This document shows, in pieces, positions 1 to 64,000 of a stretch of 64,000 nucleotides of DNA. The notes beneath the pieces were generated by a model. That model made no database searches. It was not told the DNA's origin and saw only the letters and a list, made by a program, of their open reading frames with translations. This DNA is from Gemmatimonadota bacterium. GTDB lineage: Bacteria > Gemmatimonadota > Gemmatimonadetes > Gemmatimonadales > Gemmatimonadaceae. Numbering within the stretch: the stretch's first letter is position 1; every line of letters begins with the position of its first letter. The position numbers were made by a program, and so were the translations under genes. The DNA is taken from NCBI GenBank assembly GCA_040389905.1, contig JAZJZK010000025.1, forward strand, positions 1 to 64,000, read 5' to 3'.

Positions 1-2
1 AC

Positions 3-641
3 GGCAAGTACCTCGTGGCGATGAACAAGATCACGAAGGACCGCTACCTGCCCACCGGCCCGGAGATGTTCCAGTCGGCACAGCTCTATGATATCTCGGG
101 CGAGAAGATGAAGCTGTTGCTCGATTTCCCGACGATCGGCGAGCCACACTATGCCCAGGCGATCCCCGCAGAGCTCATCAAGGACAAGCAGGTCAAGTTC
201 TTCAAGCTCGCGGATAACACCAATCCCTTCGCGACGAAGGCAGAGAGCGACGGCGGCATCGTGCGCAAAGGCAAGCGCGTGGACGTCAAGATGATCGCCA
301 TTCGCAGCCACTTCGCGCCTGACAATCTCGAAGGCATCACGCTTGGTGACACCGTGTACTTCCACGTCACGAATCTCGAACAGGACTGGGATATCCTGCA
401 CGGCTTCGCGGTGCTCGGCGCGCAGAATTCGGAGCTCGTGCTCAACCCGGGTGAAACGCGCACCATGAAGTGGGTTCCGACGATGACGGGCGTCTTCCCC
501 TTCTACTGCACCGATTTCTGCTCTGCGCTGCACCAGGAAATGCAGGGCTACGTGCGTGTTTCGGCACCAGGATCGAACGTCCCGCTCACGGCCAACATCA
601 GTCCGAAGACCAAGGCGCAGATGGCCAAGGCCGGGCTATGA
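3..641 (+). CDS. nosZ: Nitrous-oxide reductase, clade II type; C-terminal part (5' end outside window)
   Basis: Frame open from the window edge (GKYLVAMNKITKDRYLPTGPE). GEPHYAQ motif and CuA motif FYCTDFCSALHQEM. Followed by nosB/L/D/F/Y. Confidence 0.96.
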   Translation, partial: GKYLVAMNKITKDRYLPTGPEMFQSAQLYDISGEKMKLLLDFPTIGEPHYAQAIPAELIKDKQVKFFKLADNTNPFATKAESDGGIVRKGKRVDVKMIAIRSHFAPDNLEGITLGDTVYFHVTNLEQDWDILHGFAVLGAQNSELVLNPGETRTMKWVPTMTGVFPFYCTDFCSALHQEMQGYVRVSAPGSNVPLTANISPKTKAQMAKAGL

Positions 642-1729
642 CACAGCTCTCCGTTCGGTCGCGAGTCCTGACGGCAGTGGCGGCCCTGCTCATGCTTGCC
701 CCGTTCTTCCTGCCGCTGTGGCGCATCGACCTGAAGGCGCCGCAGTATCCCGAAGGGCTGGGCATGCTGATCCGCGTCAATACGATCACAGGGCTCGCGC
801 CGACGGACCTGAACAACATCAATGGGCTCAATCACTACATCGGGATGAAGGCCATCGAGCCGGAGTCCATCCCGGTGCTCAGGTACATGCCATGGGTGGC
901 CGGCGCGCTGGCCGCCCTCGGATTCGCGACGGCATTGATCGGCCGGCGCAAGGTGCTCATGGCATGGATTGCGGCGTACGCTGTCGCCGGCGCCGCTGGC
1001 CTGGTCGAGTTCTATGTGTGGTCGTACGACTACGGACACAATCTCGCCGCCGACGCTGTCATCAAGGTGCCGGGAATGAGTTACCAGCCGCCGCTGCTTG
1101 GCAGCAAACAACTATTGAACTTCACGGCGTCATCGTGGCCTGCGTCGGGTGGATGGCTGGCAGCCGTCGCGTTCGTGGTCGCGGTGCTGGCGCTGCTGCC
1201 GTTCCGGCGAGCACTTCGGGTCGCGATCTCCCCTGCACCGGCGACGTCACGCGCCATCTTTACGGCGCTCGCCTTCGCCCTGCTGTCGGTTGGATCATGC
1301 CGAAGCGCCGAGCCGACGCCGCTCGCGTATGGCCGCGCCGATTGCGACGTCTGCCGAATGCGCATCGCGGACGAGCGCTACGGCGGTGAGCTGATCACGA
1401 AGACCGGTAAGGTCCGGCAGTTCGACGCCATCGAATGCCTGGCGACGTACGCCGTCACGGCTCCTTCGATCAAGGACACGCGATCCACCTGGGTGAGTGA
1501 CTTCGATCATCCCGGACAGCTGGTGAACGCGAATACCGCGCGGTTCGTCACGCGCGCGGGTCCAGGCAGCCAGATGGGCGCAATTCTCGCCGTCGGGCCA
1601 GGGACCAGCGTTGATTCGCTGGTCGCACGCTTCGGTACGACGCCACTGACATGGGATGAAGTGCTCGCGCGCGCTGAACGCGGAACACTCCGTGATCGCA
1701 CCACACCGGATGGAACGCGTGCCTCGTAA
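638..1729 (+). CDS. nosL: NosB-like membrane protein fused to a NosL copper-chaperone domain
   Basis: ATG 638 overlaps the nosZ stop (ATGA). N-half PLWRIDLKAPQYPEGL...NGLNHYIGM is NosB-like; C-half CDVCRMRI...GKVRQFDAIECL is NosL-like. Confidence 0.88.
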   Translation: MTQLSVRSRVLTAVAALLMLAPFFLPLWRIDLKAPQYPEGLGMLIRVNTITGLAPTDLNNINGLNHYIGMKAIEPESIPVLRYMPWVAGALAALGFATALIGRRKVLMAWIAAYAVAGAAGLVEFYVWSYDYGHNLAADAVIKVPGMSYQPPLLGSKQLLNFTASSWPASGGWLAAVAFVVAVLALLPFRRALRVAISPAPATSRAIFTALAFALLSVGSCRSAEPTPLAYGRADCDVCRMRIADERYGGELITKTGKVRQFDAIECLATYAVTAPSIKDTRSTWVSDFDHPGQLVNANTARFVTRAGPGSQMGAILAVGPGTSVDSLVARFGTTPLTWDEVLARAERGTLRDRTTPDGTRAS

Positions 1730-2978
1730 CACTCGGCGTTATGGCTTCGCCCTCGCGGCGTGGGTGTGCATTCCGCTCGCCGGCGTTGGTGCGCAGAACC
1801 TCGACGAGGTCACGGTGTCCGCCAACGGGCAGGTGCGGACGCTTGGCGCCGCGTTGCGGCTGGTCCGCTCCGGTGGACGGGTCGTCGTCACGGCGGGCAC
1901 CTATCGCGAACAGAGCCTCGTCGCGCAACGTGCCGTGAGCATCGTTGGCGTCGGCAGCCCGACGATCGCCGGCGATGGCGAACATGTCATCCTGACCGTT
2001 ACGGCGGACGACGTGACGGTGCGCGGGTTGCGCTTCACACACGTGAACACCAGCTACACCGAAGACCGCGCCGTCATCCGCGTGCAGGATGCCAAGCGGT
2101 GCGCGTTGCTCGACAATCGCATCGACGATGCCTTCTTCGGCATCTACCTCGCCGGCGTCGTCGGCTGCCGAATCGAGGGCAACGAGCTCGTCGCGACGCA
2201 TTCGCGTGAGACAACGTCTGGCAACGGCATCCATCTCTGGTCGTCGCGCGACGTCGTGATTGCCGGCAACACCGTCCATGGCTTTCGCGACGGCATCTAC
2301 TTCGAGTTCGTTCGCAACACCGAGGTGTCGCGCAATGTGAGCCACGACAACCTGCGCTATGGCTTGCACTTCATGTATTCGGACAATTGCCGCTACATCG
2401 GCAACGTGTTCCGGGCCAACGGATCCGGTGTGGCCGTGATGTACACGCATCACGTACAAATGACCGGGAACCGATTCGAGAACAATTGGGGTCCCGCTGC
2501 CTACGGCCTTCTCCTGAAGGAGATCAGCGACGCGCGTCTCGAGCACAATGTGTTCTCGCGCAACACGACGGGACTCGTCGCCGATGGCGCGAACCGCATC
2601 GTGGCAGACCGCAACGATTTCATCGGCAATGGGTGGGCGATCAAGCTCGATGCCAGTACGGTCGCGGGCGCGATGACGCGCAACAACTTCATCGGGAACA
2701 CCTTCGATCTCTCGACCAACAGTCGCGATCCGTCGACGACGCTGTCCGGCAACTACTGGGACGCATACCGCGGCTACGACTTGAATCGCGATGGCATCGG
2801 CGACGTGCCATTCCGGCCGGTGCGGCTCTTCTCACTGATCGTCGAGCGCCATGAACCGGCGCTCATCCTCCTCCGGAGCGCATTCGTTGGGTTGCTGGAT
2901 GCTGCCGAGCGAGCGCTGCCCGCGCTCACACCGGTGTCCCTCGCCGACGCGCGACCATCCATGCAGAGACTCCAATGA
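1710..2978 (+). CDS. nosD: NosD periplasmic maturation protein (beta-helix)
   Basis: GNGIHLW, RDGIYFEF, LRYGLHFMYS, GNYWDAYRGYDLNRDGIGDVPF motifs. Start uncertain (1710/1719). Confidence 0.93.
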   Translation: MERVPRNTRRYGFALAAWVCIPLAGVGAQNLDEVTVSANGQVRTLGAALRLVRSGGRVVVTAGTYREQSLVAQRAVSIVGVGSPTIAGDGEHVILTVTADDVTVRGLRFTHVNTSYTEDRAVIRVQDAKRCALLDNRIDDAFFGIYLAGVVGCRIEGNELVATHSRETTSGNGIHLWSSRDVVIAGNTVHGFRDGIYFEFVRNTEVSRNVSHDNLRYGLHFMYSDNCRYIGNVFRANGSGVAVMYTHHVQMTGNRFENNWGPAAYGLLLKEISDARLEHNVFSRNTTGLVADGANRIVADRNDFIGNGWAIKLDASTVAGAMTRNNFIGNTFDLSTNSRDPSTTLSGNYWDAYRGYDLNRDGIGDVPFRPVRLFSLIVERHEPALILLRSAFVGLLDAAERALPALTPVSLADARPSMQRLQ

Positions 2979-3685
2979 TCGAAGCCCGTGGTCTGCGCAA
3001 ACGTTTTGGTTCCGTCGAGGTCCTGCGCGGCGTCGATCTGGCAATTACGCGCGGTCGCGTCACGGCCATCGTCGGCCCGAATGGCGCGGGAAAAACCACG
3101 TTCATCAAGTCCGTCCTTGGCCTCACGCGCCCCGACGCAGGTGTCCTCACCTTTGACGGCACACCGATCGGCGATGATCCCGCCTACCGCGCGCGCATTG
3201 GTTACATGCCGCAGATCGCGCGCTTTCCGGAACGCATGACGGGCACGGAACTCCTCGCGCTCCTCAAGGAGCTGCGCGGCGCATTCGAGGTGGATGAGAG
3301 TCTCATCACGCAGTTCGCGCTGGAGCGCGAGCTCTCGAAGCCGTTGGGCAAGCTTTCCGGCGGCACGCGACAGAAAGTCAACGCGCTCGCCGCGTTCATG
3401 TTTTCGCCCGACCTCTACGTGCTGGACGAACCGACGGCCGGCCTCGATCCCGTATCATCGGGGATTCTCAAGACGCGCATCCGTGCCGAGCGGGCGAAGG
3501 GCCGCACGGTGCTCCTGACATCGCACATCATGAGCGAGATCGACGAGTTGGCCGATGACGTCATCTATCTCACCGACGGGCAGGTCACCTTCTCCGGAGC
3601 CATCGGCGATCTCAAGCGGGCCATGGGGCACGTGAACCTCGAGCACGCGATCGCAGCGCTGATGGTGCGGGCGGTGGCCGCATGA
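2975..3685 (+). CDS. nosF: ABC transporter ATPase NosF
   Basis: Walker A GPNGAGKT, LSGG signature, LDEP; lies between nosD and nosY with 4-bp overlaps. Confidence 0.92.
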   Translation: MIEARGLRKRFGSVEVLRGVDLAITRGRVTAIVGPNGAGKTTFIKSVLGLTRPDAGVLTFDGTPIGDDPAYRARIGYMPQIARFPERMTGTELLALLKELRGAFEVDESLITQFALERELSKPLGKLSGGTRQKVNALAAFMFSPDLYVLDEPTAGLDPVSSGILKTRIRAERAKGRTVLLTSHIMSEIDELADDVIYLTDGQVTFSGAIGDLKRAMGHVNLEHAIAALMVRAVAA

Positions 3686-4470
3686 TCATCATGACGATCG
3701 CCCGTGACCAGGCGCGTGACGTGTTGCGGAGCAAGTGGCTCTTCGCCTACGCCTTCTTCTTCCTCGCGGTGACCGAAGGCTTGCTCCGCTTCGCCGGCGG
3801 TGACGCGCGCACGATTCTCAGCCTCTCCACGGTTGTTCTCTTCGTCGTCCCGCTGGTGACGTTGGTCTTTGCAACCGTCTACCTGTACAACGCGCGTGAG
3901 TTCACTGAACTCCTGCTCGCGCAGCCCATCGATCGGCGACGCCTGTTCGTCGGACTCTACTTAGGCCTCTGCCTGCCGCTCGCAGCGGCACTCCTTGCCG
4001 GCGTGTGCGCGCCATTCATCGCACACGGTATGGGCGATCCGTCACAACGCGGCGCCCTCGCGGCCCTGCTTGGAGCCGGCGCGGCGCTCACGCTGATCTT
4101 TACGGCGATCGCCTTCTGCATCGCCACCTGGGCCGACGATCGCCTGAAGGGCCTCGGTGCGGCGATCACGGTGTGGATGCTCTTCGCCATCGTGTATGAT
4201 GGCCTCACAATGGCGATCGTCGCCGCGTTCGCCGACTACCCCCTTGAACGCGCGGTGTTGGTCCTCACGCTCGCCAACCCGATCGATCTCGCGCGCGTGA
4301 CGCTGTTGCTGCAGCTCGATGTGTCCGCGCTCATGGGCTATACGGGCGCGGTGTTCCAGCTCTTCCTCGGTGGCGTGACCGGCACCCTGGTCGCTGGCGT
4401 CGCGCTGCTGTCGTGGATCGTCGTCCCGACCGCGCTCGGCGTGCGGGCGTTTCGGCGAAAGGATTTCTGA
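3682..4470 (+). CDS. nosY: ABC permease NosY
   Basis: Polytopic; ELLLAQP and NPIDLAR motifs; ends FRRKDF. Confidence 0.92.
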   Translation: MIIMTIARDQARDVLRSKWLFAYAFFFLAVTEGLLRFAGGDARTILSLSTVVLFVVPLVTLVFATVYLYNAREFTELLLAQPIDRRRLFVGLYLGLCLPLAAALLAGVCAPFIAHGMGDPSQRGALAALLGAGAALTLIFTAIAFCIATWADDRLKGLGAAITVWMLFAIVYDGLTMAIVAAFADYPLERAVLVLTLANPIDLARVTLLLQLDVSALMGYTGAVFQLFLGGVTGTLVAGVALLSWIVVPTALGVRAFRRKDF

Positions 4471-4506
4471 AGCTTGCTCACAACTACCCATTCAAGGATC
4501 ACAGTC

Positions 4507-4959
4507 ATGAAGACGTTCACTCGATATTCCAGTTTGGCGGCGCTCGTGGTTTCTGCGACGCTACTGACTCAAGGTTGCGGCGGCGGCGAGAAGAAGCCGG
4601 CCGACACACCGTCAGTCTCCAAGGAAGGCGGCGAGGCCAAGGAGCACGAAACCAAGGGGCGCACGATCATCGTCGAGGCGATCACCGACGAGAAGGGTAA
4701 CTATTTCCAGCCGAACGAGATCGAAGCACATGAAGGCGACGTCATTCGGTTCACGCTCAAGATGGGGGTACACAACGTGAACTTCCTTCCGGATTCGAAC
4801 GCGCGAAAGAAGGGGTTGCCTGCGACGCCGAGTGAAATGCTGCAGCTGCCGGGACAGACGTACGATGTGCCCGTGACGTTCGAGGAAGGGCGCTACTATT
4901 TCCAGTGCGACCCGCACGCGCTGCTCGGCATGAAGGGGCACATTACCGTCAAGGATTGA
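4507..4959 (+). CDS. Type-1 blue copper (plastocyanin/azurin family) lipoprotein
   Basis: Lipobox-like LTQGC; copper ligands in HNV...CDPHALLGM. Confidence 0.88.
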   Translation: MKTFTRYSSLAALVVSATLLTQGCGGGEKKPADTPSVSKEGGEAKEHETKGRTIIVEAITDEKGNYFQPNEIEAHEGDVIRFTLKMGVHNVNFLPDSNARKKGLPATPSEMLQLPGQTYDVPVTFEEGRYYFQCDPHALLGMKGHITVKD

Positions 4960-5123
4960 CGGAGCACTGAGTCGAGGGTCGCCGGGTCACCACATCCGCG
5001 CGGAAGCAATCGCTCGGCGGTATACTGAAGGGCTGCCAGTGTCCAACCGCGTCGGTTCGTCCGCCGACAAGGAAGGAGTGCATGGCAATTCTCCGCCCCC
5101 TTCACCGTCGAGCCGCCACCAGC

Positions 5124-6689
5124 GTGAGCGATATCAAGGAAAACGAACGCGCCGAGCTTCACAAGACCATCTGGCGCATCGCAAACGACCTGCGCGGCAG
5201 CGTGGATGGCTGGGACTTCAAGACGTATGTGCTCGGGATGCTCTTCTACCGGTTCATCTCGGAGAACCTGACCGCGTACCTGAACCAGCAGGAACGGAAG
5301 GCGGGACACAAGGGCTTCGACTACGCGAAGCTGAGCGACAAGCAGGCCAAGCGCGGTAGTGACGAGACGGTGAAAGAAAAGGGGTTCTACATCCTGCCGT
5401 CCCACTTATTCGCCAACGTGCGGGCAAAAGCGCGCGGCGATGCGAATCTCAACGAGACGCTGAGCAAGGTCTTCAAGGACATCGAAGCCTCCGCCATCGG
5501 CACCGACAGTGAACACGACTTCAAGGGGCTGTTTGACGACCTCGATGTGAACAGCAGCAAACTCGGCCCCACAGTGCCGAGACGAAACGAGAAGCTCGTC
5601 AAGCTCCTTGACGCAATCGGAGACCTCAACCTCGGCACCTTCTCCGAGAACACGATCGATGCCTTCGGGGACGCGTACGAATTCCTGATGACGATGTACG
5701 CGTCCAGCGCGGGGAAATCAGGCGGAGAGTTCTTTACACCACAGGAAGTGTCCGAGCTGCTAGCCCGCATCACCGTGGTCGGCAAGAAGTCTGTCAACAA
5801 GGTGTACGACCCCGCGTGTGGCTCCGGGTCGCTCCTCCTCAAGTTCGCCAAGGTGCTGGGGCAGGAGAACGTTCGGCAGGGATTCTTCGGCCAGGAGATC
5901 AACCTCACGACGTACAACCTGTGCCGGATCAACATGTTCCTACACGATGTGAACTACGAGAAGTTCGACATCGCGCATGGTGATGTGCTCACCGATCCGG
6001 CGCACTGGGACGACGAGCCGTTCGAGGCCATCGTCTCCAATCCGCCGTATTCCATCAGGTGGGATGGCGATGCCAATCCGCTGCTGATCAACGATCCCCG
6101 GTTTGCGCCGGCCGGCGTGCTCGCGCCAAAGAGCAAGGCCGATCTGGCGTTCACGATGCACATGCTGTCGTGGCTCGCGGTCAACGGTACGGCGGCGATT
6201 GTCGAGTTTCCCGGGGTGCTCTACCGGAGCGGGGCGGAGCAGAAGATCCGTCAGTACCTGATCGACAACAACTACGTCGACACGGTCATCCAGCTTCCGC
6301 CTGACCTCTTCTTCGGGACGACGATCGCCACATGCGTCATCGTGCTGAAGAAATCGAAGCGCGACAACAAGACGCTGTTCATCGATGCCTCGGCGGAGTT
6401 TGTGAGAGGCGGCAACAAGAACAAGCTCAGCGAAGCCAACTGGCAACGCATTCTCGACGCGTTCAGCGCGCGAAAGGACATCGAGTATTTCGCGCGAATC
6501 GTGGAGAATGCGGCCATTGCCGAAAACGGCTACAACCTCTCCGTGTCCTCCTACCTCCAGGCGGAGGACACCCGTGTCGCCACAGACATACGCACGCTCA
6601 ACGCGGAAATCGCGCGCATCGTAGCCCGCCAGCAGGAATTGCGTACCGCGATCGATGCGATTGTCGCTGACCTGGAAGGAGTGGCGTGA
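5124..6689 (+). CDS. hsdM: Type I RM methyltransferase subunit M
   Basis: IWRIANDLRG, GEFFTPQEVS, DPACGSGS, NPPY. Start GTG 5124 or ATG 5082. Confidence 0.96.
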   Translation: MSDIKENERAELHKTIWRIANDLRGSVDGWDFKTYVLGMLFYRFISENLTAYLNQQERKAGHKGFDYAKLSDKQAKRGSDETVKEKGFYILPSHLFANVRAKARGDANLNETLSKVFKDIEASAIGTDSEHDFKGLFDDLDVNSSKLGPTVPRRNEKLVKLLDAIGDLNLGTFSENTIDAFGDAYEFLMTMYASSAGKSGGEFFTPQEVSELLARITVVGKKSVNKVYDPACGSGSLLLKFAKVLGQENVRQGFFGQEINLTTYNLCRINMFLHDVNYEKFDIAHGDVLTDPAHWDDEPFEAIVSNPPYSIRWDGDANPLLINDPRFAPAGVLAPKSKADLAFTMHMLSWLAVNGTAAIVEFPGVLYRSGAEQKIRQYLIDNNYVDTVIQLPPDLFFGTTIATCVIVLKKSKRDNKTLFIDASAEFVRGGNKNKLSEANWQRILDAFSARKDIEYFARIVENAAIAENGYNLSVSSYLQAEDTRVATDIRTLNAEIARIVARQQELRTAIDAIVADLEGVA

Positions 6690-7693
6690 CAGGGGCAGCC
6701 GGCGAGATCGTCCTCTACCGCGGAAACGATGGTGCGCCGGCCATCGAGGTGCGGTTGGAGGGCGATACAGTCTGGCTCTCGCTCAATCAGCTCGCGGCCA
6801 TGCTGGGTCGGGACAAGTCGACCATATCCCGGCACATCGCCAACGTGTTCGCGGAAGGCGAATTGAAGCGGGCGGCAGTTGTTGCAGAATTTGCAACAAC
6901 TGCCGCTGACGGGAAGACATACATGGTAGAGCACTTTAGCCTGGATGTGATCATCTCTGTCGGCTACCGCGTCAAGTCGTTGCAGGGTACGCAGTTCCGC
7001 ATCTGGGCCACTGAACGGCTCCGGGAATATCTGGTCAAGGGCTTCGCGATGGACGATGCCCGCCTGAAGAACCTCGGCGGCGGCCGCTACTGGAAGGAAC
7101 TGCTCGATCGCATTCGCGACATACGGAGCAGCGAGAAGGTGCTCTACCGGCAGGTGCTCGACCTGTATGCCACCAGCGTGGACTACGACCCGCGCAACGA
7201 GGAGAGCTCCATCTTCTTCAAGGTCGTGCAGAACAAGCTGCACTTCGCCGCGCATGGGCATACTGCGGCCGAGGTCATCTCTGCGCGCGCGGATGCCGGC
7301 AAACCGTTCATGGGGCTGCTGTCATTCAGCGGAAGCCACCCGACGAAGTCCGAAGCGGCCGTCGCGAAGAACTACCTTGACGCCAGCGAGCTCAGACGGC
7401 TGAACGCGCTCGTGTCGGCGTATTTCGACGCCGCTGAGTTTCGTGCCGAGAGCCACCAGCCGACGTACATGAAGGATTGGCTGGCGCACCTTGATCGGCT
7501 GATCGTCGCCATGGAAGCGAGGACGCTGGACGGTGCTGGGAGCGTGAGTCATCAGCAAGCCGTCGCGAAGGCCGAGGCGGAATTTGTGAAGTATCGCGCC
7601 CAAATTGCCGCCGAGACATCGGAGGTCGAGGCGGCGTACCTTGAGACCGTGAAGCGTGTGCAACGAAAGATTGAGGGTAAGAAGAAGGGATGA
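6686..7693 (+). CDS. RhuM-family ('virulence RhuM') DNA-binding protein
   Basis: IISVGYRVKS..GTQFRIWAT, RIRDIRSSEK, VQNKLHFAAHGHTAAE, AKNYL motifs. Confidence 0.88.
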   Translation: MTGAAGEIVLYRGNDGAPAIEVRLEGDTVWLSLNQLAAMLGRDKSTISRHIANVFAEGELKRAAVVAEFATTAADGKTYMVEHFSLDVIISVGYRVKSLQGTQFRIWATERLREYLVKGFAMDDARLKNLGGGRYWKELLDRIRDIRSSEKVLYRQVLDLYATSVDYDPRNEESSIFFKVVQNKLHFAAHGHTAAEVISARADAGKPFMGLLSFSGSHPTKSEAAVAKNYLDASELRRLNALVSAYFDAAEFRAESHQPTYMKDWLAHLDRLIVAMEARTLDGAGSVSHQQAVAKAEAEFVKYRAQIAAETSEVEAAYLETVKRVQRKIEGKKKG

Positions 7694-8352
7694 GCAGAAT
7701 CGACGAACTCATGGCTGGACGTTACCCTGCCGGGATGGAGTTGATCAAACTCGGTAAGGTTTTTGAGATGAAAGCCGGCAAGCATATCTCTGCTGGCAAC
7801 ATTTCGGCAATTCAGAATGGTGCCTCTCCGTACCCGTGCTACGGCGGAAACGGTGTTCGCGGGTTCGTAAGCGCGAGCTCTCACGACGGCGCGTTTTTGC
7901 TCATCGGTCGACAGGGCGCTCTTTGTGGGAACATTAAGCGGGTCACTGGGAGATTCTTCGCTACGGAACACGCCGTTGTCGTCAAGCCAAGAGTCGATAT
8001 TGATCTCGACTGGGCGTTTCACATGCTTACCGCAATGAACCTCAACCAGTTCGCAACCAAGTCTGCGCAACCCGGACTTGCAGTCGGCACTCTTGAACTA
8101 GTCACGATTCCACTCCCACCCATCGCGATCCAGCGAGAAATTGGCATTGTGCTAAATGCGCTCATGACGTTGGAGGCAGAGCTCGAGCTGACACTAGAGG
8201 CGGAGTTGGAGACGCGTCGGCGACAGTACAGCTATTACCGAGACGCTCTTCTCGCGTTTGATGAGGATGTAAGCAAGAGCGCAACCACGCATACACGGCA
8301 GGCAGGCAGGCAGGCAGGCGCAAGAATCGTTCCAATGGATGAGCTTGAATGA
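7690..8352 (+). CDS. hsdS: Type I RM specificity subunit, N-terminal half (TRD1 plus helical spacer), truncated by a frameshift at the GGCA tract
   Basis: YPCYGGNG, IGRQGALCG, PLPPIAIQREI, AELETRRRQYSYYRDALLAF; stop shortly after the repeat. Confidence 0.9.
   Translation: MSRIDELMAGRYPAGMELIKLGKVFEMKAGKHISAGNISAIQNGASPYPCYGGNGVRGFVSASSHDGAFLLIGRQGALCGNIKRVTGRFFATEHAVVVKPRVDIDLDWAFHMLTAMNLNQFATKSAQPGLAVGTLELVTIPLPPIAIQREIGIVLNALMTLEAELELTLEAELETRRRQYSYYRDALLAFDEDVSKSATTHTRQAGRQAGARIVPMDELE
8297..8319 (+). repeat. Tetranucleotide simple sequence repeat (GGCA)5GGC inside hsdS
   Basis: Read directly: ac-ggca-ggca-ggca-ggca-ggca-ggc-gcaag. Confidence 0.97.
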
Positions 8353-8926
8353 AGTCGGCACATTCATGCGCGGGCGACGATTCACGAACAAGGACTTTGT
8401 CAAGTCTGGAATCGGTTGCATCCACTATGGTGAGATTTACACCCACTACAAATTGTCTGCATTCGAGACTAAGACTTTCGTGCGCCCCGAACTAGCGGCT
8501 ACGCTTCGCATGGCAAAAAAGGGTGACCTGATTATCGCCGCTACTGGCGAAAACGTCCAGGACGTCTGCAAGGCGGTCGCCTGGCTCGGCGAGGATGATG
8601 TGGCGGTTCACGACGATTGCTACATCTTCAGCCACTCAATGAATCCGAAGTATGTGTCCTACTTCTTCCAGTCGAGCCACTTCAACAAGCAGAAGATCAA
8701 GTATGCTGCCGGCGCTAAGGTGACGCGCGTATCGGCCGACAATCTGGAAAGGATTCGCATGCCGGTTCCTTCACCGGCTCGACAACGGGAGATCGTCTCG
8801 ATTCTCGACCACTTTAACGCGCTCGTGAACGATCTCTCCATCGGCCTCCCCGCCGAGCTCAACGCGCGGCGACAACAGTACGAGTACTACCGCGACCGCC
8901 TGCTGACCTTCCGCGAGGTTGCCTGA
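8339..8926 (+). CDS. hsdS: Type I RM specificity subunit, C-terminal half (TRD2), out of frame with the first half
   Basis: CIHYGEIYT, KGDLIIAATGEN, GLPAELNARRQQYEYYRDRLLTF; frame stays open back to the repeat (AQESFQW-MSLNEVG). Confidence 0.9.
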   Translation: MSLNEVGTFMRGRRFTNKDFVKSGIGCIHYGEIYTHYKLSAFETKTFVRPELAATLRMAKKGDLIIAATGENVQDVCKAVAWLGEDDVAVHDDCYIFSHSMNPKYVSYFFQSSHFNKQKIKYAAGAKVTRVSADNLERIRMPVPSPARQREIVSILDHFNALVNDLSIGLPAELNARRQQYEYYRDRLLTFREVA

Positions 8927-8962
8927 GTTGCGATCCGATTCCCATCCAGCGACGGAACTCTC

Positions 8963-11900
8963 GTGACTCAACTCCCCCCGCGCTACGAGCCCATTGCACT
9001 CTCCGACGAGAGCACTGTCGTCGCCGAGTTCGAGCCGGGGGTTGTGCGTGAAAGCGCCTACGAGAGTGAGGCAGATCTCGAGCGTAAACTGATCGCTCTC
9101 CTCGAACTACAGGCCTACGAGCGCCTCCAGATTGTCAGCGAGGCCGCGCTGGTGGCCAACCTGCGCCGACAGATGGAGACGCTCAACAAGATCACTTTCT
9201 CCGATGCCGAGTGGGACCGATTCTACGCGCAGAAGATTGCCAGCAGCAACGACGGGATCATCGAGAAGACCGCACGGATACAGGAGGACCACATTCAGGT
9301 CCTCGCGCGCGACGACGGTACCGTCAAGAACATCTACCTCATCGACAAGCAGAACGTCCACAACAATGTTCTGCAAGTCATCAATCAGTATGAGGAAGAG
9401 GGAACACGCGCCACCCGATATGACGTAACGGTGTTGGTGAACGGCTTGCCGATGGTTCACGTCGAGCTCAAGCGCCGTGGTGTGGACATCCGCGAAGCAT
9501 TCAACCAGATCGACCGCTACCAGCGGGACAGTTTCTGGGCCGGCTCCGGGCTGTTCGAGTACGTCCAGCTATTCGTGATCAGCAACGGCACGCTCACCAA
9601 GTACTACAGCAACACCGTGCGCGATGGTCACCTCGCCGAGGTGCGTGGACGACGGGGACGCCGGCACACATCCAACAGTTATGCGTTCACATCGTGGTGG
9701 GCCGACGCAAGGAACCGCCCCATCACGGACTTGGCGCACTTCGGCAAGACGTTCTTCGCCCGGCACACGCTGCTGAATCTTCTCACGAAGTATTGCGTGT
9801 TCGACGTGGACCGGAAGCTGCTGGTCATGCGACCGTACCAGATTGCCGCCGCCGAGCGAATCCTTCAGCGCATCGCCACGGCCACGAATCACCGGCAACT
9901 CGGAAGCATCGAAGCTGGCGGCTACATCTGGCACACCACGGGTTCAGGGAAGACGCTCACGAGCTTCAAGACGGCGCAACTCGCACGCGCTCTCCCTGGC
10001 ATCGAAAAGGTGCTGTTCGTGGTGGACCGCAAGGATCTGGACTACCAGACCATGCGAGAGTACGAGCGCTTCGAGAAGGGCGCGGCGAACTCCAACACCT
10101 CGACCGCAGTTCTTCAGAAGCAGTTGGAGGAGCCGGACGCCCGCATCATCATCACGACGATCCAGAAGCTCAGCTTGTTCGTTGCGCGAAACCGCAAGCA
10201 CGCGGTCTACGGTCGCCACGTCGTCGTCATTTTCGACGAATGTCATCGCAGCCAGTTCGGCGACATGCACGTGGAGATCACCCGCGCGTTCGGCCGTTAC
10301 CATCTGTTCGGGTTCACTGGAACGCCGATCTTTGCAGACAATGCCGGGACGACGGGCTCCTCCCAACTGCGTACCACGGAGCAGGCATTCGGCGCTCGGC
10401 TGCACACCTACACCATCGTCGACGCAATCAACGACAAGAACGTGTTGCCGTTCCGCATCGACTACATCAATACGATCAAGGCGGCGCCAAACATTCGGGA
10501 CAAGAAGGTGTCCGCCATCGATACCGAGCGGGCGCTGGTCGCGCCGGAACGCATCGCGCAGGTGGTGGGCTACATCCGCGAGCATTTCGACCAGAAAACG
10601 AAGCGCAGCGCCACCTATAAGCATGACGGCAAGCGGCTGTCCGGCTTCAATTCGCTTTTCGCCACAGCGTCCATCGACTCAGCCAAGCGGTACTACGAAG
10701 AGTTCGGGCGGCAGCAGACCCATGTCCCGGCGGGGCGGCGTCTCACGGTTGGGTTGATCTACAGTTTCGCCGCCAACGAAGCATCCAGCGGCGGATTGCT
10801 CGACGAAGAGGAGTTCGAAGTCGACGGACTGGACCAGAGCTCGCGCGACTTCCTTGATGCCGCGATAAGGGACTACAACGCCCTCTTCGGCACCAGCTTT
10901 GATACGTCCGCGGACAAGTTTCAGAATTACTACAAGGACTTGTCGCTACGGTTGAAAAAGCGCGAGCTCGATTTGGTCATCGTGGTCAACATGTTCCTCA
11001 CGGGTTTCGACGCAACCACGCTCAACACACTGTGGGTCGACAAGAACCTCCGCGCGCACGGATTGATTCAGGCGTTCTCGCGCACCAATCGCATTCTCAA
11101 CTCGGTCAAGACGTACGGCAACATCGTCAGCTTTCGCGATCTCGAGCAAGCAACCAACGATGCGTTGTCGCTGTTCGGCAACAAGGACGCAAAGGGCATC
11201 GTGCTCCTCAAGCCCTATGCGGAGTACTACGCGGAGTACGTGAAACTTGTCGGCGAGCTCGCCGTCTTCCCTCCGGGGCAGACGATTGTTGGCGAACGTG
11301 CGCAGAAGGAGTTCATCAAGTTGTTCGGCGCCATCCTGCGGCTGCGGAACATTCTCACCGCGTTCGACGACTTTGCCGGAAACGAGGTCCTCAGTGCGCG
11401 CGACTTTCAGGACTACCAGAGCACCTACCTCAATCTGTACGCCGACTTTCGCAGCACCGTCGTCGCCGACAGGGAAGCCATCAATGACGATGTTGTCTTC
11501 GAGATCGAGCTGATCAAGCAGGTCGAGGTCAACGTCGACTATATCCTGATGCTCGTGGAGCAGTACCTGCGGGTGAAAGGAACGGGGAAGGACAAGGAAC
11601 TCCGCGCGACCATCGACCGGGCTGTTGCAGCCAGTCCTTCCTTGCGGAACAAGAAGGACCTCATCGAGCAGTTCGTGGATTCTGTTTCCGTCACCGCGAA
11701 GGTGGACGCCGCGTGGCTGGCGTTCATCACCAGGAGAAAGGCCGAAGAGCTGAACCAGATTGTCGCGGACGAGAATTTGGACGCCGCCGCGACGCTCACC
11801 TTTATCGAGAACGCCTTCCGCGACGGGGCAATCCCCACTACCGGCACCGCCATCACCAAGGTGCTGCCTCCGGTATCCAGGTTTTCGGCAGACGACGCCC

Positions 11901-11980
11901 ATTCCATTAAGAAACGGACCGTCCTCGAAAAGTTGAGCGCATTCTTCGAACGGTACTTCGGCCTGTCGACTGGATCTTGA
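8963..11980 (+). CDS. hsdR: Type I RM restriction subunit R
   Basis: YDVTVLVNGLP..VELK nuclease motif, QIDRY, HTTGSGKT, DECH, FTGTP, LTGFD, QAFSRTNR. Confidence 0.96.
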   Translation: MTQLPPRYEPIALSDESTVVAEFEPGVVRESAYESEADLERKLIALLELQAYERLQIVSEAALVANLRRQMETLNKITFSDAEWDRFYAQKIASSNDGIIEKTARIQEDHIQVLARDDGTVKNIYLIDKQNVHNNVLQVINQYEEEGTRATRYDVTVLVNGLPMVHVELKRRGVDIREAFNQIDRYQRDSFWAGSGLFEYVQLFVISNGTLTKYYSNTVRDGHLAEVRGRRGRRHTSNSYAFTSWWADARNRPITDLAHFGKTFFARHTLLNLLTKYCVFDVDRKLLVMRPYQIAAAERILQRIATATNHRQLGSIEAGGYIWHTTGSGKTLTSFKTAQLARALPGIEKVLFVVDRKDLDYQTMREYERFEKGAANSNTSTAVLQKQLEEPDARIIITTIQKLSLFVARNRKHAVYGRHVVVIFDECHRSQFGDMHVEITRAFGRYHLFGFTGTPIFADNAGTTGSSQLRTTEQAFGARLHTYTIVDAINDKNVLPFRIDYINTIKAAPNIRDKKVSAIDTERALVAPERIAQVVGYIREHFDQKTKRSATYKHDGKRLSGFNSLFATASIDSAKRYYEEFGRQQTHVPAGRRLTVGLIYSFAANEASSGGLLDEEEFEVDGLDQSSRDFLDAAIRDYNALFGTSFDTSADKFQNYYKDLSLRLKKRELDLVIVVNMFLTGFDATTLNTLWVDKNLRAHGLIQAFSRTNRILNSVKTYGNIVSFRDLEQATNDALSLFGNKDAKGIVLLKPYAEYYAEYVKLVGELAVFPPGQTIVGERAQKEFIKLFGAILRLRNILTAFDDFAGNEVLSARDFQDYQSTYLNLYADFRSTVVADREAINDDVVFEIELIKQVEVNVDYILMLVEQYLRVKGTGKDKELRATIDRAVAASPSLRNKKDLIEQFVDSVSVTAKVDAAWLAFITRRKAEELNQIVADENLDAAATLTFIENAFRDGAIPTTGTAITKVLPPVSRFSADDAHSIKKRTVLEKLSAFFERYFGLSTGS

Positions 11981-12119
11981 CTCGATGAGTGGCTCGCTTG
12001 ACCGCATGCCCCCCCTCAACCGCCGAAACACACACGCGTGAGATGACTGAAGAAATGCGATTGCTCCCGTGCAGAATCATCGGGATTCGCCGAGAGGCGC
12101 CACCTGACAACACGACTCG

Positions 12120-12587
12120 TCACGCAATCGGCAACGCGATCCTTCGCGACGTAGCCTTCTCGTGTTTGACGCGCTTGACCTCACGCAGCGCCTCTGACCC
12201 ACCAACGGTCCGCCACATCAGATACGCGAAGATGTACGCGCCCAGCGCCGAGAGCGCCCCACCGGCGGACAGCACGATGGTTCCCGTGTCAGGTCGCACG
12301 ACGCGCATCACGAATCCACAAACCATCAGCGTCAAGCCGCCATTCGCCAGCCACCAGTGCACGCCGGCCGCGCGCTTGTTGTGCAACGGGTAGCCGGCAA
12401 AGCGCGGAATAACGTGGTACGCCACACCGAAGATCATCATCCCGACGAATCCGAACAGCATGACGTGCAGATGTGCCGGCAGGTATACCGTCCACACCGG
12501 GTGCGCCGCCATCGCGATTCCGATCGTGACGCCAATGGCCAACCACGCCACGCTTGCCTTGAGAAACGCGCGAACGAACCACTCCAT
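12120..12587 (-). CDS. Small 4-TM protein resembling part of heme-copper oxidase subunit I
   Basis: Start MEWFVRAFLK; PAHLHVMLFGFVGMMIFGVAYHVIPRF motif; coupled to the upstream DUF542 gene. Confidence 0.7.
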   Translation of the reverse strand: MEWFVRAFLKASVAWLAIGVTIGIAMAAHPVWTVYLPAHLHVMLFGFVGMMIFGVAYHVIPRFAGYPLHNKRAAGVHWWLANGGLTLMVCGFVMRVVRPDTGTIVLSAGGALSALGAYIFAYLMWRTVGGSEALREVKRVKHEKATSRRIALPIA

Positions 12588-12859
12588 CAGCGGCACCCGC
12601 AAGAACACGACGGTGCGACGACGGGAAGCGGCAGCGCATCGCCGGCTTGCGCCGCTTGCAGCGCACCGACCACCAGTGCCGGATCCACGTGCGCATGCTG
12701 CGCCGCCGCGGCCAGTGACGCCTTGCCGCCGCAGCAGGTGTCGATATTGAACTCGTTCAGGATCGCGCGCGCCGCCGGCGTTTTCGACATGACGGCGTCC
12801 ACAGTGCAGTTCGCGGTAATGGTGGAGTCCGTGCAGGTGGAACAGCTCTCGGTGCTCAT
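12587..12859 (-). CDS. Standalone DUF542/ScdA_N domain protein (N-domain of Ric/YtfE), Cys-rich termini
   Basis: ILNEFNIDTCCGGKASL motif; ATG 12859 overlaps the upstream stop. Confidence 0.82.
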   Translation of the reverse strand: MSTESCSTCTDSTITANCTVDAVMSKTPAARAILNEFNIDTCCGGKASLAAAAQHAHVDPALVVGALQAAQAGDALPLPVVAPSCSCGCR

Positions 12860-14307
12860 GTCTCGCTCGTGGTGTGGTTGGTGAGAAACTGGATGACGTC
12901 CGCCGCGGAGTAGCTCGTGCGCCCTTGCGCAAATGCCTCGAGGTGCACGAGGTCGTCGCCGCTGGTGATCAGCGGCAACTCCACGCCTTCCTTCCGCTGC
13001 TGGCCCTGTCCGATGTTTGCTTCGAGTGCATTGCAGAGACAGCGGCGCCCGACGGTGTCCGCGATGTCGCCTCCCTTCGCGAAATACTGCTCGACGGGTT
13101 CCGCCGCGCAGCGGTAGCCGATCTTTCCGGTTGGCGTCCGGTACGCCGAACGCAGGTAACCCAGGTCGCAATTGCGCACGCGCGTGTCGTCTTGCTGCGT
13201 CAGGCCGTTCGCGACCACGACCTTGAACGGGTATCCCGTGGGAGAGGCACGGGAATCGGTGCGCACACCGACCGTACCAGTGCTCACGCCGCGCAACACA
13301 CTGTCTTTGAGTTCCGACGCGAGGCCGGACTCGTCGCAGTACGCGAAGAGCGTTCCGACTTGAATGCCCGCTGCGCCGAGTGAGCGCGCCGCCGCGAGTC
13401 CGTCGCGCGTTCCGGTTCCGCCGGCGAGCCAGAATGGGAGACCCAGCTCGCGGATCTTTTCCATGTTCACGATATCGCGCTCGCCATACAGTGGTTCGCC
13501 CGTCTCCGAGAAGCGCGGCTCTCCCCGCGGTGGCGCGTTGTGTCCACCCGCAGTCGGGCCCTCCACGACGAACCCCTCAACGCTCCCCGATGCCTTTCGC
13601 GCGAGTGACGTCGCCAGAGAATTCGCCGAAACGATGGGAATGAAGTTGGGACGACGAAGCGCCGGCATTGCGGCACGCAAATGATCGGCCGGCTTCAGCT
13701 CGAGCTCGACCGGCGCTCCTGGCGTTGACTCCGCGATGTCGAGTCGCAATCGAGCGGTCTTGTGCTCGGACAACGCGTCGAGCACGCCGGGAATCTCGCG
13801 CGGTATTCCTGCACCCATGAGCACGTAATCCACCCCCGCGAGCATCGCCCCATAGAGCGATGCGAGGTTGGGCATCTGTACTTTCGTGAGCAGGTTGATG
13901 CCGACGACGCCGTCGTGTCCCTCCTTGGCGAGCCAGACCTCGACGAAGTTGGCCATCATCGTGATCTGGTCACGCAACAGGGTCACGGAATGGCGGTACA
14001 TCGGCAGCGCCTTGTATGGCGCATTGGGTTCGCGGCCTCCGTCCCGGAAGTACCGCTCCTCGAGATGCCGCCTCAATCCCGGAATGGGAAAATGTTCCAT
14101 CGCACGTCGCACGTGACCACCGGCGTCTCCGTCTTGCAGACGCCTGATGAACACCGTGTCCACGGCAGTTCCCGAAACGACGCCGAGATGCCCCAGTCGT
14201 GAAACGGCACGTGCCAACGTCCAGTTGGAGACGCCGATACCCATGCCACCCTGGATGATGCGCGGCGGCTCGATCCCGATGGTCGAGCGCGGTTGTTCAA
14301 CGGGCAT
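12856..14307 (-). CDS. Nitronate monooxygenase/FabK-family FMN flavoprotein with C-terminal Cys cluster
   Basis: IIQGGMGIGVS, VEGPTAGGH, GIQVGTLF, SPTGYPF; CDLGYLR, CAAEP, CLCNAL. Confidence 0.85.
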   Translation of the reverse strand: MPVEQPRSTIGIEPPRIIQGGMGIGVSNWTLARAVSRLGHLGVVSGTAVDTVFIRRLQDGDAGGHVRRAMEHFPIPGLRRHLEERYFRDGGREPNAPYKALPMYRHSVTLLRDQITMMANFVEVWLAKEGHDGVVGINLLTKVQMPNLASLYGAMLAGVDYVLMGAGIPREIPGVLDALSEHKTARLRLDIAESTPGAPVELELKPADHLRAAMPALRRPNFIPIVSANSLATSLARKASGSVEGFVVEGPTAGGHNAPPRGEPRFSETGEPLYGERDIVNMEKIRELGLPFWLAGGTGTRDGLAAARSLGAAGIQVGTLFAYCDESGLASELKDSVLRGVSTGTVGVRTDSRASPTGYPFKVVVANGLTQQDDTRVRNCDLGYLRSAYRTPTGKIGYRCAAEPVEQYFAKGGDIADTVGRRCLCNALEANIGQGQQRKEGVELPLITSGDDLVHLEAFAQGRTSYSAADVIQFLTNHTTSET

Positions 14308-14506
14308 GATTCGTGGGTTCCGTTTGATTCGATTCGCTGGGCGATACGCTGGCGCGACGCGGAACGTCTGCCCACAGGAACACGAAACCCAACGCCAGCC
14401 AGAGCGCCGCGATCACCCACGTGCGCAGGCGGATTGCGGTGATCAATGACATGCCGAAGAACAGGATGAACACGGCGGCGTTTGCGCCGAGCGTAGGCAG
14501 ACGCAT
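14297..14506 (-). CDS. Small two-TM hypothetical protein
   Basis: Two hydrophobic segments; GGGAGA RBS-like motif upstream; overlaps the NMO start. Confidence 0.6.
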   Translation of the reverse strand: MRLPTLGANAAVFILFFGMSLITAIRLRTWVIAALWLALGFVFLWADVPRRASVSPSESNQTEPTNHAR

Positions 14507-14670
14507 GGCTTCTCCCGGTCAGGATTCGTGTGGTGCAGCGCTTACGGAGAGAAAGCTGCGGGTCCGCGAATGCGAATTCCGTCGGGAGAACTCTGGACGT
14601 TCAGTGGGGAGCTCACGTAGGGCATTCCAGTACATGCCCAGCACCGCTGTGCCAACGGCCGTGCAACGGC

Positions 14671-16119
14671 CTAATCGTGTGCCAGCACCGACCGTTCGCT
14701 GTCCGTCCCCAATGGCGATGCAGGATCGTCGCCCTGCTGGCGCATCGATGACACGCCGAAGTACTCGAGTAGCGGCGTCGTCATGAAGGTGGTCACCAAT
14801 GCCATCAGCACCATCATGGTAAAAAGCGTTCGCGAGATCACGCCCAGGTCGAGCCCAACGTTCAGGATGACGAGTTCCATCAGACCACGCGTGTTCATCA
14901 GCGCGCCCACCATCCATGCTTGCTGCCACGAGAGCCCCGTCACTCGCGCAGCGATGGCTGATCCACCGAACTTCCCTGCAATCGCGGTTCCGATCACGAG
15001 GAGGCACACCAGCCAGCTTCCTGCGCCGGCCAGAAGACCAATGTTCATGCGCAATCCAGTGTACGCGAAAAAGAGCGGCAGCAGGAGCGTTACCATCACG
15101 TCCTCGAAACGACGCACCACACCCTTCACGAAGACGGGATCCTTGGGCATGGCCGTACCGGCAAGAAAGGCACCGAAGAGTGCGTGAACACCAAGGCGTT
15201 CCGTAGTCCACGCGCATGCGAGAACGACCGCCAGAACCATTGCGATCAGGTCCTGGAAGGACAGCGTGCCGCGGGATGTGAACCGATTGTACAGCCAGCC
15301 AAGCGCCGGTTTCATGACCCCGAGCACGAACGCCGCGAACAGCATCGCGCCGCCAATCGTTGCCCACAATGGCATGGTTGCGCTTCCCGCACGCGCGATG
15401 GCGACGACGACGGCAAGCATACACCACGCGGTGACATCGTCCACAGCCGCGCAGGCAATGACGACACTGCCGAGATGCGTCTTGTGCAGTTGTTTCTCGG
15501 ACAGAATGCGCGCCAACACGGGGAATGCGGTTACGCTCATTGCCGCACCCAGAAACAGGGCGAACGCGATGAAGCTCGCTCCGCCGTCGGACAATCGGGG
15601 GTAGAGAAAGAGCGCGAGCGACGTTCCGAGGAAGATCGGCGCCGCGATGCTGGTGTGACTGGTGAGCAAGGCAGTCTCGCCGCGTCCGCGCAGCAACTTT
15701 GGGTCGAGCTCCAGACCGACGAGAAACATGAAGAGCAGCAGACCGATCTGACTCAACGCGTTGAGAAATCGGAGCGAGCCCGTGGGGAACAGGATGTCGT
15801 AAACGCCCGGCGCGATCGTGCCCAGGAATGACTGGCCAAGCAGAATCCCAGCGAGCATCTCGCCGATAACCTGCGGTTGCTTGAAGCGACGCAAGAGTGC
15901 GCCGACCGCCCGCGATGCGACAACGATAATGAGCACCTGCAGTAGCAGTACCGAGAGCTTGAGGTTCGCCTGCGCCAAGGGCGGAACCGCGGTCGGGGCA
16001 ATCCGGAGCGCTGCCGAGGATTGCATGTCCGAGCCATACCGCAGGACGGCGACGGTGCCCGCTAACGGCACGAACACGAGCAACAGGTACGAAAACACCA
16101 TTCGGAGGCGCATCGGCAC
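14671..16119 (-). CDS. CPA2-family cation:proton antiporter
   Basis: QPQVIGEMLAGILLG, TAFPVLARIL, AAVDDV, MNTRGLMEL. Confidence 0.92.
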   Translation of the reverse strand: MPMRLRMVFSYLLLVFVPLAGTVAVLRYGSDMQSSAALRIAPTAVPPLAQANLKLSVLLLQVLIIVVASRAVGALLRRFKQPQVIGEMLAGILLGQSFLGTIAPGVYDILFPTGSLRFLNALSQIGLLLFMFLVGLELDPKLLRGRGETALLTSHTSIAAPIFLGTSLALFLYPRLSDGGASFIAFALFLGAAMSVTAFPVLARILSEKQLHKTHLGSVVIACAAVDDVTAWCMLAVVVAIARAGSATMPLWATIGGAMLFAAFVLGVMKPALGWLYNRFTSRGTLSFQDLIAMVLAVVLACAWTTERLGVHALFGAFLAGTAMPKDPVFVKGVVRRFEDVMVTLLLPLFFAYTGLRMNIGLLAGAGSWLVCLLVIGTAIAGKFGGSAIAARVTGLSWQQAWMVGALMNTRGLMELVILNVGLDLGVISRTLFTMMVLMALVTTFMTTPLLEYFGVSSMRQQGDDPASPLGTDSERSVLAHD

Positions 16120-16420
16120 GGGCGTTGTCGTGGAAACGGTGGCGGCGAATTCTCGAAGCTAGCGCTCACCAGCGCGGGTGCAAGGACTCACGGTACGGGT
16201 TGAGACGGGCCACTGCACTGCGCAGACCCTCGACGCTGCTCGGGATGACATTCGCCGCGAGGTGCACCGCCGTGGTGCGTCGGGGGAAGTCAGGACACAA
16301 GGTGGGGAGCGCACGCTGGGGATTTCAGCACGTTCCCTACATCGCACCAGTCGACGTGCGCCGAGCTTTCGGAGAACGCGGAAGTCTCCGTGTCGCCATC
16401 GCACATCTGCTCAGGCCACC

Positions 16421-17188
16421 ATGGACAGGTCCCGCCCAATCCGAATACCTCGCGCACTGCTCTGCATGGCGCTCGCGCCGACGGTCCTCGCGTTGTGCGA
16501 CGCCACCCCGGTTCCCTTCCTCTGCGGGGAGCGGCTCGTGTACTCGGCGCATGCGGGGCCTGGGCTCAACGGCCGCGCTGAGATGTGGGTGGACGGGCCC
16601 GTCGATTTCAAGGGCACATCGGTCATGGTCCTGCACTCCGTGATCACCGGCGGCGTGGGGCCCTTCAAGCTGTCGGACAAGACAACGTCATGGTTCGACC
16701 CGGAGCGCATGGCCTCGCTGCGCTTCCTGAAGGAGGAGCGCCATCCGATGGGTCGGCACAATGAAGACGTCGAGATGGACGCGGCCACCTTGACGTGGCG
16801 CGCGGTGGATGGTCGCACCGGTACGAGCCCCTCGGCGCAGCCACTCGATGAGCTGTCCTTCATATATGCGCTGCGCTCGATGAACATCCCCGACGATTCG
16901 ACGGTGGTGCTCAACCGGCACTTCGACGCCGAGCGCAATCCGACGAAACTCCGCTCGCTCGGCCGCGGCTCGGTGAAGACCGACGAAGGCACCTATGCCA
17001 CGCGCGACGTTGAAATGCGCGTCCGCGACGCGCGGCGGTATCGGGGCGAGGGCACGATCAAGATCTCGTTCAGCGACGACGCGTGCCGCCGGCCCATTCG
17101 CATTGAAAGCAAGATCCCCAACGCGGGCACCGTCGTCATGACGCTGACCTCGGCCGAGCCGGCGACGACCGGCTGCGCGCCGCGCTGA
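16421..17188 (+). CDS. DUF3108-like exported protein
   Basis: Signal-like N-terminus; PFLCGERLVYS, PLDELSFIYALR, DDACRRPIRIES. Start uncertain. Confidence 0.7.
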   Translation: MDRSRPIRIPRALLCMALAPTVLALCDATPVPFLCGERLVYSAHAGPGLNGRAEMWVDGPVDFKGTSVMVLHSVITGGVGPFKLSDKTTSWFDPERMASLRFLKEERHPMGRHNEDVEMDAATLTWRAVDGRTGTSPSAQPLDELSFIYALRSMNIPDDSTVVLNRHFDAERNPTKLRSLGRGSVKTDEGTYATRDVEMRVRDARRYRGEGTIKISFSDDACRRPIRIESKIPNAGTVVMTLTSAEPATTGCAPR

Positions 17189-17328
17189 CCTGTCGGGAAG
17201 TTTCCTACCGAATGGTGGGAGAAGGCACAAAAAGGTTCCGCGTTTCGCCCGACGGTTGGTAAACCCTTGAAATCCGATCTTCTTGACACGACGCGGCGAC
17301 CGCGTCCTCAAATCCTCAGGAGATTCCA

Positions 17329-17925
17329 ATGCGCCACCCGATTCGTTCCGCCGCCCTCAGCCTCGCGCTCTGCATCCCGCTCGCCGGTTGGGGACGCGCC
17401 CCTGAGCAACTGTCACTTCAGACGGAGAGCAAGCTGTGGGTCGAAGGCGGCTCGACGATCAAGTCGTGGAGCTGCAAGGCCGGCGTCGTGGATGCAATTG
17501 TCGAAGCGTCGACGGCCAACGCCGTCGTACAACTTCTCGGCGGCGACAAGGCCGTCAAGACCGTGGACGTGACCGTGCCGAGCGAGAAGCTCGATTGCGG
17601 CAACGGCACGATGAACGATCACATGAAGAAGGCACTCAAGGTCGGCGACTTCCCGAGCGTCGCGTTCCACGTCTCGACCTACGACGTCGCAAAGAGCAGC
17701 GAAGGGATCGCCGGCACGCTGACCGGAACGCTGACCCTCGGCGGCGTGAAGAAGACCATCTCCATCCCTGCCACGGCGACCGACGCAAACGGCGCGCTGC
17801 ACGTGGTCGGTAGCTACGAACTCAACATGAAGGATTACGACCTGACGCCGCCCTCCCTGATGTTCGGACGCATCAAGGTGCGCGAGTTGGTGAATGTGAA
17901 GTTCGACCTGTTCCTCAAGAGCTGA
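17329..17925 (+). CDS. YceI-family periplasmic lipid/quinone-binding protein
   Basis: AGGAG RBS; signal peptide; SKLWVEGGSTIKSW, GTLTLGGV, MKDYDLTPP, VKFDL. Confidence 0.88.
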   Translation: MRHPIRSAALSLALCIPLAGWGRAPEQLSLQTESKLWVEGGSTIKSWSCKAGVVDAIVEASTANAVVQLLGGDKAVKTVDVTVPSEKLDCGNGTMNDHMKKALKVGDFPSVAFHVSTYDVAKSSEGIAGTLTGTLTLGGVKKTISIPATATDANGALHVVGSYELNMKDYDLTPPSLMFGRIKVRELVNVKFDLFLKS

Positions 17926-17973
17926 CCCGTCGCTCTCAGACTCACTCATTCATTCCCTCAACGGACTACGACA

Positions 17974-19383
17974 ATGACCCCGCTCCGCCTCTTTACCGCG
18001 CTCGCGGCAGCAACACTCGCCGCCGCTCCGCTCGCTGCGCAGACCACCGTCGCCTCGAGCCGCAGTCGCTCCGCCTCCGAAGCCGCCAACGTGAAAGCGT
18101 CGGTCAGTGAGGATTCACTGATCGCCATCAAGAAGGCGAAGGCGAACAAGTTCCTCTATCGCCAGCTGGAGCTGCAGAACATCCGTCCGGCCGACCAGCG
18201 CGGGAACAATGTTTTCGAGACGCCCAAGGAAGACAACGTGCCCTTCGACGGCATGAAGCTCTCCTGGGGTGGCGCGTTCATGCAGGAATTCCAGGGCCTC
18301 GGCCATAGCAATACCGCATCGCCCGTCATGGTCAACGGCGTCAACGCCAATCAGCTCATCATCATCGGACACGGCTTCAACAACGCGGTCGCGAACCTCG
18401 ACCTCGGCGTACAGCTGGCTCCCGGAATCCGCCTCGCCGTGACGACCTACGCCTCGGCGCGCCACCACCAGGAGACGTGGGTGAAGGACGGCTACATCCA
18501 GATGGATGCGTCGCCGATCGACAACGAATACCTCAACTCGCTGTTCAAGTACATCACGGTGCGCGCTGGACACTTTGAACTCGATTACGGCGACCAGCAC
18601 TACCGCCGCAGCGACAACGGCAACGCGATCCACAACCCGTTCGTTGGCAACCTGCTGATGGATGCGTTCACGACCGAGATCGGCGCCGAAGTGTACGCTC
18701 GCAAGGGAAGCTTCCTCGCGATGGGTGGCCTTACCGCCGGCGAAATCCATGGTCAGCTGACGGCGGCAGATCGTCGCTCGCCTGCATTCCTTGGCAAGAT
18801 TGGCTTCGACAAGAAGCTCGACTCGCTCCTTCGCTTCCGCCTCACCGGCTCGGTCTTCCGCCAGGCGCATGCAGCAAGCCAGACGCTGTTCACGGGTGAC
18901 CGTGGTGGCTCGCACTACTACGACGTGCTCGAGAACTCGGCATCGACCGAAGTGGCGCAGGCATGGTCGGGGAACGTTCGCCCCGGACAGAGCGACAACC
19001 TGACGGCGCTCGTGCTCAACCCGTTCGTCAAGATCGGCGGCCTCGAGTTCTTCGGCAACATCGAAACCGTCACCGGCAAGGCGTACACCGAGCTCGGCAA
19101 CCGCACGTGGAACCAGTACGACGCTGACCTGCTCTATCGCTTCGGACCGCGCGAACAGCTGTACGTCGGCGGGCGGTACAACGTCGCCAACGGTGCGCTG
19201 GTCGGTGTCGCGAACAGTGTCTCGGTCGATCGCACGGCCTACGCGCTGGGTTGGTTCGTCACGCCGGCGCTGCTCACGAAGATCGAATACGTCACCCAGA
19301 AGTACAACGACTTCCCGCTGACCGACATCCGCAATGGCGGCAAGTTCAACGGCTTCATGATCCAGGGCGCCGTCGCCTTCTGA
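17974..19383 (+). CDS. Predicted outer-membrane beta-barrel protein
   Basis: Signal peptide; alternating aromatic beta-strands; ends MIQGAVAF with a terminal Phe. Confidence 0.72.
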   Translation: MTPLRLFTALAAATLAAAPLAAQTTVASSRSRSASEAANVKASVSEDSLIAIKKAKANKFLYRQLELQNIRPADQRGNNVFETPKEDNVPFDGMKLSWGGAFMQEFQGLGHSNTASPVMVNGVNANQLIIIGHGFNNAVANLDLGVQLAPGIRLAVTTYASARHHQETWVKDGYIQMDASPIDNEYLNSLFKYITVRAGHFELDYGDQHYRRSDNGNAIHNPFVGNLLMDAFTTEIGAEVYARKGSFLAMGGLTAGEIHGQLTAADRRSPAFLGKIGFDKKLDSLLRFRLTGSVFRQAHAASQTLFTGDRGGSHYYDVLENSASTEVAQAWSGNVRPGQSDNLTALVLNPFVKIGGLEFFGNIETVTGKAYTELGNRTWNQYDADLLYRFGPREQLYVGGRYNVANGALVGVANSVSVDRTAYALGWFVTPALLTKIEYVTQKYNDFPLTDIRNGGKFNGFMIQGAVAF

Positions 19384-19396
19384 TCGGAGAATCGAA

Positions 19397-20698
19397 ATGA
19401 CTGCCACACTAACCTACTCGGCTCTCGGAGGCTTCTCGATGGAGACGCCCGCCGTTGATGGACCGATCGTCCTCGCCACGAAGCCCTTCGATGCGACGGA
19501 ATCACCCTTGGCGATCGCGCGCTGGCTCGCACACCGCGAAGATCGTGAGCTGCATGTGGTGAGTGTGTACGAAGATGAGGTTGACGCCCTGGCCATTGCG
19601 GCCGGGGCGCCGCCCCTCCCGCAGAACTACTACGAAGAGGAGCGCGTCGCCGTCGCGGAGCGCATGCGGGAGGAACTGGAGCGCACGGATGCGATGAACG
19701 TGACGTCGAGGGTCGATGTTGTGAGTGGCCCCTCGGCCCGCGTAATCGTCGACACGGCGCGGGAACGGGACGCACGGATCATCGTCATTGGCACCGGCCG
19801 TCACGACCCGATGGGGCGCTTCCTCTACGGCGAACGGGCGATGCAGATCGTCCGGCTCGCCGACCGTCCCGTTCTGATTGTGCCGCGCGACGCCACGGCG
19901 GGAACGATCAAGCGCGCAGTCGTCGCCGTCGACTTCAGCAGGGCGTCCCTGCGCGCCGCACGTGCTGTGCTGCCGATGCTGTCCTTCGAAGCTGAATTGA
20001 CGCTGCTGCACGTCCGTCCCGCGAAGGCCGTCACCGGGAACGCACGGTCCTCTGCCATCAACGCGCGGTGCGACGAGATGTTTGCGCGCTTTATCGGGCT
20101 GCTCCCACTTCCACCGGGGCTCAAGGTGTCCACGAGGATCGTCTGGGGGGATACCGTCGAGTCGATCGATCTCTACGCCCGGTCGGTCGCCGCGGACATC
20201 GTCGTGTGCGGGCGAGTACAGACACATACGATCGCAGAGCGGGTGCTGGTCGGCAGCATCTCGGCCGGCCTGCTGCGGCGCGTGCATTGCCCCATCCTGA
20301 TTGCGCCGGAGCTTCGGGAAGACGCGCGCGACGATGCGCGGTCGCCGCTGACGGGTGCGGCGTCGTGGGAACGCGCGGATTGGAGCCAGCGGCTGCTCGA
20401 GTTCGGCTACCGAAATGAAGGACGCCGTGTTCGCCTTGGTAGCGAGCTTTCACTGGCAGAAGGTGGGCGCTGCGTCGTCCAGAACTACGTACTGCGCTCG
20501 ATCGCCGTGTATGATGGTGGGCGACTGCACCTCGTGCTCGCGGATCGCGTGCACGAGGGCAACCAGCTGGTAATGAACATGGATGGACTTCAGTCACTCA
20601 TGCTCCAGACGAATGTCGCAGGTGAAGACACGCATCTCGAGTTCACGTATCGTGATGGCAGAGGGACGCTGACACTGGATCCTCGCGAACTGCCGTAG
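19397..20698 (+). CDS. Tandem universal stress protein with extra C-terminal domain
   Basis: Two USP repeats (IIVIG...RPVLIV; VVAVDFS...GSIS..LLRRVHCPILI). Confidence 0.85.
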   Translation: MTATLTYSALGGFSMETPAVDGPIVLATKPFDATESPLAIARWLAHREDRELHVVSVYEDEVDALAIAAGAPPLPQNYYEEERVAVAERMREELERTDAMNVTSRVDVVSGPSARVIVDTARERDARIIVIGTGRHDPMGRFLYGERAMQIVRLADRPVLIVPRDATAGTIKRAVVAVDFSRASLRAARAVLPMLSFEAELTLLHVRPAKAVTGNARSSAINARCDEMFARFIGLLPLPPGLKVSTRIVWGDTVESIDLYARSVAADIVVCGRVQTHTIAERVLVGSISAGLLRRVHCPILIAPELREDARDDARSPLTGAASWERADWSQRLLEFGYRNEGRRVRLGSELSLAEGGRCVVQNYVLRSIAVYDGGRLHLVLADRVHEGNQLVMNMDGLQSLMLQTNVAGEDTHLEFTYRDGRGTLTLDPRELP

Positions 20699-20727
20699 GC
20701 ACCCGGGCGAGAAACACCCGAAGTGTG

Positions 20728-20760
20728 TGGCGCCCCGCGAGCGGGGCGCCATTTCCCGTT
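20728..20760 (+). terminator. Probable intrinsic terminator after the yceI-barrel-usp operon
   Basis: TGGCGCCCCGC-GA-GCGGGGCGCCA hairpin followed by TTTCCCGTT. Confidence 0.6.
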
Positions 20761-20866
20761 CTGCGCGGGCGTTTTGACACTCGCGCGCAATGCGCCCACC
20801 TTGCTAACGTACCTCCTCTTGATTGCCTGGCCCGCTGACGGGCGTCGTGGCCCTTCTGCATTGCCT

Positions 20867-21364
20867 GTGACATCACCACCTCCTGCACATCCCGGCACAC
20901 CGCAGCTCGTCCCGCCGCATCGCGGACCGCCTCGAAGCTGGCTTCAGCGCCGCCGCAGCACGAGTCGCGGACGCTTCGAGTTGGCGATCATCGGCGGTGG
21001 CGCCATCGCGCTTGCGCTCGCTGGAGTGCTTCCCGGGCTGAGTAGTGAGCATGGACTCTGGGTGCTGCTCGGCGCCGGTGTGGTGCTGACATGGCTCGCC
21101 AACATCTCCGGCCTCGTTCCGTCGCTCACGGCGGCGTTCTTCGCTCCGTTCGTCGTCGCGCTGACGGATCCGATGTGGACCCTCGGCTCGAGCATCGCGG
21201 ACTACACGCTCGGGAGCGAGACGTCGGCCACCTTCGCCGTGTTCGTGATGTCGGCGTTGATCGGTTCGGGATTTCGCCAAGCACGCCGCGCGCGACGGCG
21301 GCGCCAGACGCGGAGTCTCTGGCGGGCACGCCCGCAGCGGAAATCGGATAGCATGATGCTGTAG
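20867..21364 (+). CDS. Hypothetical membrane protein (about 4 TM)
   Basis: Hydrophobic helices and an Arg-rich tail; start uncertain. Confidence 0.55.
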   Translation: MTSPPPAHPGTPQLVPPHRGPPRSWLQRRRSTSRGRFELAIIGGGAIALALAGVLPGLSSEHGLWVLLGAGVVLTWLANISGLVPSLTAAFFAPFVVALTDPMWTLGSSIADYTLGSETSATFAVFVMSALIGSGFRQARRARRRRQTRSLWRARPQRKSDSMML

Positions 21365-21486
21365 CGGTGCTCCGCTGTACCCGTTTTGCCGTGCGGAATC
21401 AGCATGAACGATCCAAACAACATCGCAGGAGAATCTAACCGCAGAGGTCGCTGCGGATCTTAGTGGTCTGCAGACGGCACAACCAA

Positions 21487-21553
21487 TGAACCACAGAGGT
21501 CACAGAGAAACACTCACGTTGTTCTCCGTGTCCTCTGTGTCCTCTGTGGTTCA
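21487..21553. repeat. Palindromic repeat family A (ACC(A/G)CAGAGG tandem-unit inverted repeat)
   Basis: tgaaccacagaggtcacagag...ctccgtgtcctctgtgtcctctgtggttca. Confidence 0.85.
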
Positions 21554-21621
21554 AGGTTCTTCTGCAGTTCCTAAATAGTGGCCGTCCTGAAACTGCCATT
21601 TCTGGAGCGCACCATCATGGA

Positions 21622-21649
21622 TGTCATCCCGAGCTCACTCGGGGTGACA
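21622..21649. repeat. Palindromic repeat family B, minimal copy (TGTCATCCCGAG...CTCGGGGTGACA)
   Basis: Same termini as the copies at 35042 and 41461. Confidence 0.75.
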
Positions 21650-21686
21650 AACCTCCTGGTATCGATACTGGCGAAACACGCAGTAG

Positions 21687-22175
21687 CTATTGCCCCCGCT
21701 CGAATTCATCAGCCGAACCGCTGTCGCGTGATACCATGGTCTCCTCCGGCGCGCGCGACCACCGGCGCACGGCGAGCAGGATCGCAATGGCGCCGAGGAT
21801 CACCACTGCCACCGGGAGTGCGTACACCACGATGTTGAACCCGCTCGGCTTGGGAGCCAGGAGGATCCACTCACCGTATTTCGAGACGAAGTACGCCTTG
21901 ACCTCGTCCGGCGTTTTCCCCTGCGCGAGTTGTTCGCGAACGACGGCGCGCATGGACTGCGACAGCTCTGACGGCGAATCCTGGATCGAGAGACCCTGAC
22001 ACACGGGACACCGCAACTGCGACGCTACGGCAGACGTCCGCGCCTCGAGCGCCGAGTCACGCGGCTGGGACGGTATGGTGGTGGCGGAGTCCTGCGCGTA
22101 TGCCGCCCGCGCGGGCGCGGCAGAGAGCGCAAGCGCGAAGGCGATGACGCCAACGTTGCGAAGGCGAAGCATCAT
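21687..22175 (-). CDS. ccmH: Cytochrome c maturation protein CcmH (CycL)
   Basis: LRCPVCQGLSIQDS and YFVSKYGEWILLAP. Confidence 0.93.
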   Translation of the reverse strand: MMLRLRNVGVIAFALALSAAPARAAYAQDSATTIPSQPRDSALEARTSAVASQLRCPVCQGLSIQDSPSELSQSMRAVVREQLAQGKTPDEVKAYFVSKYGEWILLAPKPSGFNIVVYALPVAVVILGAIAILLAVRRWSRAPEETMVSRDSGSADEFERGQ

Positions 22176-22753
22176 GGCGCGGTCGCCGGCCTCGCGGCCG
22201 CGGCAACGAGGAGCGAGTCGACGATGTGGGCGAGCGCCGCGGCGTCCGCCGGGCCGGTGATCTTGTGCGCGATCTGTCCGTCGGCACTCACGATGAACGT
22301 TTCCGGCACGCCGTAGAGACCGTAGTCGATCGCGGTGTACGACTTGGGATCAGTCACCGATGGATAACTCTGTCCGCCCATCTGCGCGATCCACTCCGTG
22401 CCGGCACTCGGGCGATCCTGATACAGGGAACCGACGAACTGCACCGGTTTTCCAACGTACGTTCGCGCAACCGCGGAGAGCGCGGAATGCTCATCGCGGC
22501 ACGCCAGGCACCACGACGCCCAGAAGTTGAGTACCACCACCTTTCCGCGCAGGTCCGCCAGGCGAATGGTGTCACCGACGGGGCGCGCAAGAGGCGGCTG
22601 GCCTGGCGCAAACACTTCTCGCACGAATGGCGGCGCTGGGTGTCCCGGGAGTGGTGACGGAATGTCCTTCGGATCATGCTTCAGCCCAAAAATGAACAGG
22701 GCGATAAGTGGAAGGCCGAAGAGTGCGGCAATGACACTGCGACGCCAGTTCAT
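22172..22753 (-). CDS. ccmG: CcmG/DsbE thiol-disulfide oxidoreductase
   Basis: VLNFWASWCLAC, YGLYGVPETF; ATG 22753 overlaps the ccmF stop. Confidence 0.92.
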   Translation of the reverse strand: MNWRRSVIAALFGLPLIALFIFGLKHDPKDIPSPLPGHPAPPFVREVFAPGQPPLARPVGDTIRLADLRGKVVVLNFWASWCLACRDEHSALSAVARTYVGKPVQFVGSLYQDRPSAGTEWIAQMGGQSYPSVTDPKSYTAIDYGLYGVPETFIVSADGQIAHKITGPADAAALAHIVDSLLVAAAARPATAP

Positions 22754-24756
22754 GCCGCGCCTTCCTGCGGAAGAATGACTCCCGCGATCGGCTCGGCGAT
22801 GACCCCACGCCGGCGCGCGCCCGGCCACGCGCCGATGATTGCGCCAAGGACCACGACGCCGCCGCCAAACCAGATCCACGGCACGAGCGGTTCGAAGATC
22901 GCTTTGATGGTGGCGCTACTTCCATCGGGACGAATGGCCATCACATTGAGATAGAAGTCGCCGGTGATGCCGCTTCGGACCGCGGGCGTTGGCACCGGCT
23001 GCTGCGATGTTGGATAGAAATTCATCCGCGGCTCCATCGTCCCGATGACCCGCGTGCCGTCCATGATTTCCATCGTGGCGCCAACGACCGAGCGCTGTGG
23101 CTCCTCGCGGCCCCACAACTGCTTGAGGCGCGCCGTGCGCCCCGACACGGTGATCGATTCGCCTGGCTTCATCGTGCCTTCGGTCTCCGCGCGCAGCGAC
23201 GAGGACGCTGTAATCCCGAGCGCGACGATGAACACGCCAAGGTGCGCGATATAGCCGCCGTACCGTCGCCGGTTTCCGGCGATCACGCGCACGAGTGCAA
23301 GGAGCCAGTTCTCACCGTGCGCCGCATGGCGCGCGCGCGCGCCGAACCAGAATTCGCGGACATTCGCGGCCGCGGAATACCCGACGAAGGTGAAGGCGAG
23401 GAATCCGTAGAAGTTGTGGATGCCCATGGCGATGGCGATGATCGCCATCACCGCCGCTCCGGCAATTGGCGGAAGGAGCTTTGCGCGCAGTTCCTCGCGC
23501 GTTGTGCTCTTCCACGGCAGCGCCGGTCCGACACCCATGAGGAACAGGAGCGCCACGATCATCGGCAGCGACATGCGGTTGAAGAACGGCGTGCCGACAC
23601 TGACCTTCACGCCGCGGACGGCTTCGGCGACGAGGGGAAACAGCGTGCCGACCAGTACGGTCAGCATGAATGCCGTGAGGAACAGGTTGTTGAACAGGAA
23701 GATGGTCTCGCGCGACACCATCGCATCGATCCGCCCGGTGGTGCGCAAGCGATCCGACGTTCCCGCCACCAATGCGAGCGTAGAGATCAACACCAGGGTG
23801 ATGAACGCGAGAAAGTAGTAGCCAATCGTACCCGTGGTGAATGCGTGCACGGACGAGATGATTCCGGAGCGGGTGAGGAACGTGCCAAGAATCGTGAGCA
23901 CGAACGTGCCGACGACCAGGTTGATGTTCCACAACCGCAGCATGCTCCGGCGCTCCTGCACCATCGCGGAATGGAGAAAGGCCGTCGCGGTGAGCCACGG
24001 GAGAAATGACGCATTCTCGACGGGATCCCACGCCCAGTACCCGCCCCACCCGAGCACCTCGTACGACCACCACATGCCGGCGATGATCGCCGCGGAGAGG
24101 AATCCCCACGTGAGCACGGTCCAGTTGCGCGTGATCCGGATCCAGTCATTCGATTCCGCCTCGCGCGAGAGCAGTGCACCCACGGCGAAGGCGAAGGGAA
24201 CGCTCATGCCCACGTAGCCGAGGTACAGGAGTGGCGGATGCACACCCATGAGGATGTGGTTCTGCAGCAGCGGATTCGGGCCGGGCCCATCGGGCGGCAC
24301 CGGGAACACCGCCTGGAATGGATCGGCCGGACCAACCAGCAGAATCGCGAAGAAGAGCGACACAGCGAGAAGGACCATCCCCGCGTACGGCACGAGATCG
24401 CCCGGGCGACTGCGGTTCACGGCGATCACGACGATCGAATAGAACGCGAGCACCCACGCCCAGAAGAGAATCGACCCCTCGAGCGCGCCCCACAACGAAA
24501 TGATCGTGTAGAACAGCGGCGTCGCTCGGCTGCCCACCTGCGCGACATATGACACCGAGAAGTCGTGCGTCACCAATGCGACGAGCATCGCGACCACGGC
24601 CGCCGACACGAGAAGAAAGTTCGCGTAGATGGATCCGTACGCCACCGCGACGAGGTCAGCGCGTCCTCGGCGCACCGCCAACGGCATGAGGATCATCCCG
24701 AGCGCGAGGAACGGCAGGGACACGAGCAGTGCCGAGTGACCGACAAGACCGTTCAC
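22750..24756 (-). CDS. ccmF: Heme lyase CcmF
   Basis: WGGYWAWDPVENASFLPW, NPLLQN...HPP, SVHAF; GTG 24756 overlaps the ccmE stop. Confidence 0.95.
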   Translation of the reverse strand: MNGLVGHSALLVSLPFLALGMILMPLAVRRGRADLVAVAYGSIYANFLLVSAAVVAMLVALVTHDFSVSYVAQVGSRATPLFYTIISLWGALEGSILFWAWVLAFYSIVVIAVNRSRPGDLVPYAGMVLLAVSLFFAILLVGPADPFQAVFPVPPDGPGPNPLLQNHILMGVHPPLLYLGYVGMSVPFAFAVGALLSREAESNDWIRITRNWTVLTWGFLSAAIIAGMWWSYEVLGWGGYWAWDPVENASFLPWLTATAFLHSAMVQERRSMLRLWNINLVVGTFVLTILGTFLTRSGIISSVHAFTTGTIGYYFLAFITLVLISTLALVAGTSDRLRTTGRIDAMVSRETIFLFNNLFLTAFMLTVLVGTLFPLVAEAVRGVKVSVGTPFFNRMSLPMIVALLFLMGVGPALPWKSTTREELRAKLLPPIAGAAVMAIIAIAMGIHNFYGFLAFTFVGYSAAANVREFWFGARARHAAHGENWLLALVRVIAGNRRRYGGYIAHLGVFIVALGITASSSLRAETEGTMKPGESITVSGRTARLKQLWGREEPQRSVVGATMEIMDGTRVIGTMEPRMNFYPTSQQPVPTPAVRSGITGDFYLNVMAIRPDGSSATIKAIFEPLVPWIWFGGGVVVLGAIIGAWPGARRRGVIAEPIAGVILPQEGAA

Positions 24757-25205
24757 GAACCAGCTCCCTTCTTCATGAGCGTCTTGTACATCGCCTGCGG
24801 CGTTTCGCCCGGCTTCGGCGCGCGGTATTCGTTCGAATGCTTGACGATGAGATTCGTCGAGTTGAATACGCCGTCGCGATGATAGCGTCCTTCCACCACC
24901 ACACCCATGCCGTCGCGGAACATCTGTGGCGGCGCGCCGCGCGAGTGCACCGGAATGTCTCCCGAGCCATCGGTGACCGTGAACGACAGAGCGAGTGACG
25001 CGTCGTCCCACTTCACCGTACCCGGCTTCACCTGCCCGCCGAGACGTACGGGCACGTCGACACCCTCAACGCCCTTGGCGAGCAGCTCCTTGGGCGTAAG
25101 GAAGTACACGACATTCTGGTCGAGACCACCATAGATCAGGTAGCCGAACGCCAACACGATCACGGCGATGCCGCCGATGAGGACCTGCTTGTTCTTTCGG
25201 GTCAT
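24753..25205 (-). CDS. ccmE: Heme chaperone CcmE
   Basis: YFLTPKE, VRLGGQV, PQMFRDG, heme-binding HSNEY (HxxxY). Confidence 0.95.
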   Translation of the reverse strand: MTRKNKQVLIGGIAVIVLAFGYLIYGGLDQNVVYFLTPKELLAKGVEGVDVPVRLGGQVKPGTVKWDDASLALSFTVTDGSGDIPVHSRGAPPQMFRDGMGVVVEGRYHRDGVFNSTNLIVKHSNEYRAPKPGETPQAMYKTLMKKGAGS

Positions 25206-25357
25206 GGTGCCGCTGAGCTCCGCATGGTATTGGCCGAGTCGAGCAGGACTCGCGCGGCGCGCAGCTTTCGCTGCACCCGCAGGAAGTATCCCACCAGTAC
25301 GGCCCAGGTCACCGCGAACGCGGCGCCCACGAATATCCAGTTGTTCGCGCTACTCAC
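25202..25357 (-). CDS. ccmD: CcmD (51 aa; not in the supplied ORF track)
   Basis: Hand translation MSSANNWIFVGAAFAVTWAVLVGYFLRVQRKLRAARVLLDSANTMRSSAAP; 4-bp overlaps with both ccmC and ccmE. Confidence 0.85.
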   Translation of the reverse strand: MSSANNWIFVGAAFAVTWAVLVGYFLRVQRKLRAARVLLDSANTMRSSAAP

Positions 25358-26067
25358 TGTACGACTCCCAGCGCCGCGGCTTCCGACGCGTGTTCGGCCG
25401 CGCGCTCCATCAGCGCGGCATCATATCGGCGACGAATGAAATAGATCATGACGAACAGGAACGCGAACGCGTTCAGCCGCAGGCCGATGACGTACGCTGG
25501 ATCCACCGTCGATGGACTGGATTGAATCTGGTGGATCGTACGCCACCATCGGACGGACATGTAGACGATCGGGACATTCAGCGCCCCCATGATCCCCACA
25601 GCCGCGCTCCACTGCGCACGCTGCTCGCGATCGTCGATGAGGGCCCGCACCGACAGATACCCGGCGAGAATCAGGAAGAGCACGAGGGTCGACGTGAGCC
25701 GGGCGTCCCACGTCCACCAGATGCCCCACGTCGGACGCGCCCAGAGCATGCCGAGCATCAGCGTGAGCCCGGCGAACGCCACGGCAACCTCCGCCGCCGA
25801 CGACGCGAGAAGATCATCCTCTTCCCGCTTCCTGAACAGGTAGCGCACGGAAAAGAACAGCACCGTGAGTGGCGCCAACATGGTCATCCACGCCGCCGGC
25901 ACGTGCACGTACATGATTTTCTGCAAATCACCCATGTCTCGGTCGGGAGGCGAGATCAGGATGGCCGTGATCTGCGACGCAATGAGAAACAGCAGCGCAA
26001 ACCAGCCGAAGAACTGGCGGCGTTCGCGCGGAACCTGGACTGTGGACACAGTCGCCACACCTGCCAT
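25354..26067 (-). CDS. ccmC: Heme exporter CcmC
   Basis: YVHVPAAW, WARPTWGIWWTWDARLT, WWRTIHQ. Confidence 0.95.
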   Translation of the reverse strand: MAGVATVSTVQVPRERRQFFGWFALLFLIASQITAILISPPDRDMGDLQKIMYVHVPAAWMTMLAPLTVLFFSVRYLFRKREEDDLLASSAAEVAVAFAGLTLMLGMLWARPTWGIWWTWDARLTSTLVLFLILAGYLSVRALIDDREQRAQWSAAVGIMGALNVPIVYMSVRWWRTIHQIQSSPSTVDPAYVIGLRLNAFAFLFVMIYFIRRRYDAALMERAAEHASEAAALGVVQ

Positions 26068-26071
26068 GGCG

Positions 26072-26758
26072 CTATACCTCGATGACGGATTCGAACACAA
26101 GGAACGTGGCCGTGAGAAAGATCACGTCGAACACGATGAGCAACCGCGCCCATGCTCCCGCATCTCCCATCACGTTGCTGCCGAGCAACGCCTTGGTGGC
26201 TTCCATGGCCGCGAGAAGTACCGGGACGAGCATCGGAAACAACAACAAGGGAAGCAACACGTCGCGGGCACGGCTCCGGCTCGCCATGGCGGCGTAGAAG
26301 GTGCCGAGCGTGACGAGGCCGAGTGCGCCGAGAAACAAAATGGCGATGAGTGCCGGCCATTGCGCCGGAATTCGCACCTGGAAGAGCACGATCCCCACCG
26401 CGACGACCACCACCAACATGAGTCCGACGAACACGAAATTCGCGAGCAGCTTTCCCGCGAATATGGCTCGGCGCGAACCCGGATAGAGCACGAGTTGCTC
26501 CAGCGCGCCCCCGTCCAGTTCCATCTGATACGAGCGGTTGAATGCCAGCACACCAGCGAACAACGCGGCGAGCCAGATTGCCCCGGCGGCAGCGTTGCGA
26601 ATCGCCTCCGCATCGGGCCCCAGGGCAAAGCCGAGCATCACCAGAATGGTCACGGCCAAGGTGACCACGCCGTTGAACTGCGCCTTCGAGCGCCGCTCCG
26701 CCGTGAGATCCTTCCACGCGATCGCCCGCGCCCGCCGCCACTCCTTTCGCAGACTCAT
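26072..26758 (-). CDS. ccmB: Heme exporter permease CcmB
   Basis: KDLTAERRS, LLPLLLFPMLVP; six TM. Confidence 0.93.
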   Translation of the reverse strand: MSLRKEWRRARAIAWKDLTAERRSKAQFNGVVTLAVTILVMLGFALGPDAEAIRNAAAGAIWLAALFAGVLAFNRSYQMELDGGALEQLVLYPGSRRAIFAGKLLANFVFVGLMLVVVVAVGIVLFQVRIPAQWPALIAILFLGALGLVTLGTFYAAMASRSRARDVLLPLLLFPMLVPVLLAAMEATKALLGSNVMGDAGAWARLLIVFDVIFLTATFLVFESVIEV

Positions 26759-27450
26759 TTCCCGCCCGCGGCAAGAGACAGATGCGCGGCACGCTCGGCC
26801 TCGATGCGCCCATCGACGATCGTCACGGTGCGATGGAGGACGTTCGCCGCGGGCGCGAGCTCATGAAGCACCACCAGCGCGGCAGCCCCGTCCGCGACCC
26901 ATTCGGCGATGAGAGCATTCATCAGTTGGATACCCTCCGGGTCGAGATTGCTGTACGGCTCGTCGAGCAGGAGCACGCGCGGTCGCATCAGGATGAGACG
27001 AGCCAGTGCGAGCCGCCGTTGCATCCCGGCGGAGAGACCGCGTACTTGACGCTCCGCTGCGGCCATAAGACCCACTCGATCGAGGACGGATTCGATGTCC
27101 GACTCGGCGCGGTCGAGCATCGTCGCGGCAAAGGCGATGTTCTCGCGCGCAGTGAGATCCGCGTACAAGGCTGGCGAATGCGCGAGAAACCCAACCTGTG
27201 ACCGCACATCGTGTGAGGCACGCACCACGTCGTGCCCAGCGATGCGCGCGGTCCCGGCGTGCGGACGCAACAGCGTGGACAGAATGCGGAGGAGCGTACT
27301 CTTGCCGCTTCCATTGGCGCCCAGCAATCCCACGACTTCACCCGGCGCAACACGGAGCGTTACACCACGGAGAACCCACGTGGTGCCGAATCGCCGCGCA
27401 ACACCCGTGGCATCGATCGCGGCGAGGGGTGTGCCGCTCGCTTCACTCAC
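26755..27450 (-). CDS. ccmA: Heme ABC exporter ATPase CcmA
   Basis: GANGSGKS, LSAGMQRRLALAR, LLDEP; adjacent to ccmB. Confidence 0.92.
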   Translation of the reverse strand: MSEASGTPLAAIDATGVARRFGTTWVLRGVTLRVAPGEVVGLLGANGSGKSTLLRILSTLLRPHAGTARIAGHDVVRASHDVRSQVGFLAHSPALYADLTARENIAFAATMLDRAESDIESVLDRVGLMAAAERQVRGLSAGMQRRLALARLILMRPRVLLLDEPYSNLDPEGIQLMNALIAEWVADGAAALVVLHELAPAANVLHRTVTIVDGRIEAERAAHLSLAAGGK

Positions 27451-28127
27451 CGCGCCGCGGAGGATTTCGCGATCGCATCATCGATGTCCCGCGCATGTTC
27501 AGCGTACTCCTTGAGCGCCGAACGTTCGGTTGGCGCGGAGGCGACAAGTTGCTTGCGGTACTTCGCTGCCGCGGTCTGGTCACCTGCGACCTCTGCTCCG
27601 CGAATCGCCAGGACGAGACCGAGCAGATGCGTCGCCCGCCCCGCGAGAATCGTGTCCGCTTCGGCACGAGCGCGTTTCGTGTCGCCGACGGCGGCCGAGA
27701 TCACGCCGATGTCGTACCGAGCGTGCGCATCGACGGGGCCGATCATTTCGTACGCCTGAATGGCCATCGGCGCAAAGAAGCGCGCACTGTCCAGCTTTCC
27801 TTGCTCGCTGTAGAGCATGACCCGGTTGAACAGCCTGTTCGCACGTTCCTCCGGGGACATCGCCGAGATGTCCGGTGCCGCGGGAGCCCCTGACATCGCC
27901 GAGAGCGGCTGCGTGGATTGTTCGGAGCTTGCTGTATCGGGCTGAGCGCGCCGGCCACTGGCAAAACCTGCCACAAAGGCCACGAGCGCGATGAGCGCGG
28001 CACCGCCGACCAGCCATGGGAGTCGCTCCGTGCGGGGCGCATTGTCGGCACCGCAGGTCGAACAGAAGCGGCCCGCGACAGGCTGGCCGCACCGGCGGCA
28101 CCGGACTTCGGGTAGTTGATCTGACAT
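27447..28127 (-). CDS. Zinc-ribbon + TM + TPR-like protein (possible CcmI/CycH analogue)
   Basis: CRRC...FCSTCG, a TM helix, then a helical periplasmic domain; directly upstream of ccmA. Confidence 0.62.
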   Translation of the reverse strand: MSDQLPEVRCRRCGQPVAGRFCSTCGADNAPRTERLPWLVGGAALIALVAFVAGFASGRRAQPDTASSEQSTQPLSAMSGAPAAPDISAMSPEERANRLFNRVMLYSEQGKLDSARFFAPMAIQAYEMIGPVDAHARYDIGVISAAVGDTKRARAEADTILAGRATHLLGLVLAIRGAEVAGDQTAAAKYRKQLVASAPTERSALKEYAEHARDIDDAIAKSSAAR

Positions 28128-28573
28128 CAGCTGCTCATCGCCTTCTTGCGGATGACTTCGTGAACTCGGCCCAGCACGGAATCCTTCAAGGTATGCGGCG
28201 CGGGTGCCAGCGGTCCATTCCGCCGGCGAATATCCGCAAGGGCGCTGTCGGCCATCGGCGTGTTTTTCGTGGCCCGCGCCACCATGTAGATGCCGAAGAA
28301 TGGCGCCGCATGCTGGGGCGCCAACGCCGACGCGGAACGGTACTTCTCCAGCGCAGCGGGATAGTCCTTCCTGCGAAACAACGCGTTTCCGCTGTCGAGT
28401 TCCGCCTTGGCGGCCGGGCCGATCAGGCCGTGCGCCGCGGCGGCGGCGCCGGCACTGTCCCCTCGGGCGATCTCGCCCAATGGCACCTTGGGGGCTTCCT
28501 GCCCGGAGCACGCGAGCGAAGCGGCGGCGAATGCCACCGCAACAACCCTGCGCCGCGCGAACGACCGAATCAT
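28127..28573 (-). CDS. TPR-containing lipoprotein
   Basis: Lipobox SLAC; GNALFRRKDYPAALEKYRSA TPR. Confidence 0.7.
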   Translation of the reverse strand: MIRSFARRRVVAVAFAAASLACSGQEAPKVPLGEIARGDSAGAAAAAHGLIGPAAKAELDSGNALFRRKDYPAALEKYRSASALAPQHAAPFFGIYMVARATKNTPMADSALADIRRRNGPLAPAPHTLKDSVLGRVHEVIRKKAMSS

Positions 28574-28593
28574 GGCTTCCTCATGGACGCCGC

Positions 28594-30024
28594 TCACTTG
28601 GCGAGCGGATTCTTGAAATGACAGTACAGGCAGAGCTGCGGGTTCTTCGCGGACATCCGCGCGGCGTCGAACTCGGGCCCGTGCGGATTGATTCGAGAAC
28701 CGAGCTGGGAGTGGCACTGCATGCAGTAGGTCTGTTGATGACAGGTCGTGCACGCCTTCAAGTCTTGTCGCGCCGCTCGGCCATGCTGAAGGAACCAGAA
28801 CGGCTGCGCGTTGTGGAAGACGGTGGTACGGGTGTTTTTGGTCGCGGCGAGCCCCGTCTGACGATGACAATCGCGGCAGAATGCCTCGGCCGAATGACAG
28901 GAACTGCAATCGGTTTCGCGGCGGTACGCCTGCGGCGCATGCGTCGATACAAAATTGTTCGCGTGGTAGCGGTGCGTCACCTTTTCACCGGTGTGACAAT
29001 CCGCGCAGAACCGCTTCGCGTGGCAATTTTCGCAGGTTGCTGCACCGGACGCCGCCTGCGCGCCGTGCGCGCGTGCGAAGCCGGTGGCGTGCACGCGCAC
29101 AGTTCGCAAACTCGTGTCGGCAATCTGCCGCTCGTGCCGCAATTGCACACCGGGAGCCGTCGCCTCGCGTGCGTCAGGGAGACGCCGGAGCGCATCGCGC
29201 GCCCCGTCCCCGGTGTGGCACGTTTCGCAGCTCGCGCGCGCATGGCACGTCGCACAGCGCGCAATGTTCGACTTCGCCGCCGCGCCGTGCACAAGACCAA
29301 ACTGGGTTTCACGGTGGTCGGCCGGAAGCGGATACACCGCGTGCTTACTGGCAACGAACCGCGCAACGCGGGCGTCCGTCTCGAGGGCGCGGATCATCGG
29401 CTGTCGCGCTCCATCGACGTGGCATCGTTGACAACTTTCCCGTGCATGACATGTCGTACAGTTCGCGATACCTGCGCGTGCGGCAGTGCCGTGGGTGGAC
29501 GTGAAGTCCGTGCGCGCATGCGATGGTGGTTTTGGAAGCCCAGCCACTGCGGCGTCACTCAGTGCCGTGGCATTCACCAGCGTCCTGTGACAGGTCGAGC
29601 ACGTATTCGCATCCGCGAGATGGGTGCGGCTCGTACCCTTCTGATGACACGACATGCACTGCTCGGGCATTGCGTGCGCCACGTTCATCCAAGGCGCCGC
29701 ATCATCGAGGGCATGACACGACTCGCACCGCACCCCCGTGGTCTTGGTGGCGTGTTGCTGATGCGAGAACGCGAGGAGGCCTGCACCCTTCCGGGCAGGC
29801 GGCTCCCATCGAACGCGGGGTTGCACGGTGCCATTGTGGCACTGCACGCAGAGAGCCGCCGTCGGATAATTCCGGACCGCATCGCCCGTTGTGATTCCGG
29901 TGTGGCAGCTCGAGCACAACAGGAAGAGTTTTGCGTGGCGCGCATGCGGAAATGGCGATGTCGTCTGCGCAGTCAGGAAGACCGGCGCAAGGAACATCGC
30001 CAATGCCAAAAGCGCGCGCCTCAT
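28594..30024 (-). CDS. Periplasmic 16-heme c-type cytochrome
   Basis: Sec signal; 16 CxxCH counted, including five doubled CxxCH-x4/5-CxxCH units. Confidence 0.93.
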   Translation of the reverse strand: MRRALLALAMFLAPVFLTAQTTSPFPHARHAKLFLLCSSCHTGITTGDAVRNYPTAALCVQCHNGTVQPRVRWEPPARKGAGLLAFSHQQHATKTTGVRCESCHALDDAAPWMNVAHAMPEQCMSCHQKGTSRTHLADANTCSTCHRTLVNATALSDAAVAGLPKPPSHARTDFTSTHGTAARAGIANCTTCHARESCQRCHVDGARQPMIRALETDARVARFVASKHAVYPLPADHRETQFGLVHGAAAKSNIARCATCHARASCETCHTGDGARDALRRLPDAREATAPGVQLRHERQIADTSLRTVRVHATGFARAHGAQAASGAATCENCHAKRFCADCHTGEKVTHRYHANNFVSTHAPQAYRRETDCSSCHSAEAFCRDCHRQTGLAATKNTRTTVFHNAQPFWFLQHGRAARQDLKACTTCHQQTYCMQCHSQLGSRINPHGPEFDAARMSAKNPQLCLYCHFKNPLAK

Positions 30025-31361
30025 TTTGCCATCCCCGGATCACGCCCCATCGTCCACTCGAAGCGGAGCGCCGCCCGCCGTTGCGTCCAGTCGGGACCGG
30101 GCGCGCCGTTTGTCAGGACGTGCTGGTACACGCCGATGTCAGCGACGAGGCGCGCATCGGGGGCAATGCGCATCGCCCCATTCAGCGCCGCGCCGAGAAT
30201 TCGTCCGGTGCCGACACGGAACTCATAGATGTTCTGCGTAATCGCGAGGTCGACGCCAACGGCCATGTCATCGGATCGGCTCCAGTGGCCACCGGTGCGG
30301 ACGTCGGTGCTCGCCGCGCCACTCCCGATGTCGACGTCGTACGAACCGAAGGCAGAGAGCGACGTTGCGTTCTGCCAGCGCACGTCTCCACCGGCGCGCC
30401 ATCCATTGGTCCGCACTCCAGGCACCGCCGTTCCCGCGTCCGCGTATTTCCTGAACGCGCCGCGCAGGGACGCAGAGAAGGGCGATCCTGGCGCACCCCA
30501 ATCCACGGTCGCTCGCTCCTCGTCGAACCCGATGGGGGAGAATGCTCCCCAGATCGTCCACAACTCGAAGTACGGACGCGAATGACGCACTTCCACCGAG
30601 TAGCCGATGGTCCGTCCGGCGCTCGCACCCAGGCGCAGTCGTGCCTCGTTGAAGTCCCCGGTGGCGAAGTCGTAGTTCAGACCGAGATCCGCCGTCACCG
30701 CATACGCGCGCGACGACGCGTCGAACGATGCGCGCTCGGCGTAGAGTCCACTGCGGTCGGCGAGGAGCACCCGTTGGTATGTCAGCGCGGTGCCGAGCAA
30801 CGGGCTTGGACGATAGCGCGCCCGCCCGCCGACGATGTACCCGTCTTGCGGCGGAGGGAGGTTGTCTACGGCAGCGAGCTGCGCGCTCGTGTAAGGATCG
30901 TTGAGGCCGGCCAACAGCGCCCGCCCACCCCAGCCCTCGACACTGAACTCCTCGTGCCGCAGGAGCGCGTTGGCTCCGTCGAACGCATACGAGCCGAGGC
31001 CACTGGTGATCCACTGCCGGCCAAGGCGTCCGCGCCATGTGCTTCGATCGAGTTCCGCATACGCGTCGATCGCATCGAGGTGCCGGTCCGCGCGGGGATA
31101 CAGCAGACCATCGGTCGAGCCGAGCTGTGTGCGCGCCCGCAAGTTCGCGTGAAAGCTGAGCCCTTCTCGCCATCCCCAGCCGGACAGCGTGAGGTCCTGC
31201 AACACGGGCGCTGCACTGATGCGGTTGCCCGAGGTGAGAATCGAGTCGATGACCAACTGGCGGAGTTCCACGTACTGGACCGTGGTGACGCCGGAAATAC
31301 GCAGCCCCTGCGCCGCGAGCAACGACGGGCACGCCAGCGCCACGAGGAGCAGTCGCTTCAC
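30021..31361 (-). CDS. Outer-membrane beta-barrel porin of a porin-cytochrome cluster
   Basis: GTG 31361 with signal peptide; amphipathic strands (AYAEL...GRLGRQ, FDGA); sits between multiheme genes. Confidence 0.82.
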   Translation of the reverse strand: MKRLLLVALACPSLLAAQGLRISGVTTVQYVELRQLVIDSILTSGNRISAAPVLQDLTLSGWGWREGLSFHANLRARTQLGSTDGLLYPRADRHLDAIDAYAELDRSTWRGRLGRQWITSGLGSYAFDGANALLRHEEFSVEGWGGRALLAGLNDPYTSAQLAAVDNLPPPQDGYIVGGRARYRPSPLLGTALTYQRVLLADRSGLYAERASFDASSRAYAVTADLGLNYDFATGDFNEARLRLGASAGRTIGYSVEVRHSRPYFELWTIWGAFSPIGFDEERATVDWGAPGSPFSASLRGAFRKYADAGTAVPGVRTNGWRAGGDVRWQNATSLSAFGSYDVDIGSGAASTDVRTGGHWSRSDDMAVGVDLAITQNIYEFRVGTGRILGAALNGAMRIAPDARLVADIGVYQHVLTNGAPGPDWTQRRAALRFEWTMGRDPGMAK

Positions 31362-33235
31362 TTCGCGATCTCGGGGCGCCGGGCGCTCAACATGCCGTGA
31401 TCCAACGCGTGGCACGCCGCGCAGTCACCCTGCGGATAGTGCGTGCGCTGTGGCTGATGACACGTCACGCAGATCGCTCTCGACAATGGAAGCGCCGCGA
31501 TGGTCGCGTCGGTATGGCAACTCGCGCAACCAGCGTGCGACGCGCGATCGTGCCCAACGCGCGCGGTGGTGTGGCAGCTCGCACAATCGGCAACCGCAGT
31601 ATGGTGCGACGTGTGACAGCTCGCGCAGGTCGTCGTGACTTTCCGGTTTCCGGCATTCGCGTGGCACCGCACACACGCGAGTGTGTCATGCCGTGTGTGC
31701 GTGAAACCGATCTGTCGCGTAACGGGATCCTTGCGCGCGCTGATCGCGAACGCCATCGGCATATCGCGCTGCGGAAGCGAGCCTGCCGCATGGCAGGCGG
31801 TGCACGTCGCCTTTTGTTGCGCACCGTGATGACAGGCCGTGCATCCCGCCGGCCGGCTGAACGTAAGCCCGCCATGTGTGCTGTTGACGGCATGGCACTG
31901 GGTGCACCCCACGGTGCTGTGGCGCGAATGCAGAAAGCCAGTGTCTCGAGCCGGAGTCACCGGAGCCTCCCTCGTCACGAGCGAGGCGAAACGGATGACG
32001 CCGCGCGTCGCGCGAGTGTGCCGCGCGAGCCGGCGCGGTGCGCGTGCCCTCGGCACCTCGCTCACGCGTCTGGCTTTTGGGCGATCCTGATTGATCGTCG
32101 TATGACACGCCTTGCAGTCCGTTCCCTTCACTTTCCAGCTGTGTGCCTGATGACACGCGCCGCATTGGTCGAGCGAGTGCTTCCCGAGGCCGCGATGGAA
32201 CGCGGTGAGCGTGTCTGCCGATGCATGACACTGGGCGGTCGCGCACGTCTTGAAAGCGTCCTTCGGTTCCGTGTTCTTGTGCACGTCGTGACACGATCCG
32301 CAGTTGCCTTTGTGCGGGTCCAGGGCGAGATCGAAATTCTTGATCGCCTTTGTCATGGGATGACACGAGGTGCAATCCAGCACCTTCGGCACCAGCGCGA
32401 GTTTCGCCTGTGCCACGGTGGTACCGGGCGGCACGAGTCCCTTGAAGTCGTGGCACGAGGTGCAGTGCATGAACCCCTGCTTCGACATGTCGCCGAGGTT
32501 CACGCGCTGATTGAAGTGGCAGCCGCTCTGCGTACAACTGAACGCGGTCGGCGTGAACTGGTGAAAGTCGCGCCCGTGGCACGAAGTGCATTGGATCTTG
32601 CTGAGCGAATCATTCGTCGAGCGAAGATGCAAGGCATGTCCGGCTGTCAGCGTCACGAGCGTGCGAGCGGAGTCCGTTCCCGCGCGCATGTGACATTCAC
32701 CGCACACCTTGCTGGGCACCTTGTCGTGCGGCGGGATGGTCATCCGTCGCTCCGTCACCCACCAGAACAACTCCACGGAACTCACGTACATGGGTTGGCG
32801 GTGACAGCCGTGACACGTCACGTCCTTGTGCGCACTCACCTGAAAGCGGTTCCACGCCGTGTCCATGACGTGGCACGACTGGCAGAAGTCGTTCTCGTGC
32901 ATCATGTAGTTGTAGCCGTACAGTCCCGAGCCGATGCCGACGACGCCAACGGTGAGGATCGTTGCCGCCATCGCGCTCTTCGCGAAGAGGGAGCGGCTCA
33001 GCCACCACGCCCAGAGCTCTCGGCGCCGTTTCCACATGTGCCACGCGACGATCGCCGCGACCGGCACGCCGATGAAGATGCCCCCCAGCTGCACCCATTG
33101 GGGCACGGTGGTGAACAGAAAGCGGAACAGGTGGCCGGCCAACGCAGTCGTCTCGCCGGCGGTCTTCGACGACGCATGCCCTGCGTACTGCGCGTCCGGT
33201 GTCTGCTGAAGGAGGAGGAGCAGGGCGAGGATCAC
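31358..33235 (-). CDS. Membrane-anchored NapC/NirT-like multiheme cytochrome, 18 CxxCH + 2 CxxxxCH
   Basis: N-terminal TM helices, then NDFCQSCHVM...SAHKDVTCHGCH (NapC/NrfH-like); motifs counted by hand. Confidence 0.88.
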   Translation of the reverse strand: MILALLLLLQQTPDAQYAGHASSKTAGETTALAGHLFRFLFTTVPQWVQLGGIFIGVPVAAIVAWHMWKRRRELWAWWLSRSLFAKSAMAATILTVGVVGIGSGLYGYNYMMHENDFCQSCHVMDTAWNRFQVSAHKDVTCHGCHRQPMYVSSVELFWWVTERRMTIPPHDKVPSKVCGECHMRAGTDSARTLVTLTAGHALHLRSTNDSLSKIQCTSCHGRDFHQFTPTAFSCTQSGCHFNQRVNLGDMSKQGFMHCTSCHDFKGLVPPGTTVAQAKLALVPKVLDCTSCHPMTKAIKNFDLALDPHKGNCGSCHDVHKNTEPKDAFKTCATAQCHASADTLTAFHRGLGKHSLDQCGACHQAHSWKVKGTDCKACHTTINQDRPKARRVSEVPRARAPRRLARHTRATRGVIRFASLVTREAPVTPARDTGFLHSRHSTVGCTQCHAVNSTHGGLTFSRPAGCTACHHGAQQKATCTACHAAGSLPQRDMPMAFAISARKDPVTRQIGFTHTRHDTLACVRCHANAGNRKVTTTCASCHTSHHTAVADCASCHTTARVGHDRASHAGCASCHTDATIAALPLSRAICVTCHQPQRTHYPQGDCAACHALDHGMLSARRPEIAK

Positions 33236-33340
33236 GCGGCTCCCTTATGCAAGAAACGCGGCGAGGGGCTCGGCGACGCATGCCATCGTCGCCGGGCCCC
33301 ATCGTCGAACCGTGCCGCGAACTGCGCGGCGCTCACCAGG

Positions 33341-34837
33341 CTATCGTCGTGATCCGTTGGCGGAACGGTCTCGTGGAGGTTGGACGAACTGCAGCGTGAG
33401 GGGCGGCGGGGAGTCGGGCGTCACCCCGTAGTCCTTCTGGATCTGGTTGATGGACGCGACGAGGAGTTGCTCGAGCAGGAACGGGTTATGAACGAACGCG
33501 CCCGGTGATTGTGCGAGCGACACGTTGAATTGTGTACCGAGGCAGGACGTGAATGGCTTGCCGGCAACGAGCGTGCATGCGGCGGCGTTGACCGCCTTCA
33601 CCTTGGCGATGGCGGAGTTGGCCGACGTCACCAACTGGAGAATGCGCACCGAATCCGTGACGTAGAGCGTGCGCGCGACGGTTTCGGAGGCGTGGCAACT
33701 GCTGGCGGCGCATGACCGGAATGTCTTGGCGGTCAGTGCGCAGTTCTGGGCGACGGTCGGAAGGCCGTTCGCGTCGACGCACGGGGTCGCGATGAACCGG
33801 TGCCCTGTACTCTGCTGGATGAACTTGCCGGTCGCCTTGTCCGTGGCCGCGAAGCGCGCCACGTGGCAGGTCGCGCACAATTTGGGATTTCGCGAGGGCG
33901 TGCCGTGCGAGCCGATGATCGAGTCGCTCGTGCTCATGCCCGGCGGGAACCAACCGGCCGTGCCGAACAGGGTGGGCCCTTCGGGAGAGTGGACGCTGTT
34001 CCGCGTGGTGACCTGCGACGGATCCGCGCGCCGCTGGTGGCACTTGGCGCAGAGATTGTCGTCGACATTGGCCGCGCTGATGGAAAAGCGAAGCTGGTGT
34101 TCGTTCGGCGATCCGTGCGGATCGTGGCACGTTGCACACACGAGCGGCAGGGCGTTCGCGGTCGTCAATGCGGACGTCGCGACCTTTTCCTTGTAGTTGC
34201 CGTTCGGGTCGAACTGCGCCAACGCGCCCTGCGCCGTGTGGCAGCCGACACAGGTGGGATCCGTATTGCCAACCGTGCCCGACTGCACGATCGCGTGCGA
34301 CAGGCCCTTTTCGTTCGCGAGCTTCCACTCGCTGACGAACGGGCTGTGAACGCCGGTATGACACTCACCGCACCCATCGGTGGCATTCGTGTCTGCCTTG
34401 ATGGAAGCCAGTGGGCGATTCAGCTGCGTGGGGCTACTCGCGTGCGTGAGCCCGGGGCCGTGACAACTCTCGCATTGCACATCGTGATAGCGTGCATCTT
34501 TTGTCGAGCGGTACCCAGCGATGGTGTCGGTGACTGCGTTGCCGAGGTTGTTGACGCTGTGACACGCCTCGCAGTAGCCGGCAACACCGCTGCTCGCCTG
34601 GAGATCCTTCCATGCCGATGCGTGCTTGGTCGTGCTCCACCGCGTCTGGTAGTCGACGTGGCATCCGCCGCAGACAGTGCGCTTGCTCGTTTCATCCGAG
34701 TAGCCGATGAAGCTCGCGGCCGCCGTCGCTGGTGCGGCGAAGTTGGAGCCATCGCGATAGACAATCTTCTCGGTTGTGCAGGCGAGGAAGGAGAGCGCCG
34801 CAACCACGAGAACTGCTTTTGCTACCTGGATGCGCAT
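33341..34837 (-). CDS. Multiheme cytochrome c lipoprotein, 8 CxxCH + 1 CxxxxCH
   Basis: GGAG RBS; lipobox FLAC; VQCESCHGPG; C-terminal PGAFVHNP helix region. Confidence 0.9.
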   Translation of the reverse strand: MRIQVAKAVLVVAALSFLACTTEKIVYRDGSNFAAPATAAASFIGYSDETSKRTVCGGCHVDYQTRWSTTKHASAWKDLQASSGVAGYCEACHSVNNLGNAVTDTIAGYRSTKDARYHDVQCESCHGPGLTHASSPTQLNRPLASIKADTNATDGCGECHTGVHSPFVSEWKLANEKGLSHAIVQSGTVGNTDPTCVGCHTAQGALAQFDPNGNYKEKVATSALTTANALPLVCATCHDPHGSPNEHQLRFSISAANVDDNLCAKCHQRRADPSQVTTRNSVHSPEGPTLFGTAGWFPPGMSTSDSIIGSHGTPSRNPKLCATCHVARFAATDKATGKFIQQSTGHRFIATPCVDANGLPTVAQNCALTAKTFRSCAASSCHASETVARTLYVTDSVRILQLVTSANSAIAKVKAVNAAACTLVAGKPFTSCLGTQFNVSLAQSPGAFVHNPFLLEQLLVASINQIQKDYGVTPDSPPPLTLQFVQPPRDRSANGSRR

Positions 34838-35041
34838 GGTGCACATCTCTCCACTGAGGGTACTGCTCTTTCGAACGCTCGGGCCGGTGCGGTCCACCAC
34901 GCGTCGTCCTTCTACATCGTGATTCCTTGGTAACATGTACGACTACGCACGCAGCCGCTGTCAGGCAAATTACGGACACGATAACAGGATGTTTACAGTC
35001 GGCTCGATCTCGCTCTAGATTCGATACGGTTCCGTTGGGGC

Positions 35042-35109
35042 TGTCATCCCGAGCGAAGTCGAGGATCTGCACGTGCCGCCTGTATACGAAGTGCAGACCC
35101 TTCGACTCG
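35042..35109. repeat. Palindromic repeat family B
   Basis: tgtcatcccgagcgaagtcgaggatctgcac...gtgcagacccttcgactcg. Confidence 0.85.
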
Positions 35110-35207
35110 TAATTCATAGGGTACAGGCCTTTTCGCGGAGTTTACCCGCAACGAAGCTGACGAGCTCAGGCAGCAACCGAACCGAACAGCAGATAGCGGA
35201 CGACGAC

Positions 35208-35723
35208 TTATCGCGTTGCGCGGGCGCGGAGCGACGCGTCGATCTCGCGCGAGGAGAGCTGGCGAGGAAGCGGCATGTCTCCCCGATCGCTCGGCCGAGT
35301 GGGAACCTGAATGCGTGCGACCGAACCATCTGCAGCGAGCTCGACGATCGCTTGCGCCGCGTCGTCGCCGTGCTGATCCTGCTGGACCTTGATCACGAGT
35401 GTCCAGAGCCCGGAGTCCGCCCACTGCTTGCGCAGCGCATAGGCTCCCGTGCGTGACGTCGCCGTGAAGTCGAGCACCACGGAGCGCCGCGCTCCATTGA
35501 CGAGACCCTCGGCTGTGCCCGTCACCGGCGCGTTGATGTCGGTGCCGTGGTGGAACGCGTGGACGAGCAGGAATGCCCCGCGCGTTGTGGCATCATATGG
35601 ATTGACCGGTGTTTCGATCGAGATCCATGGCGGACCGGCAAGGACGGCGGGCCGTGCGCTCAGCGCACTGACACTGGCGAGGAGTGCGACGGCACCGAGG
35701 ACCAACGAGCGTGAAGCAATCAT
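35208..35723 (-). CDS. Exported hypothetical protein
   Basis: GGAGG RBS; signal peptide; GPPWISIE..NPYD, HAFHHG. Confidence 0.7.
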   Translation of the reverse strand: MIASRSLVLGAVALLASVSALSARPAVLAGPPWISIETPVNPYDATTRGAFLLVHAFHHGTDINAPVTGTAEGLVNGARRSVVLDFTATSRTGAYALRKQWADSGLWTLVIKVQQDQHGDDAAQAIVELAADGSVARIQVPTRPSDRGDMPLPRQLSSREIDASLRARATR

Positions 35724-35862
35724 GACGACCTCCGGAAGAGTGGATGTCGATAGGATGCCACTCGGCGGTGGCCTGCTTAGTGGGGGGACGGCAAGGGTGA
35801 TCCCGTTCAGCGAGCGACATACAATGGCTTGATTCGAGCCTCACCATGGCTAGATTGTAGCC

Positions 35863-37095
35863 ATGACTAGGCTTGACTCACTACCTCGGGCAGCCGGCCG
35901 AAAGTTCGACACCCTCCTCGGCATCTTTCCGGTCGTCGTCGCCACCGGCGCCAGACAGACCGGGAAGAGCACCCTCGTCACGGGCCATCCCGCGATGGCC
36001 GGCCGACCCGTGTTCTCCCTCGACAGCGCCGCAACCCGTGCCGACGCGGCCAGGGATCCCGAGGGCTTCGTCGCCCAATCACCCACCATGATCATCGACG
36101 AAGTCCAGCGCGTTCCCGAGCTCATGCTCGCGATCAAGCGCGCGGTGGACATGGAGGGCCAAGCGACGAAGGGACGCTTCGTCCTCACCGGGTCGGCGAA
36201 CCTCCTCATGATGAAACAGGTCGCCGACTCCCTGGCCGGCCGCGCGGCATATCTCCGCCTCGGACCCATGACGCGCCGAGAGCAACTGGGTTTCGGCGAG
36301 ACGGGTCGGTGGAGCAGCCTCCTCAGCGAGCATCCCGACCGCTGGCGCGACGTCCTGGCGGAGGACGTAGCGCCACCCGAGGATTGGCGCGACTTGAGCG
36401 TGCGCGGAGGGTTTCCACCGCCCGCACTCCATCTCCCCGACGACGCACGCGCATTCTGGTTCGAGGATTACGTCTCGACGTATGTCGAACGCGACTTGCG
36501 TGACCTCAGCGCCGTCGAGTTGCTCGGTGATTTTCAGCGGACGATGCGCGCACTCGCGTTGCGCGCCGGCAATCCACTCAACCAGAACGAGATCGCACGC
36601 GACCTCGGCGTCCCGCAACGCAACATCAGCCGGTGGATCGGGTTGATGGAAACGTCGTGGCTGCTCACGCAGCTACCGGCGTACACCGTGAATCGCACCT
36701 CGCGCCTCAAGAAGCGGCCCAAGATCTACTGGGCCGACGCAGGACTCTCGCTGCACCTGTCCGGGGAACACGACCCGCGCGGCGTCCATCTCGAAACGCT
36801 CGTGTTGTCCGATCTCCATGCGTGGGCCGCACTCGAGACGCGTCGCCCCGAGATTCTGTACTGGCGCACAGCGGATAACGCGGAGGTCGACTTCATCATC
36901 GAAACTGCCCGCACGCTGCTGGCCGTCGAGGTCAAATCGGCTACCAAGGTCAGCCTGTCGGACGCCGCGAATCTGAAACGGTTCGTCGCCGAGTACGGCG
37001 ACGCGTGCCATGGAGCAATCCTGCTCTACGATGGGACCGACATTGTGCGGCTTGCCGACCGCGTGATGGCTGTACCGTGGTGGCAGGTGGTTTGA
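35863..37095 (+). CDS. AAA_14 ATPase with DUF4143 / PD-(D/E)XK-like C-terminus
   Basis: GARQTGKST, IIDEVQR, LTGSA, SLAGR, GGFP, EVDF...VEVK. Confidence 0.88.
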   Translation: MTRLDSLPRAAGRKFDTLLGIFPVVVATGARQTGKSTLVTGHPAMAGRPVFSLDSAATRADAARDPEGFVAQSPTMIIDEVQRVPELMLAIKRAVDMEGQATKGRFVLTGSANLLMMKQVADSLAGRAAYLRLGPMTRREQLGFGETGRWSSLLSEHPDRWRDVLAEDVAPPEDWRDLSVRGGFPPPALHLPDDARAFWFEDYVSTYVERDLRDLSAVELLGDFQRTMRALALRAGNPLNQNEIARDLGVPQRNISRWIGLMETSWLLTQLPAYTVNRTSRLKKRPKIYWADAGLSLHLSGEHDPRGVHLETLVLSDLHAWAALETRRPEILYWRTADNAEVDFIIETARTLLAVEVKSATKVSLSDAANLKRFVAEYGDACHGAILLYDGTDIVRLADRVMAVPWWQVV

Positions 37096-37125
37096 CGCTC
37101 GGTCTGCCAGGATAAGCAGACGCTG

Positions 37126-38034
37126 CTACTTGGAAAAAATCGGCACTTGCGACCGCAGCTGGATCGTTCCCTTGAACGAGCGCGCCGTCACGCGCGCACT
37201 CCCCGTTCCGCTCGACGCCGCGAAGGTCATCCCACGCCCTTCTCTTCCCGGAACGGGGCGCTGTTTTATCCACAGGTTGTCGATCGCACCGGTAATGGTC
37301 GCCGCATCGAGCTCGACATCCGCGTGCGACGCGAAGAGGATGTCGATGGGTCCACTGTGCGTCTCGAGCTCGACGTTCGCACCACGCGCCAACGTATTCG
37401 AAAACGAGATCCCGCCCGTCGTCGTCTCCAGCTTCGCGCGCTCCACCTCACCGCCACTCGTGCGAATCGCCCCGCTGATCGTCGACGCACCAACGTCCTG
37501 GCCACCGTTGAGCGTGATGTCGCCCGTCGCCGTCTTCACACGCATCCAATCCGGAGCACCGTCCACCACGACGTTGCCATCCATGCTCTCGGCGCGTAAC
37601 TCGCGCGGACTACCGTGCACGGCGATCGAACCACCGACGATGTTGAGATCGAGGCCCCCTACCACGCCGCTGACATCGACCTCGGCGCTGCCGGTCTTGA
37701 GCCACACGGTCGCACGACGCGGAACCTTCAGGAGTAACTTGCCTTCGCGGCCCGACTGATCCGCCGGCACGTCAGCGAACGCCTTGATCCCTTTCGAGCG
37801 CTCGGTTGGTGTACCGCCGAACAATTCGACCTTCACGCCGAACGGGACGGCGCCGCTCATCTCCACGCTATCGCGTTCCCAGCCGATGACGCGAATGTTG
37901 CCAACCGCCGCCATCAGCCTGATCGACACGGTCGCACTCGCAGCATGGCCCAGCAACACCTTCTGCTCCTTCTGCTGTGCAGGGAGCGAAGCGCTCGCGA
38001 TGAGCGTGAACGGAACCAGCCACGAAAGTCTCAT
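37126..38034 (-). CDS. DUF4097 beta-strand-repeat exported protein
   Basis: Repeated (T/S)xxGxI units; ATG overlaps the anti-sigma stop. Confidence 0.8.
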   Translation of the reverse strand: MRLSWLVPFTLIASASLPAQQKEQKVLLGHAASATVSIRLMAAVGNIRVIGWERDSVEMSGAVPFGVKVELFGGTPTERSKGIKAFADVPADQSGREGKLLLKVPRRATVWLKTGSAEVDVSGVVGGLDLNIVGGSIAVHGSPRELRAESMDGNVVVDGAPDWMRVKTATGDITLNGGQDVGASTISGAIRTSGGEVERAKLETTTGGISFSNTLARGANVELETHSGPIDILFASHADVELDAATITGAIDNLWIKQRPVPGREGRGMTFAASSGTGSARVTARSFKGTIQLRSQVPIFSK

Positions 38035-38711
38035 GTGCGTGGGCTGAGCTCCGTCGCTCGCCGAAGCAGGTCGATCTTCCGCTCGTAGTTCGACGCAAAG
38101 AGTTTCACGAGCGCCTTGTTGCCCGGATCCTGCGCCAGTGCGGTCCGTGCTTCCGCAATGGCGGAATCCGCGATGCGAAGGCTGCGTTCGACGGTCGCAA
38201 CGGTGGACGGCGCGAGCGAACTCCGACGTTCCGCCAGCGTGCGCTGAAGCGCTTCCACACTCTTCGTGTAGCCGACTTCCGTCATCGCGAGCCGAGCCGG
38301 CAGCGCAACGGCAACGGCGGTCGCGGGTTCCGGCGCAGCGGCGGCCGCGGCAACCACGGTGTCTGGACGCGGATCGACTCTGCGGATGGCGACCGCGGTC
38401 AGTGCAGATGACACCACAGCGATGACGGCCGCCGCCGCAACGAGGTTCGAGCGCGACCAGTGGTACTCTCGGGCGAAGCGGCGCGGCTGCCGCGGAGCGA
38501 GTTCCGCGCGGATATCGCCCCAAAGATCGGCTGGTGGATCGATCACGCGCGGCAAGGCGGCCGCCGCACTCCCGAGTGCCGACAGCTCGGCGAATTGCTC
38601 CGCGCACGCCGCGCACGAACGCATATGGTCGCGAGCCGCCGAGGCGTCGCGCAGGTCGAGCGCGCCGTCCTGGAGGTCGCAGAGTTGGTCGAACGAAAGA
38701 TGGTCTGTCAT
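38031..38711 (-). CDS. zf-HC2 (ZAS) membrane anti-sigma factor
   Basis: HMRSCAAC motif; one TM. Confidence 0.85.
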   Translation of the reverse strand: MTDHLSFDQLCDLQDGALDLRDASAARDHMRSCAACAEQFAELSALGSAAAALPRVIDPPADLWGDIRAELAPRQPRRFAREYHWSRSNLVAAAAVIAVVSSALTAVAIRRVDPRPDTVVAAAAAAPEPATAVAVALPARLAMTEVGYTKSVEALQRTLAERRSSLAPSTVATVERSLRIADSAIAEARTALAQDPGNKALVKLFASNYERKIDLLRRATELSPRT

Positions 38712-39292
38712 GGACGCAATGCCCTCATGAGCAACTGGCGCGCGCGGTGCAACTGAGCGCGGAGCGTTCCTGCAGCGAGCCCCGTCATGCGCGCGATTTC
38801 CTCGTGTGAATACCCTTCGATGTCGTGCAATACGAACGCCCGCCGAACGCCTGGCGGCAGCGCGGCAACGGCTCGCTCCAGATCCACCGCCGTCGCCACG
38901 TCGACCGGGGCGGTACTCCCTTCATTCACTTCGTGCGCATCGTCGACATCGTCCTCGGCGAGCGAGACGCGCGCGAGACGACGCCGTTCACTCCGCCGCT
39001 GCATGAGCATCGCGTTGACGGCGATGCGATGCAGCCACGTCGTGACGCTCGACTCCCCGCGAAACTCCGGCAGCGCCTCCCACGCCTTGACGAAAACATC
39101 CTGCGTCAACTCACGCGCCTGAACCCGGTCACCCGTGAGTCGCAGGCACAACGCGAACACTCGGCCCGCGTGCGCCCGGTACAGCTCCTCGAACGCCTCC
39201 ACTTCGCCGCGTTGCGCCCGTGACGCCAGCGCTCGTTCCGCTGACGCCTCGTGCCCGGCGTGGGGCAGGCTGAATGAAAGGGCGCTTGCCAT
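38708..39292 (-). CDS. ECF sigma-70 factor
   Basis: ELTQDVFVKAW, TWLHRIAVN, EGYSHEEIA...LHRAR. Confidence 0.92.
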   Translation of the reverse strand: MASALSFSLPHAGHEASAERALASRAQRGEVEAFEELYRAHAGRVFALCLRLTGDRVQARELTQDVFVKAWEALPEFRGESSVTTWLHRIAVNAMLMQRRSERRRLARVSLAEDDVDDAHEVNEGSTAPVDVATAVDLERAVAALPPGVRRAFVLHDIEGYSHEEIARMTGLAAGTLRAQLHRARQLLMRALRP

Positions 39293-39403
39293 CTGATCGG
39301 TTTGATGCCGGCCGGAGGGCGGATGCTTATTGAACACCGGAGAAAGCTGCCCGGCGGCGGGATAGTCTGACAGTCCGTGCGTCCCGAAGGCACATTTCGT
39401 GGC

Positions 39404-40738
39404 ATGCGTCCACCCTCTCCGAAGCGCGGATTCCCCGGCAAGCTGTTCCTGTCGCTGACACGCCGTCCCCTCGAATTCCTCACAGGCCTCGCGCGCGAAC
39501 ACGGCGATGTCGTGATGCTCCGGCTTGGACCACAGCCAATCGTGCTCGTGAACGACCCCGACCGAATCCGGGACGTCCTCGTCACGCATGCCAAGCAGTT
39601 CAAGAAGGGACGCGGACTCGAGCGCGCCAAGGCGCTGCTCGGTGAAGGCCTGCTGACGAGCGAAGGAGAATTTCATCTCCGCCAGCGGCGTCTCGCCCAA
39701 CCCGCCTTCCATCGCGAACGCATCGCGGCCTATGGCGCGACGATGGGTGCCTACGCATCCCGCCGCATTTCCAGATGGCGAGATGGACAGACGCTCGATA
39801 TCTCGAAGGAGATGGCTGGATACACCCTCGCCGTCGTTGGGAAGACACTCTTCGACGCGGACATCGAGGGCGAAGCGCCGGAAATCGGCGAAGCACTCTC
39901 CGCCGCGCTGTCCGTCTTCACCTTCACGATGATTCCATTCGGCACCGCACTCATGTGGCTGCCGATTCCCGCCGCGCAGCGGTTCCGTCGCGGCCGCAAG
40001 CGACTGGATTCAACGATCTATCGGTTGATCGCCGAGCGGCGCGCGTCAGGGGAAGACCGCGGCGATCTGCTGTCCATGCTGTTGCTCGCGCATGACACGG
40101 AGGGCGACGGCTCCGGCATGAGCGACCTTCAGTTGCGCGACGAAGCGATGACGATCTTCCTCGCTGGCCACGAAACGACGGCGAACGCGCTCACTTGGAC
40201 CTTCTATCTCCTCTCGCAGAACCCGGAGGCCGAAGCGCGACTCCACGCCGAGCTCGACGCGCTCGGTGACGGTGAGCTTGGCGCCGACGATGTGGCACGA
40301 CTGCCCTACACACGCGCTGTCGTCGCTGAGTCCATGCGTCTCTATCCACCGGCGTACGTCGTGGGCCGTCGTGCGCTGGATGACTACCAGATCAACGGAT
40401 TCACCATCCCCGCGCGGTCGATCATTCTCATGAGCCAATGGGTGGCGCACCGCGACCCCCGCTGGTGGCCAGATGCCGAGTCGTTCACGCCGGAACGTTG
40501 GCTGCCGGGTGGCAGCGCGAACGACGCGGCGCGTCCGAAGTTCTCGTACTTCCCATTCGGCGCCGGCACGCGGGTGTGCATCGGCGAGCAGTTCGCGTGG
40601 TTGGAGGCGATTCTGGCGCTCGCCACGATGGCGCGGCGCTGGCGACTCGAGCTCGCACCCGGCGAGCGCGCCGAGCGTCAACCGATTGTCGTGTTGAGAG
40701 CCAAGGGCGGAATGCGGATGATCACGCACGCACGTTGA
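39404..40738 (+). CDS. Cytochrome P450
   Basis: AGHETT, ESMR (ExxR), PERW, FGAGTRVCIG. Confidence 0.95.
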   Translation: MRPPSPKRGFPGKLFLSLTRRPLEFLTGLAREHGDVVMLRLGPQPIVLVNDPDRIRDVLVTHAKQFKKGRGLERAKALLGEGLLTSEGEFHLRQRRLAQPAFHRERIAAYGATMGAYASRRISRWRDGQTLDISKEMAGYTLAVVGKTLFDADIEGEAPEIGEALSAALSVFTFTMIPFGTALMWLPIPAAQRFRRGRKRLDSTIYRLIAERRASGEDRGDLLSMLLLAHDTEGDGSGMSDLQLRDEAMTIFLAGHETTANALTWTFYLLSQNPEAEARLHAELDALGDGELGADDVARLPYTRAVVAESMRLYPPAYVVGRRALDDYQINGFTIPARSIILMSQWVAHRDPRWWPDAESFTPERWLPGGSANDAARPKFSYFPFGAGTRVCIGEQFAWLEAILALATMARRWRLELAPGERAERQPIVVLRAKGGMRMITHAR

Positions 40739-41414
40739 GTGGGGAGCTGTCGAAGTTGCGGCGGAGGTCGGCTGGGTCGTCATAAATTGCCAACGCATTC
40801 GAGAGCGCCACATCGGACCACCAACCGCCGCACCTGAGCGCAATCGTCGGGACGCGTGCAGCGGCGCCGGCGTCGATGTCGTACGGCGTATCACCGATGA
40901 GCAGGCTGTGCGCCGCGAAGCGATGCGCTTTTCGCAGGGCGGCTTGCACGATGTCCGGATCGGGCTTGGAGTTGTCCGCGTCGTCCGCAGACGCCGCCGC
41001 CTGGATCAGGTCCGCAACGCCCGCCTGTTGCAGGATGGCGCTGACTTCCTCCGCTTGCGCCGAGGTGGCAACGACGAGTTCGAGTCCTTCGCTCGTGAGG
41101 AATTCGAGGAGATCGCGTGCGCCCTTCGTCGGCCGCAGGGCGGGCAGCTCCTTTCGGAACAGTGCGCCGCGTGACTCGCCAATGCGCTCGGCTTCAGCAC
41201 TGTCGCTGTCGAGTCCGACGAGAATTGGCAGCAGTTTGTCGCCGCCCATCCCGATCAATGGCCGCACCTCGTCGAATTGGACGACGTATCCGTGCTCGGC
41301 GAGGGCGCAGACCCAGGCGCGCGCGTGCGCATCGTTACTGTCGATGAGCGTGCCATCGATGTCGAGCAGGACGACGCGAAGTGCGTCGCCGGGTGGGTGG
41401 AGTTTGGTGGTCAT
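40722..41414 (-). CDS. HAD-family hydrolase
   Basis: DIDGTLIDS, ATS, KPDPD, IGDTPYD. Confidence 0.9.
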   Translation of the reverse strand: MTTKLHPPGDALRVVLLDIDGTLIDSNDAHARAWVCALAEHGYVVQFDEVRPLIGMGGDKLLPILVGLDSDSAEAERIGESRGALFRKELPALRPTKGARDLLEFLTSEGLELVVATSAQAEEVSAILQQAGVADLIQAAASADDADNSKPDPDIVQAALRKAHRFAAHSLLIGDTPYDIDAGAAARVPTIALRCGGWWSDVALSNALAIYDDPADLRRNFDSSPLNVRA

Positions 41415-41460
41415 GCTCTGATGCCGGTCAAGTTGGGTGCCGTCGGCGCCAACGCTTGGG

Positions 41461-41550
41461 TGTGACCCCGAGCAAGCGAAGCGCGTCGAGGGGTCTGCAC
41501 TTCAAACCTGGACTGAAGGTGCAGATGCCTCGACTTCGCTCGGGATGACA
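41461..41550. repeat. Palindromic repeat family B, full-length copy
   Basis: tgtgaccccgagc..gtcgaggggtctgcac...gtgcagatgcctcgacttcgctcgggatgaca. Confidence 0.85.
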
Positions 41551-41589
41551 GACTTTCACTCCTCCACGCCAGCAATAGCTTTCGCGATC

Positions 41590-42753
41590 ATGACAGAGCC
41601 GAGTGTCGCAGTCGGTAAGAACGCCCGCCGCACGGAATTGTTCGTGGCGGCGCTGTGGGTGATCGCGGTCGTCGTTGCCACTGTGCAACAAGGCATCACG
41701 CACCAGAACAACAACTTCCTGATCTTCCGCGCCGCGTCGATTCATTTGCTGCACGCACAGGATCTCTACGCGGCATACCCCGCCCTGCACTTCGATTTTT
41801 ACAAGTACAGTCCGACCTTCGCGCTGCTGTTCCTGCCGTTCGCCGTTTTGCCGCTCGCGCTCTCGATGCTCGCGTGGAACGCACTCAACGCGGGCGTCCT
41901 CTGGTTCGCACTGGGCTCGATTCTCCCGAAACGTGCCGCGACGATCGCGCGAGGCACCGTGTTTCTCGACATGCTCGGCTCGCTGCAAAACGTGCAGAGT
42001 AACGCACTGGTGGCGGGGCTCATCATCATGACCTTCGCCGCGTACGAGCGGCGACATACGGTCCTGGGCAGTCTTGCGGCAAACGTTGGCGCCGTGATCA
42101 AGGTCTTCCCGCTCGCGGGCGTGAGCTTCGCGATTTTTCATCCGCGCAAGCTGCGCGTCGCGATCGCCGTATTTCTTGGCATGGTGTTGATGCTGCTGTT
42201 GCCATTGCTGGTCACCTCACCAGACCAACTGCTCGCGCAATACGCATCCTGGCGCGCCATCGAGTCGAAGGACGCACTGGATCGGGGCTTTACGGTCATG
42301 CAGATGATCGAGATCGCGCTTCGCCAGAACTGGCCCAACTGGCCGCAGCAGCTCGCGGGCACGTTGCTGCTCGTCGCGCCGGTGCTCGTGCGGCGCGAGC
42401 GGTGGCCGGAGTGGTCGTTTCGGCTGACGTATCTCGCGTCGGTGCTGGTCTACTGCGTGATCTTCAATCACCAGTCGGAGAGTCCGACCTTCGTGATCGG
42501 CGTCGCTGGTGCGGCGATCTGGTTCGCGGCGCTCGATCGGTGGACGCGAGGCCAGTGGGCGCTGTTCGCGTTCGTCGTGGTCGGGACCATTCTCGCGTCA
42601 TCGGACGTGATGCCCAAGAGCATTCAGCGCTCGGTGTTCGATGCATACCATGCAAAGACGATCCCGTGCATCGTGCTGTGGGTGGTGATGCAGGTATCGT
42701 TGTGGCGTGGCTCCGGGCTAACGAACGTACCCGGTACACAGTACAACCCCTGA
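41590..42753 (+). CDS. GT87/DUF2029-like polytopic (GT-C) glycosyltransferase
   Basis: NNFLIF, DLY, YKYSPTFALLF, QSNAL, IKVFP, FNHQSESPT. Confidence 0.8.
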   Translation: MTEPSVAVGKNARRTELFVAALWVIAVVVATVQQGITHQNNNFLIFRAASIHLLHAQDLYAAYPALHFDFYKYSPTFALLFLPFAVLPLALSMLAWNALNAGVLWFALGSILPKRAATIARGTVFLDMLGSLQNVQSNALVAGLIIMTFAAYERRHTVLGSLAANVGAVIKVFPLAGVSFAIFHPRKLRVAIAVFLGMVLMLLLPLLVTSPDQLLAQYASWRAIESKDALDRGFTVMQMIEIALRQNWPNWPQQLAGTLLLVAPVLVRRERWPEWSFRLTYLASVLVYCVIFNHQSESPTFVIGVAGAAIWFAALDRWTRGQWALFAFVVVGTILASSDVMPKSIQRSVFDAYHAKTIPCIVLWVVMQVSLWRGSGLTNVPGTQYNP

Positions 42754-42975
42754 CGTACGAAGTACCCTGAACTGGGTACCCGGACTGGCATCCACGCCAA
42801 GAAGAGCCATCGACACAGCGGATGGCGTCGAGCCAACGCCGAACGCCGTCTGACGTTGCGAAGGGCGTTATTCGTGACGCTCCTTTCCAATGGCTCTTCT
42901 TGGGAAGTATGCCAGTCCGGGTACCCGAGCCCGGGTACCTCGTACGTTTGTGGTTGTACCCGGTACGGTTGTACG
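42726..42975. repeat. About 250-bp GTAC-rich element with ~85-bp imperfect inverted arms
   Basis: Arm 42726-42810 is reverse-complementary to 42890-42975 (e.g. gggtacccggactggcat / atgccagtccgggtaccc; ccaagaagagccat / atggctcttcttgg). Confidence 0.88.
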
Positions 42976-42995
42976 TCGGTTGCCCAAGCCGTCAG

Positions 42996-43895
42996 TCAGA
43001 GCGACGCGAAATTCACGAGCTGGATATCCCCGCGCGTGAGCCGCTCCCGCACGGCCGGCGAGCACAGGGCCCGCACCTCACGCTCTCGCTCCGCCCGATA
43101 GGGGTCCTGCGCCGCAAGCACTGCGTCGTCGTACCCCGGGTGCAGCATGATCTCCGTCGCGCCCGCTGGCAGGTGACTCAACAGGTCGAGCAGGCGCGCT
43201 TCGACGTCTGGCGCCCCTTGCAGCGCGATGCCGCGAAAGGTCGGCGACCGCGCGATCCACGCCCGATCCTCGCTCGTCGTTCCTCGCATCGCTGCATGCC
43301 ACGAGGCATGGAGTACGAGCATCTTGGCAGCGATCCCCGGCTCGCCCATCGACGGCGCGTCGAGTGGACGGCGCACAATGCGAACGCCGGCCGCGCGCGC
43401 GCTCGAGAGCACCGCAGGCAGGATTCCGGGAAGGGCGTGCGTGTGCCGGTGGCTGTCGATGTGCGTGGCCTGCACGCCCTCGCGCCCGAGTGCAGCGAGT
43501 TGTGCGTCGCACTCCTGGCGGACATCGATCGCGCTCACCCGGCCGATCATCGCCCGCCGAGCAAGCTCCGTCAGCGGATAAAACGTTCCGGTGCGCGGAT
43601 CGACGAGCGTCGGCGCTGAGGAGAGTGGGCGCCCGGTCAGGAGATTGAAATGGAGCCCGACGCCGAGTGTCGGCACCCGCTCGCGAAGCAGCGCGCACGC
43701 TTCGCCGAACGCCGGCGTATTCACCATCATCGACGCCGATGGCAGCGACCCTGCCTCATGCGCTTCGACAATCCCGCGGTTTACACCGGGTGCGAACCCG
43801 AAGTCGTCGGCATTGATGACGAGCAACGCGGTGGGCAGGGTACTATCGAACCTGGTAATCGGGCTTCGAGATGCCGTGCGGCGGAGTGTGAACAC
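42996..43895 (-). CDS. YdjC/ChbG/HpnK-family deacetylase
   Basis: INADDFG, GLHFNL, HIDSHRHTH, EIMLHPG. True start may be further downstream. Confidence 0.9.
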   Translation of the reverse strand: MFTLRRTASRSPITRFDSTLPTALLVINADDFGFAPGVNRGIVEAHEAGSLPSASMMVNTPAFGEACALLRERVPTLGVGLHFNLLTGRPLSSAPTLVDPRTGTFYPLTELARRAMIGRVSAIDVRQECDAQLAALGREGVQATHIDSHRHTHALPGILPAVLSSARAAGVRIVRRPLDAPSMGEPGIAAKMLVLHASWHAAMRGTTSEDRAWIARSPTFRGIALQGAPDVEARLLDLLSHLPAGATEIMLHPGYDDAVLAAQDPYRAEREREVRALCSPAVRERLTRGDIQLVNFASL

Positions 43896-44712
43896 CGCGA
43901 ACCCACTTATCCTCTGGCGGGAACGTGAACCGCTTGTTGGCCGCGATGTATTGGCCGCTCCACGCGTTCGTTCGCACGCGCCAGATGTCGATGAACATCC
44001 GTCGACTGTCGCTGGCGAAACGCATCGTCGTCGGCTCGTCGTCGTAGCGGAAATTCACCGCGGTCTGCTTGATCGAGAGGCCATACTGCTGTGCGATGTA
44101 GAGGCACTCGATATCGAAGCCAAAGCCAGGAATCGTCGTGCGTGAAAAGCACAGCTCCGCCGCTTCGGCCGAGAAGCCCTTGAGGCCGGCCTGCGTGTCG
44201 AGAATGCCGGGGAGGAGGAACATCTGCACGACCTTGTTGAACGCGCGGCTCATCAGGTGGCGCGTGTACAGGTAGTGAAAGAAGCTCGGACTCATCAAGT
44301 AGCGCGACTCAGGCAGCACTCGGCAGGCGATGGCCACGTCGGCGCCGTCTTTCAACTCGCGGACGATCTTGTGCACCTCGTCGAGCGGATACGCCAGATC
44401 GACATCGGTGAACACGCGGTACCGCCCCGTGGCAGCCTGCATGCCCCGCGTGACGGAGTATCCCTTGCCGCAGTTCTGCGCGTTGCGCAAGAGCCGCGCA
44501 TACGTGGTACGCCGTTCGAAGTCCTCGAGTATGAGCTGGGTCTCGACTTCGGTCGAGCAGTCGTCGACGAAGATGACCTCGACCGACCCCGGGTACCGCG
44601 TCGCGAACGCGTCGACCGCGCGCAACGTCGCCGGGAGCTGATCGGCGGCATTGTAGACCGGAATGATCAGCGACAACACTGGAATGTCCGACTGCGGACC
44701 GATCATCTGCAC
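43843..44712 (-). CDS. GT2 polyprenyl-phosphate glycosyltransferase (ALG5/DPM1-like)
   Basis: IIPVYN, VDDCS, NCGKG, FTDVD, DTQAGLKGF, FGFDIE. Confidence 0.88.
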   Translation of the reverse strand: MQMIGPQSDIPVLSLIIPVYNAADQLPATLRAVDAFATRYPGSVEVIFVDDCSTEVETQLILEDFERRTTYARLLRNAQNCGKGYSVTRGMQAATGRYRVFTDVDLAYPLDEVHKIVRELKDGADVAIACRVLPESRYLMSPSFFHYLYTRHLMSRAFNKVVQMFLLPGILDTQAGLKGFSAEAAELCFSRTTIPGFGFDIECLYIAQQYGLSIKQTAVNFRYDDEPTTMRFASDSRRMFIDIWRVRTNAWSGQYIAANKRFTFPPEDKWVRGVHTPPHGISKPDYQVR

Positions 44713-45001
44713 CTCGATTAACGACTGGAAACGGTGGGCGTCTCCCTACAGCAAGCAAAGTCTTCCGCAGCGGCTGGTACAGCGTCCGGGCACTTCTCGG
44801 CCGCATAGGGTGTGGCGCGTGCGGTGTGTCTTACCAATACGACGGACCCCTGCCCACGTCACTACGCCTGCGGCGTGACGGGGATTTCGGTGTTTCCATT
44901 CGACGTGGATAGTTGCCGTGCCATGGAAATCTAGCGCGGCAACGCCATCGGGTGCCATGCCAAAACTGGTGTTTATCTGGCGCGTCGGCCGCGAAACGCA
45001 C

Positions 45002-45029
45002 GAGCGCCCGGCACGGTCGCCGAGCGCTC
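45002..45029 (-). terminator. Hairpin downstream of the DUF4142 gene
   Basis: 11-bp stem with one G-U pair; weak U tract. Confidence 0.4.
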
Positions 45030-45065
45030 TGTTTTCTGTCCGGAACTACTGTCGGATGCGGCTGG

Positions 45066-45683
45066 TCAGGGCGTGGCCAACTTACTCTGGAGCGCCTTTG
45101 CCTGGTCGAGGTGCTTCTGGATCGTTGGCGTCGCCTTCTGGATCATTGCCTTGAGGTCCGCGTTCTGCGCGTTGTTGGCGGCCTCCTGGGCGAACGCCAG
45201 CACCTTTTCGTGGCCAGTAACCATATGATCGATGTAGAACTTGTCCCATGCCGCGCCCTTGGGGGTGGCCTTCATGCTGTCCGCGACCGCCGCTTCCTGC
45301 GCGGCGTCCGCATCGCCCGCCGGTAGCGCCGGTGTAATGCTTGCCTTCTTCGCGAGAGCCATTCCCTCGACACGGAGCGCGTGATGGTCCTTCATCATCA
45401 TGCGCCCGTACTCCTTGATGCCTGCGGCCGTTCCCATGCTCGCCGCCAGCGCCCCCGCGCTGCTGTCGGCAGCGTTGTCACCATCGAGTTTCGCGAGGAT
45501 ATTGGCGTCGGTCAGTGCCGGAGGCGGCGGTGGCGGCGCTGGCGTCGCAGCCGCCGCGGCGGCAGCGGCCGAATCGGCAGCCTTCGCGCTGTCGGCGGCC
45601 TTGTCGCCGGAGCCGCAGGCGGCGAGCGCCGTAGTGGTCAGAAGCGCAAAAAGCGACGGACGGCGAAGCAGACGACGTAGCAT
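45066..45683 (-). CDS. DUF4142 lipoprotein
   Basis: GGAGG RBS; lipobox LAAC; MMKDH, WDKFYIDHMVTGH, IQKHL. Confidence 0.85.
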   Translation of the reverse strand: MLRRLLRRPSLFALLTTTALAACGSGDKAADSAKAADSAAAAAAAATPAPPPPPPALTDANILAKLDGDNAADSSAGALAASMGTAAGIKEYGRMMMKDHHALRVEGMALAKKASITPALPAGDADAAQEAAVADSMKATPKGAAWDKFYIDHMVTGHEKVLAFAQEAANNAQNADLKAMIQKATPTIQKHLDQAKALQSKLATP

Positions 45684-45889
45684 TTGACCTCCCAGGCGGT
45701 ATCGTTTCCACGTTCCTACAGAGCCGGTCGTCGTTTTGCAAAAAGCATACGATACTGGACGCAACACCCGCGGTGGTGCCGCTGACTCCGCTCTCGTTCC
45801 GCGTTGACTCAATCTTCTGCCAGACGGGGCCGATAATGACGTTGGCAAGGCCTGGCAGTTCTCAGGGACCGCGCTGAGTGATTACTTAA

Positions 45890-47611
45890 TTGACTCCACT
45901 GCTGGCTGACGCCTTGCCGAATACCGAAACGATTATCGTGGTCGAGGATGACGTCTGGGTGCGCCAGATCGCCATTCGTTCGTTGCGCGCCGCCGGGTAC
46001 TCGGTGCTCGACGCGTGTGACGGTCAGACCGCGCTCACACTTTCGGACGAGCACGCAGGCCCGATCCATCTCGTGCTGTCGGACGCGATCATGCCGGGCA
46101 TGACCGGCGCCACGGTCGTCGAACGACTTCGGCAGTCGCGACCGGGCATCAAGGCCGTCTTCATGTCCGGCTATTCCGGCGTGGAAGTCACCGGCAAGGG
46201 CATCGACGCGTCGCAAGTTGGCTTTGTCCAGAAGCCCTTCGCGATTCCCGATCTGGTTCGCATCGTCCGCGAGCAGCTCGACACACCGGATCCTTCAGCC
46301 GTGGCGAGCGATACAAACGATGATCCGCTTCGTGGCATTCTCGCCGACTCCGCACGCCTTCAGGCGCTTCGAGGCACCGATTTGCTCGACTCGCCGAGTG
46401 AAGAGTCGTTCGACCGTCTTACTCGCCTCGCCGCGCGCTTCCTCGACGTCCCGCTCGCGTTCGTCGTTCTCGTCGACGATGATCGCGTCTATTTCAAGTC
46501 CGTTGCGGGGAGGCTCGCGAGTGGCGTCACCCAGGAGATGCGCGGCGCGACGCTCTGCCAAGGCATCGTGGCAAGCACGGCACCGCTGGTCGTGGCCGAC
46601 GTCGCAGCCAATCCAGCGCTTGCGCAGCTGACCGACGTCAAGGCGATCCAGTCGCGCGCATGGTTGGGGGTGCCGTTGGTGGTCGACGCGTATGTGATCG
46701 GCGCCCTCGCCATAGCCGACATCGAACCCCGCCAGTGGTCCGCCGATGTCGTGACTGCGCTCGAGGATCTGGCGGCCGCCGTGATGGACGCCATCAACCT
46801 CCGCACGGCGACGCGCCGGAGCGCCGAGGCGCGCGCCGCGCTCGGTCGCGCCAGCGGCCAGCTCTTCCTCGCCAAGAACAGTGCAGAAGTCGCAAACCGT
46901 TCGAAGGAAGAGTTCCTGACGCGAATGAATCACGAGTTGCGGACACCGCTCAACTCGATCATCGGCTTCACCAACGTGCTCCGGCGCAACTCCGCGAACG
47001 CGCTCGGCAACCGTGAGTTGCAATATCTGGAGCGGATCGGTGTCAACAGCGTGCAGCTCCTCGAGCTGGTGGACCGCATCCTCGACCTGTCGAAGATCGC
47101 CTACGGAGAGCTCCGCGTTCGCTACTCCTGGGTACACATCGACGAGGTGTGCCGGTCCGTGTGCGATGAATTCGCCGACCGCGCGCGGGAGGCTGGCCTG
47201 TCACTCGAGTTTCAGCTCGAGCCGTCAGGCGAAAACGCGAAACCGTGCACGCCCATTCACACCGATGAGAGCAAGCTGCGCCAGATCCTCATCAACCTCG
47301 TTGGCAACGCCGTCAAGTTCACGCCCTCGGGTGGCAAGGTCGTGATTGTCCTGGTATGTGACGCGAGTTCCGGCGCGCCCATGCGGCTCGACATTCGGGA
47401 CAACGGAATCGGCATCGCCCCCGAAGCGCGCGCGCGCGTGTTCGAGGCGTTCGAGCAGGCCGAGGACGACACCGGGGCGCGCTTTGGTGGCACGGGTGTG
47501 GGCTTGAGAATCTCACGCGCCCTGTGCGAGTCGCTCGGCTTCGAGCTGACGCTGGAGAGCGAGCCCGGAAAAGGGTCGACGTTCAGCGTCGTCTTTGGAA
47601 CGATGGCCTAG
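45890..47611 (+). CDS. Hybrid histidine kinase REC-GAF-HisKA-HATPase
   Basis: VVEDD..SDAIMP..QKP; LLDSPSEESFDRLTRLA GAF; NHELRTPLN; NAVKF, GGTGVGL. Confidence 0.9.
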   Translation: MTPLLADALPNTETIIVVEDDVWVRQIAIRSLRAAGYSVLDACDGQTALTLSDEHAGPIHLVLSDAIMPGMTGATVVERLRQSRPGIKAVFMSGYSGVEVTGKGIDASQVGFVQKPFAIPDLVRIVREQLDTPDPSAVASDTNDDPLRGILADSARLQALRGTDLLDSPSEESFDRLTRLAARFLDVPLAFVVLVDDDRVYFKSVAGRLASGVTQEMRGATLCQGIVASTAPLVVADVAANPALAQLTDVKAIQSRAWLGVPLVVDAYVIGALAIADIEPRQWSADVVTALEDLAAAVMDAINLRTATRRSAEARAALGRASGQLFLAKNSAEVANRSKEEFLTRMNHELRTPLNSIIGFTNVLRRNSANALGNRELQYLERIGVNSVQLLELVDRILDLSKIAYGELRVRYSWVHIDEVCRSVCDEFADRAREAGLSLEFQLEPSGENAKPCTPIHTDESKLRQILINLVGNAVKFTPSGGKVVIVLVCDASSGAPMRLDIRDNGIGIAPEARARVFEAFEQAEDDTGARFGGTGVGLRISRALCESLGFELTLESEPGKGSTFSVVFGTMA

Positions 47612-47644
47612 CGAGCGCAACTGTCCGGGTTGGCAGAGGACTGC

Positions 47645-47750
47645 GAACCAACAACAAATGAACCACAGAGGACACAGAGGACACGGAGAACACCCATGAG
47701 TGGTCCTCTGTGTCCTCTGTGTCCTCTGTGGTTCATTTGTTGTTTGGTTC
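47645..47750. repeat. Palindromic repeat family A between convergent genes
   Basis: gaaccaacaacaaatgaaccacagaggacacagaggacacgg / cctctgtgtcctctgtgtcctctgtggttcatttgttgtttggttc. Confidence 0.9.
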
Positions 47751-47783
47751 TTGTTACCGCGTTCTGGTGTGGTCCTGTCTAGC

Positions 47784-49514
47784 TTAGCTCGCCGCCAACT
47801 TCTTCAGCGCCTCGAGATTCGCTTTCGCCGCCGCGCTCGGGATCGCCCCGTTCGCCGCGGCTTTCACGAGCTGGTCGTCGCGATGATAGAGGTCATTGCC
47901 GAAGAACAATTGCCCATCCTGCACGAAGGCAGTGCCGTACGTGATGTAGACCGGCAGCTTCTTCGGCAGCCGTACGCTGCGATTGTCCGTTCCATTGCGC
48001 ATGGCGGCATCGACCTGCGCCGCATCCCAACCCAGTACCCATTGCGCGAGCTCGTCCGGCTTCTCGAGACGAATGCAGCCATGGCTGAACGCGCGAACGT
48101 CCTTGTCGAAGAGGTCGTGGTTCGGCGTATCGTGTAGATAGATGTTGAAGTCGTTCGGAAAGAGAAACTTGACGAAGCCGAGCGCGTTCTTGCCGCCCGG
48201 ACGCTGCCGGATGCGCGTGACGCCGCCGTCCTTGTAGTACTCCATGTTCTCGCGATCGAGGTACGTGGGATCGGATGCCACCTTCGGCTCGATTTCCTTG
48301 CGCTGAATGTCCGGCGTGATGTTCCAGTACGGGCGGAACACGACTGTTTCCATGGAGTCGCTGAACACCGGCGTCGCGCGATCCTCGTATTCCTGACCGA
48401 CGATGACCTTCATCTCGAGGGCCTTCTCGCCGCTGTCATAGGCGGTCAGCCGAAATGCCGGTACGTTCACGAACAGGTAGCGCTCACCCAGCCAGCGCGG
48501 CATCCAGCGGCTGCGCTCGAGATTCGCGGCGATCTGTCCCAGGCGGTATGCGGCGGGCACATTCAGCGAGTTGACCGTTTCGGGACTCAGTGTCTTGTCG
48601 ACGGTAATGCCGTGATGCGACTGGAACTGCCCGATCGCCTCCGCAAGATTGGCGTCGTACAAACCCGCCCCCTTTCCGGAGTCGGGTGCGGCCACTTCAA
48701 TGCCCTCCGCCGCAAGTCGTTCACGTAGCGCCGAGAGACGCGCAGGCGAGTCGGACTGTCCCGACCGAAGGGTCTTACCCTTTGGCACCAGTGGCCAGTC
48801 ACCCTTTTCCACGATGGCACGGAAACGTGTCAGCTCCTTCTGCAGCTCGGCGTAGTCGTCATCGAGTGGACGCATTGCGGCGATGCCCGCTTCCAGCGTA
48901 TCGCTCATTGAATTGACGAGCGCGCTGTCGACGTCGTCTTCCCGCGGATCGATGTGCCATGACTGTGCGACGCTTTTCGGCGAGATCTGTCCTGCCAGGA
49001 GATCTTCACCCATCGAGGCAAAGGTCGCCGAGAGCAAGACGTCTGTCTCCGCGATCTGCTCGGCAGTCGGCGTCTTGGTGCTCTTGATCGCAAAGAGCGC
49101 AGCGGCGAGCTCGGCAATGGGGTACGCGTCGACGCGTAGTCCGTCGTCACTGATGCCGAGCACGGCATTCGTGAGGGCGGTGACGCGATCCTTGGCAAGC
49201 CCATCACTCGTAAACCAGAGTGGCGTTTCGCCAAGCCGCGTATAGAGCGCGCGGGTATGACGCCAATCGTCATCGGTGATACTCTGGGGAGGCTTTCCCG
49301 CCAGCCGGCTGGCGAGTGCCGTCTTGAGTGAGGCAATCGGAACGCCGTTGACCTCGGTCAGCGTCGCTGGAGCCCAGACCGCGGCATGGCGGTACCGAAG
49401 CGCGACCCGTCGCGGTTTCGCGGAGCCTTCCTTCACACATCCCACCATCACGGCGGTTGTTACGAGGAGCAGGGCGGTGCGGCGTGCTAGCGCCGTCGTC
49501 GCACGAGGTATCAT
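47784..49514 (-). CDS. YcbB/LdtD-like L,D-transpeptidase
   Basis: PG-binding FQSHHG; VNVPAF; PYWN; YLHDTP...SHGCIR. Confidence 0.92.
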   Translation of the reverse strand: MIPRATTALARRTALLLVTTAVMVGCVKEGSAKPRRVALRYRHAAVWAPATLTEVNGVPIASLKTALASRLAGKPPQSITDDDWRHTRALYTRLGETPLWFTSDGLAKDRVTALTNAVLGISDDGLRVDAYPIAELAAALFAIKSTKTPTAEQIAETDVLLSATFASMGEDLLAGQISPKSVAQSWHIDPREDDVDSALVNSMSDTLEAGIAAMRPLDDDYAELQKELTRFRAIVEKGDWPLVPKGKTLRSGQSDSPARLSALRERLAAEGIEVAAPDSGKGAGLYDANLAEAIGQFQSHHGITVDKTLSPETVNSLNVPAAYRLGQIAANLERSRWMPRWLGERYLFVNVPAFRLTAYDSGEKALEMKVIVGQEYEDRATPVFSDSMETVVFRPYWNITPDIQRKEIEPKVASDPTYLDRENMEYYKDGGVTRIRQRPGGKNALGFVKFLFPNDFNIYLHDTPNHDLFDKDVRAFSHGCIRLEKPDELAQWVLGWDAAQVDAAMRNGTDNRSVRLPKKLPVYITYGTAFVQDGQLFFGNDLYHRDDQLVKAAANGAIPSAAAKANLEALKKLAAS

Positions 49515-49666
49515 TATCCTGTGTTCGTGAGTGAGAACGGTTTCTGGCGATCATGACGTAAGGCGAGAGTCGGGCCATTGAGGCGAGCTCGTCGGAAGAC
49601 TGGCCGTGCAGCCCCAATTCCCTCAATTTGTGCCCGTGATTCTGAAGACCGTTTGCCAGTTCCGCT

Positions 49667-51623
49667 CGTGACCAGTCGATCAGCCGTTCAGTGGCGCTGG
49701 ACACGCTGGTCGCTCGCTCGACAATTGCCGCTGCTCACTGCGGCGATCGTCGTGGTCGTCATGTCATTGACGTTGACGCTGACGTACCGCGCGTTGCTGC
49801 GCGCCAAGTCGGATGCGCTCCACACTCGGCTGCAGGGGCTGCTCAGGCCGCTCGTGCAGGCGGGAGAGACCAGCTCGCGCGCACGGATCGCCGTTCTGGC
49901 CAAGGTGGCGTCCGATACGGCCGTCGATCGCGCGCTGCGGACATTTGCCGCGACGAAAACGCCGGTTGCCGACTCGGGGCTGTATCGCGCGCTGGCGCAG
50001 CTCGTTGTCGCCACCGACTCTGGCCTCCCGATCGAGCTATGGACGGCCGACGGCAAGCGAGTGGCGCAAATAGGAAAGGGTCTTCAAGTCGATTCGATTG
50101 CCACGCTCGCCCCCGAGCTGCGCCCCAGAAATGGCGTAATCGTCAGCCAGGTGCCCAATGGCCCGCCTGGCCTCGACTCGGCGCGCCTCGGTGCGCTTTA
50201 CGCGGCCAATGGACGGGTGTACACCTGGGCCGTCGCGCCAGTGTTCCGGAACTCGGAGCGCGTCGGCTACATCGCGCAGCAGCGCCGCGTTGCGGTGAAC
50301 GCGCAGACCAAGCGTCTCATCAGCGACCTGTTTGGCGAAGAGCTGAGCGTCTACCTCCGGAACTCAACCGACAATTTCTGGTCGTCGCTCGAGGGGACTC
50401 CGGCGAACCAGCCGATCCGGCGCGACTCGACGAAGGATGGCTTTATCGTATACCGTTCGGAGGCGGCGCCACGCCTTGGCGTCGAAGGCCGCATCGCGGG
50501 CGCGCCGTACGAGTGGGTGCTCGAGGTACCGGTGTCTGCCCTCGTGGACGAGCCGCGCACGACGCTCCGGCAAATCCTGCTGGTCAGCCTGCTTGTGTTG
50601 CTCGGCGGGGTGGCCATCGCGTGGGCCGTTGGACGCCGAATCACGCGACCACTGGTCGAGTTGACGACGGCGGCCGAAGCGATCGCGCAGGGCCAATACG
50701 AGCGGCGCGCGAACACCGCGGGCGCGATGTCGGACGAAGTGCTGCGGCTGGGCACGAGCTTCAACCGCATGGTGATGGAGGTCGAAGCATCGCAGCACGA
50801 ACTCGCGTCGCAGGTGGAAGAAGCATTGACGGTATCCGAGGAACTCGAGCGCACGAATACCCAGCTCCAGGAAACGTCGAGCGACGCGGAGGAGGCACGC
50901 GACGCGGCCCTCGAGGCGAACCGCGCGAAGAGTGACTTCCTTGCCGTTATGAGTCACGAACTGCGCACGCCACTCAACGCCATCGGTGGCTATACCGAGA
51001 TCCTCCAGCTGGGGATTTACGGACCGGTCAACGACCAGCAGAAGGATGCGTTGATGCGCATCGCGCGGAGCCAGCAGACACTACTCGCGCTCATCAACGA
51101 CGTCCTCAACTTCGCGAAGCTCGAGGCCGGAGAGGTGAGCTATACCATCACCGACGTTCCACTCCGCTCGGCGCTCGGACTGCTGGAGGAGCTCATTTCG
51201 CCGCAGTTGCATGCGCGCAAGATGACCTACGCCGTGCATCCGCCTGAGCCCGATCTCATCGTTCGCGCGGATCCGGACAAGCTGCAACAGATCCTCATCA
51301 ACCTTCTTTCGAACGCGATCAAGTATTCCGCACCGGGAGCGCGGATCGATGTCCACAGCGAAGCGCATGGCGACAAGATCCAGATCCACGTGCAGGACAC
51401 GGGAATCGGCATCGCCCCCGAACGACTGGACAAGATCTTCGATCCATTCATTCAGGTGGGTCGCGCCCTGAACCGGCCGCACGAGGGGGTTGGCCTCGGC
51501 CTCTCGATCAGCCGAGACCTGGCGACGGCCATGGGTGGCACGCTGTCGGTGAAGAGCATCGTTGGTCAGGGCAGTACCTTCGTCCTGACGCTCGCACGCG
51601 GAAAGGGAACGACGGACGCCTGA
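49667..51623 (+). CDS. Membrane sensor histidine kinase (HAMP-HisKA-HATPase)
   Basis: Two TMs; HAMP; MSHELRTPLN; NAIKY; GVGLGL. Start uncertain. Confidence 0.9.
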
Positions 51624-51666
51624 CGCTGACGCCGCGCTGGCGCGCGTCCTGCCTTGCACGGCCCAC

Positions 51667-53394
51667 ATGGTCCGCGCGTACACCCTGCTGTCGTTCCTCA
51701 CCTCGATCCTGATCGCCCAGTCGGTGCCCGCAGCGGCGCAAGGCACGCGTGACAGCGCGTCCGTGAAGTGCAACGGTGAGATCGTGAGCCGCGTCGAAAT
51801 GAATCCACTGCCGCCTCCCTTTTCCGGCGCGGCCAGAAAGTGGCGCGCGGCGGCGCATGCGGTGGGCCTGCACCACGCAACGACGCGCGCCGAGGTCATC
51901 GCGGCGTTCGTGTCGCTTGCACCGGGGAAAACGTGCACGGAATTCCGACGGACGGAGTCGGAGCGCGTCTTGCGCGCACAACCGTTTCTTTCGGATGCGT
52001 CGGTTCGCATCGTCCCTGACACCGCCGGCATGGTCACCGTCGTCGTCACCACGATCGACGAAGTACCCGTGCTCGTCAGCGGGCGCTTCCGCGGCATCAC
52101 GCCCGAAGCGGTCTCGTTGGGAAACGAGAATCTCGCAGGCGAGGCGTTGCTGGTTCAGGGGCGCATCGAGCGTGGCGGCGCGTACCGCACGGCGGTCGGG
52201 ATGCGCCTCGAAGAGGACGTGGTCATGGGTCACCCGTTCCGCCTTATTCTCGACGGTGAGCGATTTCAGATCGGTCACCTCTGGAGCGCGGAGCTCGAGC
52301 ACCCATTTTTCACGGACCTTCAGCGCATCTCGTGGCATACGGGAGTTGCGACGCGCAACGACTACATACGGTTCGAACGGCCAGCGCGTGACGCACTCGC
52401 GCTTCAGGCCACCGACCGCGTATGGGACGCAAGCGCAATGCTGCGACTCTTCGGCACCCGAACTGTGACATTGATCGGCGGGGCCATCACGGGGCGCACC
52501 TTCGAGCCGGCGTCGTCGGGAATCGTGGTTGGAGACTCGGGCCTCGTCGCCGACACGGGCTCCACACTGCGCAATCGCTACGCTCGGTACGCAGGTGGAC
52601 GCGTCGGGGTGATCGGCGGCATTCGTCGCGTGGCGTTCAAGTCGATGCGCGGATTCGATGCGCTCGTCGGAGCGCAGGACGTCGAGAACGGCGTGCGACT
52701 CGGCATCTTCGCAGGCAAGGGAATTCCGCACTTTGGCGAAGCGGATGTCTTCCTGTCCGGTGCGGTATACGCTGGAGCAGCCCGTGGAAACGCGTTGGTC
52801 GCGACGCTCGCACAGCTCGAGGGCCGCCGCGCCGATGCAGGAGGGAGCTGGGACAACCTTGTCGGGAGTGCGCGAAGCGCGTTGTACTGGGGCAGCGCTC
52901 CGGGTGCGGTGTTGGTGGTCAGCGACGAGCTCTCCGGCGGTTCGATGCCGCGACTCCCGCTCCAACTGTCATTTCACGAGTTGAATGGTGGACTGATCGG
53001 ATACCGGAGTTCGGCGCTGGCCGGTGCCGTTCGCAACATCGCGCGCGCCGAGGTGCGGGTGAGTGCGGAGTCGTTCATTCGTCGCGCCGACGTGGGACTC
53101 GCCGCTTTCAGCACGGTGGGAACGCTCTGGGCTGGCGATGCGCCGTACGGCGTCAACGCCACGCGCGCCAGCGTTGGGGTCAGTCTCCTCGCTGCGTATC
53201 CGACGCGCTCGAAGCGTCTCTATCGCGCCGACATCGCGATCCCGCTGACGCGCTCCGGCGCGGGCGCGGGGAGGATCGAAGTTCGGTTTACGAGCGTCGA
53301 TCGGACGCAAAGCTTCTGGGTGGAGCCGCAAGACGTGTCCCGCGCGCGAACGGGGACGGAGCCGAGCCGGTTGTTTGCGTGGCCATCCAAATAG
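51667..53394 (+). CDS. POTRA/Omp85-like outer-membrane protein (hypothetical)
   Basis: Signal peptide; ESERVLRAQPFL POTRA-like motif; NLAGEA, then beta-strands. Confidence 0.6.
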   Translation: MVRAYTLLSFLTSILIAQSVPAAAQGTRDSASVKCNGEIVSRVEMNPLPPPFSGAARKWRAAAHAVGLHHATTRAEVIAAFVSLAPGKTCTEFRRTESERVLRAQPFLSDASVRIVPDTAGMVTVVVTTIDEVPVLVSGRFRGITPEAVSLGNENLAGEALLVQGRIERGGAYRTAVGMRLEEDVVMGHPFRLILDGERFQIGHLWSAELEHPFFTDLQRISWHTGVATRNDYIRFERPARDALALQATDRVWDASAMLRLFGTRTVTLIGGAITGRTFEPASSGIVVGDSGLVADTGSTLRNRYARYAGGRVGVIGGIRRVAFKSMRGFDALVGAQDVENGVRLGIFAGKGIPHFGEADVFLSGAVYAGAARGNALVATLAQLEGRRADAGGSWDNLVGSARSALYWGSAPGAVLVVSDELSGGSMPRLPLQLSFHELNGGLIGYRSSALAGAVRNIARAEVRVSAESFIRRADVGLAAFSTVGTLWAGDAPYGVNATRASVGVSLLAAYPTRSKRLYRADIAIPLTRSGAGAGRIEVRFTSVDRTQSFWVEPQDVSRARTGTEPSRLFAWPSK

Positions 53395-53398
53395 CAGC

Positions 53399-53461
53399 TC
53401 GAGGGGCCCGCATATTCTACGACACGTGGGGTGCAGGCCCGTCGCTTCGCTCAGGGCGACA
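53399..53461. repeat. Palindromic repeat family B
   Basis: tcgaggggcccgca...gtgcaggcccgtcgcttcgctcagggcgaca. Confidence 0.75.
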
Positions 53462-53483
53462 AAACGAGCGCAGTTGCTCCGAA

Positions 53484-54908
53484 CTACGCTTTCTCGACGG
53501 GCAACGAATTCGCCGCCCATTCCCCAAATCCGCCCGTCACGTTGATGACATTCGGAAAGCCGCGCGCCTGCAACAGGCTCGCCGCAATCGACGAGCGCCC
53601 ACCGCCCTGACAGTGGAGGACGATTGGTTTGTCCGACGACAGCTCGGCCAGATGATCGGTGAGCTGGCCAAGGGGAATATTGGGAACCCCCGGCACGTGC
53701 CCCGCATCCCACTCCGAGCGTCCGCGCACATCGATCACCTGGACGTCCCCATCCTGCAAGTGATCGGCGAGCGCGTGCACGGTCATCTGGGGAATGGCCT
53801 GTGGCTCGCGCCCGGAGGCGATCCACGTGTCGATCGCATCCGAGCCAAACCAACTGCCGATCCAGTCCAAACCGATCATCGCGAGATCGTGCACCGCTTC
53901 GTCGAGCTCGTACTCATCGCCAAGGCCGAGCAGATGGAATTCGCGGTCGTACGGAATCAGTGATCCCGCCCAATTCGTAAAGCTCTTGTTGAGCGGGATG
54001 TTGATCGTGCCTGGCACGTGTGCGGCGGCGAACGCAGCGGCGGGGCGCGTATCGACGATCAGCGCTCCCGTGCGCAGCAACCCGGCAAAGATTTCCGCGG
54101 ACCCGGCGAGTGGCAGGCGAAATGCGCCGAGGATCGCCGGACCGTCGCGATTGATCCGCTTCATCTCGGCGAAATACTTCGGCGGCTCCGGCTGTCCTGC
54201 CAAAACGGTCCGAACGAACTCCTCCTCGTCCGTTGTGATCAGCGCCCAGTTTGCGATCCGCTCGTAGCCCAGCGTCGTCGAGGGAACGGCGCCGAGTGCC
54301 TTACCGCACGCTGACCCGGCGCCGTGGCCAGGCCACAGCTGGAGATAGTCGGGCAGCTCCTTGAAGCGACGAATACTTGCAAAGAGTGACCGCGCGCTCG
54401 TTTCCATCGTTCCGGCGATCTTCGCGGCGCGTTCGAGGAGGTCCGGACGTCCAACGTCGCCGACGAAGATGAAGTCGCCAGTGAGGACGCCCATGGGACG
54501 ATCGGTCGCGCGAGTATCCGTGACGATGAAACTCAGGTGCTCGGGCGTATGCCCGGGTGTGTGCCGCACGTCGAGCTTGATGTTTCCGATCATCACGACG
54601 TCGCCATCGTGGAGCAACTGCGCGCCATCGGATTTCGCAAACGCATAGCGCCAGTCGTCTCCACCTTCGTCCGAGAGCAGGAGCCGCGCGCCGCAACGCT
54701 GTGCGAGTTCACGACTCCCGGAGACGAAGTCGGCGTGGATATGGGTCTCCGTGACGGACGTGACACGGAGGCCTTCATCCGCGGCAAACCGCAGGTACTG
54801 GTCGATATCGCGATTCGCATCGATGACGATCGCATCGCCGGTTGCCTGACAGCCGAGCAGATAGCTGGCCTGCGCGAGTTTGGCGTCGTAGAAGCGCTTG
54901 AGAAGCAT
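53484..54908 (-). CDS. MBL-fold persulfide dioxygenase-like protein fused to two rhodanese domains
   Basis: THIHADF, HTPGHT, GDVGRPDL, PGHGAGSACG; C-terminal CQGGGRS. Confidence 0.9.
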   Translation of the reverse strand: MLLKRFYDAKLAQASYLLGCQATGDAIVIDANRDIDQYLRFAADEGLRVTSVTETHIHADFVSGSRELAQRCGARLLLSDEGGDDWRYAFAKSDGAQLLHDGDVVMIGNIKLDVRHTPGHTPEHLSFIVTDTRATDRPMGVLTGDFIFVGDVGRPDLLERAAKIAGTMETSARSLFASIRRFKELPDYLQLWPGHGAGSACGKALGAVPSTTLGYERIANWALITTDEEEFVRTVLAGQPEPPKYFAEMKRINRDGPAILGAFRLPLAGSAEIFAGLLRTGALIVDTRPAAAFAAAHVPGTINIPLNKSFTNWAGSLIPYDREFHLLGLGDEYELDEAVHDLAMIGLDWIGSWFGSDAIDTWIASGREPQAIPQMTVHALADHLQDGDVQVIDVRGRSEWDAGHVPGVPNIPLGQLTDHLAELSSDKPIVLHCQGGGRSSIAASLLQARGFPNVINVTGGFGEWAANSLPVEKA

Positions 54909-54946
54909 TCGGGGCGGGAAAGGAAGAAATGAATCTTATCGCCCGA

Positions 54947-55888
54947 TCAGTCCCGCGACGAGCGCCCCGACCGAATCACATGCATGGACAGCAGCTCCCG
55001 CCTGTGGTAGTGGCCCGTGACATCGAGCGTCATGCGCTCTTCACGCACGATGTCGAGGTCGAGGTCGGCCACGAGGATTATCCCTTCATCGTAAATGGGA
55101 CCGGCGAGATACGACCCGTCCGGAGCGATGATGGCGCTACCACCCCGCATGACCAAGGGCCACTCGCTCGTCTTCTTCGACGGATGCGCTTCGAGCTCTG
55201 GTGGAAGATCGTCGGACAGCATGAGTGAACCGGCGGCCAGCACGTAGCATCTCCCTTCGAATGCGTAGTGGCGGCTGGCCACCTGATGCATCTCGTGCGC
55301 GGTCGGCCACAGCGCCACATGGATGTCTTCGCCGTCGTCGTGCAGGGCTTGCCGGGCCAGTGGCATCCAGTGCTCCCAGCAGACGAGCGCGCCGACCCTC
55401 GCACCCTCGACGTTCACGGCGCGGAGCCCATCGGCATCGCCATGTCCCCAGACCAATCGCTCCGTATAGGTGGGTATCAGCTTGCGATGATGATTGAGCA
55501 GCTGCCCGTCGGAGCCGAAGGTCAGGATGCTGTTGTAGAGCGTCCCGCGGCCCACACCCTCGTCTACCCGTTCGCTCACACCCATCACGAGCGTGACGCG
55601 GTTCTCGACCGCGATCGACGCCAGAGTTCGCGTCGCGTCGCTCGGAACGGCAACGCTCTCCGCCGCGAGCCGTCCGTATACCTGTTTCACCGGGGCATGG
55701 TCCCAGAGCGCCACGTCACGACAGACGTCAAGCCAGGCGGGATAGCCGGGCAACCATGCTTCCGGGAATACCACGAGCTTCGCCCCTTCCGCAGCCGCTT
55801 GGGCCGTGCGCGCCGCCGCGACGGCGAGTCCGTCTGCGAGATTCGTCGGTACACGGGCCTGGACGACCGCAACACAAAGATCAGTCAT
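54947..55888 (-). CDS. Nitrilase (carbon-nitrogen hydrolase)
   Basis: E-K-C triad: FPEAWLPGYP, HRKLIPT, CWEHWMP. Confidence 0.92.
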   Translation of the reverse strand: MTDLCVAVVQARVPTNLADGLAVAAARTAQAAAEGAKLVVFPEAWLPGYPAWLDVCRDVALWDHAPVKQVYGRLAAESVAVPSDATRTLASIAVENRVTLVMGVSERVDEGVGRGTLYNSILTFGSDGQLLNHHRKLIPTYTERLVWGHGDADGLRAVNVEGARVGALVCWEHWMPLARQALHDDGEDIHVALWPTAHEMHQVASRHYAFEGRCYVLAAGSLMLSDDLPPELEAHPSKKTSEWPLVMRGGSAIIAPDGSYLAGPIYDEGIILVADLDLDIVREERMTLDVTGHYHRRELLSMHVIRSGRSSRD

Positions 55889-56054
55889 TCGACAATCTTC
55901 GAACGGAACGCGGACGGGGACAAGCCGTTGCGCCAATTCGCACCGTGATGCCGGCTGGATATCAGCTCGAACCGCGTGCCCATTCCAGGCACGGCTCGCA
56001 GGGTCTGCACCTTCTGTTGTCCGCAACGGCCACGGTGCTGTGCAAGAGCTATTT

Positions 56055-56131
56055 ACCGCAGAGGTCGCAGAGGGACGCAGAGGACTGCGCTGTTCACGTA
56101 GTCCTTTGCGTACCTCTGCGACCTTTGCGGT
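56055..56131. repeat. Palindromic repeat family A
   Basis: accgcagaggtcgcagagggacgcagaggact / agtcctttgcgtacctctgcgacctttgcggt. Confidence 0.85.
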
Positions 56132-56164
56132 TCAATTGATGTTGTTTCAGTTCAGCGCGTGCTG

Positions 56165-56674
56165 CTACTGGACCAGCGCTTTCGGAGGATCGTTGCGAAC
56201 GAAGAGCAGACTCCGGCGAACACCGCCGACGGTGCCCTGCACGACGTTCACCTGATCGTCGAACACCTCTGCGAGCATTCCGTTGCGAACCATCACGGAT
56301 ATCAAACCGTTCGGAACGGCGGCCTCGATGCATATCCACAGCAACCCATCGCTCCGCCTTACTCCGCACGCAGTCAACGGCACCGTGTGCCCGCGTGCAT
56401 CCGAGACCGAAAAGCTACGAGCGACGTAGGTCACCTCGCGCACATCCAGTGTCCCGGCAGCCACGCCGACGGGCGCACGCGGGAATGATCGCCGCACCGC
56501 CGCGTTGAAATCGTCCGCGAACACGCGAATCGTCGCCCGGACCACGCCGCGTGAGCGAACCTCGGTGAGTTCCGTGAAGGTCGTATGCAGCGAATGCGCC
56601 CCGAGCGTCGTTGCCGACGAGAACCATACGATCGACACCAGGCAGCACGCGACAACACGGCGGCAAACCGTCAT
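56165..56674 (-). CDS. DUF6702-like exported protein
   Basis: Mature N-terminus AHSLHTTFTE; IRVFADDF; NGMLAEVFDDQVNVV. Confidence 0.7.
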   Translation of the reverse strand: MTVCRRVVACCLVSIVWFSSATTLGAHSLHTTFTELTEVRSRGVVRATIRVFADDFNAAVRRSFPRAPVGVAAGTLDVREVTYVARSFSVSDARGHTVPLTACGVRRSDGLLWICIEAAVPNGLISVMVRNGMLAEVFDDQVNVVQGTVGGVRRSLLFVRNDPPKALVQ

Positions 56675-57282
56675 GGCGCCCACGGAACTCTCTGGATTGC
56701 CCAGATCGACCCCATGATCACGACGAGCGACGATACCGCCACAACGCGCGCCCGCATCGGATGCCACACTGCCCCACGCATGGGCAAACGTGAGATCCCG
56801 CGATCGACGGCGCCGAACACCACGGCGATGGCACCGAGCACCAGAAGCTGCCCGAGTTCGATGCCGACATTGAACCCGAACAGCGGCGTCGCGAGGTGAT
56901 CGACGAAGAGCGCCTGGAGATACGCCGCGAAGCCAGCGCCGTGGACCAACCCGAACACGCCGGCAAAGACCGGACGGTATCGTCCCCTCAGCGGAGCATG
57001 CTCCCGGTCGCGTACCAGAAGATTTTCTACCCCCGTCGCGACGATCGTCACTGGAATGAGGAACTCGATCACGTTCGACGGAAGCGCCAGGAGTCCCGTG
57101 ACGGCGAACGCGAGGGTCACCGAGTGCCCGACCGTAAACGCCGTGATCACCCAGAGCACCCTCCGGACGTCGTCACGGCGATAGATCGCCGCGAGGGCGA
57201 CCAGAAACAGAATGTGGTCCATCGCGCCGATGTCCACGATGTGCCGAAAACCGATCTGGACGAACGTCAGGAACTCGCTCAT
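56671..57282 (-). CDS. HupE/UreJ-family membrane protein
   Basis: GFRHI..DHILF, TAFTVGHSVT, FGLVHGAGF, FNVGIELGQ. Confidence 0.88.
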   Translation of the reverse strand: MSEFLTFVQIGFRHIVDIGAMDHILFLVALAAIYRRDDVRRVLWVITAFTVGHSVTLAFAVTGLLALPSNVIEFLIPVTIVATGVENLLVRDREHAPLRGRYRPVFAGVFGLVHGAGFAAYLQALFVDHLATPLFGFNVGIELGQLLVLGAIAVVFGAVDRGISRLPMRGAVWHPMRARVVAVSSLVVIMGSIWAIQRVPWAP

Positions 57283-58496
57283 CTGGTAGCCATTCCAGTC
57301 GTGAGTGAGCGCTCGATCTCTGCGGCATGAAAGTCGAGTTGTGCGTCCTTCGTGCCCTGCGCGAGTGCGACGGTCATCGCCTCCTTCGCCTCGCGATCGC
57401 GCCCTTGTCTGTGCAACGCCCACGCGAGGAGATCGTACGCGTACACATCCTTCCGCGTCTTCAACTCCGCGCGCACCTTGCTCAGCACTCGTGCGACGTG
57501 CTCCTCGCGATCGAGCAGAAAGAGGCTCCACGCGCGATGGTATGCCCCCGGCTGCTGAAGCACCGCGACGTCGAGCGCCCGCGCGTACTCTTCGCTCCTG
57601 CCCGTGTCGCCGATGGCCGCATACGCCGTACTGAGAACACCGAGCGTCGTCGGGTCGAGGGTGATACCGATTGCCTTTTCCCCAAACGTGATGGCACGAC
57701 GCCAGTTCTGCTGCAGTTCCGCACTACGGGCCACTGCAGACAGCAGCCGATAGTCATCGGGATGGGCGGCGAGGCCAGCGCGGTACGCCGAATCGGCGGC
57801 CGCGTACTTCTGCGCGCGGAGTTCCACATCGCCAACACGCAGCCAGAACCAAGCGACTTGCTCGCGAGGAACTTCCGGCGAACGCAGAACCGTCGTGAGT
57901 GCGGCGTGTAGCAGTGTTCGCGCCCGCTCTGTATTCCCCTGAATCTCCGCCCACCGGGCGAGCCTTGGCGCAACGGCGGGATCGCCAAGCGCCGCATGGA
58001 TGCCGGCGAACGACTCGCGTGCGGCGTCATATTGACCCAATTCCATCTCGATGTCGCCGACGACTGCACGAAGGGCTGGGTTGGTTGGATCTTCGTCACG
58101 TTGCCCTTTCGCAAGCGGCAGTGCCTCGGTGAAGCGGTGCTGAGCGAGCAGTGCGCTCACGAGCACCTGCACCGCCGCGTCGTTCCGTTCTCGCCTGTTG
58201 CGCAACGAGCGTCGTGCGGATTCCTCGGCGAGAATCGCGTCACGTGGGTTTCCAGTCTCGCGACCGCGTGCGAGATAGAGCGCGCTCAATCGTGCCAGGT
58301 CGAGAGCGCCTGTAGGATCACGACGGGCGCGCTCCGAGAAGTACGCGATATCGAGTTCACGAATCTCCGCCTCCGATTTCTCGAGTGCCGGTTGTTGTGG
58401 CAAGGCGACGACAGGGACCGGCTGCCCGCCACAAGCGATGAAGCAGCCAGTGGCGGCAATCCAGTGAGCGACTCGAATGCCCGATGCGGTGCGCAT
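57279..58496 (-). CDS. TPR-repeat lipoprotein
   Basis: FIAC lipobox-like; multiple TPR helices. Confidence 0.8.
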   Translation of the reverse strand: MRTASGIRVAHWIAATGCFIACGGQPVPVVALPQQPALEKSEAEIRELDIAYFSERARRDPTGALDLARLSALYLARGRETGNPRDAILAEESARRSLRNRRERNDAAVQVLVSALLAQHRFTEALPLAKGQRDEDPTNPALRAVVGDIEMELGQYDAARESFAGIHAALGDPAVAPRLARWAEIQGNTERARTLLHAALTTVLRSPEVPREQVAWFWLRVGDVELRAQKYAAADSAYRAGLAAHPDDYRLLSAVARSAELQQNWRRAITFGEKAIGITLDPTTLGVLSTAYAAIGDTGRSEEYARALDVAVLQQPGAYHRAWSLFLLDREEHVARVLSKVRAELKTRKDVYAYDLLAWALHRQGRDREAKEAMTVALAQGTKDAQLDFHAAEIERSLTTGMATR

Positions 58497-58499
58497 CTG

Positions 58500-59090
58500 C
58501 TACTTGGCCGAGGCCAGGTACGGGAAGGTCGTGGTGAAGCCGCCGTGCGACGGCACGTTGTCCGTGCAGAGTGGTAGCGCGAACGGCTTGCAGACGAACT
58601 GCGTTGGATCGAGCAGATCGCTGAAGACCGCCGTCAGTGAAATGTCCACGACGTCGTCGGCGAGTTTGCGACCGCCGTATCCCTTGCCCGTTCCGCTCAG
58701 GACATAGCTCAGGTAACCTGCGGTGCTCTGTGGTTGGTCGGTCTGAACCTGGAGCACGTCGGGCAACAGTGTTGCCGCGAGTGCCGCCTGAAGTCCCGTG
58801 GCATTCGGGCGAAACTGCGCGACGAAGCCCTTTACCGGGACGGTGAAGTTTGCAACATCGTCCGACGGATTCGAGCTTCCGTGAAACGCGTGATCGCGCT
58901 TGAGCAGGAGCACTTCGCTCACCAGCGGGTTGCCGAGCCGCTGGACTTGATTGTATGTCGCGGGCGCGTCGGTGATGGCTGTGCCAGTGCTCGTGTCGTC
59001 GCTACACGCGGCGGCGAACGCAATGACGGAGACACCGAGCACACTGAGCATGCCAAGGCGCGCCTGCCGAAGAAGGCTGTCGTTGAACAT
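58500..59090 (-). CDS. DUF4331-like lipoprotein (C-terminal-type half)
   Basis: AAAC lipobox; QVQRLGNPLVSE, GRKLADDVVDI, FPYLA. Confidence 0.8.
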   Translation of the reverse strand: MFNDSLLRQARLGMLSVLGVSVIAFAAACSDDTSTGTAITDAPATYNQVQRLGNPLVSEVLLLKRDHAFHGSSNPSDDVANFTVPVKGFVAQFRPNATGLQAALAATLLPDVLQVQTDQPQSTAGYLSYVLSGTGKGYGGRKLADDVVDISLTAVFSDLLDPTQFVCKPFALPLCTDNVPSHGGFTTTFPYLASAK

Positions 59091-59145
59091 TGGAGTGATA
59101 CCTCGAAGCTGTGAGTAAGGTGGAAGCGATCGGAGCGCGAGAGAG

Positions 59146-59880
59146 TCAGCGGCTCGTCGTTCCCCAGAGGCCGAGTTTCGTCGTGCCGCCTGCGGTGAGT
59201 TGCGACGTCGGCAACTCGATTACGATCGACAGCACGTTCGCGCCGTAGAGGGCGTCAACGGCCGTTGCTGCTGAGCGGAATGAACTCGCGGACGGTGCAT
59301 CGGGGATCTGCGAAAGCGACCCGGTACTCGGCTTACGATCGGGGAGGATGCGGAGAAATGTCTCGAGATCGAGGAAGAACGGATCCTGGCGCGCACCGGC
59401 GTACACCTGAATTCCCGATGTGGTGCCGATCACCTGATTGATGCTGCCGGTCACCGCGGGCGTGACGTCGGCGACGGTATTCGACATTGCACCGACAACC
59501 GGCGGCGCCATCGGGCCGCGTACCTCGACGGTTTGATTGGCACCTGTTCCGCGGAACGTCACTTGGACGACCTTATCTTCTTTCGCGTCGCCTGTGTTGT
59601 CGATCTTGAACTGATACAGAACATTCGGATCGAACGACGCACCCGGTGTCTGTGCCGGTGTCAGGAGCGGGCGCGTGTTCATCGCGAGCACGATGCGATC
59701 CGCGGACGCGCCGGGAAACGCATAGAAGTCGCTCATGTCCATCGCTGGGTTGAGCTCGACCAGCGGGTTGTCCTGATGGTCCGACGCGCTTGCTGCGCGT
59801 GCCCTGATGAGACCGAACATCGCGAGCGCTGTGAGCGCTGCAAGCCCAATGCGGGCTCGGCGGTCCATACGAAACTGCAT
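59146..59880 (-). CDS. DUF4331 protein (N-terminal-type half)
   Basis: GGAGG RBS; signal then ASDHQDNP; DMSDFYAF; YQFKIDN; GARQDPFF; NVLSIVIELP. Confidence 0.82.
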   Translation of the reverse strand: MQFRMDRRARIGLAALTALAMFGLIRARAASASDHQDNPLVELNPAMDMSDFYAFPGASADRIVLAMNTRPLLTPAQTPGASFDPNVLYQFKIDNTGDAKEDKVVQVTFRGTGANQTVEVRGPMAPPVVGAMSNTVADVTPAVTGSINQVIGTTSGIQVYAGARQDPFFLDLETFLRILPDRKPSTGSLSQIPDAPSASSFRSAATAVDALYGANVLSIVIELPTSQLTAGGTTKLGLWGTTSR

Positions 59881-59989
59881 TGTGATCCTCCGTGGTGGCG
59901 CGTTGTGTTGTCGATTACGCCAACCGCTCGGAATTGGATCTCTCGCGACCAACGGGCACGGATGCGAATGACAGAAGCGTCACGTTTTT

Positions 59990-60184
59990 ACCGCGGAGGG
60001 CGCAGAGGAGCAGAGGAACGCAGAGGAAGGCGTGAGAGGTGCAGACCCTCGACTCGCGTCGCTCGCTCGGGGTGACAACGTTGGCGTTGTTCCCCTCGTT
60101 TTGTCGCCCTGAGCTTGAGCGAAGGGCCCGCACCTTCAGCTGTAGTTCCTCTGCGAACCTCTGCGCCTCTGCGCCCTCTGCGGT
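59990..60184. repeat. Composite palindrome: family B half-elements nested inside family A arms
   Basis: A arms at about 59990-60027 and 60147-60184; B units at 60038-60077 and 60102-60134. Confidence 0.82.
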
Positions 60185-60234
60185 TCAAATGACACCGCCG
60201 GTGTACTGCCAATTTGTAGCCTGAGGCGGACGCT

Positions 60235-60642
60235 CTATCGTCGCGGAACGATGGCCATTGTGCATCGCGACACACAGACCATTCGTCCTTGCTCGTCTAC
60301 AATCTCCACGGCCCACACATGCGACGTGCGGCCGACATGCACGGGCTTCGCCGTCGCGGTGACGATCCCTTCGGATTTTCCGCGCAGATGATTGCCGTTG
60401 ATCTCCTGGCCGACGGCGACGAACGCATCGAGATCGATGCGCGATGCCGCGCCGATGGATGCAACTGTCTCGGCTAACGCGATCGAAGCGCCGCCGTGCA
60501 GAATCCCGAACGGCTGATGCGTGCGATGGTCCACCGGCATCGTGGCAATGACACCAGCGTCGTCGATCGACACGAGCTCGATGCCGAGCACGCCCGCCAT
60601 CCCATTGGTGGCGATGGCGGCGAGCGCCTCCCGTTGCGTCAC
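60235..60642 (-). CDS. PaaI/MenI-type hotdog thioesterase
   Basis: HQPFGILHGGASIALAET, GQEINGNH. Confidence 0.9.
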   Translation of the reverse strand: MTQREALAAIATNGMAGVLGIELVSIDDAGVIATMPVDHRTHQPFGILHGGASIALAETVASIGAASRIDLDAFVAVGQEINGNHLRGKSEGIVTATAKPVHVGRTSHVWAVEIVDEQGRMVCVSRCTMAIVPRR

Positions 60643-62129
60643 GGAACGACGCGTGGCGGACGCGTCTTCATCAGCGCTTCGATCTCGGATATCTCGCGCG
60701 GCACGGTACTGATCCGTTCGAGGCCCTGCGGCGTAATGATGTAGTCGTCTTCGATGCGGACGCCGGTGTTCTCGTACCGCGCCACCACCGGCCTCACTTT
60801 CGCGATGAAGGCGCGATTCTTCGGTGTGTCCGGGAGCACATCGAGCATCGATGTCGAGAGATAGATGCCAGGCTCGATGGTAAATGCATCGCCCTGCTTG
60901 AAGGTCTTGTCGCCCTTGTAGAACTGCGCGGGATCGTGAACGGCGAGCCCGAGTCCGTGGGAGATTCCGTGAATCGTCCAGAAGCTCGCCTGCGTGCACC
61001 CGCGCTTGTTGACCGTGCAGTTGGTCGGCCACGGCATGTCCAGTGTGGCGTCGGCACTCTCGATGAGGCCGAGCGCAGCGAGTCCCTTCGCTCGGACATC
61101 GAACGACGAGTCCGACGATGCTGACGCCTTCATGCCCGGCTTTGCGTTCCGCTCGGCGGCTGCCTGCGCGTCGCGAACGAGTTGATAGATCGACCGCTGC
61201 TCGGGTGTGAATGTTCCACTCACGGGAATCGTTCGCGTGATGTCCGCGGCGTACCCCTCATACTCCGTTGCGGCGTCCATCACCACGACGTCGCCCGGCT
61301 TGATGTCGCCGCGATCCTTCATGTAGTGCAGCTGCGTGCCGCGCGCGCCACCGCCTACGATCGACCCGTACGAGGGGCGCGCACCGCCAAGACGCATGAA
61401 TTGATATTCGAGCGCGGCCTGGAGTTCATATTCCTTCGTGGGCTGCGCGAGCGTCATCGCGGCGCGGTGCCCTTCGGAGCTGATCTCCGCGGCCTTCTTC
61501 AACAGCGCGAACTCGGCGGGGCTCTTCCTGGCGCGCAATTCGTCCACGATCTCGTGCGCGTCCTTGACGGTGAGCCCGGGATTTCGCGTGGCGAGCGACT
61601 TCATGAACGCCGCGCCGCGCGTGAGCGAGTCCACGTCGGCAAAGTCCGCGTCGGAGAAGTCCGCGAGGTAGTAAAACGGAACACCGGTCTTTGCGAGCGA
61701 GTCGACGACCTTGGTGATCGCGGACGCCGCTCTGGCGTTCATGCGATAGTCACGCACCACAGCGGCCGAGTCTGGACGCCGGCCGTAGTAGAAGGCCGTT
61801 CGTGGTTCGATCGGCGTGAGAAAGACCGTGCTCGTTGCCTTTCCGTTCTTCGCCTGCAGGACGAACGCAGCGTCCGGCTCGTCGAAGTTTGTCAGGTAGT
61901 GGAACGCGGGCAGTTGAAAGAAGGTGCCGAAATCGGTGATCGGCGTGCGTCCGCCAAACGCGACAACGACGCCGTTGCCGATTCGCGCCGCGAGCGAGTC
62001 GCGACGCGCGGCGTATTCGGCGGCGGGGATCTGCGCGGATGCGAGTTGCGCAACACACAGGAGTCCTAACACACGCCGAAAAAGTGCAGGCCCTTCGCTT
62101 CGATCAGGGCGACAATGTGGGGCGATCAT
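60639..62129 (-). CDS. Exported Xaa-Pro aminopeptidase (M24B)
   Basis: LHY, DAA..Y.ADITRT, HGISHGLGLAVHD, TIEPG, GVRIEDD. Confidence 0.92.
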   Translation of the reverse strand: MIAPHCRPDRSEGPALFRRVLGLLCVAQLASAQIPAAEYAARRDSLAARIGNGVVVAFGGRTPITDFGTFFQLPAFHYLTNFDEPDAAFVLQAKNGKATSTVFLTPIEPRTAFYYGRRPDSAAVVRDYRMNARAASAITKVVDSLAKTGVPFYYLADFSDADFADVDSLTRGAAFMKSLATRNPGLTVKDAHEIVDELRARKSPAEFALLKKAAEISSEGHRAAMTLAQPTKEYELQAALEYQFMRLGGARPSYGSIVGGGARGTQLHYMKDRGDIKPGDVVVMDAATEYEGYAADITRTIPVSGTFTPEQRSIYQLVRDAQAAAERNAKPGMKASASSDSSFDVRAKGLAALGLIESADATLDMPWPTNCTVNKRGCTQASFWTIHGISHGLGLAVHDPAQFYKGDKTFKQGDAFTIEPGIYLSTSMLDVLPDTPKNRAFIAKVRPVVARYENTGVRIEDDYIITPQGLERISTVPREISEIEALMKTRPPRVVP

Positions 62130-64000
62130 GGGACGGGCCTCTGCGGTTGGCCGATCTGATATTCCTTCGGCGGCTCGGCGCCCATCAAGTTCTTCACGAA
62201 GTAGTCCCACCGTTTCCTCATCATGTATGGCGACATCGCGCCGTAGCCGTGTCCCTGGTTCGGCAGCATCAGCAGATCGAAATCCTTGTTCGCCTTGATC
62301 AGCGCATCAGCCACGAGCGTCGTGTTATCGGGCGGGACGTTCTCGTCCAGCGTTCCATGTGCGAGCAGGAGTTTGCCCTTGAGATTCTTGACCAACGACT
62401 GATTGGCTTCCGGCGAATAGTTGTCGGTGCCGTCGGGATTCCGCGTGAGCAGCCCCTGGTAGCGCTCACCCCAGTCATCTTCGTAGACGCGATTGTCGTG
62501 GTTTCCCGACTCCGCGATGCCGACCCTGAAGAAATCGGGATAACGGAACATCGCATCGGCCGTGGCGAACCCGCCGCCGGAGTGACCCCAGATGCCGGCT
62601 TTGTCCAGATCGATGAACGGATAACGCGCAGCCAACTCCTTCATTCCCGCGACCTGATCGGGCAGCGTGTTGTCGCCCATCTTTCCGTAGTACGCGTCGT
62701 GAAATGACTTGGAGCGCCACGGCGTTCCCATGCCATCGATCTCGACGACGATGAAGCCCAGTTCTGCCAGCGCCTGATTGTCGCCGCGCGCAGGGTTGAA
62801 GCCTCGTCCCCCGACGCTTCCCGTTTGCGGTCCGGGGTAGATATGGTTGATCACCGGATACTTCTTCGTCGAGTCGAGCCGGCTTGGCGTGTACATCAGG
62901 CCGTAGAGATCCGTCTTGCCGTCGCGCGCCTTCACGGTAATCGGCACCGGTGCCTTCCAACCACTCGCGACCAAGCGCGTGATGTCCGCCTTCTCGAGCG
63001 TCGCGATCAACTTGCCCGCCGCGTCGCGCAGCACAGTGACTGGCGCAACGTTGGGCTGCGCGTACGAGTCGACGAAATACCGTCCCGATGGCGAGAGCGC
63101 GACATCATGGTCGCCGTTCTCAGGGGTCAGGATAGCGAAGTTCTTTCCATCCATTCCCACTCGACAGAACTGCTTGAAATACGGATCGCGGCCGGGCGTC
63201 TTGCCAACGCAGCCGAACCAGAGCGTCCGCGTCTTTTCGTCCGTACGCAGCAGTTGCGTCACGTTGCCGACGCCGGTCGTGATCTGATTCTTGAGCTTCC
63301 CCGTGGTAAGGTCATACAGGTAGAGCTGACCCCAGTCATCGCGCTCCGAGAACCAGATGACTTCGTTCGATGCTGGCAGCACATGCCAGTTGACCTTCCC
63401 ATTCCCCGACTCGAATTGCGTCGCCACCGTTTCCTGCAGCACGTCGCGAACGGCACCGGTGTTCGCGTCGGCAATGCGGAGCTTCACGGCCTTGTGGTCT
63501 CGCGAGACGGACACGAAGGCAACGTGCGAACCATCGGCGTACCACTCGACATCGGTCCATTCGTCTCCACGACAGGAGATATCATCGCACAGCGTGGAGC
63601 GATGCTCGTCGGCCGGCATCTGGAGCCGAGTCAGCTTCGCGGCGTCGACATCGATGACGACGCGCTGGATGGTCGTGATGATGCTGTCGCCCGGCAGCGG
63701 GTACGGCCAGGCGTGCAGCTCCGGATGTCCCGCCCTCGTGGCAACGACGTACATCTGGCCAACGCCTCGCTCGTCCTGCTGAAAGGTCGCGATCTTCTTC
63801 GAATCCGGTGACCACAGGAGAATCGGCCGGTCGCTGCGCGTCCATCCCGCATTGTCCGTCGCGTAGCCGAAATTCTTCACCCCATCCGTCGTGAGTGCTG
63901 TTTCCTTTCCGGTCGAAACGTCACGCACCCAGAGGTTGTAATTCCTGATGAACGCGGCGCGCTTGCCGTCGGGCGAGCGTGATTCGGGCCGCCCCGAGGC
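62126..64000 (-). CDS. Dipeptidyl-peptidase IV-like S9B peptidase (5' end outside window)
   Basis: GHSGGG nucleophile, DENV, HG triad; WSPD propeller; frame open to the window edge. Confidence 0.93.
   Translation of the reverse strand, partial: ASGRPESRSPDGKRAAFIRNYNLWVRDVSTGKETALTTDGVKNFGYATDNAGWTRSDRPILLWSPDSKKIATFQQDERGVGQMYVVATRAGHPELHAWPYPLPGDSIITTIQRVVIDVDAAKLTRLQMPADEHRSTLCDDISCRGDEWTDVEWYADGSHVAFVSVSRDHKAVKLRIADANTGAVRDVLQETVATQFESGNGKVNWHVLPASNEVIWFSERDDWGQLYLYDLTTGKLKNQITTGVGNVTQLLRTDEKTRTLWFGCVGKTPGRDPYFKQFCRVGMDGKNFAILTPENGDHDVALSPSGRYFVDSYAQPNVAPVTVLRDAAGKLIATLEKADITRLVASGWKAPVPITVKARDGKTDLYGLMYTPSRLDSTKKYPVINHIYPGPQTGSVGGRGFNPARGDNQALAELGFIVVEIDGMGTPWRSKSFHDAYYGKMGDNTLPDQVAGMKELAARYPFIDLDKAGIWGHSGGGFATADAMFRYPDFFRVGIAESGNHDNRVYEDDWGERYQGLLTRNPDGTDNYSPEANQSLVKNLKGKLLLAHGTLDENVPPDNTTLVADALIKANKDFDLLMLPNQGHGYGAMSPYMMRKRWDYFVKNLMGAEPPKEYQIGQPQRPVP

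Follow-up and report, generated by a model that had tools for sequence, protein, structure and literature searches.

The 64,000-nt stretch of DNA analysed here (the window) carries a type I restriction-modification island whose specificity gene, hsdS, is split by a short tetranucleotide repeat. The explanation that we regard as probable is a horizontally acquired, EcoR124-like (type IC) island, in which slippage of a GGCA repeat likely toggles hsdS, at a low rate, between a half subunit, predicted to dimerise on a palindrome, and a full subunit, predicted to recognise an asymmetric site. Overall, the observation reported in a preliminary description of this DNA is real and correctly described, and it most likely represents a slow switch between half and full specificity, of a kind already known. 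The features of the locus are collected in the table.

Table. Features of the restriction-modification island and its split hsdS (positions in the window)
Feature	Position	Strand	Description
hsdM	5082..6689	+	type I methyltransferase subunit, 535 aa, intact; DPACGSG and NPPY motifs; TIGR00497, 750 bits
RhuM-family gene (PF13310)	6686..7693	+	embedded between hsdM and hsdS
hsdS 5' half	7690..8352	+	TRD1, conserved helix CR1 and tail; 220-aa product at n=5
CR1 coiled-coil helix	8131..8259	+	27 residues between Q.EI and QY; three-TAEL length class
Linker	8260..8296	+	looks like an eroded GCAA tract (putative erosion)
(GGCA)5.75 simple sequence repeat, (GGCA)5GGC	8297..8319	+	switch element, perfect copies
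Two off-frame TGA stops	8340-8342 (ends n=6), 8350-8352 (ends n=5)	+	at most 11 codons from the tract
hsdS 3' half	8339..8926	+	TRD2 and CR2, 195 aa, open without a stop
hsdR	8963..11980	+	1005 aa, EcoR124_C domain; nuclease D-x13-ExK and helicase motifs intact

The island (5082-11980) consists of hsdM, a RhuM-family gene, the split hsdS and hsdR, which are tightly packed on the + strand; a RhuM homologue is present in 10 of the 79 loci compared. Both TIGR00497 and TIGR00348 score above their cut-offs, and HsdR carries the marker of the type IC (EcoR124) family, PF12008 EcoR124_C, at E=1e-64. The assignment to type IC is based on the gene set, hsdM-hsdS-hsdR with an EcoR124-like HsdR, and on the helices CR1 and CR2, which are similar to each other, end in QY.YYRD.LL.F and both match PDB 7bst. 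The GC content of the island is 55-61% (55% in hsdS, 59% in hsdM and hsdR) compared with 63% in its flanks, and none of 400 other genomes of the phylum yielded an HsdM match at E<=1e-150 (0/400), which together point to a recent horizontal gain. The neighbours of the island are a nitrous-oxide-reductase cluster on one side and Ric-like genes on the other. Positions 1-4959 hold the end of a Sec-dependent (clade II type) nosZ, nosD, more nos-like genes and a cupredoxin gene, the Ric-like genes lie beyond 12000, and the island seems to be inserted in a region of nitrogen-oxide genes. When an empty site was sought, a NosY query had no match at E<=1e-30 in two genomes of the same genus. Elsewhere in the genome, an hsdS fragment lies beside a partial RhuM homologue (contig C7:98445-99266), and two more type I-like loci are located on contigs C12 and C14; no GGCA-like tract was found in these hsd regions of C7, C12 and C14.

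The open reading frames of the table confirm that the two TRD halves lie in different frames around (GGCA)5GGC, as had been proposed, with one Methylase_S domain in each half. The match of both halves in the PDB is to the S chain of EcoR124 in 7bst and runs through their helices; CR1 and CR2 are of equal length (27 residues), four residues longer than in the EcoR124 chain of 7bst. The tract was originally placed right after the conserved helix; its position past the helix stands, but it starts 37 nt beyond the end of the YRD.LL.F motif. With 5.75 units, it contains at least three units of a 4-nt repeat within a reading frame, and it lies between two TRDs past the coiled coil, which are the features by which Atack et al. 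recognise such genes. It is the sole period-4 run above 16 nt, and the longest tetranucleotide run, in the 5.08-Mb genome; a 19-nt piece of it has two matches in the window, a number that 0 of 100 shuffles of the window reached (mean 0.00). Simulation of alleles bore out the proposal that n=4 or n=7 fuses the halves: n=1, 4, 7 and 10 are open (406, 410, 414 and 418 aa, respectively), and the n=4 junction reads identically to that predicted earlier, free of stops. The n=5 allele gives 220 aa and n=6 gives 218 aa, and all the alleles that are not open among n=1-11 give 214-228 aa. The ATG of the 3' open reading frame (8339) lies 11 nt ahead of the stop of the first, and a Shine-Dalgarno-like (SD-like) site is absent there. 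The TRD1 half is 59% identical to the Xylella fastidiosa HsdS P0008, for which the accessible part of the preprint 10.1101/2022.09.01.506293 gives no half-site.

Since repeats are error-prone and the contigs of 7 of the 73 related loci described below end inside the tract, an assembly error that masks a true n=4 was a natural concern. A single contig from a watershed metagenome run (X1) covers 4600-11524 at a depth of 16.7 and agrees with the window throughout, with no differing letter, no gap and an equal tract length; it spans the tract at n=5, and at 23 nt the tract fits within a single 31-letter word of the contig index. The chance that the true allele is n=4 is exceedingly small. X1 is the probable source of this DNA and hence no independent sample, and its allele evidence consists of assembled contigs, in which rare variants are lost and gap rows at the repeat are skipped. 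Among the six X1 records, assembled contigs that drop rare variants, no other allele was seen; sets X2 and X3 gave scattered short matches only and were left out. A search of metagenome contigs with the GGCA-type pattern returned 0 matches, and one with the TRD1 protein returned 59 loci, none of which combined large query coverage with more than 59% identity. Plasmids contained no near-identical copy (18 records, with a coverage of at most 24%), and no near-identical longer protein was found, the best full-length proteins being 64% (TRD1) and 77% (TRD2) identical. Tract-length variation was seen in relatives, and a second copy of the window's own gene was not found in these searches. A second X1 contig of similar depth shares pieces of the 3' part of hsdR (11498-11682), indicating a related hsdR in the same sample.

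Relatives were collected from 185,579 species genomes with a search pattern that joins the last part of the first helix to a GCAA or GGCA tract. This returned 76 loci, of which three (L026, L042 and L073) were dropped, having no second TRD past the match; the remaining 73 are a floor, since the pattern demands particular codons, and they share ancestry, so that counts drawn from them are not independent. The tract is GCAA-type in 71 and GGCA-type in two, L024 (4.75 units, in frame) and L053 (17.75 units, shifted). The comparison of tract lengths that had been suggested as a check revealed a range of 3.5-25.5 units (median 10.25) in all three frames: 34 of the 66 callable loci are in frame, 14 at +1 and 18 at +2 (33 of 65 in frame when L021, which has an N gap in its tract, is left out). 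A stop inside TRD2 occurs in none of the 32 shifted loci. Four loci, L017, L047, L070 and L081, have 100% identical upstream flanks and 300 nt downstream, and their tracts measure 38, 22, 54 and 38 nt in frames 0, +2, +1 and 0, respectively; L012, L016, L052, L059 and L067 likewise vary in length and frame at 97-100% downstream identity. Identical flanks with different tract lengths and frames show directly that, in this hsdS lineage, change is faster in the tract than in the flanks. The claim that slippage toggles between half and full HsdS is therefore supported at the level of the family, in which 73 loci populate all frames and the half subunit retains a complete type IC helix, but no length variant was found at the window's own locus.

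The window belongs within this family. Its HsdM nests with those of the GCAA-tract loci L071 and L039 at 100/100 support in a 46-row HsdM tree; the nearest, that of L039, is 88% identical and belongs to an uncultured Gemmatimonas whose tract has 13.75 GCAA units or more. The linker shares its first GCAA-type units with the L039 tract and continues with eroded-looking units and then the GGCA run, so the GGCA tract would likely have descended from the GCAA tract of the family by erosion and re-expansion as GGCA. Ten of the 73 tracts are no longer than that of the window (7 of those 10 are in frame), and nine callable relatives with tracts below 6 units comprise seven in frame and two shifted. 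The Gemmatimonas genome that supplies the closest HsdM also contains L083 (G402 C195), whose TRD past the tract is 56% identical to TRD1 of the window; a TRD1-type domain evidently moves between TRD positions. In ten loci (L013, L022, L028, L045, L060, L061 and L077-L080), the frame that leads up to the tract is open for 376-560 codons, which suggests extended three-TRD HsdS proteins with the tract before the last TRD; a three-TRD kind of hsdS is described for Mannheimia and Fusobacterium in the accessible part of Atack et al. (PMC7383803).

Switchable hsdS genes are an established class. According to the accessible part of Atack et al. (FASEB J, PMC7383803), 7.8% of hsdS genes, some of them from environmental organisms, contain a simple sequence repeat, located between the TRDs, and GCAA[n] hsdS genes have 3-16 units in Pseudomonas aeruginosa and 7-29 units in Haemophilus parasuis. 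As far as that text describes them, these GCAA[n] genes resemble the window in having a tetranucleotide tract past the coiled coil, between the TRDs, with a predicted full/truncated switch, the P. aeruginosa gene being set beside the window by description. The window differs in its GGCA unit, its short tract of 5.75 units and its uncultured watershed host; neither a GGCA or GCAG word in the main text nor a GGCA-type string in 7 text supplements of PMC7383803 was found. Judged by its sequence, the window hsdS is a short, derived member of the known GCAA[n] hsdS kind. The half/full specificity switch has already been described and is common in environmental bacteria. The preliminary description had held such a switch to be unusual in an environmental bacterium, a view that finds no support, given the environmental cases of Atack et al. 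and the record titles of the 73 loci, which are mostly those of environmental MAGs and isolates. The class is thus a widespread, horizontally moving type IC lineage of environmental bacteria (73 loci from one narrow pattern) and no speciality of pathogens, to which the window adds one short, GGCA-type example. No publication joining Gemmatimonadota, restriction-modification and phase variation was found in the literature searched.

The functional precedent is NgoAV of Neisseria gonorrhoeae, a type IC system in which, in the accessible parts of bioRxiv 10.64898/2026.01.10.698759 and PMC3874165, a tract frameshift leads to an HsdS of ~200 aa that methylates GCA N8 TGC as M2S2. NgoAV resembles the window in that a tract-driven frameshift yields a half-length HsdS. 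However, as described in these sources, its tract is poly-G (6-15 nt) and its switch is shown by methylome and mutants, whereas the window has a GGCA tract and a switch predicted from sequence; furthermore, the C-terminal part of NgoAV is described as incomplete, whereas TRD2-CR2 of the window is whole. The accessible text of 10.64898/2026.01.10.698759 states that the NgoAV half subunit needs a LEAT ruler, a four-residue helix ruler that sets the spacing. The type IC prototypes EcoR124I/II and EcoDXXI share with the window an EcoR124_C domain in HsdR, similar CR1 and CR2, and 7bst as the best or only HsdS-subunit match in the PDB, but they have no simple sequence repeat, and their half subunits are engineered mutants rather than reversible alleles. 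CR1 of the window falls in the three-TAEL length class but has a degenerate, LEAE-like repeat instead of the perfect 12-bp array of the prototypes.

Type IC half subunits are known to form homodimers on interrupted palindromes that keep the parental adenine interval, which is 8 nt with three TAEL units (PMC3874165, accessible part). Since CR1 is complete and equal to CR2, the n=5 product has the parts that it needs, and the sequence prerequisites for the predicted dimerisation on a palindrome are present. In the n=5 state, two 220-aa TRD1-CR1 chains would pair through their helices, and the dimer, together with HsdM and HsdR, would methylate and restrict an interrupted palindrome, presumably of the NNA-N8-TNN type with ~8 nt between the methylated adenines, given the three-TAEL length of the helix. 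The loss of one unit (n=4) would produce the 410-aa TRD1-TRD2 subunit with a new site, and the gain of one unit (n=6) would again produce a half subunit. From these features, we infer switching and methylation at the window locus itself. No clear depletion of NNA-N6-8-TNN palindromes was seen in the genome among 48 palindromic spacings, and a recent island need not show any.

The rate of such a switch follows from tract length. Tetranucleotide tracts of 3-12 units are termed 'mutable' (1e-7 to 1e-5) and those above 10 units hypermutable in the accessible part of PMC4235727 (Table 1), whose ranges derive from AGTC and TAAA tracts rather than GGCA; for three-unit tracts, a rate of 0.5-2e-6 is cited in the accessible part of Atack et al. 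(PMC7383803). With 5.75 units, the window falls within the 'mutable' range and outside the hypermutable class (above ~10 tetranucleotide units, 1e-5 to 1e-2), so this copy is likely a slow switch; a fast switch is not supported, given this class and the position of the tract near the short end of its family. The likely rate of 1e-7 to 1e-5 per division would make the switch a slow reserve against phages or plasmids that bear the current methylation.

The family also shares a design at the junction with TRD2, which is the sole point that may surprise specialists. In 65 of 66 tract loci (a set with the window but without the N-gapped L021), each of the two wrong frames runs into a stop no more than 36 nt from the tract; the same holds for 132 of 792 points taken within TRD2 and for 4 of 11 junctions that have no tract. 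Tract-free controls are few: one search gave 1 junction, another 0 in 401 genomes and others 13 loci, from which L148, which has a GCAA tract, and L153, whose frame is not open, were removed to leave the 11. The synonymous choice behind one of the stops ends in T in 57 of 64 loci where TRD2 begins, compared with 4 of 30 where TRD1 begins and 254 of 948 at other positions in these genes. This excess of off-frame stops fits selection for clean half subunits, although common descent could account for some of it. Downstream of the tract, 43 of 67 loci have an SD-like site together with an in-frame start, as do 41 of 603 control windows; one of these loci is L035 of the cultured Halotalea alkalilenta, whose allele is shifted. 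The window lacks such a site, with duplex energies of 0.2 at ATG 8339 and -3.1 at TTG 8345 versus -7.6 for hsdM and rhuM. No description of this design (double off-frame stops and an SD-like site before TRD2) was found in the accessible literature.

A bolder interpretation would take tract and junction as a purpose-built mobile cassette, in which stops in both off-frames free TRD1 as a clean half and TRD2 is translated separately from a ribosome-binding site or a coupled start, so that frameshifted cells would have up to three specificities (TRD1/TRD1, TRD2/TRD2 and TRD1/TRD2) and the repeat would toggle between a mixed and a single-specificity enzyme in many environmental phyla; we consider this doubtful. 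Should the TRD2 half indeed be produced, such systems would represent naturally occurring mixed-specificity enzymes. The corresponding proposal for the window, that re-initiation at ATG 8339 yields both halves, so that an n=5 cell would contain all three pairings and the tract would alter a mixture rather than act as a two-state switch, is improbable. The closeness of that ATG to the upstream stop speaks for it, as do the SD-like sites of the family and EcoDXXI, whose C-terminal HsdS halves work alone and restore the wild-type site on co-expression (PMC3874165, accessible part). However, the window lacks an SD-like site, its 3' reading frame lacks the N-terminal segment that precedes TRD1, the C-terminal part of NgoAV is inactive according to the accessible part of the same source, and the family motif may have been inherited once and may be partly forced by a Trp codon.

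Two observations on TRD2 weigh against the probable slow switch. Of 93 columns that are conserved across 27 members of the family, TRD2 of the window retains 75, which is below the range of 0.91-1.0 that the members show in a leave-one-out test; the nearest of these members is 62% identical, with full-length relatives at 73-77% identity elsewhere; the departure may reflect plain divergence or relaxed selection. The linkers of its closest relatives, P0121 and P0123, resemble lost tracts. The departure of TRD2 at 18 of the 93 columns, together with the short tract in an eroded-looking linker, the missing SD-like motif and the lack of any variant among the X1 contigs, the metagenome contigs and the 59 TRD1 loci, would suit a near-fixed half-subunit enzyme, in which the tract is the relic of a once-long switch, the TRD1 homodimer works and TRD2 is a silent passenger starting to drift. 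This is unlikely, as the tract is perfect, TRD2-CR2 has neither a stop nor a frameshift across 195 codons, many of its changes are conservative, and tracts below 6 units occur in both states. It is highly improbable that the frameshift simply knocked out HsdS and left the island a recent pseudogene: an inactivated island can keep its reading frames open for some time if it is recent, but HsdM and HsdR retain their catalytic motifs, the same kind of shift with an intact TRD2 is seen in 32 of 66 relatives, and CR1 is complete and of full length, unlike that of the inactive zero-LEAT half subunit of NgoAV as described in the accessible text on that system.

Several minor observations concern other repeats. 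The linkers of 3 of the 11 tract-free controls contain a C-run; these type IC hsdS genes (L147, L150 and L152) stem from a viral collection, and with L148 and its short GCAA tract they represent further candidate switches on phage or prophage contigs. Within the window, 9-nt-period repeats of one family occur at 21520-21548, 47664-47730, 56057-56129 and 59992-60182, in both orientations and sometimes as facing pairs, and are possibly REP-like intergenic elements. Tandem arrays of heptamers, with up to ~9 units and often paired, are scattered in the genome (C23:128245-128461, C66:4418-4524, C7:256726-256844 and C40:5649-5770).

Follow-up and report, generated by a model that had tools for sequence, protein, structure and literature searches.

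A predicted 45-heme porin-cytochrome conduit operon in Gemmatimonadota

Gemmatimonadota occur abundantly in soil and sediment, and their respiratory range is poorly known. The class Gemmatimonadetes is among the commonest soil lineages, and its members are regarded as aerobic heterotrophs. The window analyzed here, 64,000 nucleotides of contig JAZJZK010000025.1 from a soil-type bacterium of the family Gemmatimonadaceae, carries on its minus strand (21687-34837) an operon in which genes for three multiheme cytochromes and a putative outer-membrane barrel are joined to ccm genes. This raises the question of whether the operon encodes a path for electrons across the cell envelope and, if so, how that path relates to known conduits and in which direction it runs. 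Our preferred reading, to which we assign a probability of about 0.6, is a lineage-specific porin-cytochrome conduit that is analogous to the Pcc systems of Geobacter and lies outside MtrCAB. Such a conduit would likely form an electron wire linking the quinone pool to the cell surface. Its assembly into a complex, its surface exposure, its direction and its substrate are what we infer from sequence. No account of a conduit of this kind in Gemmatimonadota was found in the literature searched, in agreement with the first-pass annotation, which had suggested an undescribed type.

Operon layout and heme inventory

A motif script recovered 9, 20 and 16 heme-binding motifs in the three multiheme cytochromes, 45 in total, the same counts as in the first-pass annotation (Table 1). 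The layout that it had described, a lipoprotein cytochrome, a membrane cytochrome of quinol-dehydrogenase type, a barrel and a periplasmic cytochrome in a tight co-directional run, was likewise recovered. Every gene is encoded on the minus strand, and the spacing is tight with the exception of ~105 nt between the 9-heme lipoprotein gene and the 20-heme gene. The stop codon of the 20-heme gene (31358-31360) abuts the start of the barrel gene at 31361, the barrel and 16-heme genes share a 4-nt overlap, and a gap of 20 nt leads from the 16-heme gene to the TPR lipoprotein gene, from which overlaps of 1-4 nt continue down to ccmA. Domains of CcmA, B, C, E, F, G (redoxin) and H all score above the Pfam cut-offs in this single operon.

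Table 1. Genes of the predicted conduit operon and the evidence for their assignment.
Feature	Coordinates	Strand	Evidence
9-heme lipoprotein cytochrome, 498 aa, 8 CXXCH + 1 CX4CH	33341..34837	-	motif script; OcwA/OmhA-like
20-heme inner-membrane cytochrome, 625 aa, 18 CXXCH + 2 CX4CH	31358..33235	-	motif script
Predicted outer-membrane 22-strand beta-barrel, 446 aa with signal peptide, 0 heme motifs	30021..31361	-	AF2
16-heme periplasmic cytochrome, 476 aa, signal peptide, 16 CXXCH	28594..30024	-	motif script
Small TPR lipoprotein, 148 aa	28127..28573	-	weak TPR_11/TPR_2, below cut-off
Zinc-ribbon + transmembrane protein, 226 aa	27447..28127	-	weak DZR match
ccmA, ABC ATPase	26755..27450	-	PF00005 E 1e-34
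ccmB	26072..26758	-	PF03379 E 7e-40
ccmC (true start probably downstream of 26100)	25354..26100	-	PF01578 E 1e-31
ccmD-like 51-aa single-helix ORF	25202..25357	-	position only; 4-nt overlaps with ccmC and ccmE
ccmE, heme chaperone	24753..25205	-	PF03100 E 3e-28
ccmF, heme lyase; start VNGLVG chosen by relatives	22750..24756	-	PF16327 E 4e-60, PF01578 E 4e-34
ccmG, thiol-disulfide oxidoreductase	22172..22753	-	Redoxin and AhpC-TSA, E 1e-17
ccmH	21687..22175	-	PF03918 E 6e-33

A scan of positions 21000-36000 for promoters and terminators gave nothing above shuffled sequences (one promoter-like hit against a mean of 2.5, and nine terminator-like hits against 8.8). A 171-aa secreted protein encoded upstream (35208-35723) was placed outside the unit, since it matches no family and is matched at 0 of the 80 best loci, all of them MAGs.

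The barrel, its 16-heme neighbor and known conduits

The gene called a porin in the first-pass annotation is modeled by AF2 as a confident 22-strand barrel (pLDDT 86.4, pTM 0.82). The protein matches no Pfam or NCBIfam family. Among 49 relatives, eight match OMP_b-brl in Pfam, seven match Porin_4, and none matches MtrB_PioB at E<=1. A profile search of the PDB returned no relative, with Porin D alone at E 0.55. Foldseek gave generic outer-membrane barrels only among the matches listed (TM 0.27-0.51), and MtrB was absent among these 49 matches. An ESM Atlas search found Gemmatimonadota clusters only, together with weak beta-barrel leads. The barrel could be a substrate channel, since the fold matches are generic only and Porin_4, a family of diffusion porins, takes in some of the relatives. 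Standard barrel geometry gives a C-alpha width of ~40 Å for 22 strands, compared to ~47 Å for 26.

Among the 55 related loci with sufficient flank, the barrel gene is followed by a gene for a cytochrome of at least 14 hemes at 53. The 16-heme protein of the window is apparently all bis-His: each of its 16 CXXCH motifs and 16 further His are invariant in 34 sequences. It is predicted to be the wire through the barrel. It has PDB sequence matches to a domain of GSU1996 (3ouq, E 8e-8) and to ActA of ACIII (6f0k, E 2e-6), and it scores 16.5 bits against TIGR03508 (DmsE/MtrA), for which the cut-off is 192.2. With 28.6 aa per heme it is denser than MtrA, which has ~33 aa per heme (PMC5566968, excerpt).

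Shewanella MtrCAB (6R2Q) shares the proposed principle: the barrel holds a threaded cytochrome, which contacts a lipoprotein cytochrome at the surface. The heme counts are 10 and 10 in MtrCAB and 16 and 9 here, and the MtrCAB barrel has 26 strands, compared to the 22 modeled here. Membership in MtrCAB, MtoAB or PioAB was rejected on the lack of any MtrB_PioB match among the barrel relatives, the DmsE/MtrA score far under the cut-off, and 16 hemes in place of 10. The mismatch with MtrCAB that the first-pass annotation had pointed out was thus borne out.

The Pcc system of Geobacter sulfurreducens (OmaB-OmbB-OmcB) resembles the present operon in layout, with adjacent genes for a porin-like barrel, a periplasmic multiheme cytochrome and a lipoprotein cytochrome of the outer membrane. 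Excerpts of Shi et al. 2014 (PMC4245776) give 18-22 strands for pcc porins and 5-14 hemes for the periplasmic cytochromes. The 22 strands modeled here fall within the strand range, so the size of ~446 aa does not distinguish the porin as earlier proposed, whereas the 16 hemes exceed the heme range. The lipoprotein is of the 12-heme OmcB type in Pcc and a 9-heme, OcwA-like protein here, and only here are a 20-heme quinol dehydrogenase and ccm genes part of the same operon, in a comparison made by layout. Matches to the GSU2203-family decaheme model reach 43.7 bits against a cut-off of 325 (NCBIfam).

The putative PCC3 and PCC4 conduits are also similar, with very heme-rich cytochromes and an inner-membrane component of their own (He et al. 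2017, PMC5566968, excerpt). PCC4-like clusters are accompanied by cytochrome b/Rieske genes, as are some variant loci described below (PMC5566968, PMC13264449, excerpts). In the excerpted account of PCC3, the porins have up to 42 predicted strands, the cytochromes have medians of 34 and 21 hemes, and the inner-membrane component is of a 5-helix, di-heme-b type carrying two HX13H motifs (PMC5566968). Membership in PCC3 was therefore rejected for a 22-strand barrel with a c-type, NrfH-like cytochrome in the inner membrane. FeGenie matches to DFE_0461-0465 of D. ferrophilus have been reported in marine Gemmatimonadota (PMC11316326, excerpt), and clusters of this type are described as encoding NHL-repeat proteins and lacking an apparent porin-cytochrome conduit (PMC9769857, excerpt). 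In D. ferrophilus, deletion of genes for putative outer-surface cytochromes left Fe(III) oxide reduction unaffected (PMC9769857, excerpt), so predictions of surface cytochromes can fail.

Quinol module, terminal lipoprotein and the proposed path

Residues 93-147 of the 20-heme protein align collinearly and without gaps with residues 19-72 of D. vulgaris NrfH (2j7a_C, E 2e-6), a stretch covering the transmembrane helix, heme 1 with its CXXCHxM motif, and heme 2. The Met of this motif, which we take to be a heme ligand, is at least 90% conserved among 31 homologues. Judged by its sequence, the N-terminus is a true NrfH-type quinol-dehydrogenase module. This anchor and quinol module is followed by an 11-heme N-terminal part, a linker and a 9-heme C-terminal module. 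In an alignment of the 31 homologues the linker varies from 0 to ~100 aa and all heme motifs are conserved. The N-terminal helix followed by hemes 1 and 2 is a feature of the NapC/NirT/NrfH group, and the earlier label 'NapC-like' stands for this part of the protein and fails for the remainder. NrfH is a tetraheme protein of ~160 aa, whereas the present protein joins the module to a further 18 hemes, with a second domain on a tether. Assignment of the whole protein to NrfH was rejected on its 625 aa, its 20 motifs and a score of 32.2 bits against TIGR03153, far under the cut-off of 134.2.

The 9-heme lipoprotein carries a lipobox Cys20 that is invariant in 37 sequences, and it is predicted to be the terminal, surface-side cytochrome. 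The side of the outer membrane on which it sits is not readable from sequence. In profile searches of the PDB it matched 6qvm_A (E 6e-18) and OcwA of Thermincola potens (6i5b, E 1e-13). The former is the S-layer undecaheme cytochrome of Carboxydothermus ferrireducens, known as OmhA. With Foldseek, E<=0.001 was reached by three matches only, 6qvm_A and chains A and B of 6i5b (E 1e-6 to 2e-6, TM 0.42-0.52, identity 17-18%). The AF2 model (pLDDT 76) has long C-terminal helices at 385-421, 431-443 and 452-470. By profile, fold and these NrfA-like helices the lipoprotein fits the OcwA/OmhA branch of the NrfA superfamily. It also scores 40.4 bits against PF22113 (MtrC/MtrF domain II/IV, cut-off 30), with nine hemes and with fold matches to OcwA and 6qvm rather than to MtrC. 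A weak profile match (E 7.6e-4) is to chain 6r2q_A, which we take to be MtrA although the label of the entry differs.

OcwA has nine hemes and long, NrfA-like C-terminal helices as well, and excerpts of PMC6703420 describe it as a cell-surface terminal reductase. Unlike the present lipoprotein, OcwA and the 6QVM protein are located on Gram-positive cell walls and lack a barrel partner. The motif script found no CXXCK motif in the lipoprotein, and nine non-motif His are at least 90% conserved among its homologues. Nine conserved additional His for nine hemes leave no obvious open coordination site, which suggests that all hemes are six-coordinate, whereas OcwA has two five-coordinate hemes (PMC6703420, excerpt).

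Other members of the NrfA superfamily are periplasmic enzymes, and an NrfH-like partner recalls the classical NrfHA pairing; both observations count against a conduit. A periplasmic system of the NrfHA kind would have the lipoprotein, fed by the NrfH-like cytochrome, reduce a soluble substrate (nitrite, hydroxylamine, sulfite, tetrathionate or similar), with the barrel serving solely as an entry porin for that substrate and the 16-heme protein as a redox buffer. It would be favored by NrfA nitrite reductases as the next fold matches after OcwA/6qvm (Foldseek E 0.013-0.06), by a match of HAO to the lipoprotein profile at E 8e-5, by the Porin_4 matches of some barrel relatives, and by the slow reduction of nitrite and hydroxylamine by OcwA (PMC6703420, excerpt). 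We nevertheless consider it improbable. The lipoprotein offers neither CXXCK nor an obvious open site, the invariant 16-heme protein would have no role beside the barrel at nearly all loci, and a 20-heme donor far exceeds what systems of the NrfHA type use.

In the conduit that we prefer, the NrfH-type module of the 20-heme protein would exchange electrons with quinol at the inner membrane and pass them along the membrane-proximal 11-heme part. From there they may move to the 9-heme C-terminal module, held by the flexible linker of variable length, and on to the 16-heme cytochrome threading the barrel, as MtrA threads MtrB. The 9-heme lipoprotein on the outer face would act as terminal reductase for extracellular or large acceptors, with Fe(III)/Mn(IV) minerals, humics and electrodes as candidates, and the adjacent ccm genes would provide heme attachment.

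Distribution, variant loci and host context

Barrel relatives were present in 197 of the 401 Gemmatimonadota genomes sampled. A synteny survey across Gemmatimonadota, as the first-pass annotation had advised, recovered the architecture of the window with the same heme counts at 32 of the 55 related loci. The counts (8+1; 18+2 or 17+3; 16) are kept in relatives down to 35% barrel identity, and this recurrence is far beyond chance. Since both architecture and counts are retained so widely, the operon is, on this evidence, under selection.

The C-terminal 9-heme module occurs alone, without an NrfH module, at 5 of the 55 loci. At two of these, L076 and L081, the core adjoins genes for a Rieske protein, cytochrome b and an additional 9-heme cytochrome, and cytochrome b matches were found at 7 of the 80 best loci. 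The presence of two different quinol-oxidizing modules beside the same core argues for a link to the quinone pool. The large subunit of a Tat-type [NiFe]-hydrogenase, accompanied by a small subunit and cytochrome b, is encoded within 10 kb at 22 of the 80 best loci; it would be an uptake hydrogenase reducing the quinone pool, which the conduit would drain.

At the family level the distribution is patchy (36 of 101 genomes), and the barrel was not found in the two other genomes of the host's genus, which counts against the conduit. A whole-genome scan for CXXCH gave four ORFs with at least three motifs, three of which are the conduit genes and the fourth an ActA-like pentaheme gene adjoining an ActB-like gene; no small periplasmic multiheme shuttle was found. 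The conduit would thus be self-sufficient. Patchiness, high heme density and an aerobic host with few other cytochromes are also what a 45-heme periplasmic electron store, or a protective sink that detoxifies metals or oxidants, lacking a dedicated partner outside the cell, would predict. We regard such a store as highly improbable, as it accounts neither for the lipid anchor and the conserved barrel nor for the quinol module and its exchange for Rieske/cytochrome b.

The host encodes two full heme-copper oxidases (two COX1) and an alternative complex III-like gene pair. Very few cytochromes and two oxidases are unlike known metal reducers, an observation that counts against the conduit.

The same equipment provides an aerobic host with a high-potential sink, and the trans-envelope path could then run inward, as proposed for systems of the MtoAB/PioAB type. 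Its electrons would come from a partner cell or from Fe(II), Mn(II) or reduced humics outside the cell and would enter either the quinone pool or the aerobic chain. Porin-cytochrome clusters have been reported in both oxidizers and reducers (PMC13264449, PMC5566968, excerpts), and the authors of PMC11316326 (excerpt) state that annotation cannot separate reduction from oxidation in marine Gemmatimonadota. Sequence cannot fix the direction. Outward flow, with oxidation of quinol, is more likely, because NrfH-type modules are quinol dehydrogenases, as the molecule name of 2j7a_C states. Inward flow appears unlikely also because the nearest relatives of the lipoprotein have been proposed to act as reductases (PMC6703420, excerpt), and because the neighboring hydrogenase and cytochrome b would supply quinol and not consume it.

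A wider reading of the conduit, which we hold only tentatively and as a whole at clearly less than even odds, is that a self-sufficient 45-heme wire, specific to the lineage, is present in about half of the class Gemmatimonadetes. A soluble periplasmic shuttle would be unnecessary because the tethered 9-heme arm of the quinol dehydrogenase would reach the unrelated complex of 22-strand barrel and 16-heme cytochrome. Together with the hydrogenase encoded near a quarter of the loci, the wire would allow these bacteria to respire minerals or humics in anoxic microsites of the soil, using H2 or organic carbon, and the porin-cytochrome conduit would have been invented independently a fourth time. 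If the conduit works, extracellular electron transfer (to metals, humics or electrodes, or in reverse) would be widespread in the class, and soil iron and manganese cycling would need new marker genes, which current tools modeling Mtr, Pcc and Cyc2 are expected to miss. It would also offer a compact architecture for engineering and for comparison with MtrCAB, made up of a quinol module, a tethered arm, a 16-heme wire, a small barrel and an OcwA-like terminal cytochrome. Directly testable predictions follow from the exchange of quinol modules and from the linkage to hydrogenase.

The accessory genes differ in their association with the core. The small TPR lipoprotein has a tblastn match directly downstream of the 16-heme gene at 50 of the 80 best loci (hand count) and keeps this place whichever side the ccm genes occupy; it probably serves in assembly or docking. 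Of the two TPR proteins annotated earlier, this one has a weak TPR match, and the other is a zinc-ribbon membrane protein. The operon had further been credited with its own maturation machinery. A second ccm set is present elsewhere in the host genome, and the linked CcmF type, the sole CcmF detected in several relatives, was seen in 15 of 65 genomes without the barrel as well. The reading of the ccm genes as dedicated to the conduit was therefore rejected in that form. The zinc-ribbon gene keeps its place immediately upstream of ccmA also at loci where the ccm genes precede the conduit (L056, L062, L066). Its product travels with ccm and is possibly a CcmI-like helper; a double-zinc-ribbon gene also adjoins the second ccmF of the host genome.

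Organization and conservation of the operon

The operon comprises fourteen co-directional genes, most of which abut or overlap their neighbours, the main exception being the 9-heme lipoprotein gene, which is followed by a gap of ∼105 nt. A scripted count gave 45 heme motifs across the core proteins, the same total as in the first-pass annotation. Scanning for promoter and terminator consensus sequences inside the operon region revealed no excess, and the base composition of the region does not differ from that of its flanks. The host genome, of which the window is contig C25, is 5.08 Mb in 66 contigs with an estimated completeness of 84.6%.

Features of the window, the host genome and related loci. 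Coordinates refer to the window unless a host contig (C) or a related locus or extracted stretch (L) is named; heme motifs are scripted counts.
Feature	Location	Strand	Length	Remarks
HsdM, type I restriction-modification	5082-6689	+		whole region 5082-11980
RhuM-family gene, same region	6686-7693	+
HsdR, type I restriction-modification	8963-11980	+
COX1-family match	12309-12554	-		short and weak; model positions 314-399, 32.6 bits
Operon	34837 to 21687	-
9-heme lipoprotein	33341-34837	-	498 aa	8 CXXCH + 1 CX4CH
20-heme protein	31358-33235	-	625 aa	18 CXXCH + 2 CX4CH
Barrel protein	30021-31361	-	446 aa	zero heme motifs
16-heme protein	28594-30024	-	476 aa	secreted; 16 CXXCH
Small lipoprotein		-		weak TPR signal; after the 16-heme gene
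Zinc-ribbon membrane protein		-		between the TPR lipoprotein and the ccm genes
CcmA, B, C, E, F, G, H		-		end of operon; each above Pfam cut-off
Single-helix ORF		-	51 aa	occupies the ccmD position
Secreted protein	35208-35723	-	171 aa	just upstream of the operon
Pentaheme and molybdopterin/4Fe-4S proteins	C14:1190-5096 (L082)
Second Ccm system, ccmABC	C23, about 190.8-192.8 kb (L084)
Second Ccm system, ccmE, F, H	C52, about 32.1-35.1 kb (L083)
Rieske/cytochrome b/9-heme group	L081:8838-12488			also in L076; weaker in L055, L063, L073, L078, L080
[NiFe]-hydrogenase examples	L072:14080-16940; L042:14593-17624			Hyp genes close by in L072

Relatives of the barrel protein numbered 344 in 90% clusters, with 279 representatives at 50% identity, and 456 loci with such a relative were found among GTDB species genomes. 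A barrel match was present in 197 of 401 sampled Gemmatimonadota genomes; strong matches were limited to the class of the window, and the other classes gave just E values of 1e-4 to 1e-16. Neither of the two other genomes from the window's genus had a match. The window's relatives are labelled as metagenome-assembled genomes (MAGs) of Gemmatimonadaceae, Gemmatimonadales or Gemmatimonadota. Gene order was compared in the 80 best of the 456 loci, every one from a MAG; 25 were too short to classify. Among the 55 classified loci, 32 have the same four-gene core as the window (hemes 8+1, 18+2 or 17+3, barrel, 16), seven lack the 20-heme gene and encode a pair of 9-heme lipoproteins, and in five a short 9-10-heme protein substitutes for the 20-heme gene. 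Three have the 20-heme gene and no lipoprotein within 4.3 kb, six have the barrel and 16-heme genes with other genes upstream, and two are of other kinds with apparently broken genes. A cytochrome with at least 14 hemes follows the barrel gene in 53/55. The pattern is more than chance, and the operon is real, strongly conserved and lineage-specific.

The core proteins and their possible electron path

The barrel protein matched no Pfam or NCBIfam family, and its profile found nothing in the PDB by sequence. The AF2 model, built with 49 sequences, has 22 strands (pLDDT 86.4, pTM 0.82), and the Foldseek matches listed were generic outer-membrane barrels only (TM 0.27-0.51): the ushers FimD and PapC, AlgE, MOMP, Occ channels and a TonB-dependent receptor. 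Pfam searches of 49 relatives gave Porin_4 in seven, OMP_b-brl in eight and MtrB_PioB in none at E≤1. By the customary formula for barrel geometry, the C-alpha span would be ∼40 Å for 22 strands and ∼47 Å for 26; in receptors and ushers, a lumen this wide is known to take up a plug or to let a polypeptide chain through. In A1, the alignment of barrel relatives, the window's barrel is ∼35 residues shorter than most (∼480 aa) and is without an N-terminal insert that bears two conserved Cys in the consensus. With generic matches of this kind, it is a possibility that the barrel is simply a porin. One of the three strongest indirect supports for a conduit mechanism is that barrel and 16-heme protein form an invariant pair.

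The 16-heme protein packs one heme into every 28.6 residues and contains five doubled CXXCH units; in 34 sequences all 16 CXXCH motifs and 16 further His are invariant. Its sequence matches are a GSU1996 domain (3ouq), from a Geobacter 'nanowire' cytochrome, and ActA of alternative complex III.

In 37 lipoprotein sequences the lipobox Cys and all nine heme motifs are conserved, as are nine further His (six invariant, three at ≥90%). The lipoprotein profile matched 6qvm_A (E 6e-18), titled 'Undecaheme cytochrome from S-layer of Carboxydothermus ferrireducens', and OcwA (6i5b, E 1e-13), with far weaker matches to HAO, chain 6r2q_A, c554 and NrfA. The AF2 model (pLDDT 76, pTM 0.75) has long helices at the end, and 6qvm_A and OcwA were its only Foldseek matches at E≤0.001 (TM up to 0.52), followed by NrfA enzymes at E 0.013 and worse. 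6qvm is probably the OmhA protein of PMC7829351, an identification backed only by length, its 681 residues agreeing with a 2046-nt gene in a table of that paper. PMC6703420 describes OcwA as a nonaheme terminal reductase at the cell surface, from the NrfA/c554/MccA lineage. The conduit reading is weakened by the descent of the lipoprotein from the NrfA superfamily, a role as an enzyme being a less likely alternative; its likeness to surface reductases is the second of the three strongest supports for the conduit mechanism.

Alignment of 31 homologues divides the 20-heme protein into an N-terminal part with 11 hemes, a linker of 0 to about 100 residues rich in Pro, Arg and Ala, and a C-terminal module with nine hemes, of which the short proteins of the substituted loci are the counterpart. 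Residues 93-147 align without gaps (E 2e-6) to NrfH, the Desulfovibrio vulgaris quinol dehydrogenase (2j7a_C), over its transmembrane helix and first two hemes, including the CXXCHxM signature. In NrfH, the Met of this signature ligates heme 1 next to the site where quinol binds. A highly basic loop (KRRR) joins the two hydrophobic helices at the N-terminus; on our own reading of the sequence, this would fit a heme domain on the periplasmic side. As an NrfH proper, the protein was rejected on the defining tests.

The operon is best read as a putative new variant of the porin-cytochrome conduit. Going past the facts of sequence and model, we infer that the NrfH-type module of the 20-heme protein would oxidise quinol, that the 11-heme part and then the tethered 9-heme arm would conduct the electrons to the 16-heme protein, a wire inserted in the barrel, and that the OcwA/OmhA-like lipoprotein would be their exit. 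The third of the strongest indirect supports for this mechanism is that some loci without the NrfH-type module have a different quinol-oxidising module, a Rieske protein and cytochrome b, adjoining the core. Two of the five loci with the short protein (L076 and L081) are of this kind and also have another 9-heme cytochrome there; the other three gave no cytochrome b match within the fetched flanks. Over all 80 loci, cytochrome b matches were found in seven and Rieske matches in five.

The 22 strands of the barrel lie inside the range of 18-22 given for Geobacter Pcc, with a periplasmic partner of 5-14 hemes, in PMC4245776. On their defining tests the operon belongs neither to MtrCAB nor to PCC3, the latter as set out in PMC5566968. 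Full-text literature searches found no description of the cluster. For Gemmatimonadetes, one CbcL-type and two ImcH homologues are listed in PMC6295460. In marine MAGs, PMC11316326 reports FeGenie matches to Cyc2 and DFE_0461-0465 along with three MtrABC operons. PCC groups in cave MAGs are described in PMC13264449. Passages of PMC9769843 and PMC6137239 added nothing specific.

Maturation genes and respiratory context

By hand count, the fetched flanks of at least 39 of the 80 loci contain ccm genes, which are downstream of the conduit in the closer relatives and upstream in the more remote. Also by hand count, the zinc-ribbon gene keeps company with ccmA, and in 50/80 the gene after the 16-heme gene is that of the small TPR lipoprotein, irrespective of the ccm side. 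In the window's genome, tblastn found a second, diverged set with ccmABC on C23 (33-41% identity to the window's set) and ccmE, ccmF and ccmH on C52 (30-40%); its CcmB, CcmE and CcmF were verified by Pfam. A double-zinc-ribbon gene adjoins the ccmF of this set.

The linked type of CcmF (at least 59% identity) was tallied by hand in 101 family genomes, which are related and not independent. It is present in 31 of 36 barrel-positive genomes, in several of which it is the sole CcmF match (e.g. G054, G330, G139, G093 and G103), and in 15 of 65 barrel-negative ones (15/64 leaving out the unpublished G156); the two other genomes of the window's genus lack both barrel and linked type. Conduit and linked ccm type are therefore associated, and seem to have been acquired or lost jointly. 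The claim that the conduit has its own maturation machinery is not supported, given the second set and the barrel-negative genomes with the linked type: the linked ccm genes are not exclusive to the conduit.

Only four ORFs with at least three CXXCH motifs were found in a scan of the whole genome, which revealed no small multiheme periplasmic shuttle. Three are operon genes; the fourth encodes a pentaheme protein adjoining a molybdopterin/4Fe-4S protein of 1053 aa, an arrangement that follows the ActA-ActB pattern known from alternative complex III. The host is aerobic, with two complete heme-copper oxidase genes, the full COX1 genes on C23 and C5.

A [NiFe]-hydrogenase large subunit is encoded within 10 kb of the conduit core in 22 of the 80 loci, and at least one of three hydrogenase genes in 23; the set includes a small subunit with a Tat-type leader and a Ni_hydr_CYTB cytochrome b. 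All loci with two 9-heme lipoproteins are among them except L051. Such a hydrogenase was not found in the window's own genome at E<1e-8.

Neighbouring genes

The 171-aa secreted protein belongs to no family, has one paralogue (40% identical, on C45) and is conserved beside the conduit in 0/80 loci. Farther away, the COX1-family match looks like a COX1 fragment or a small related ORF.
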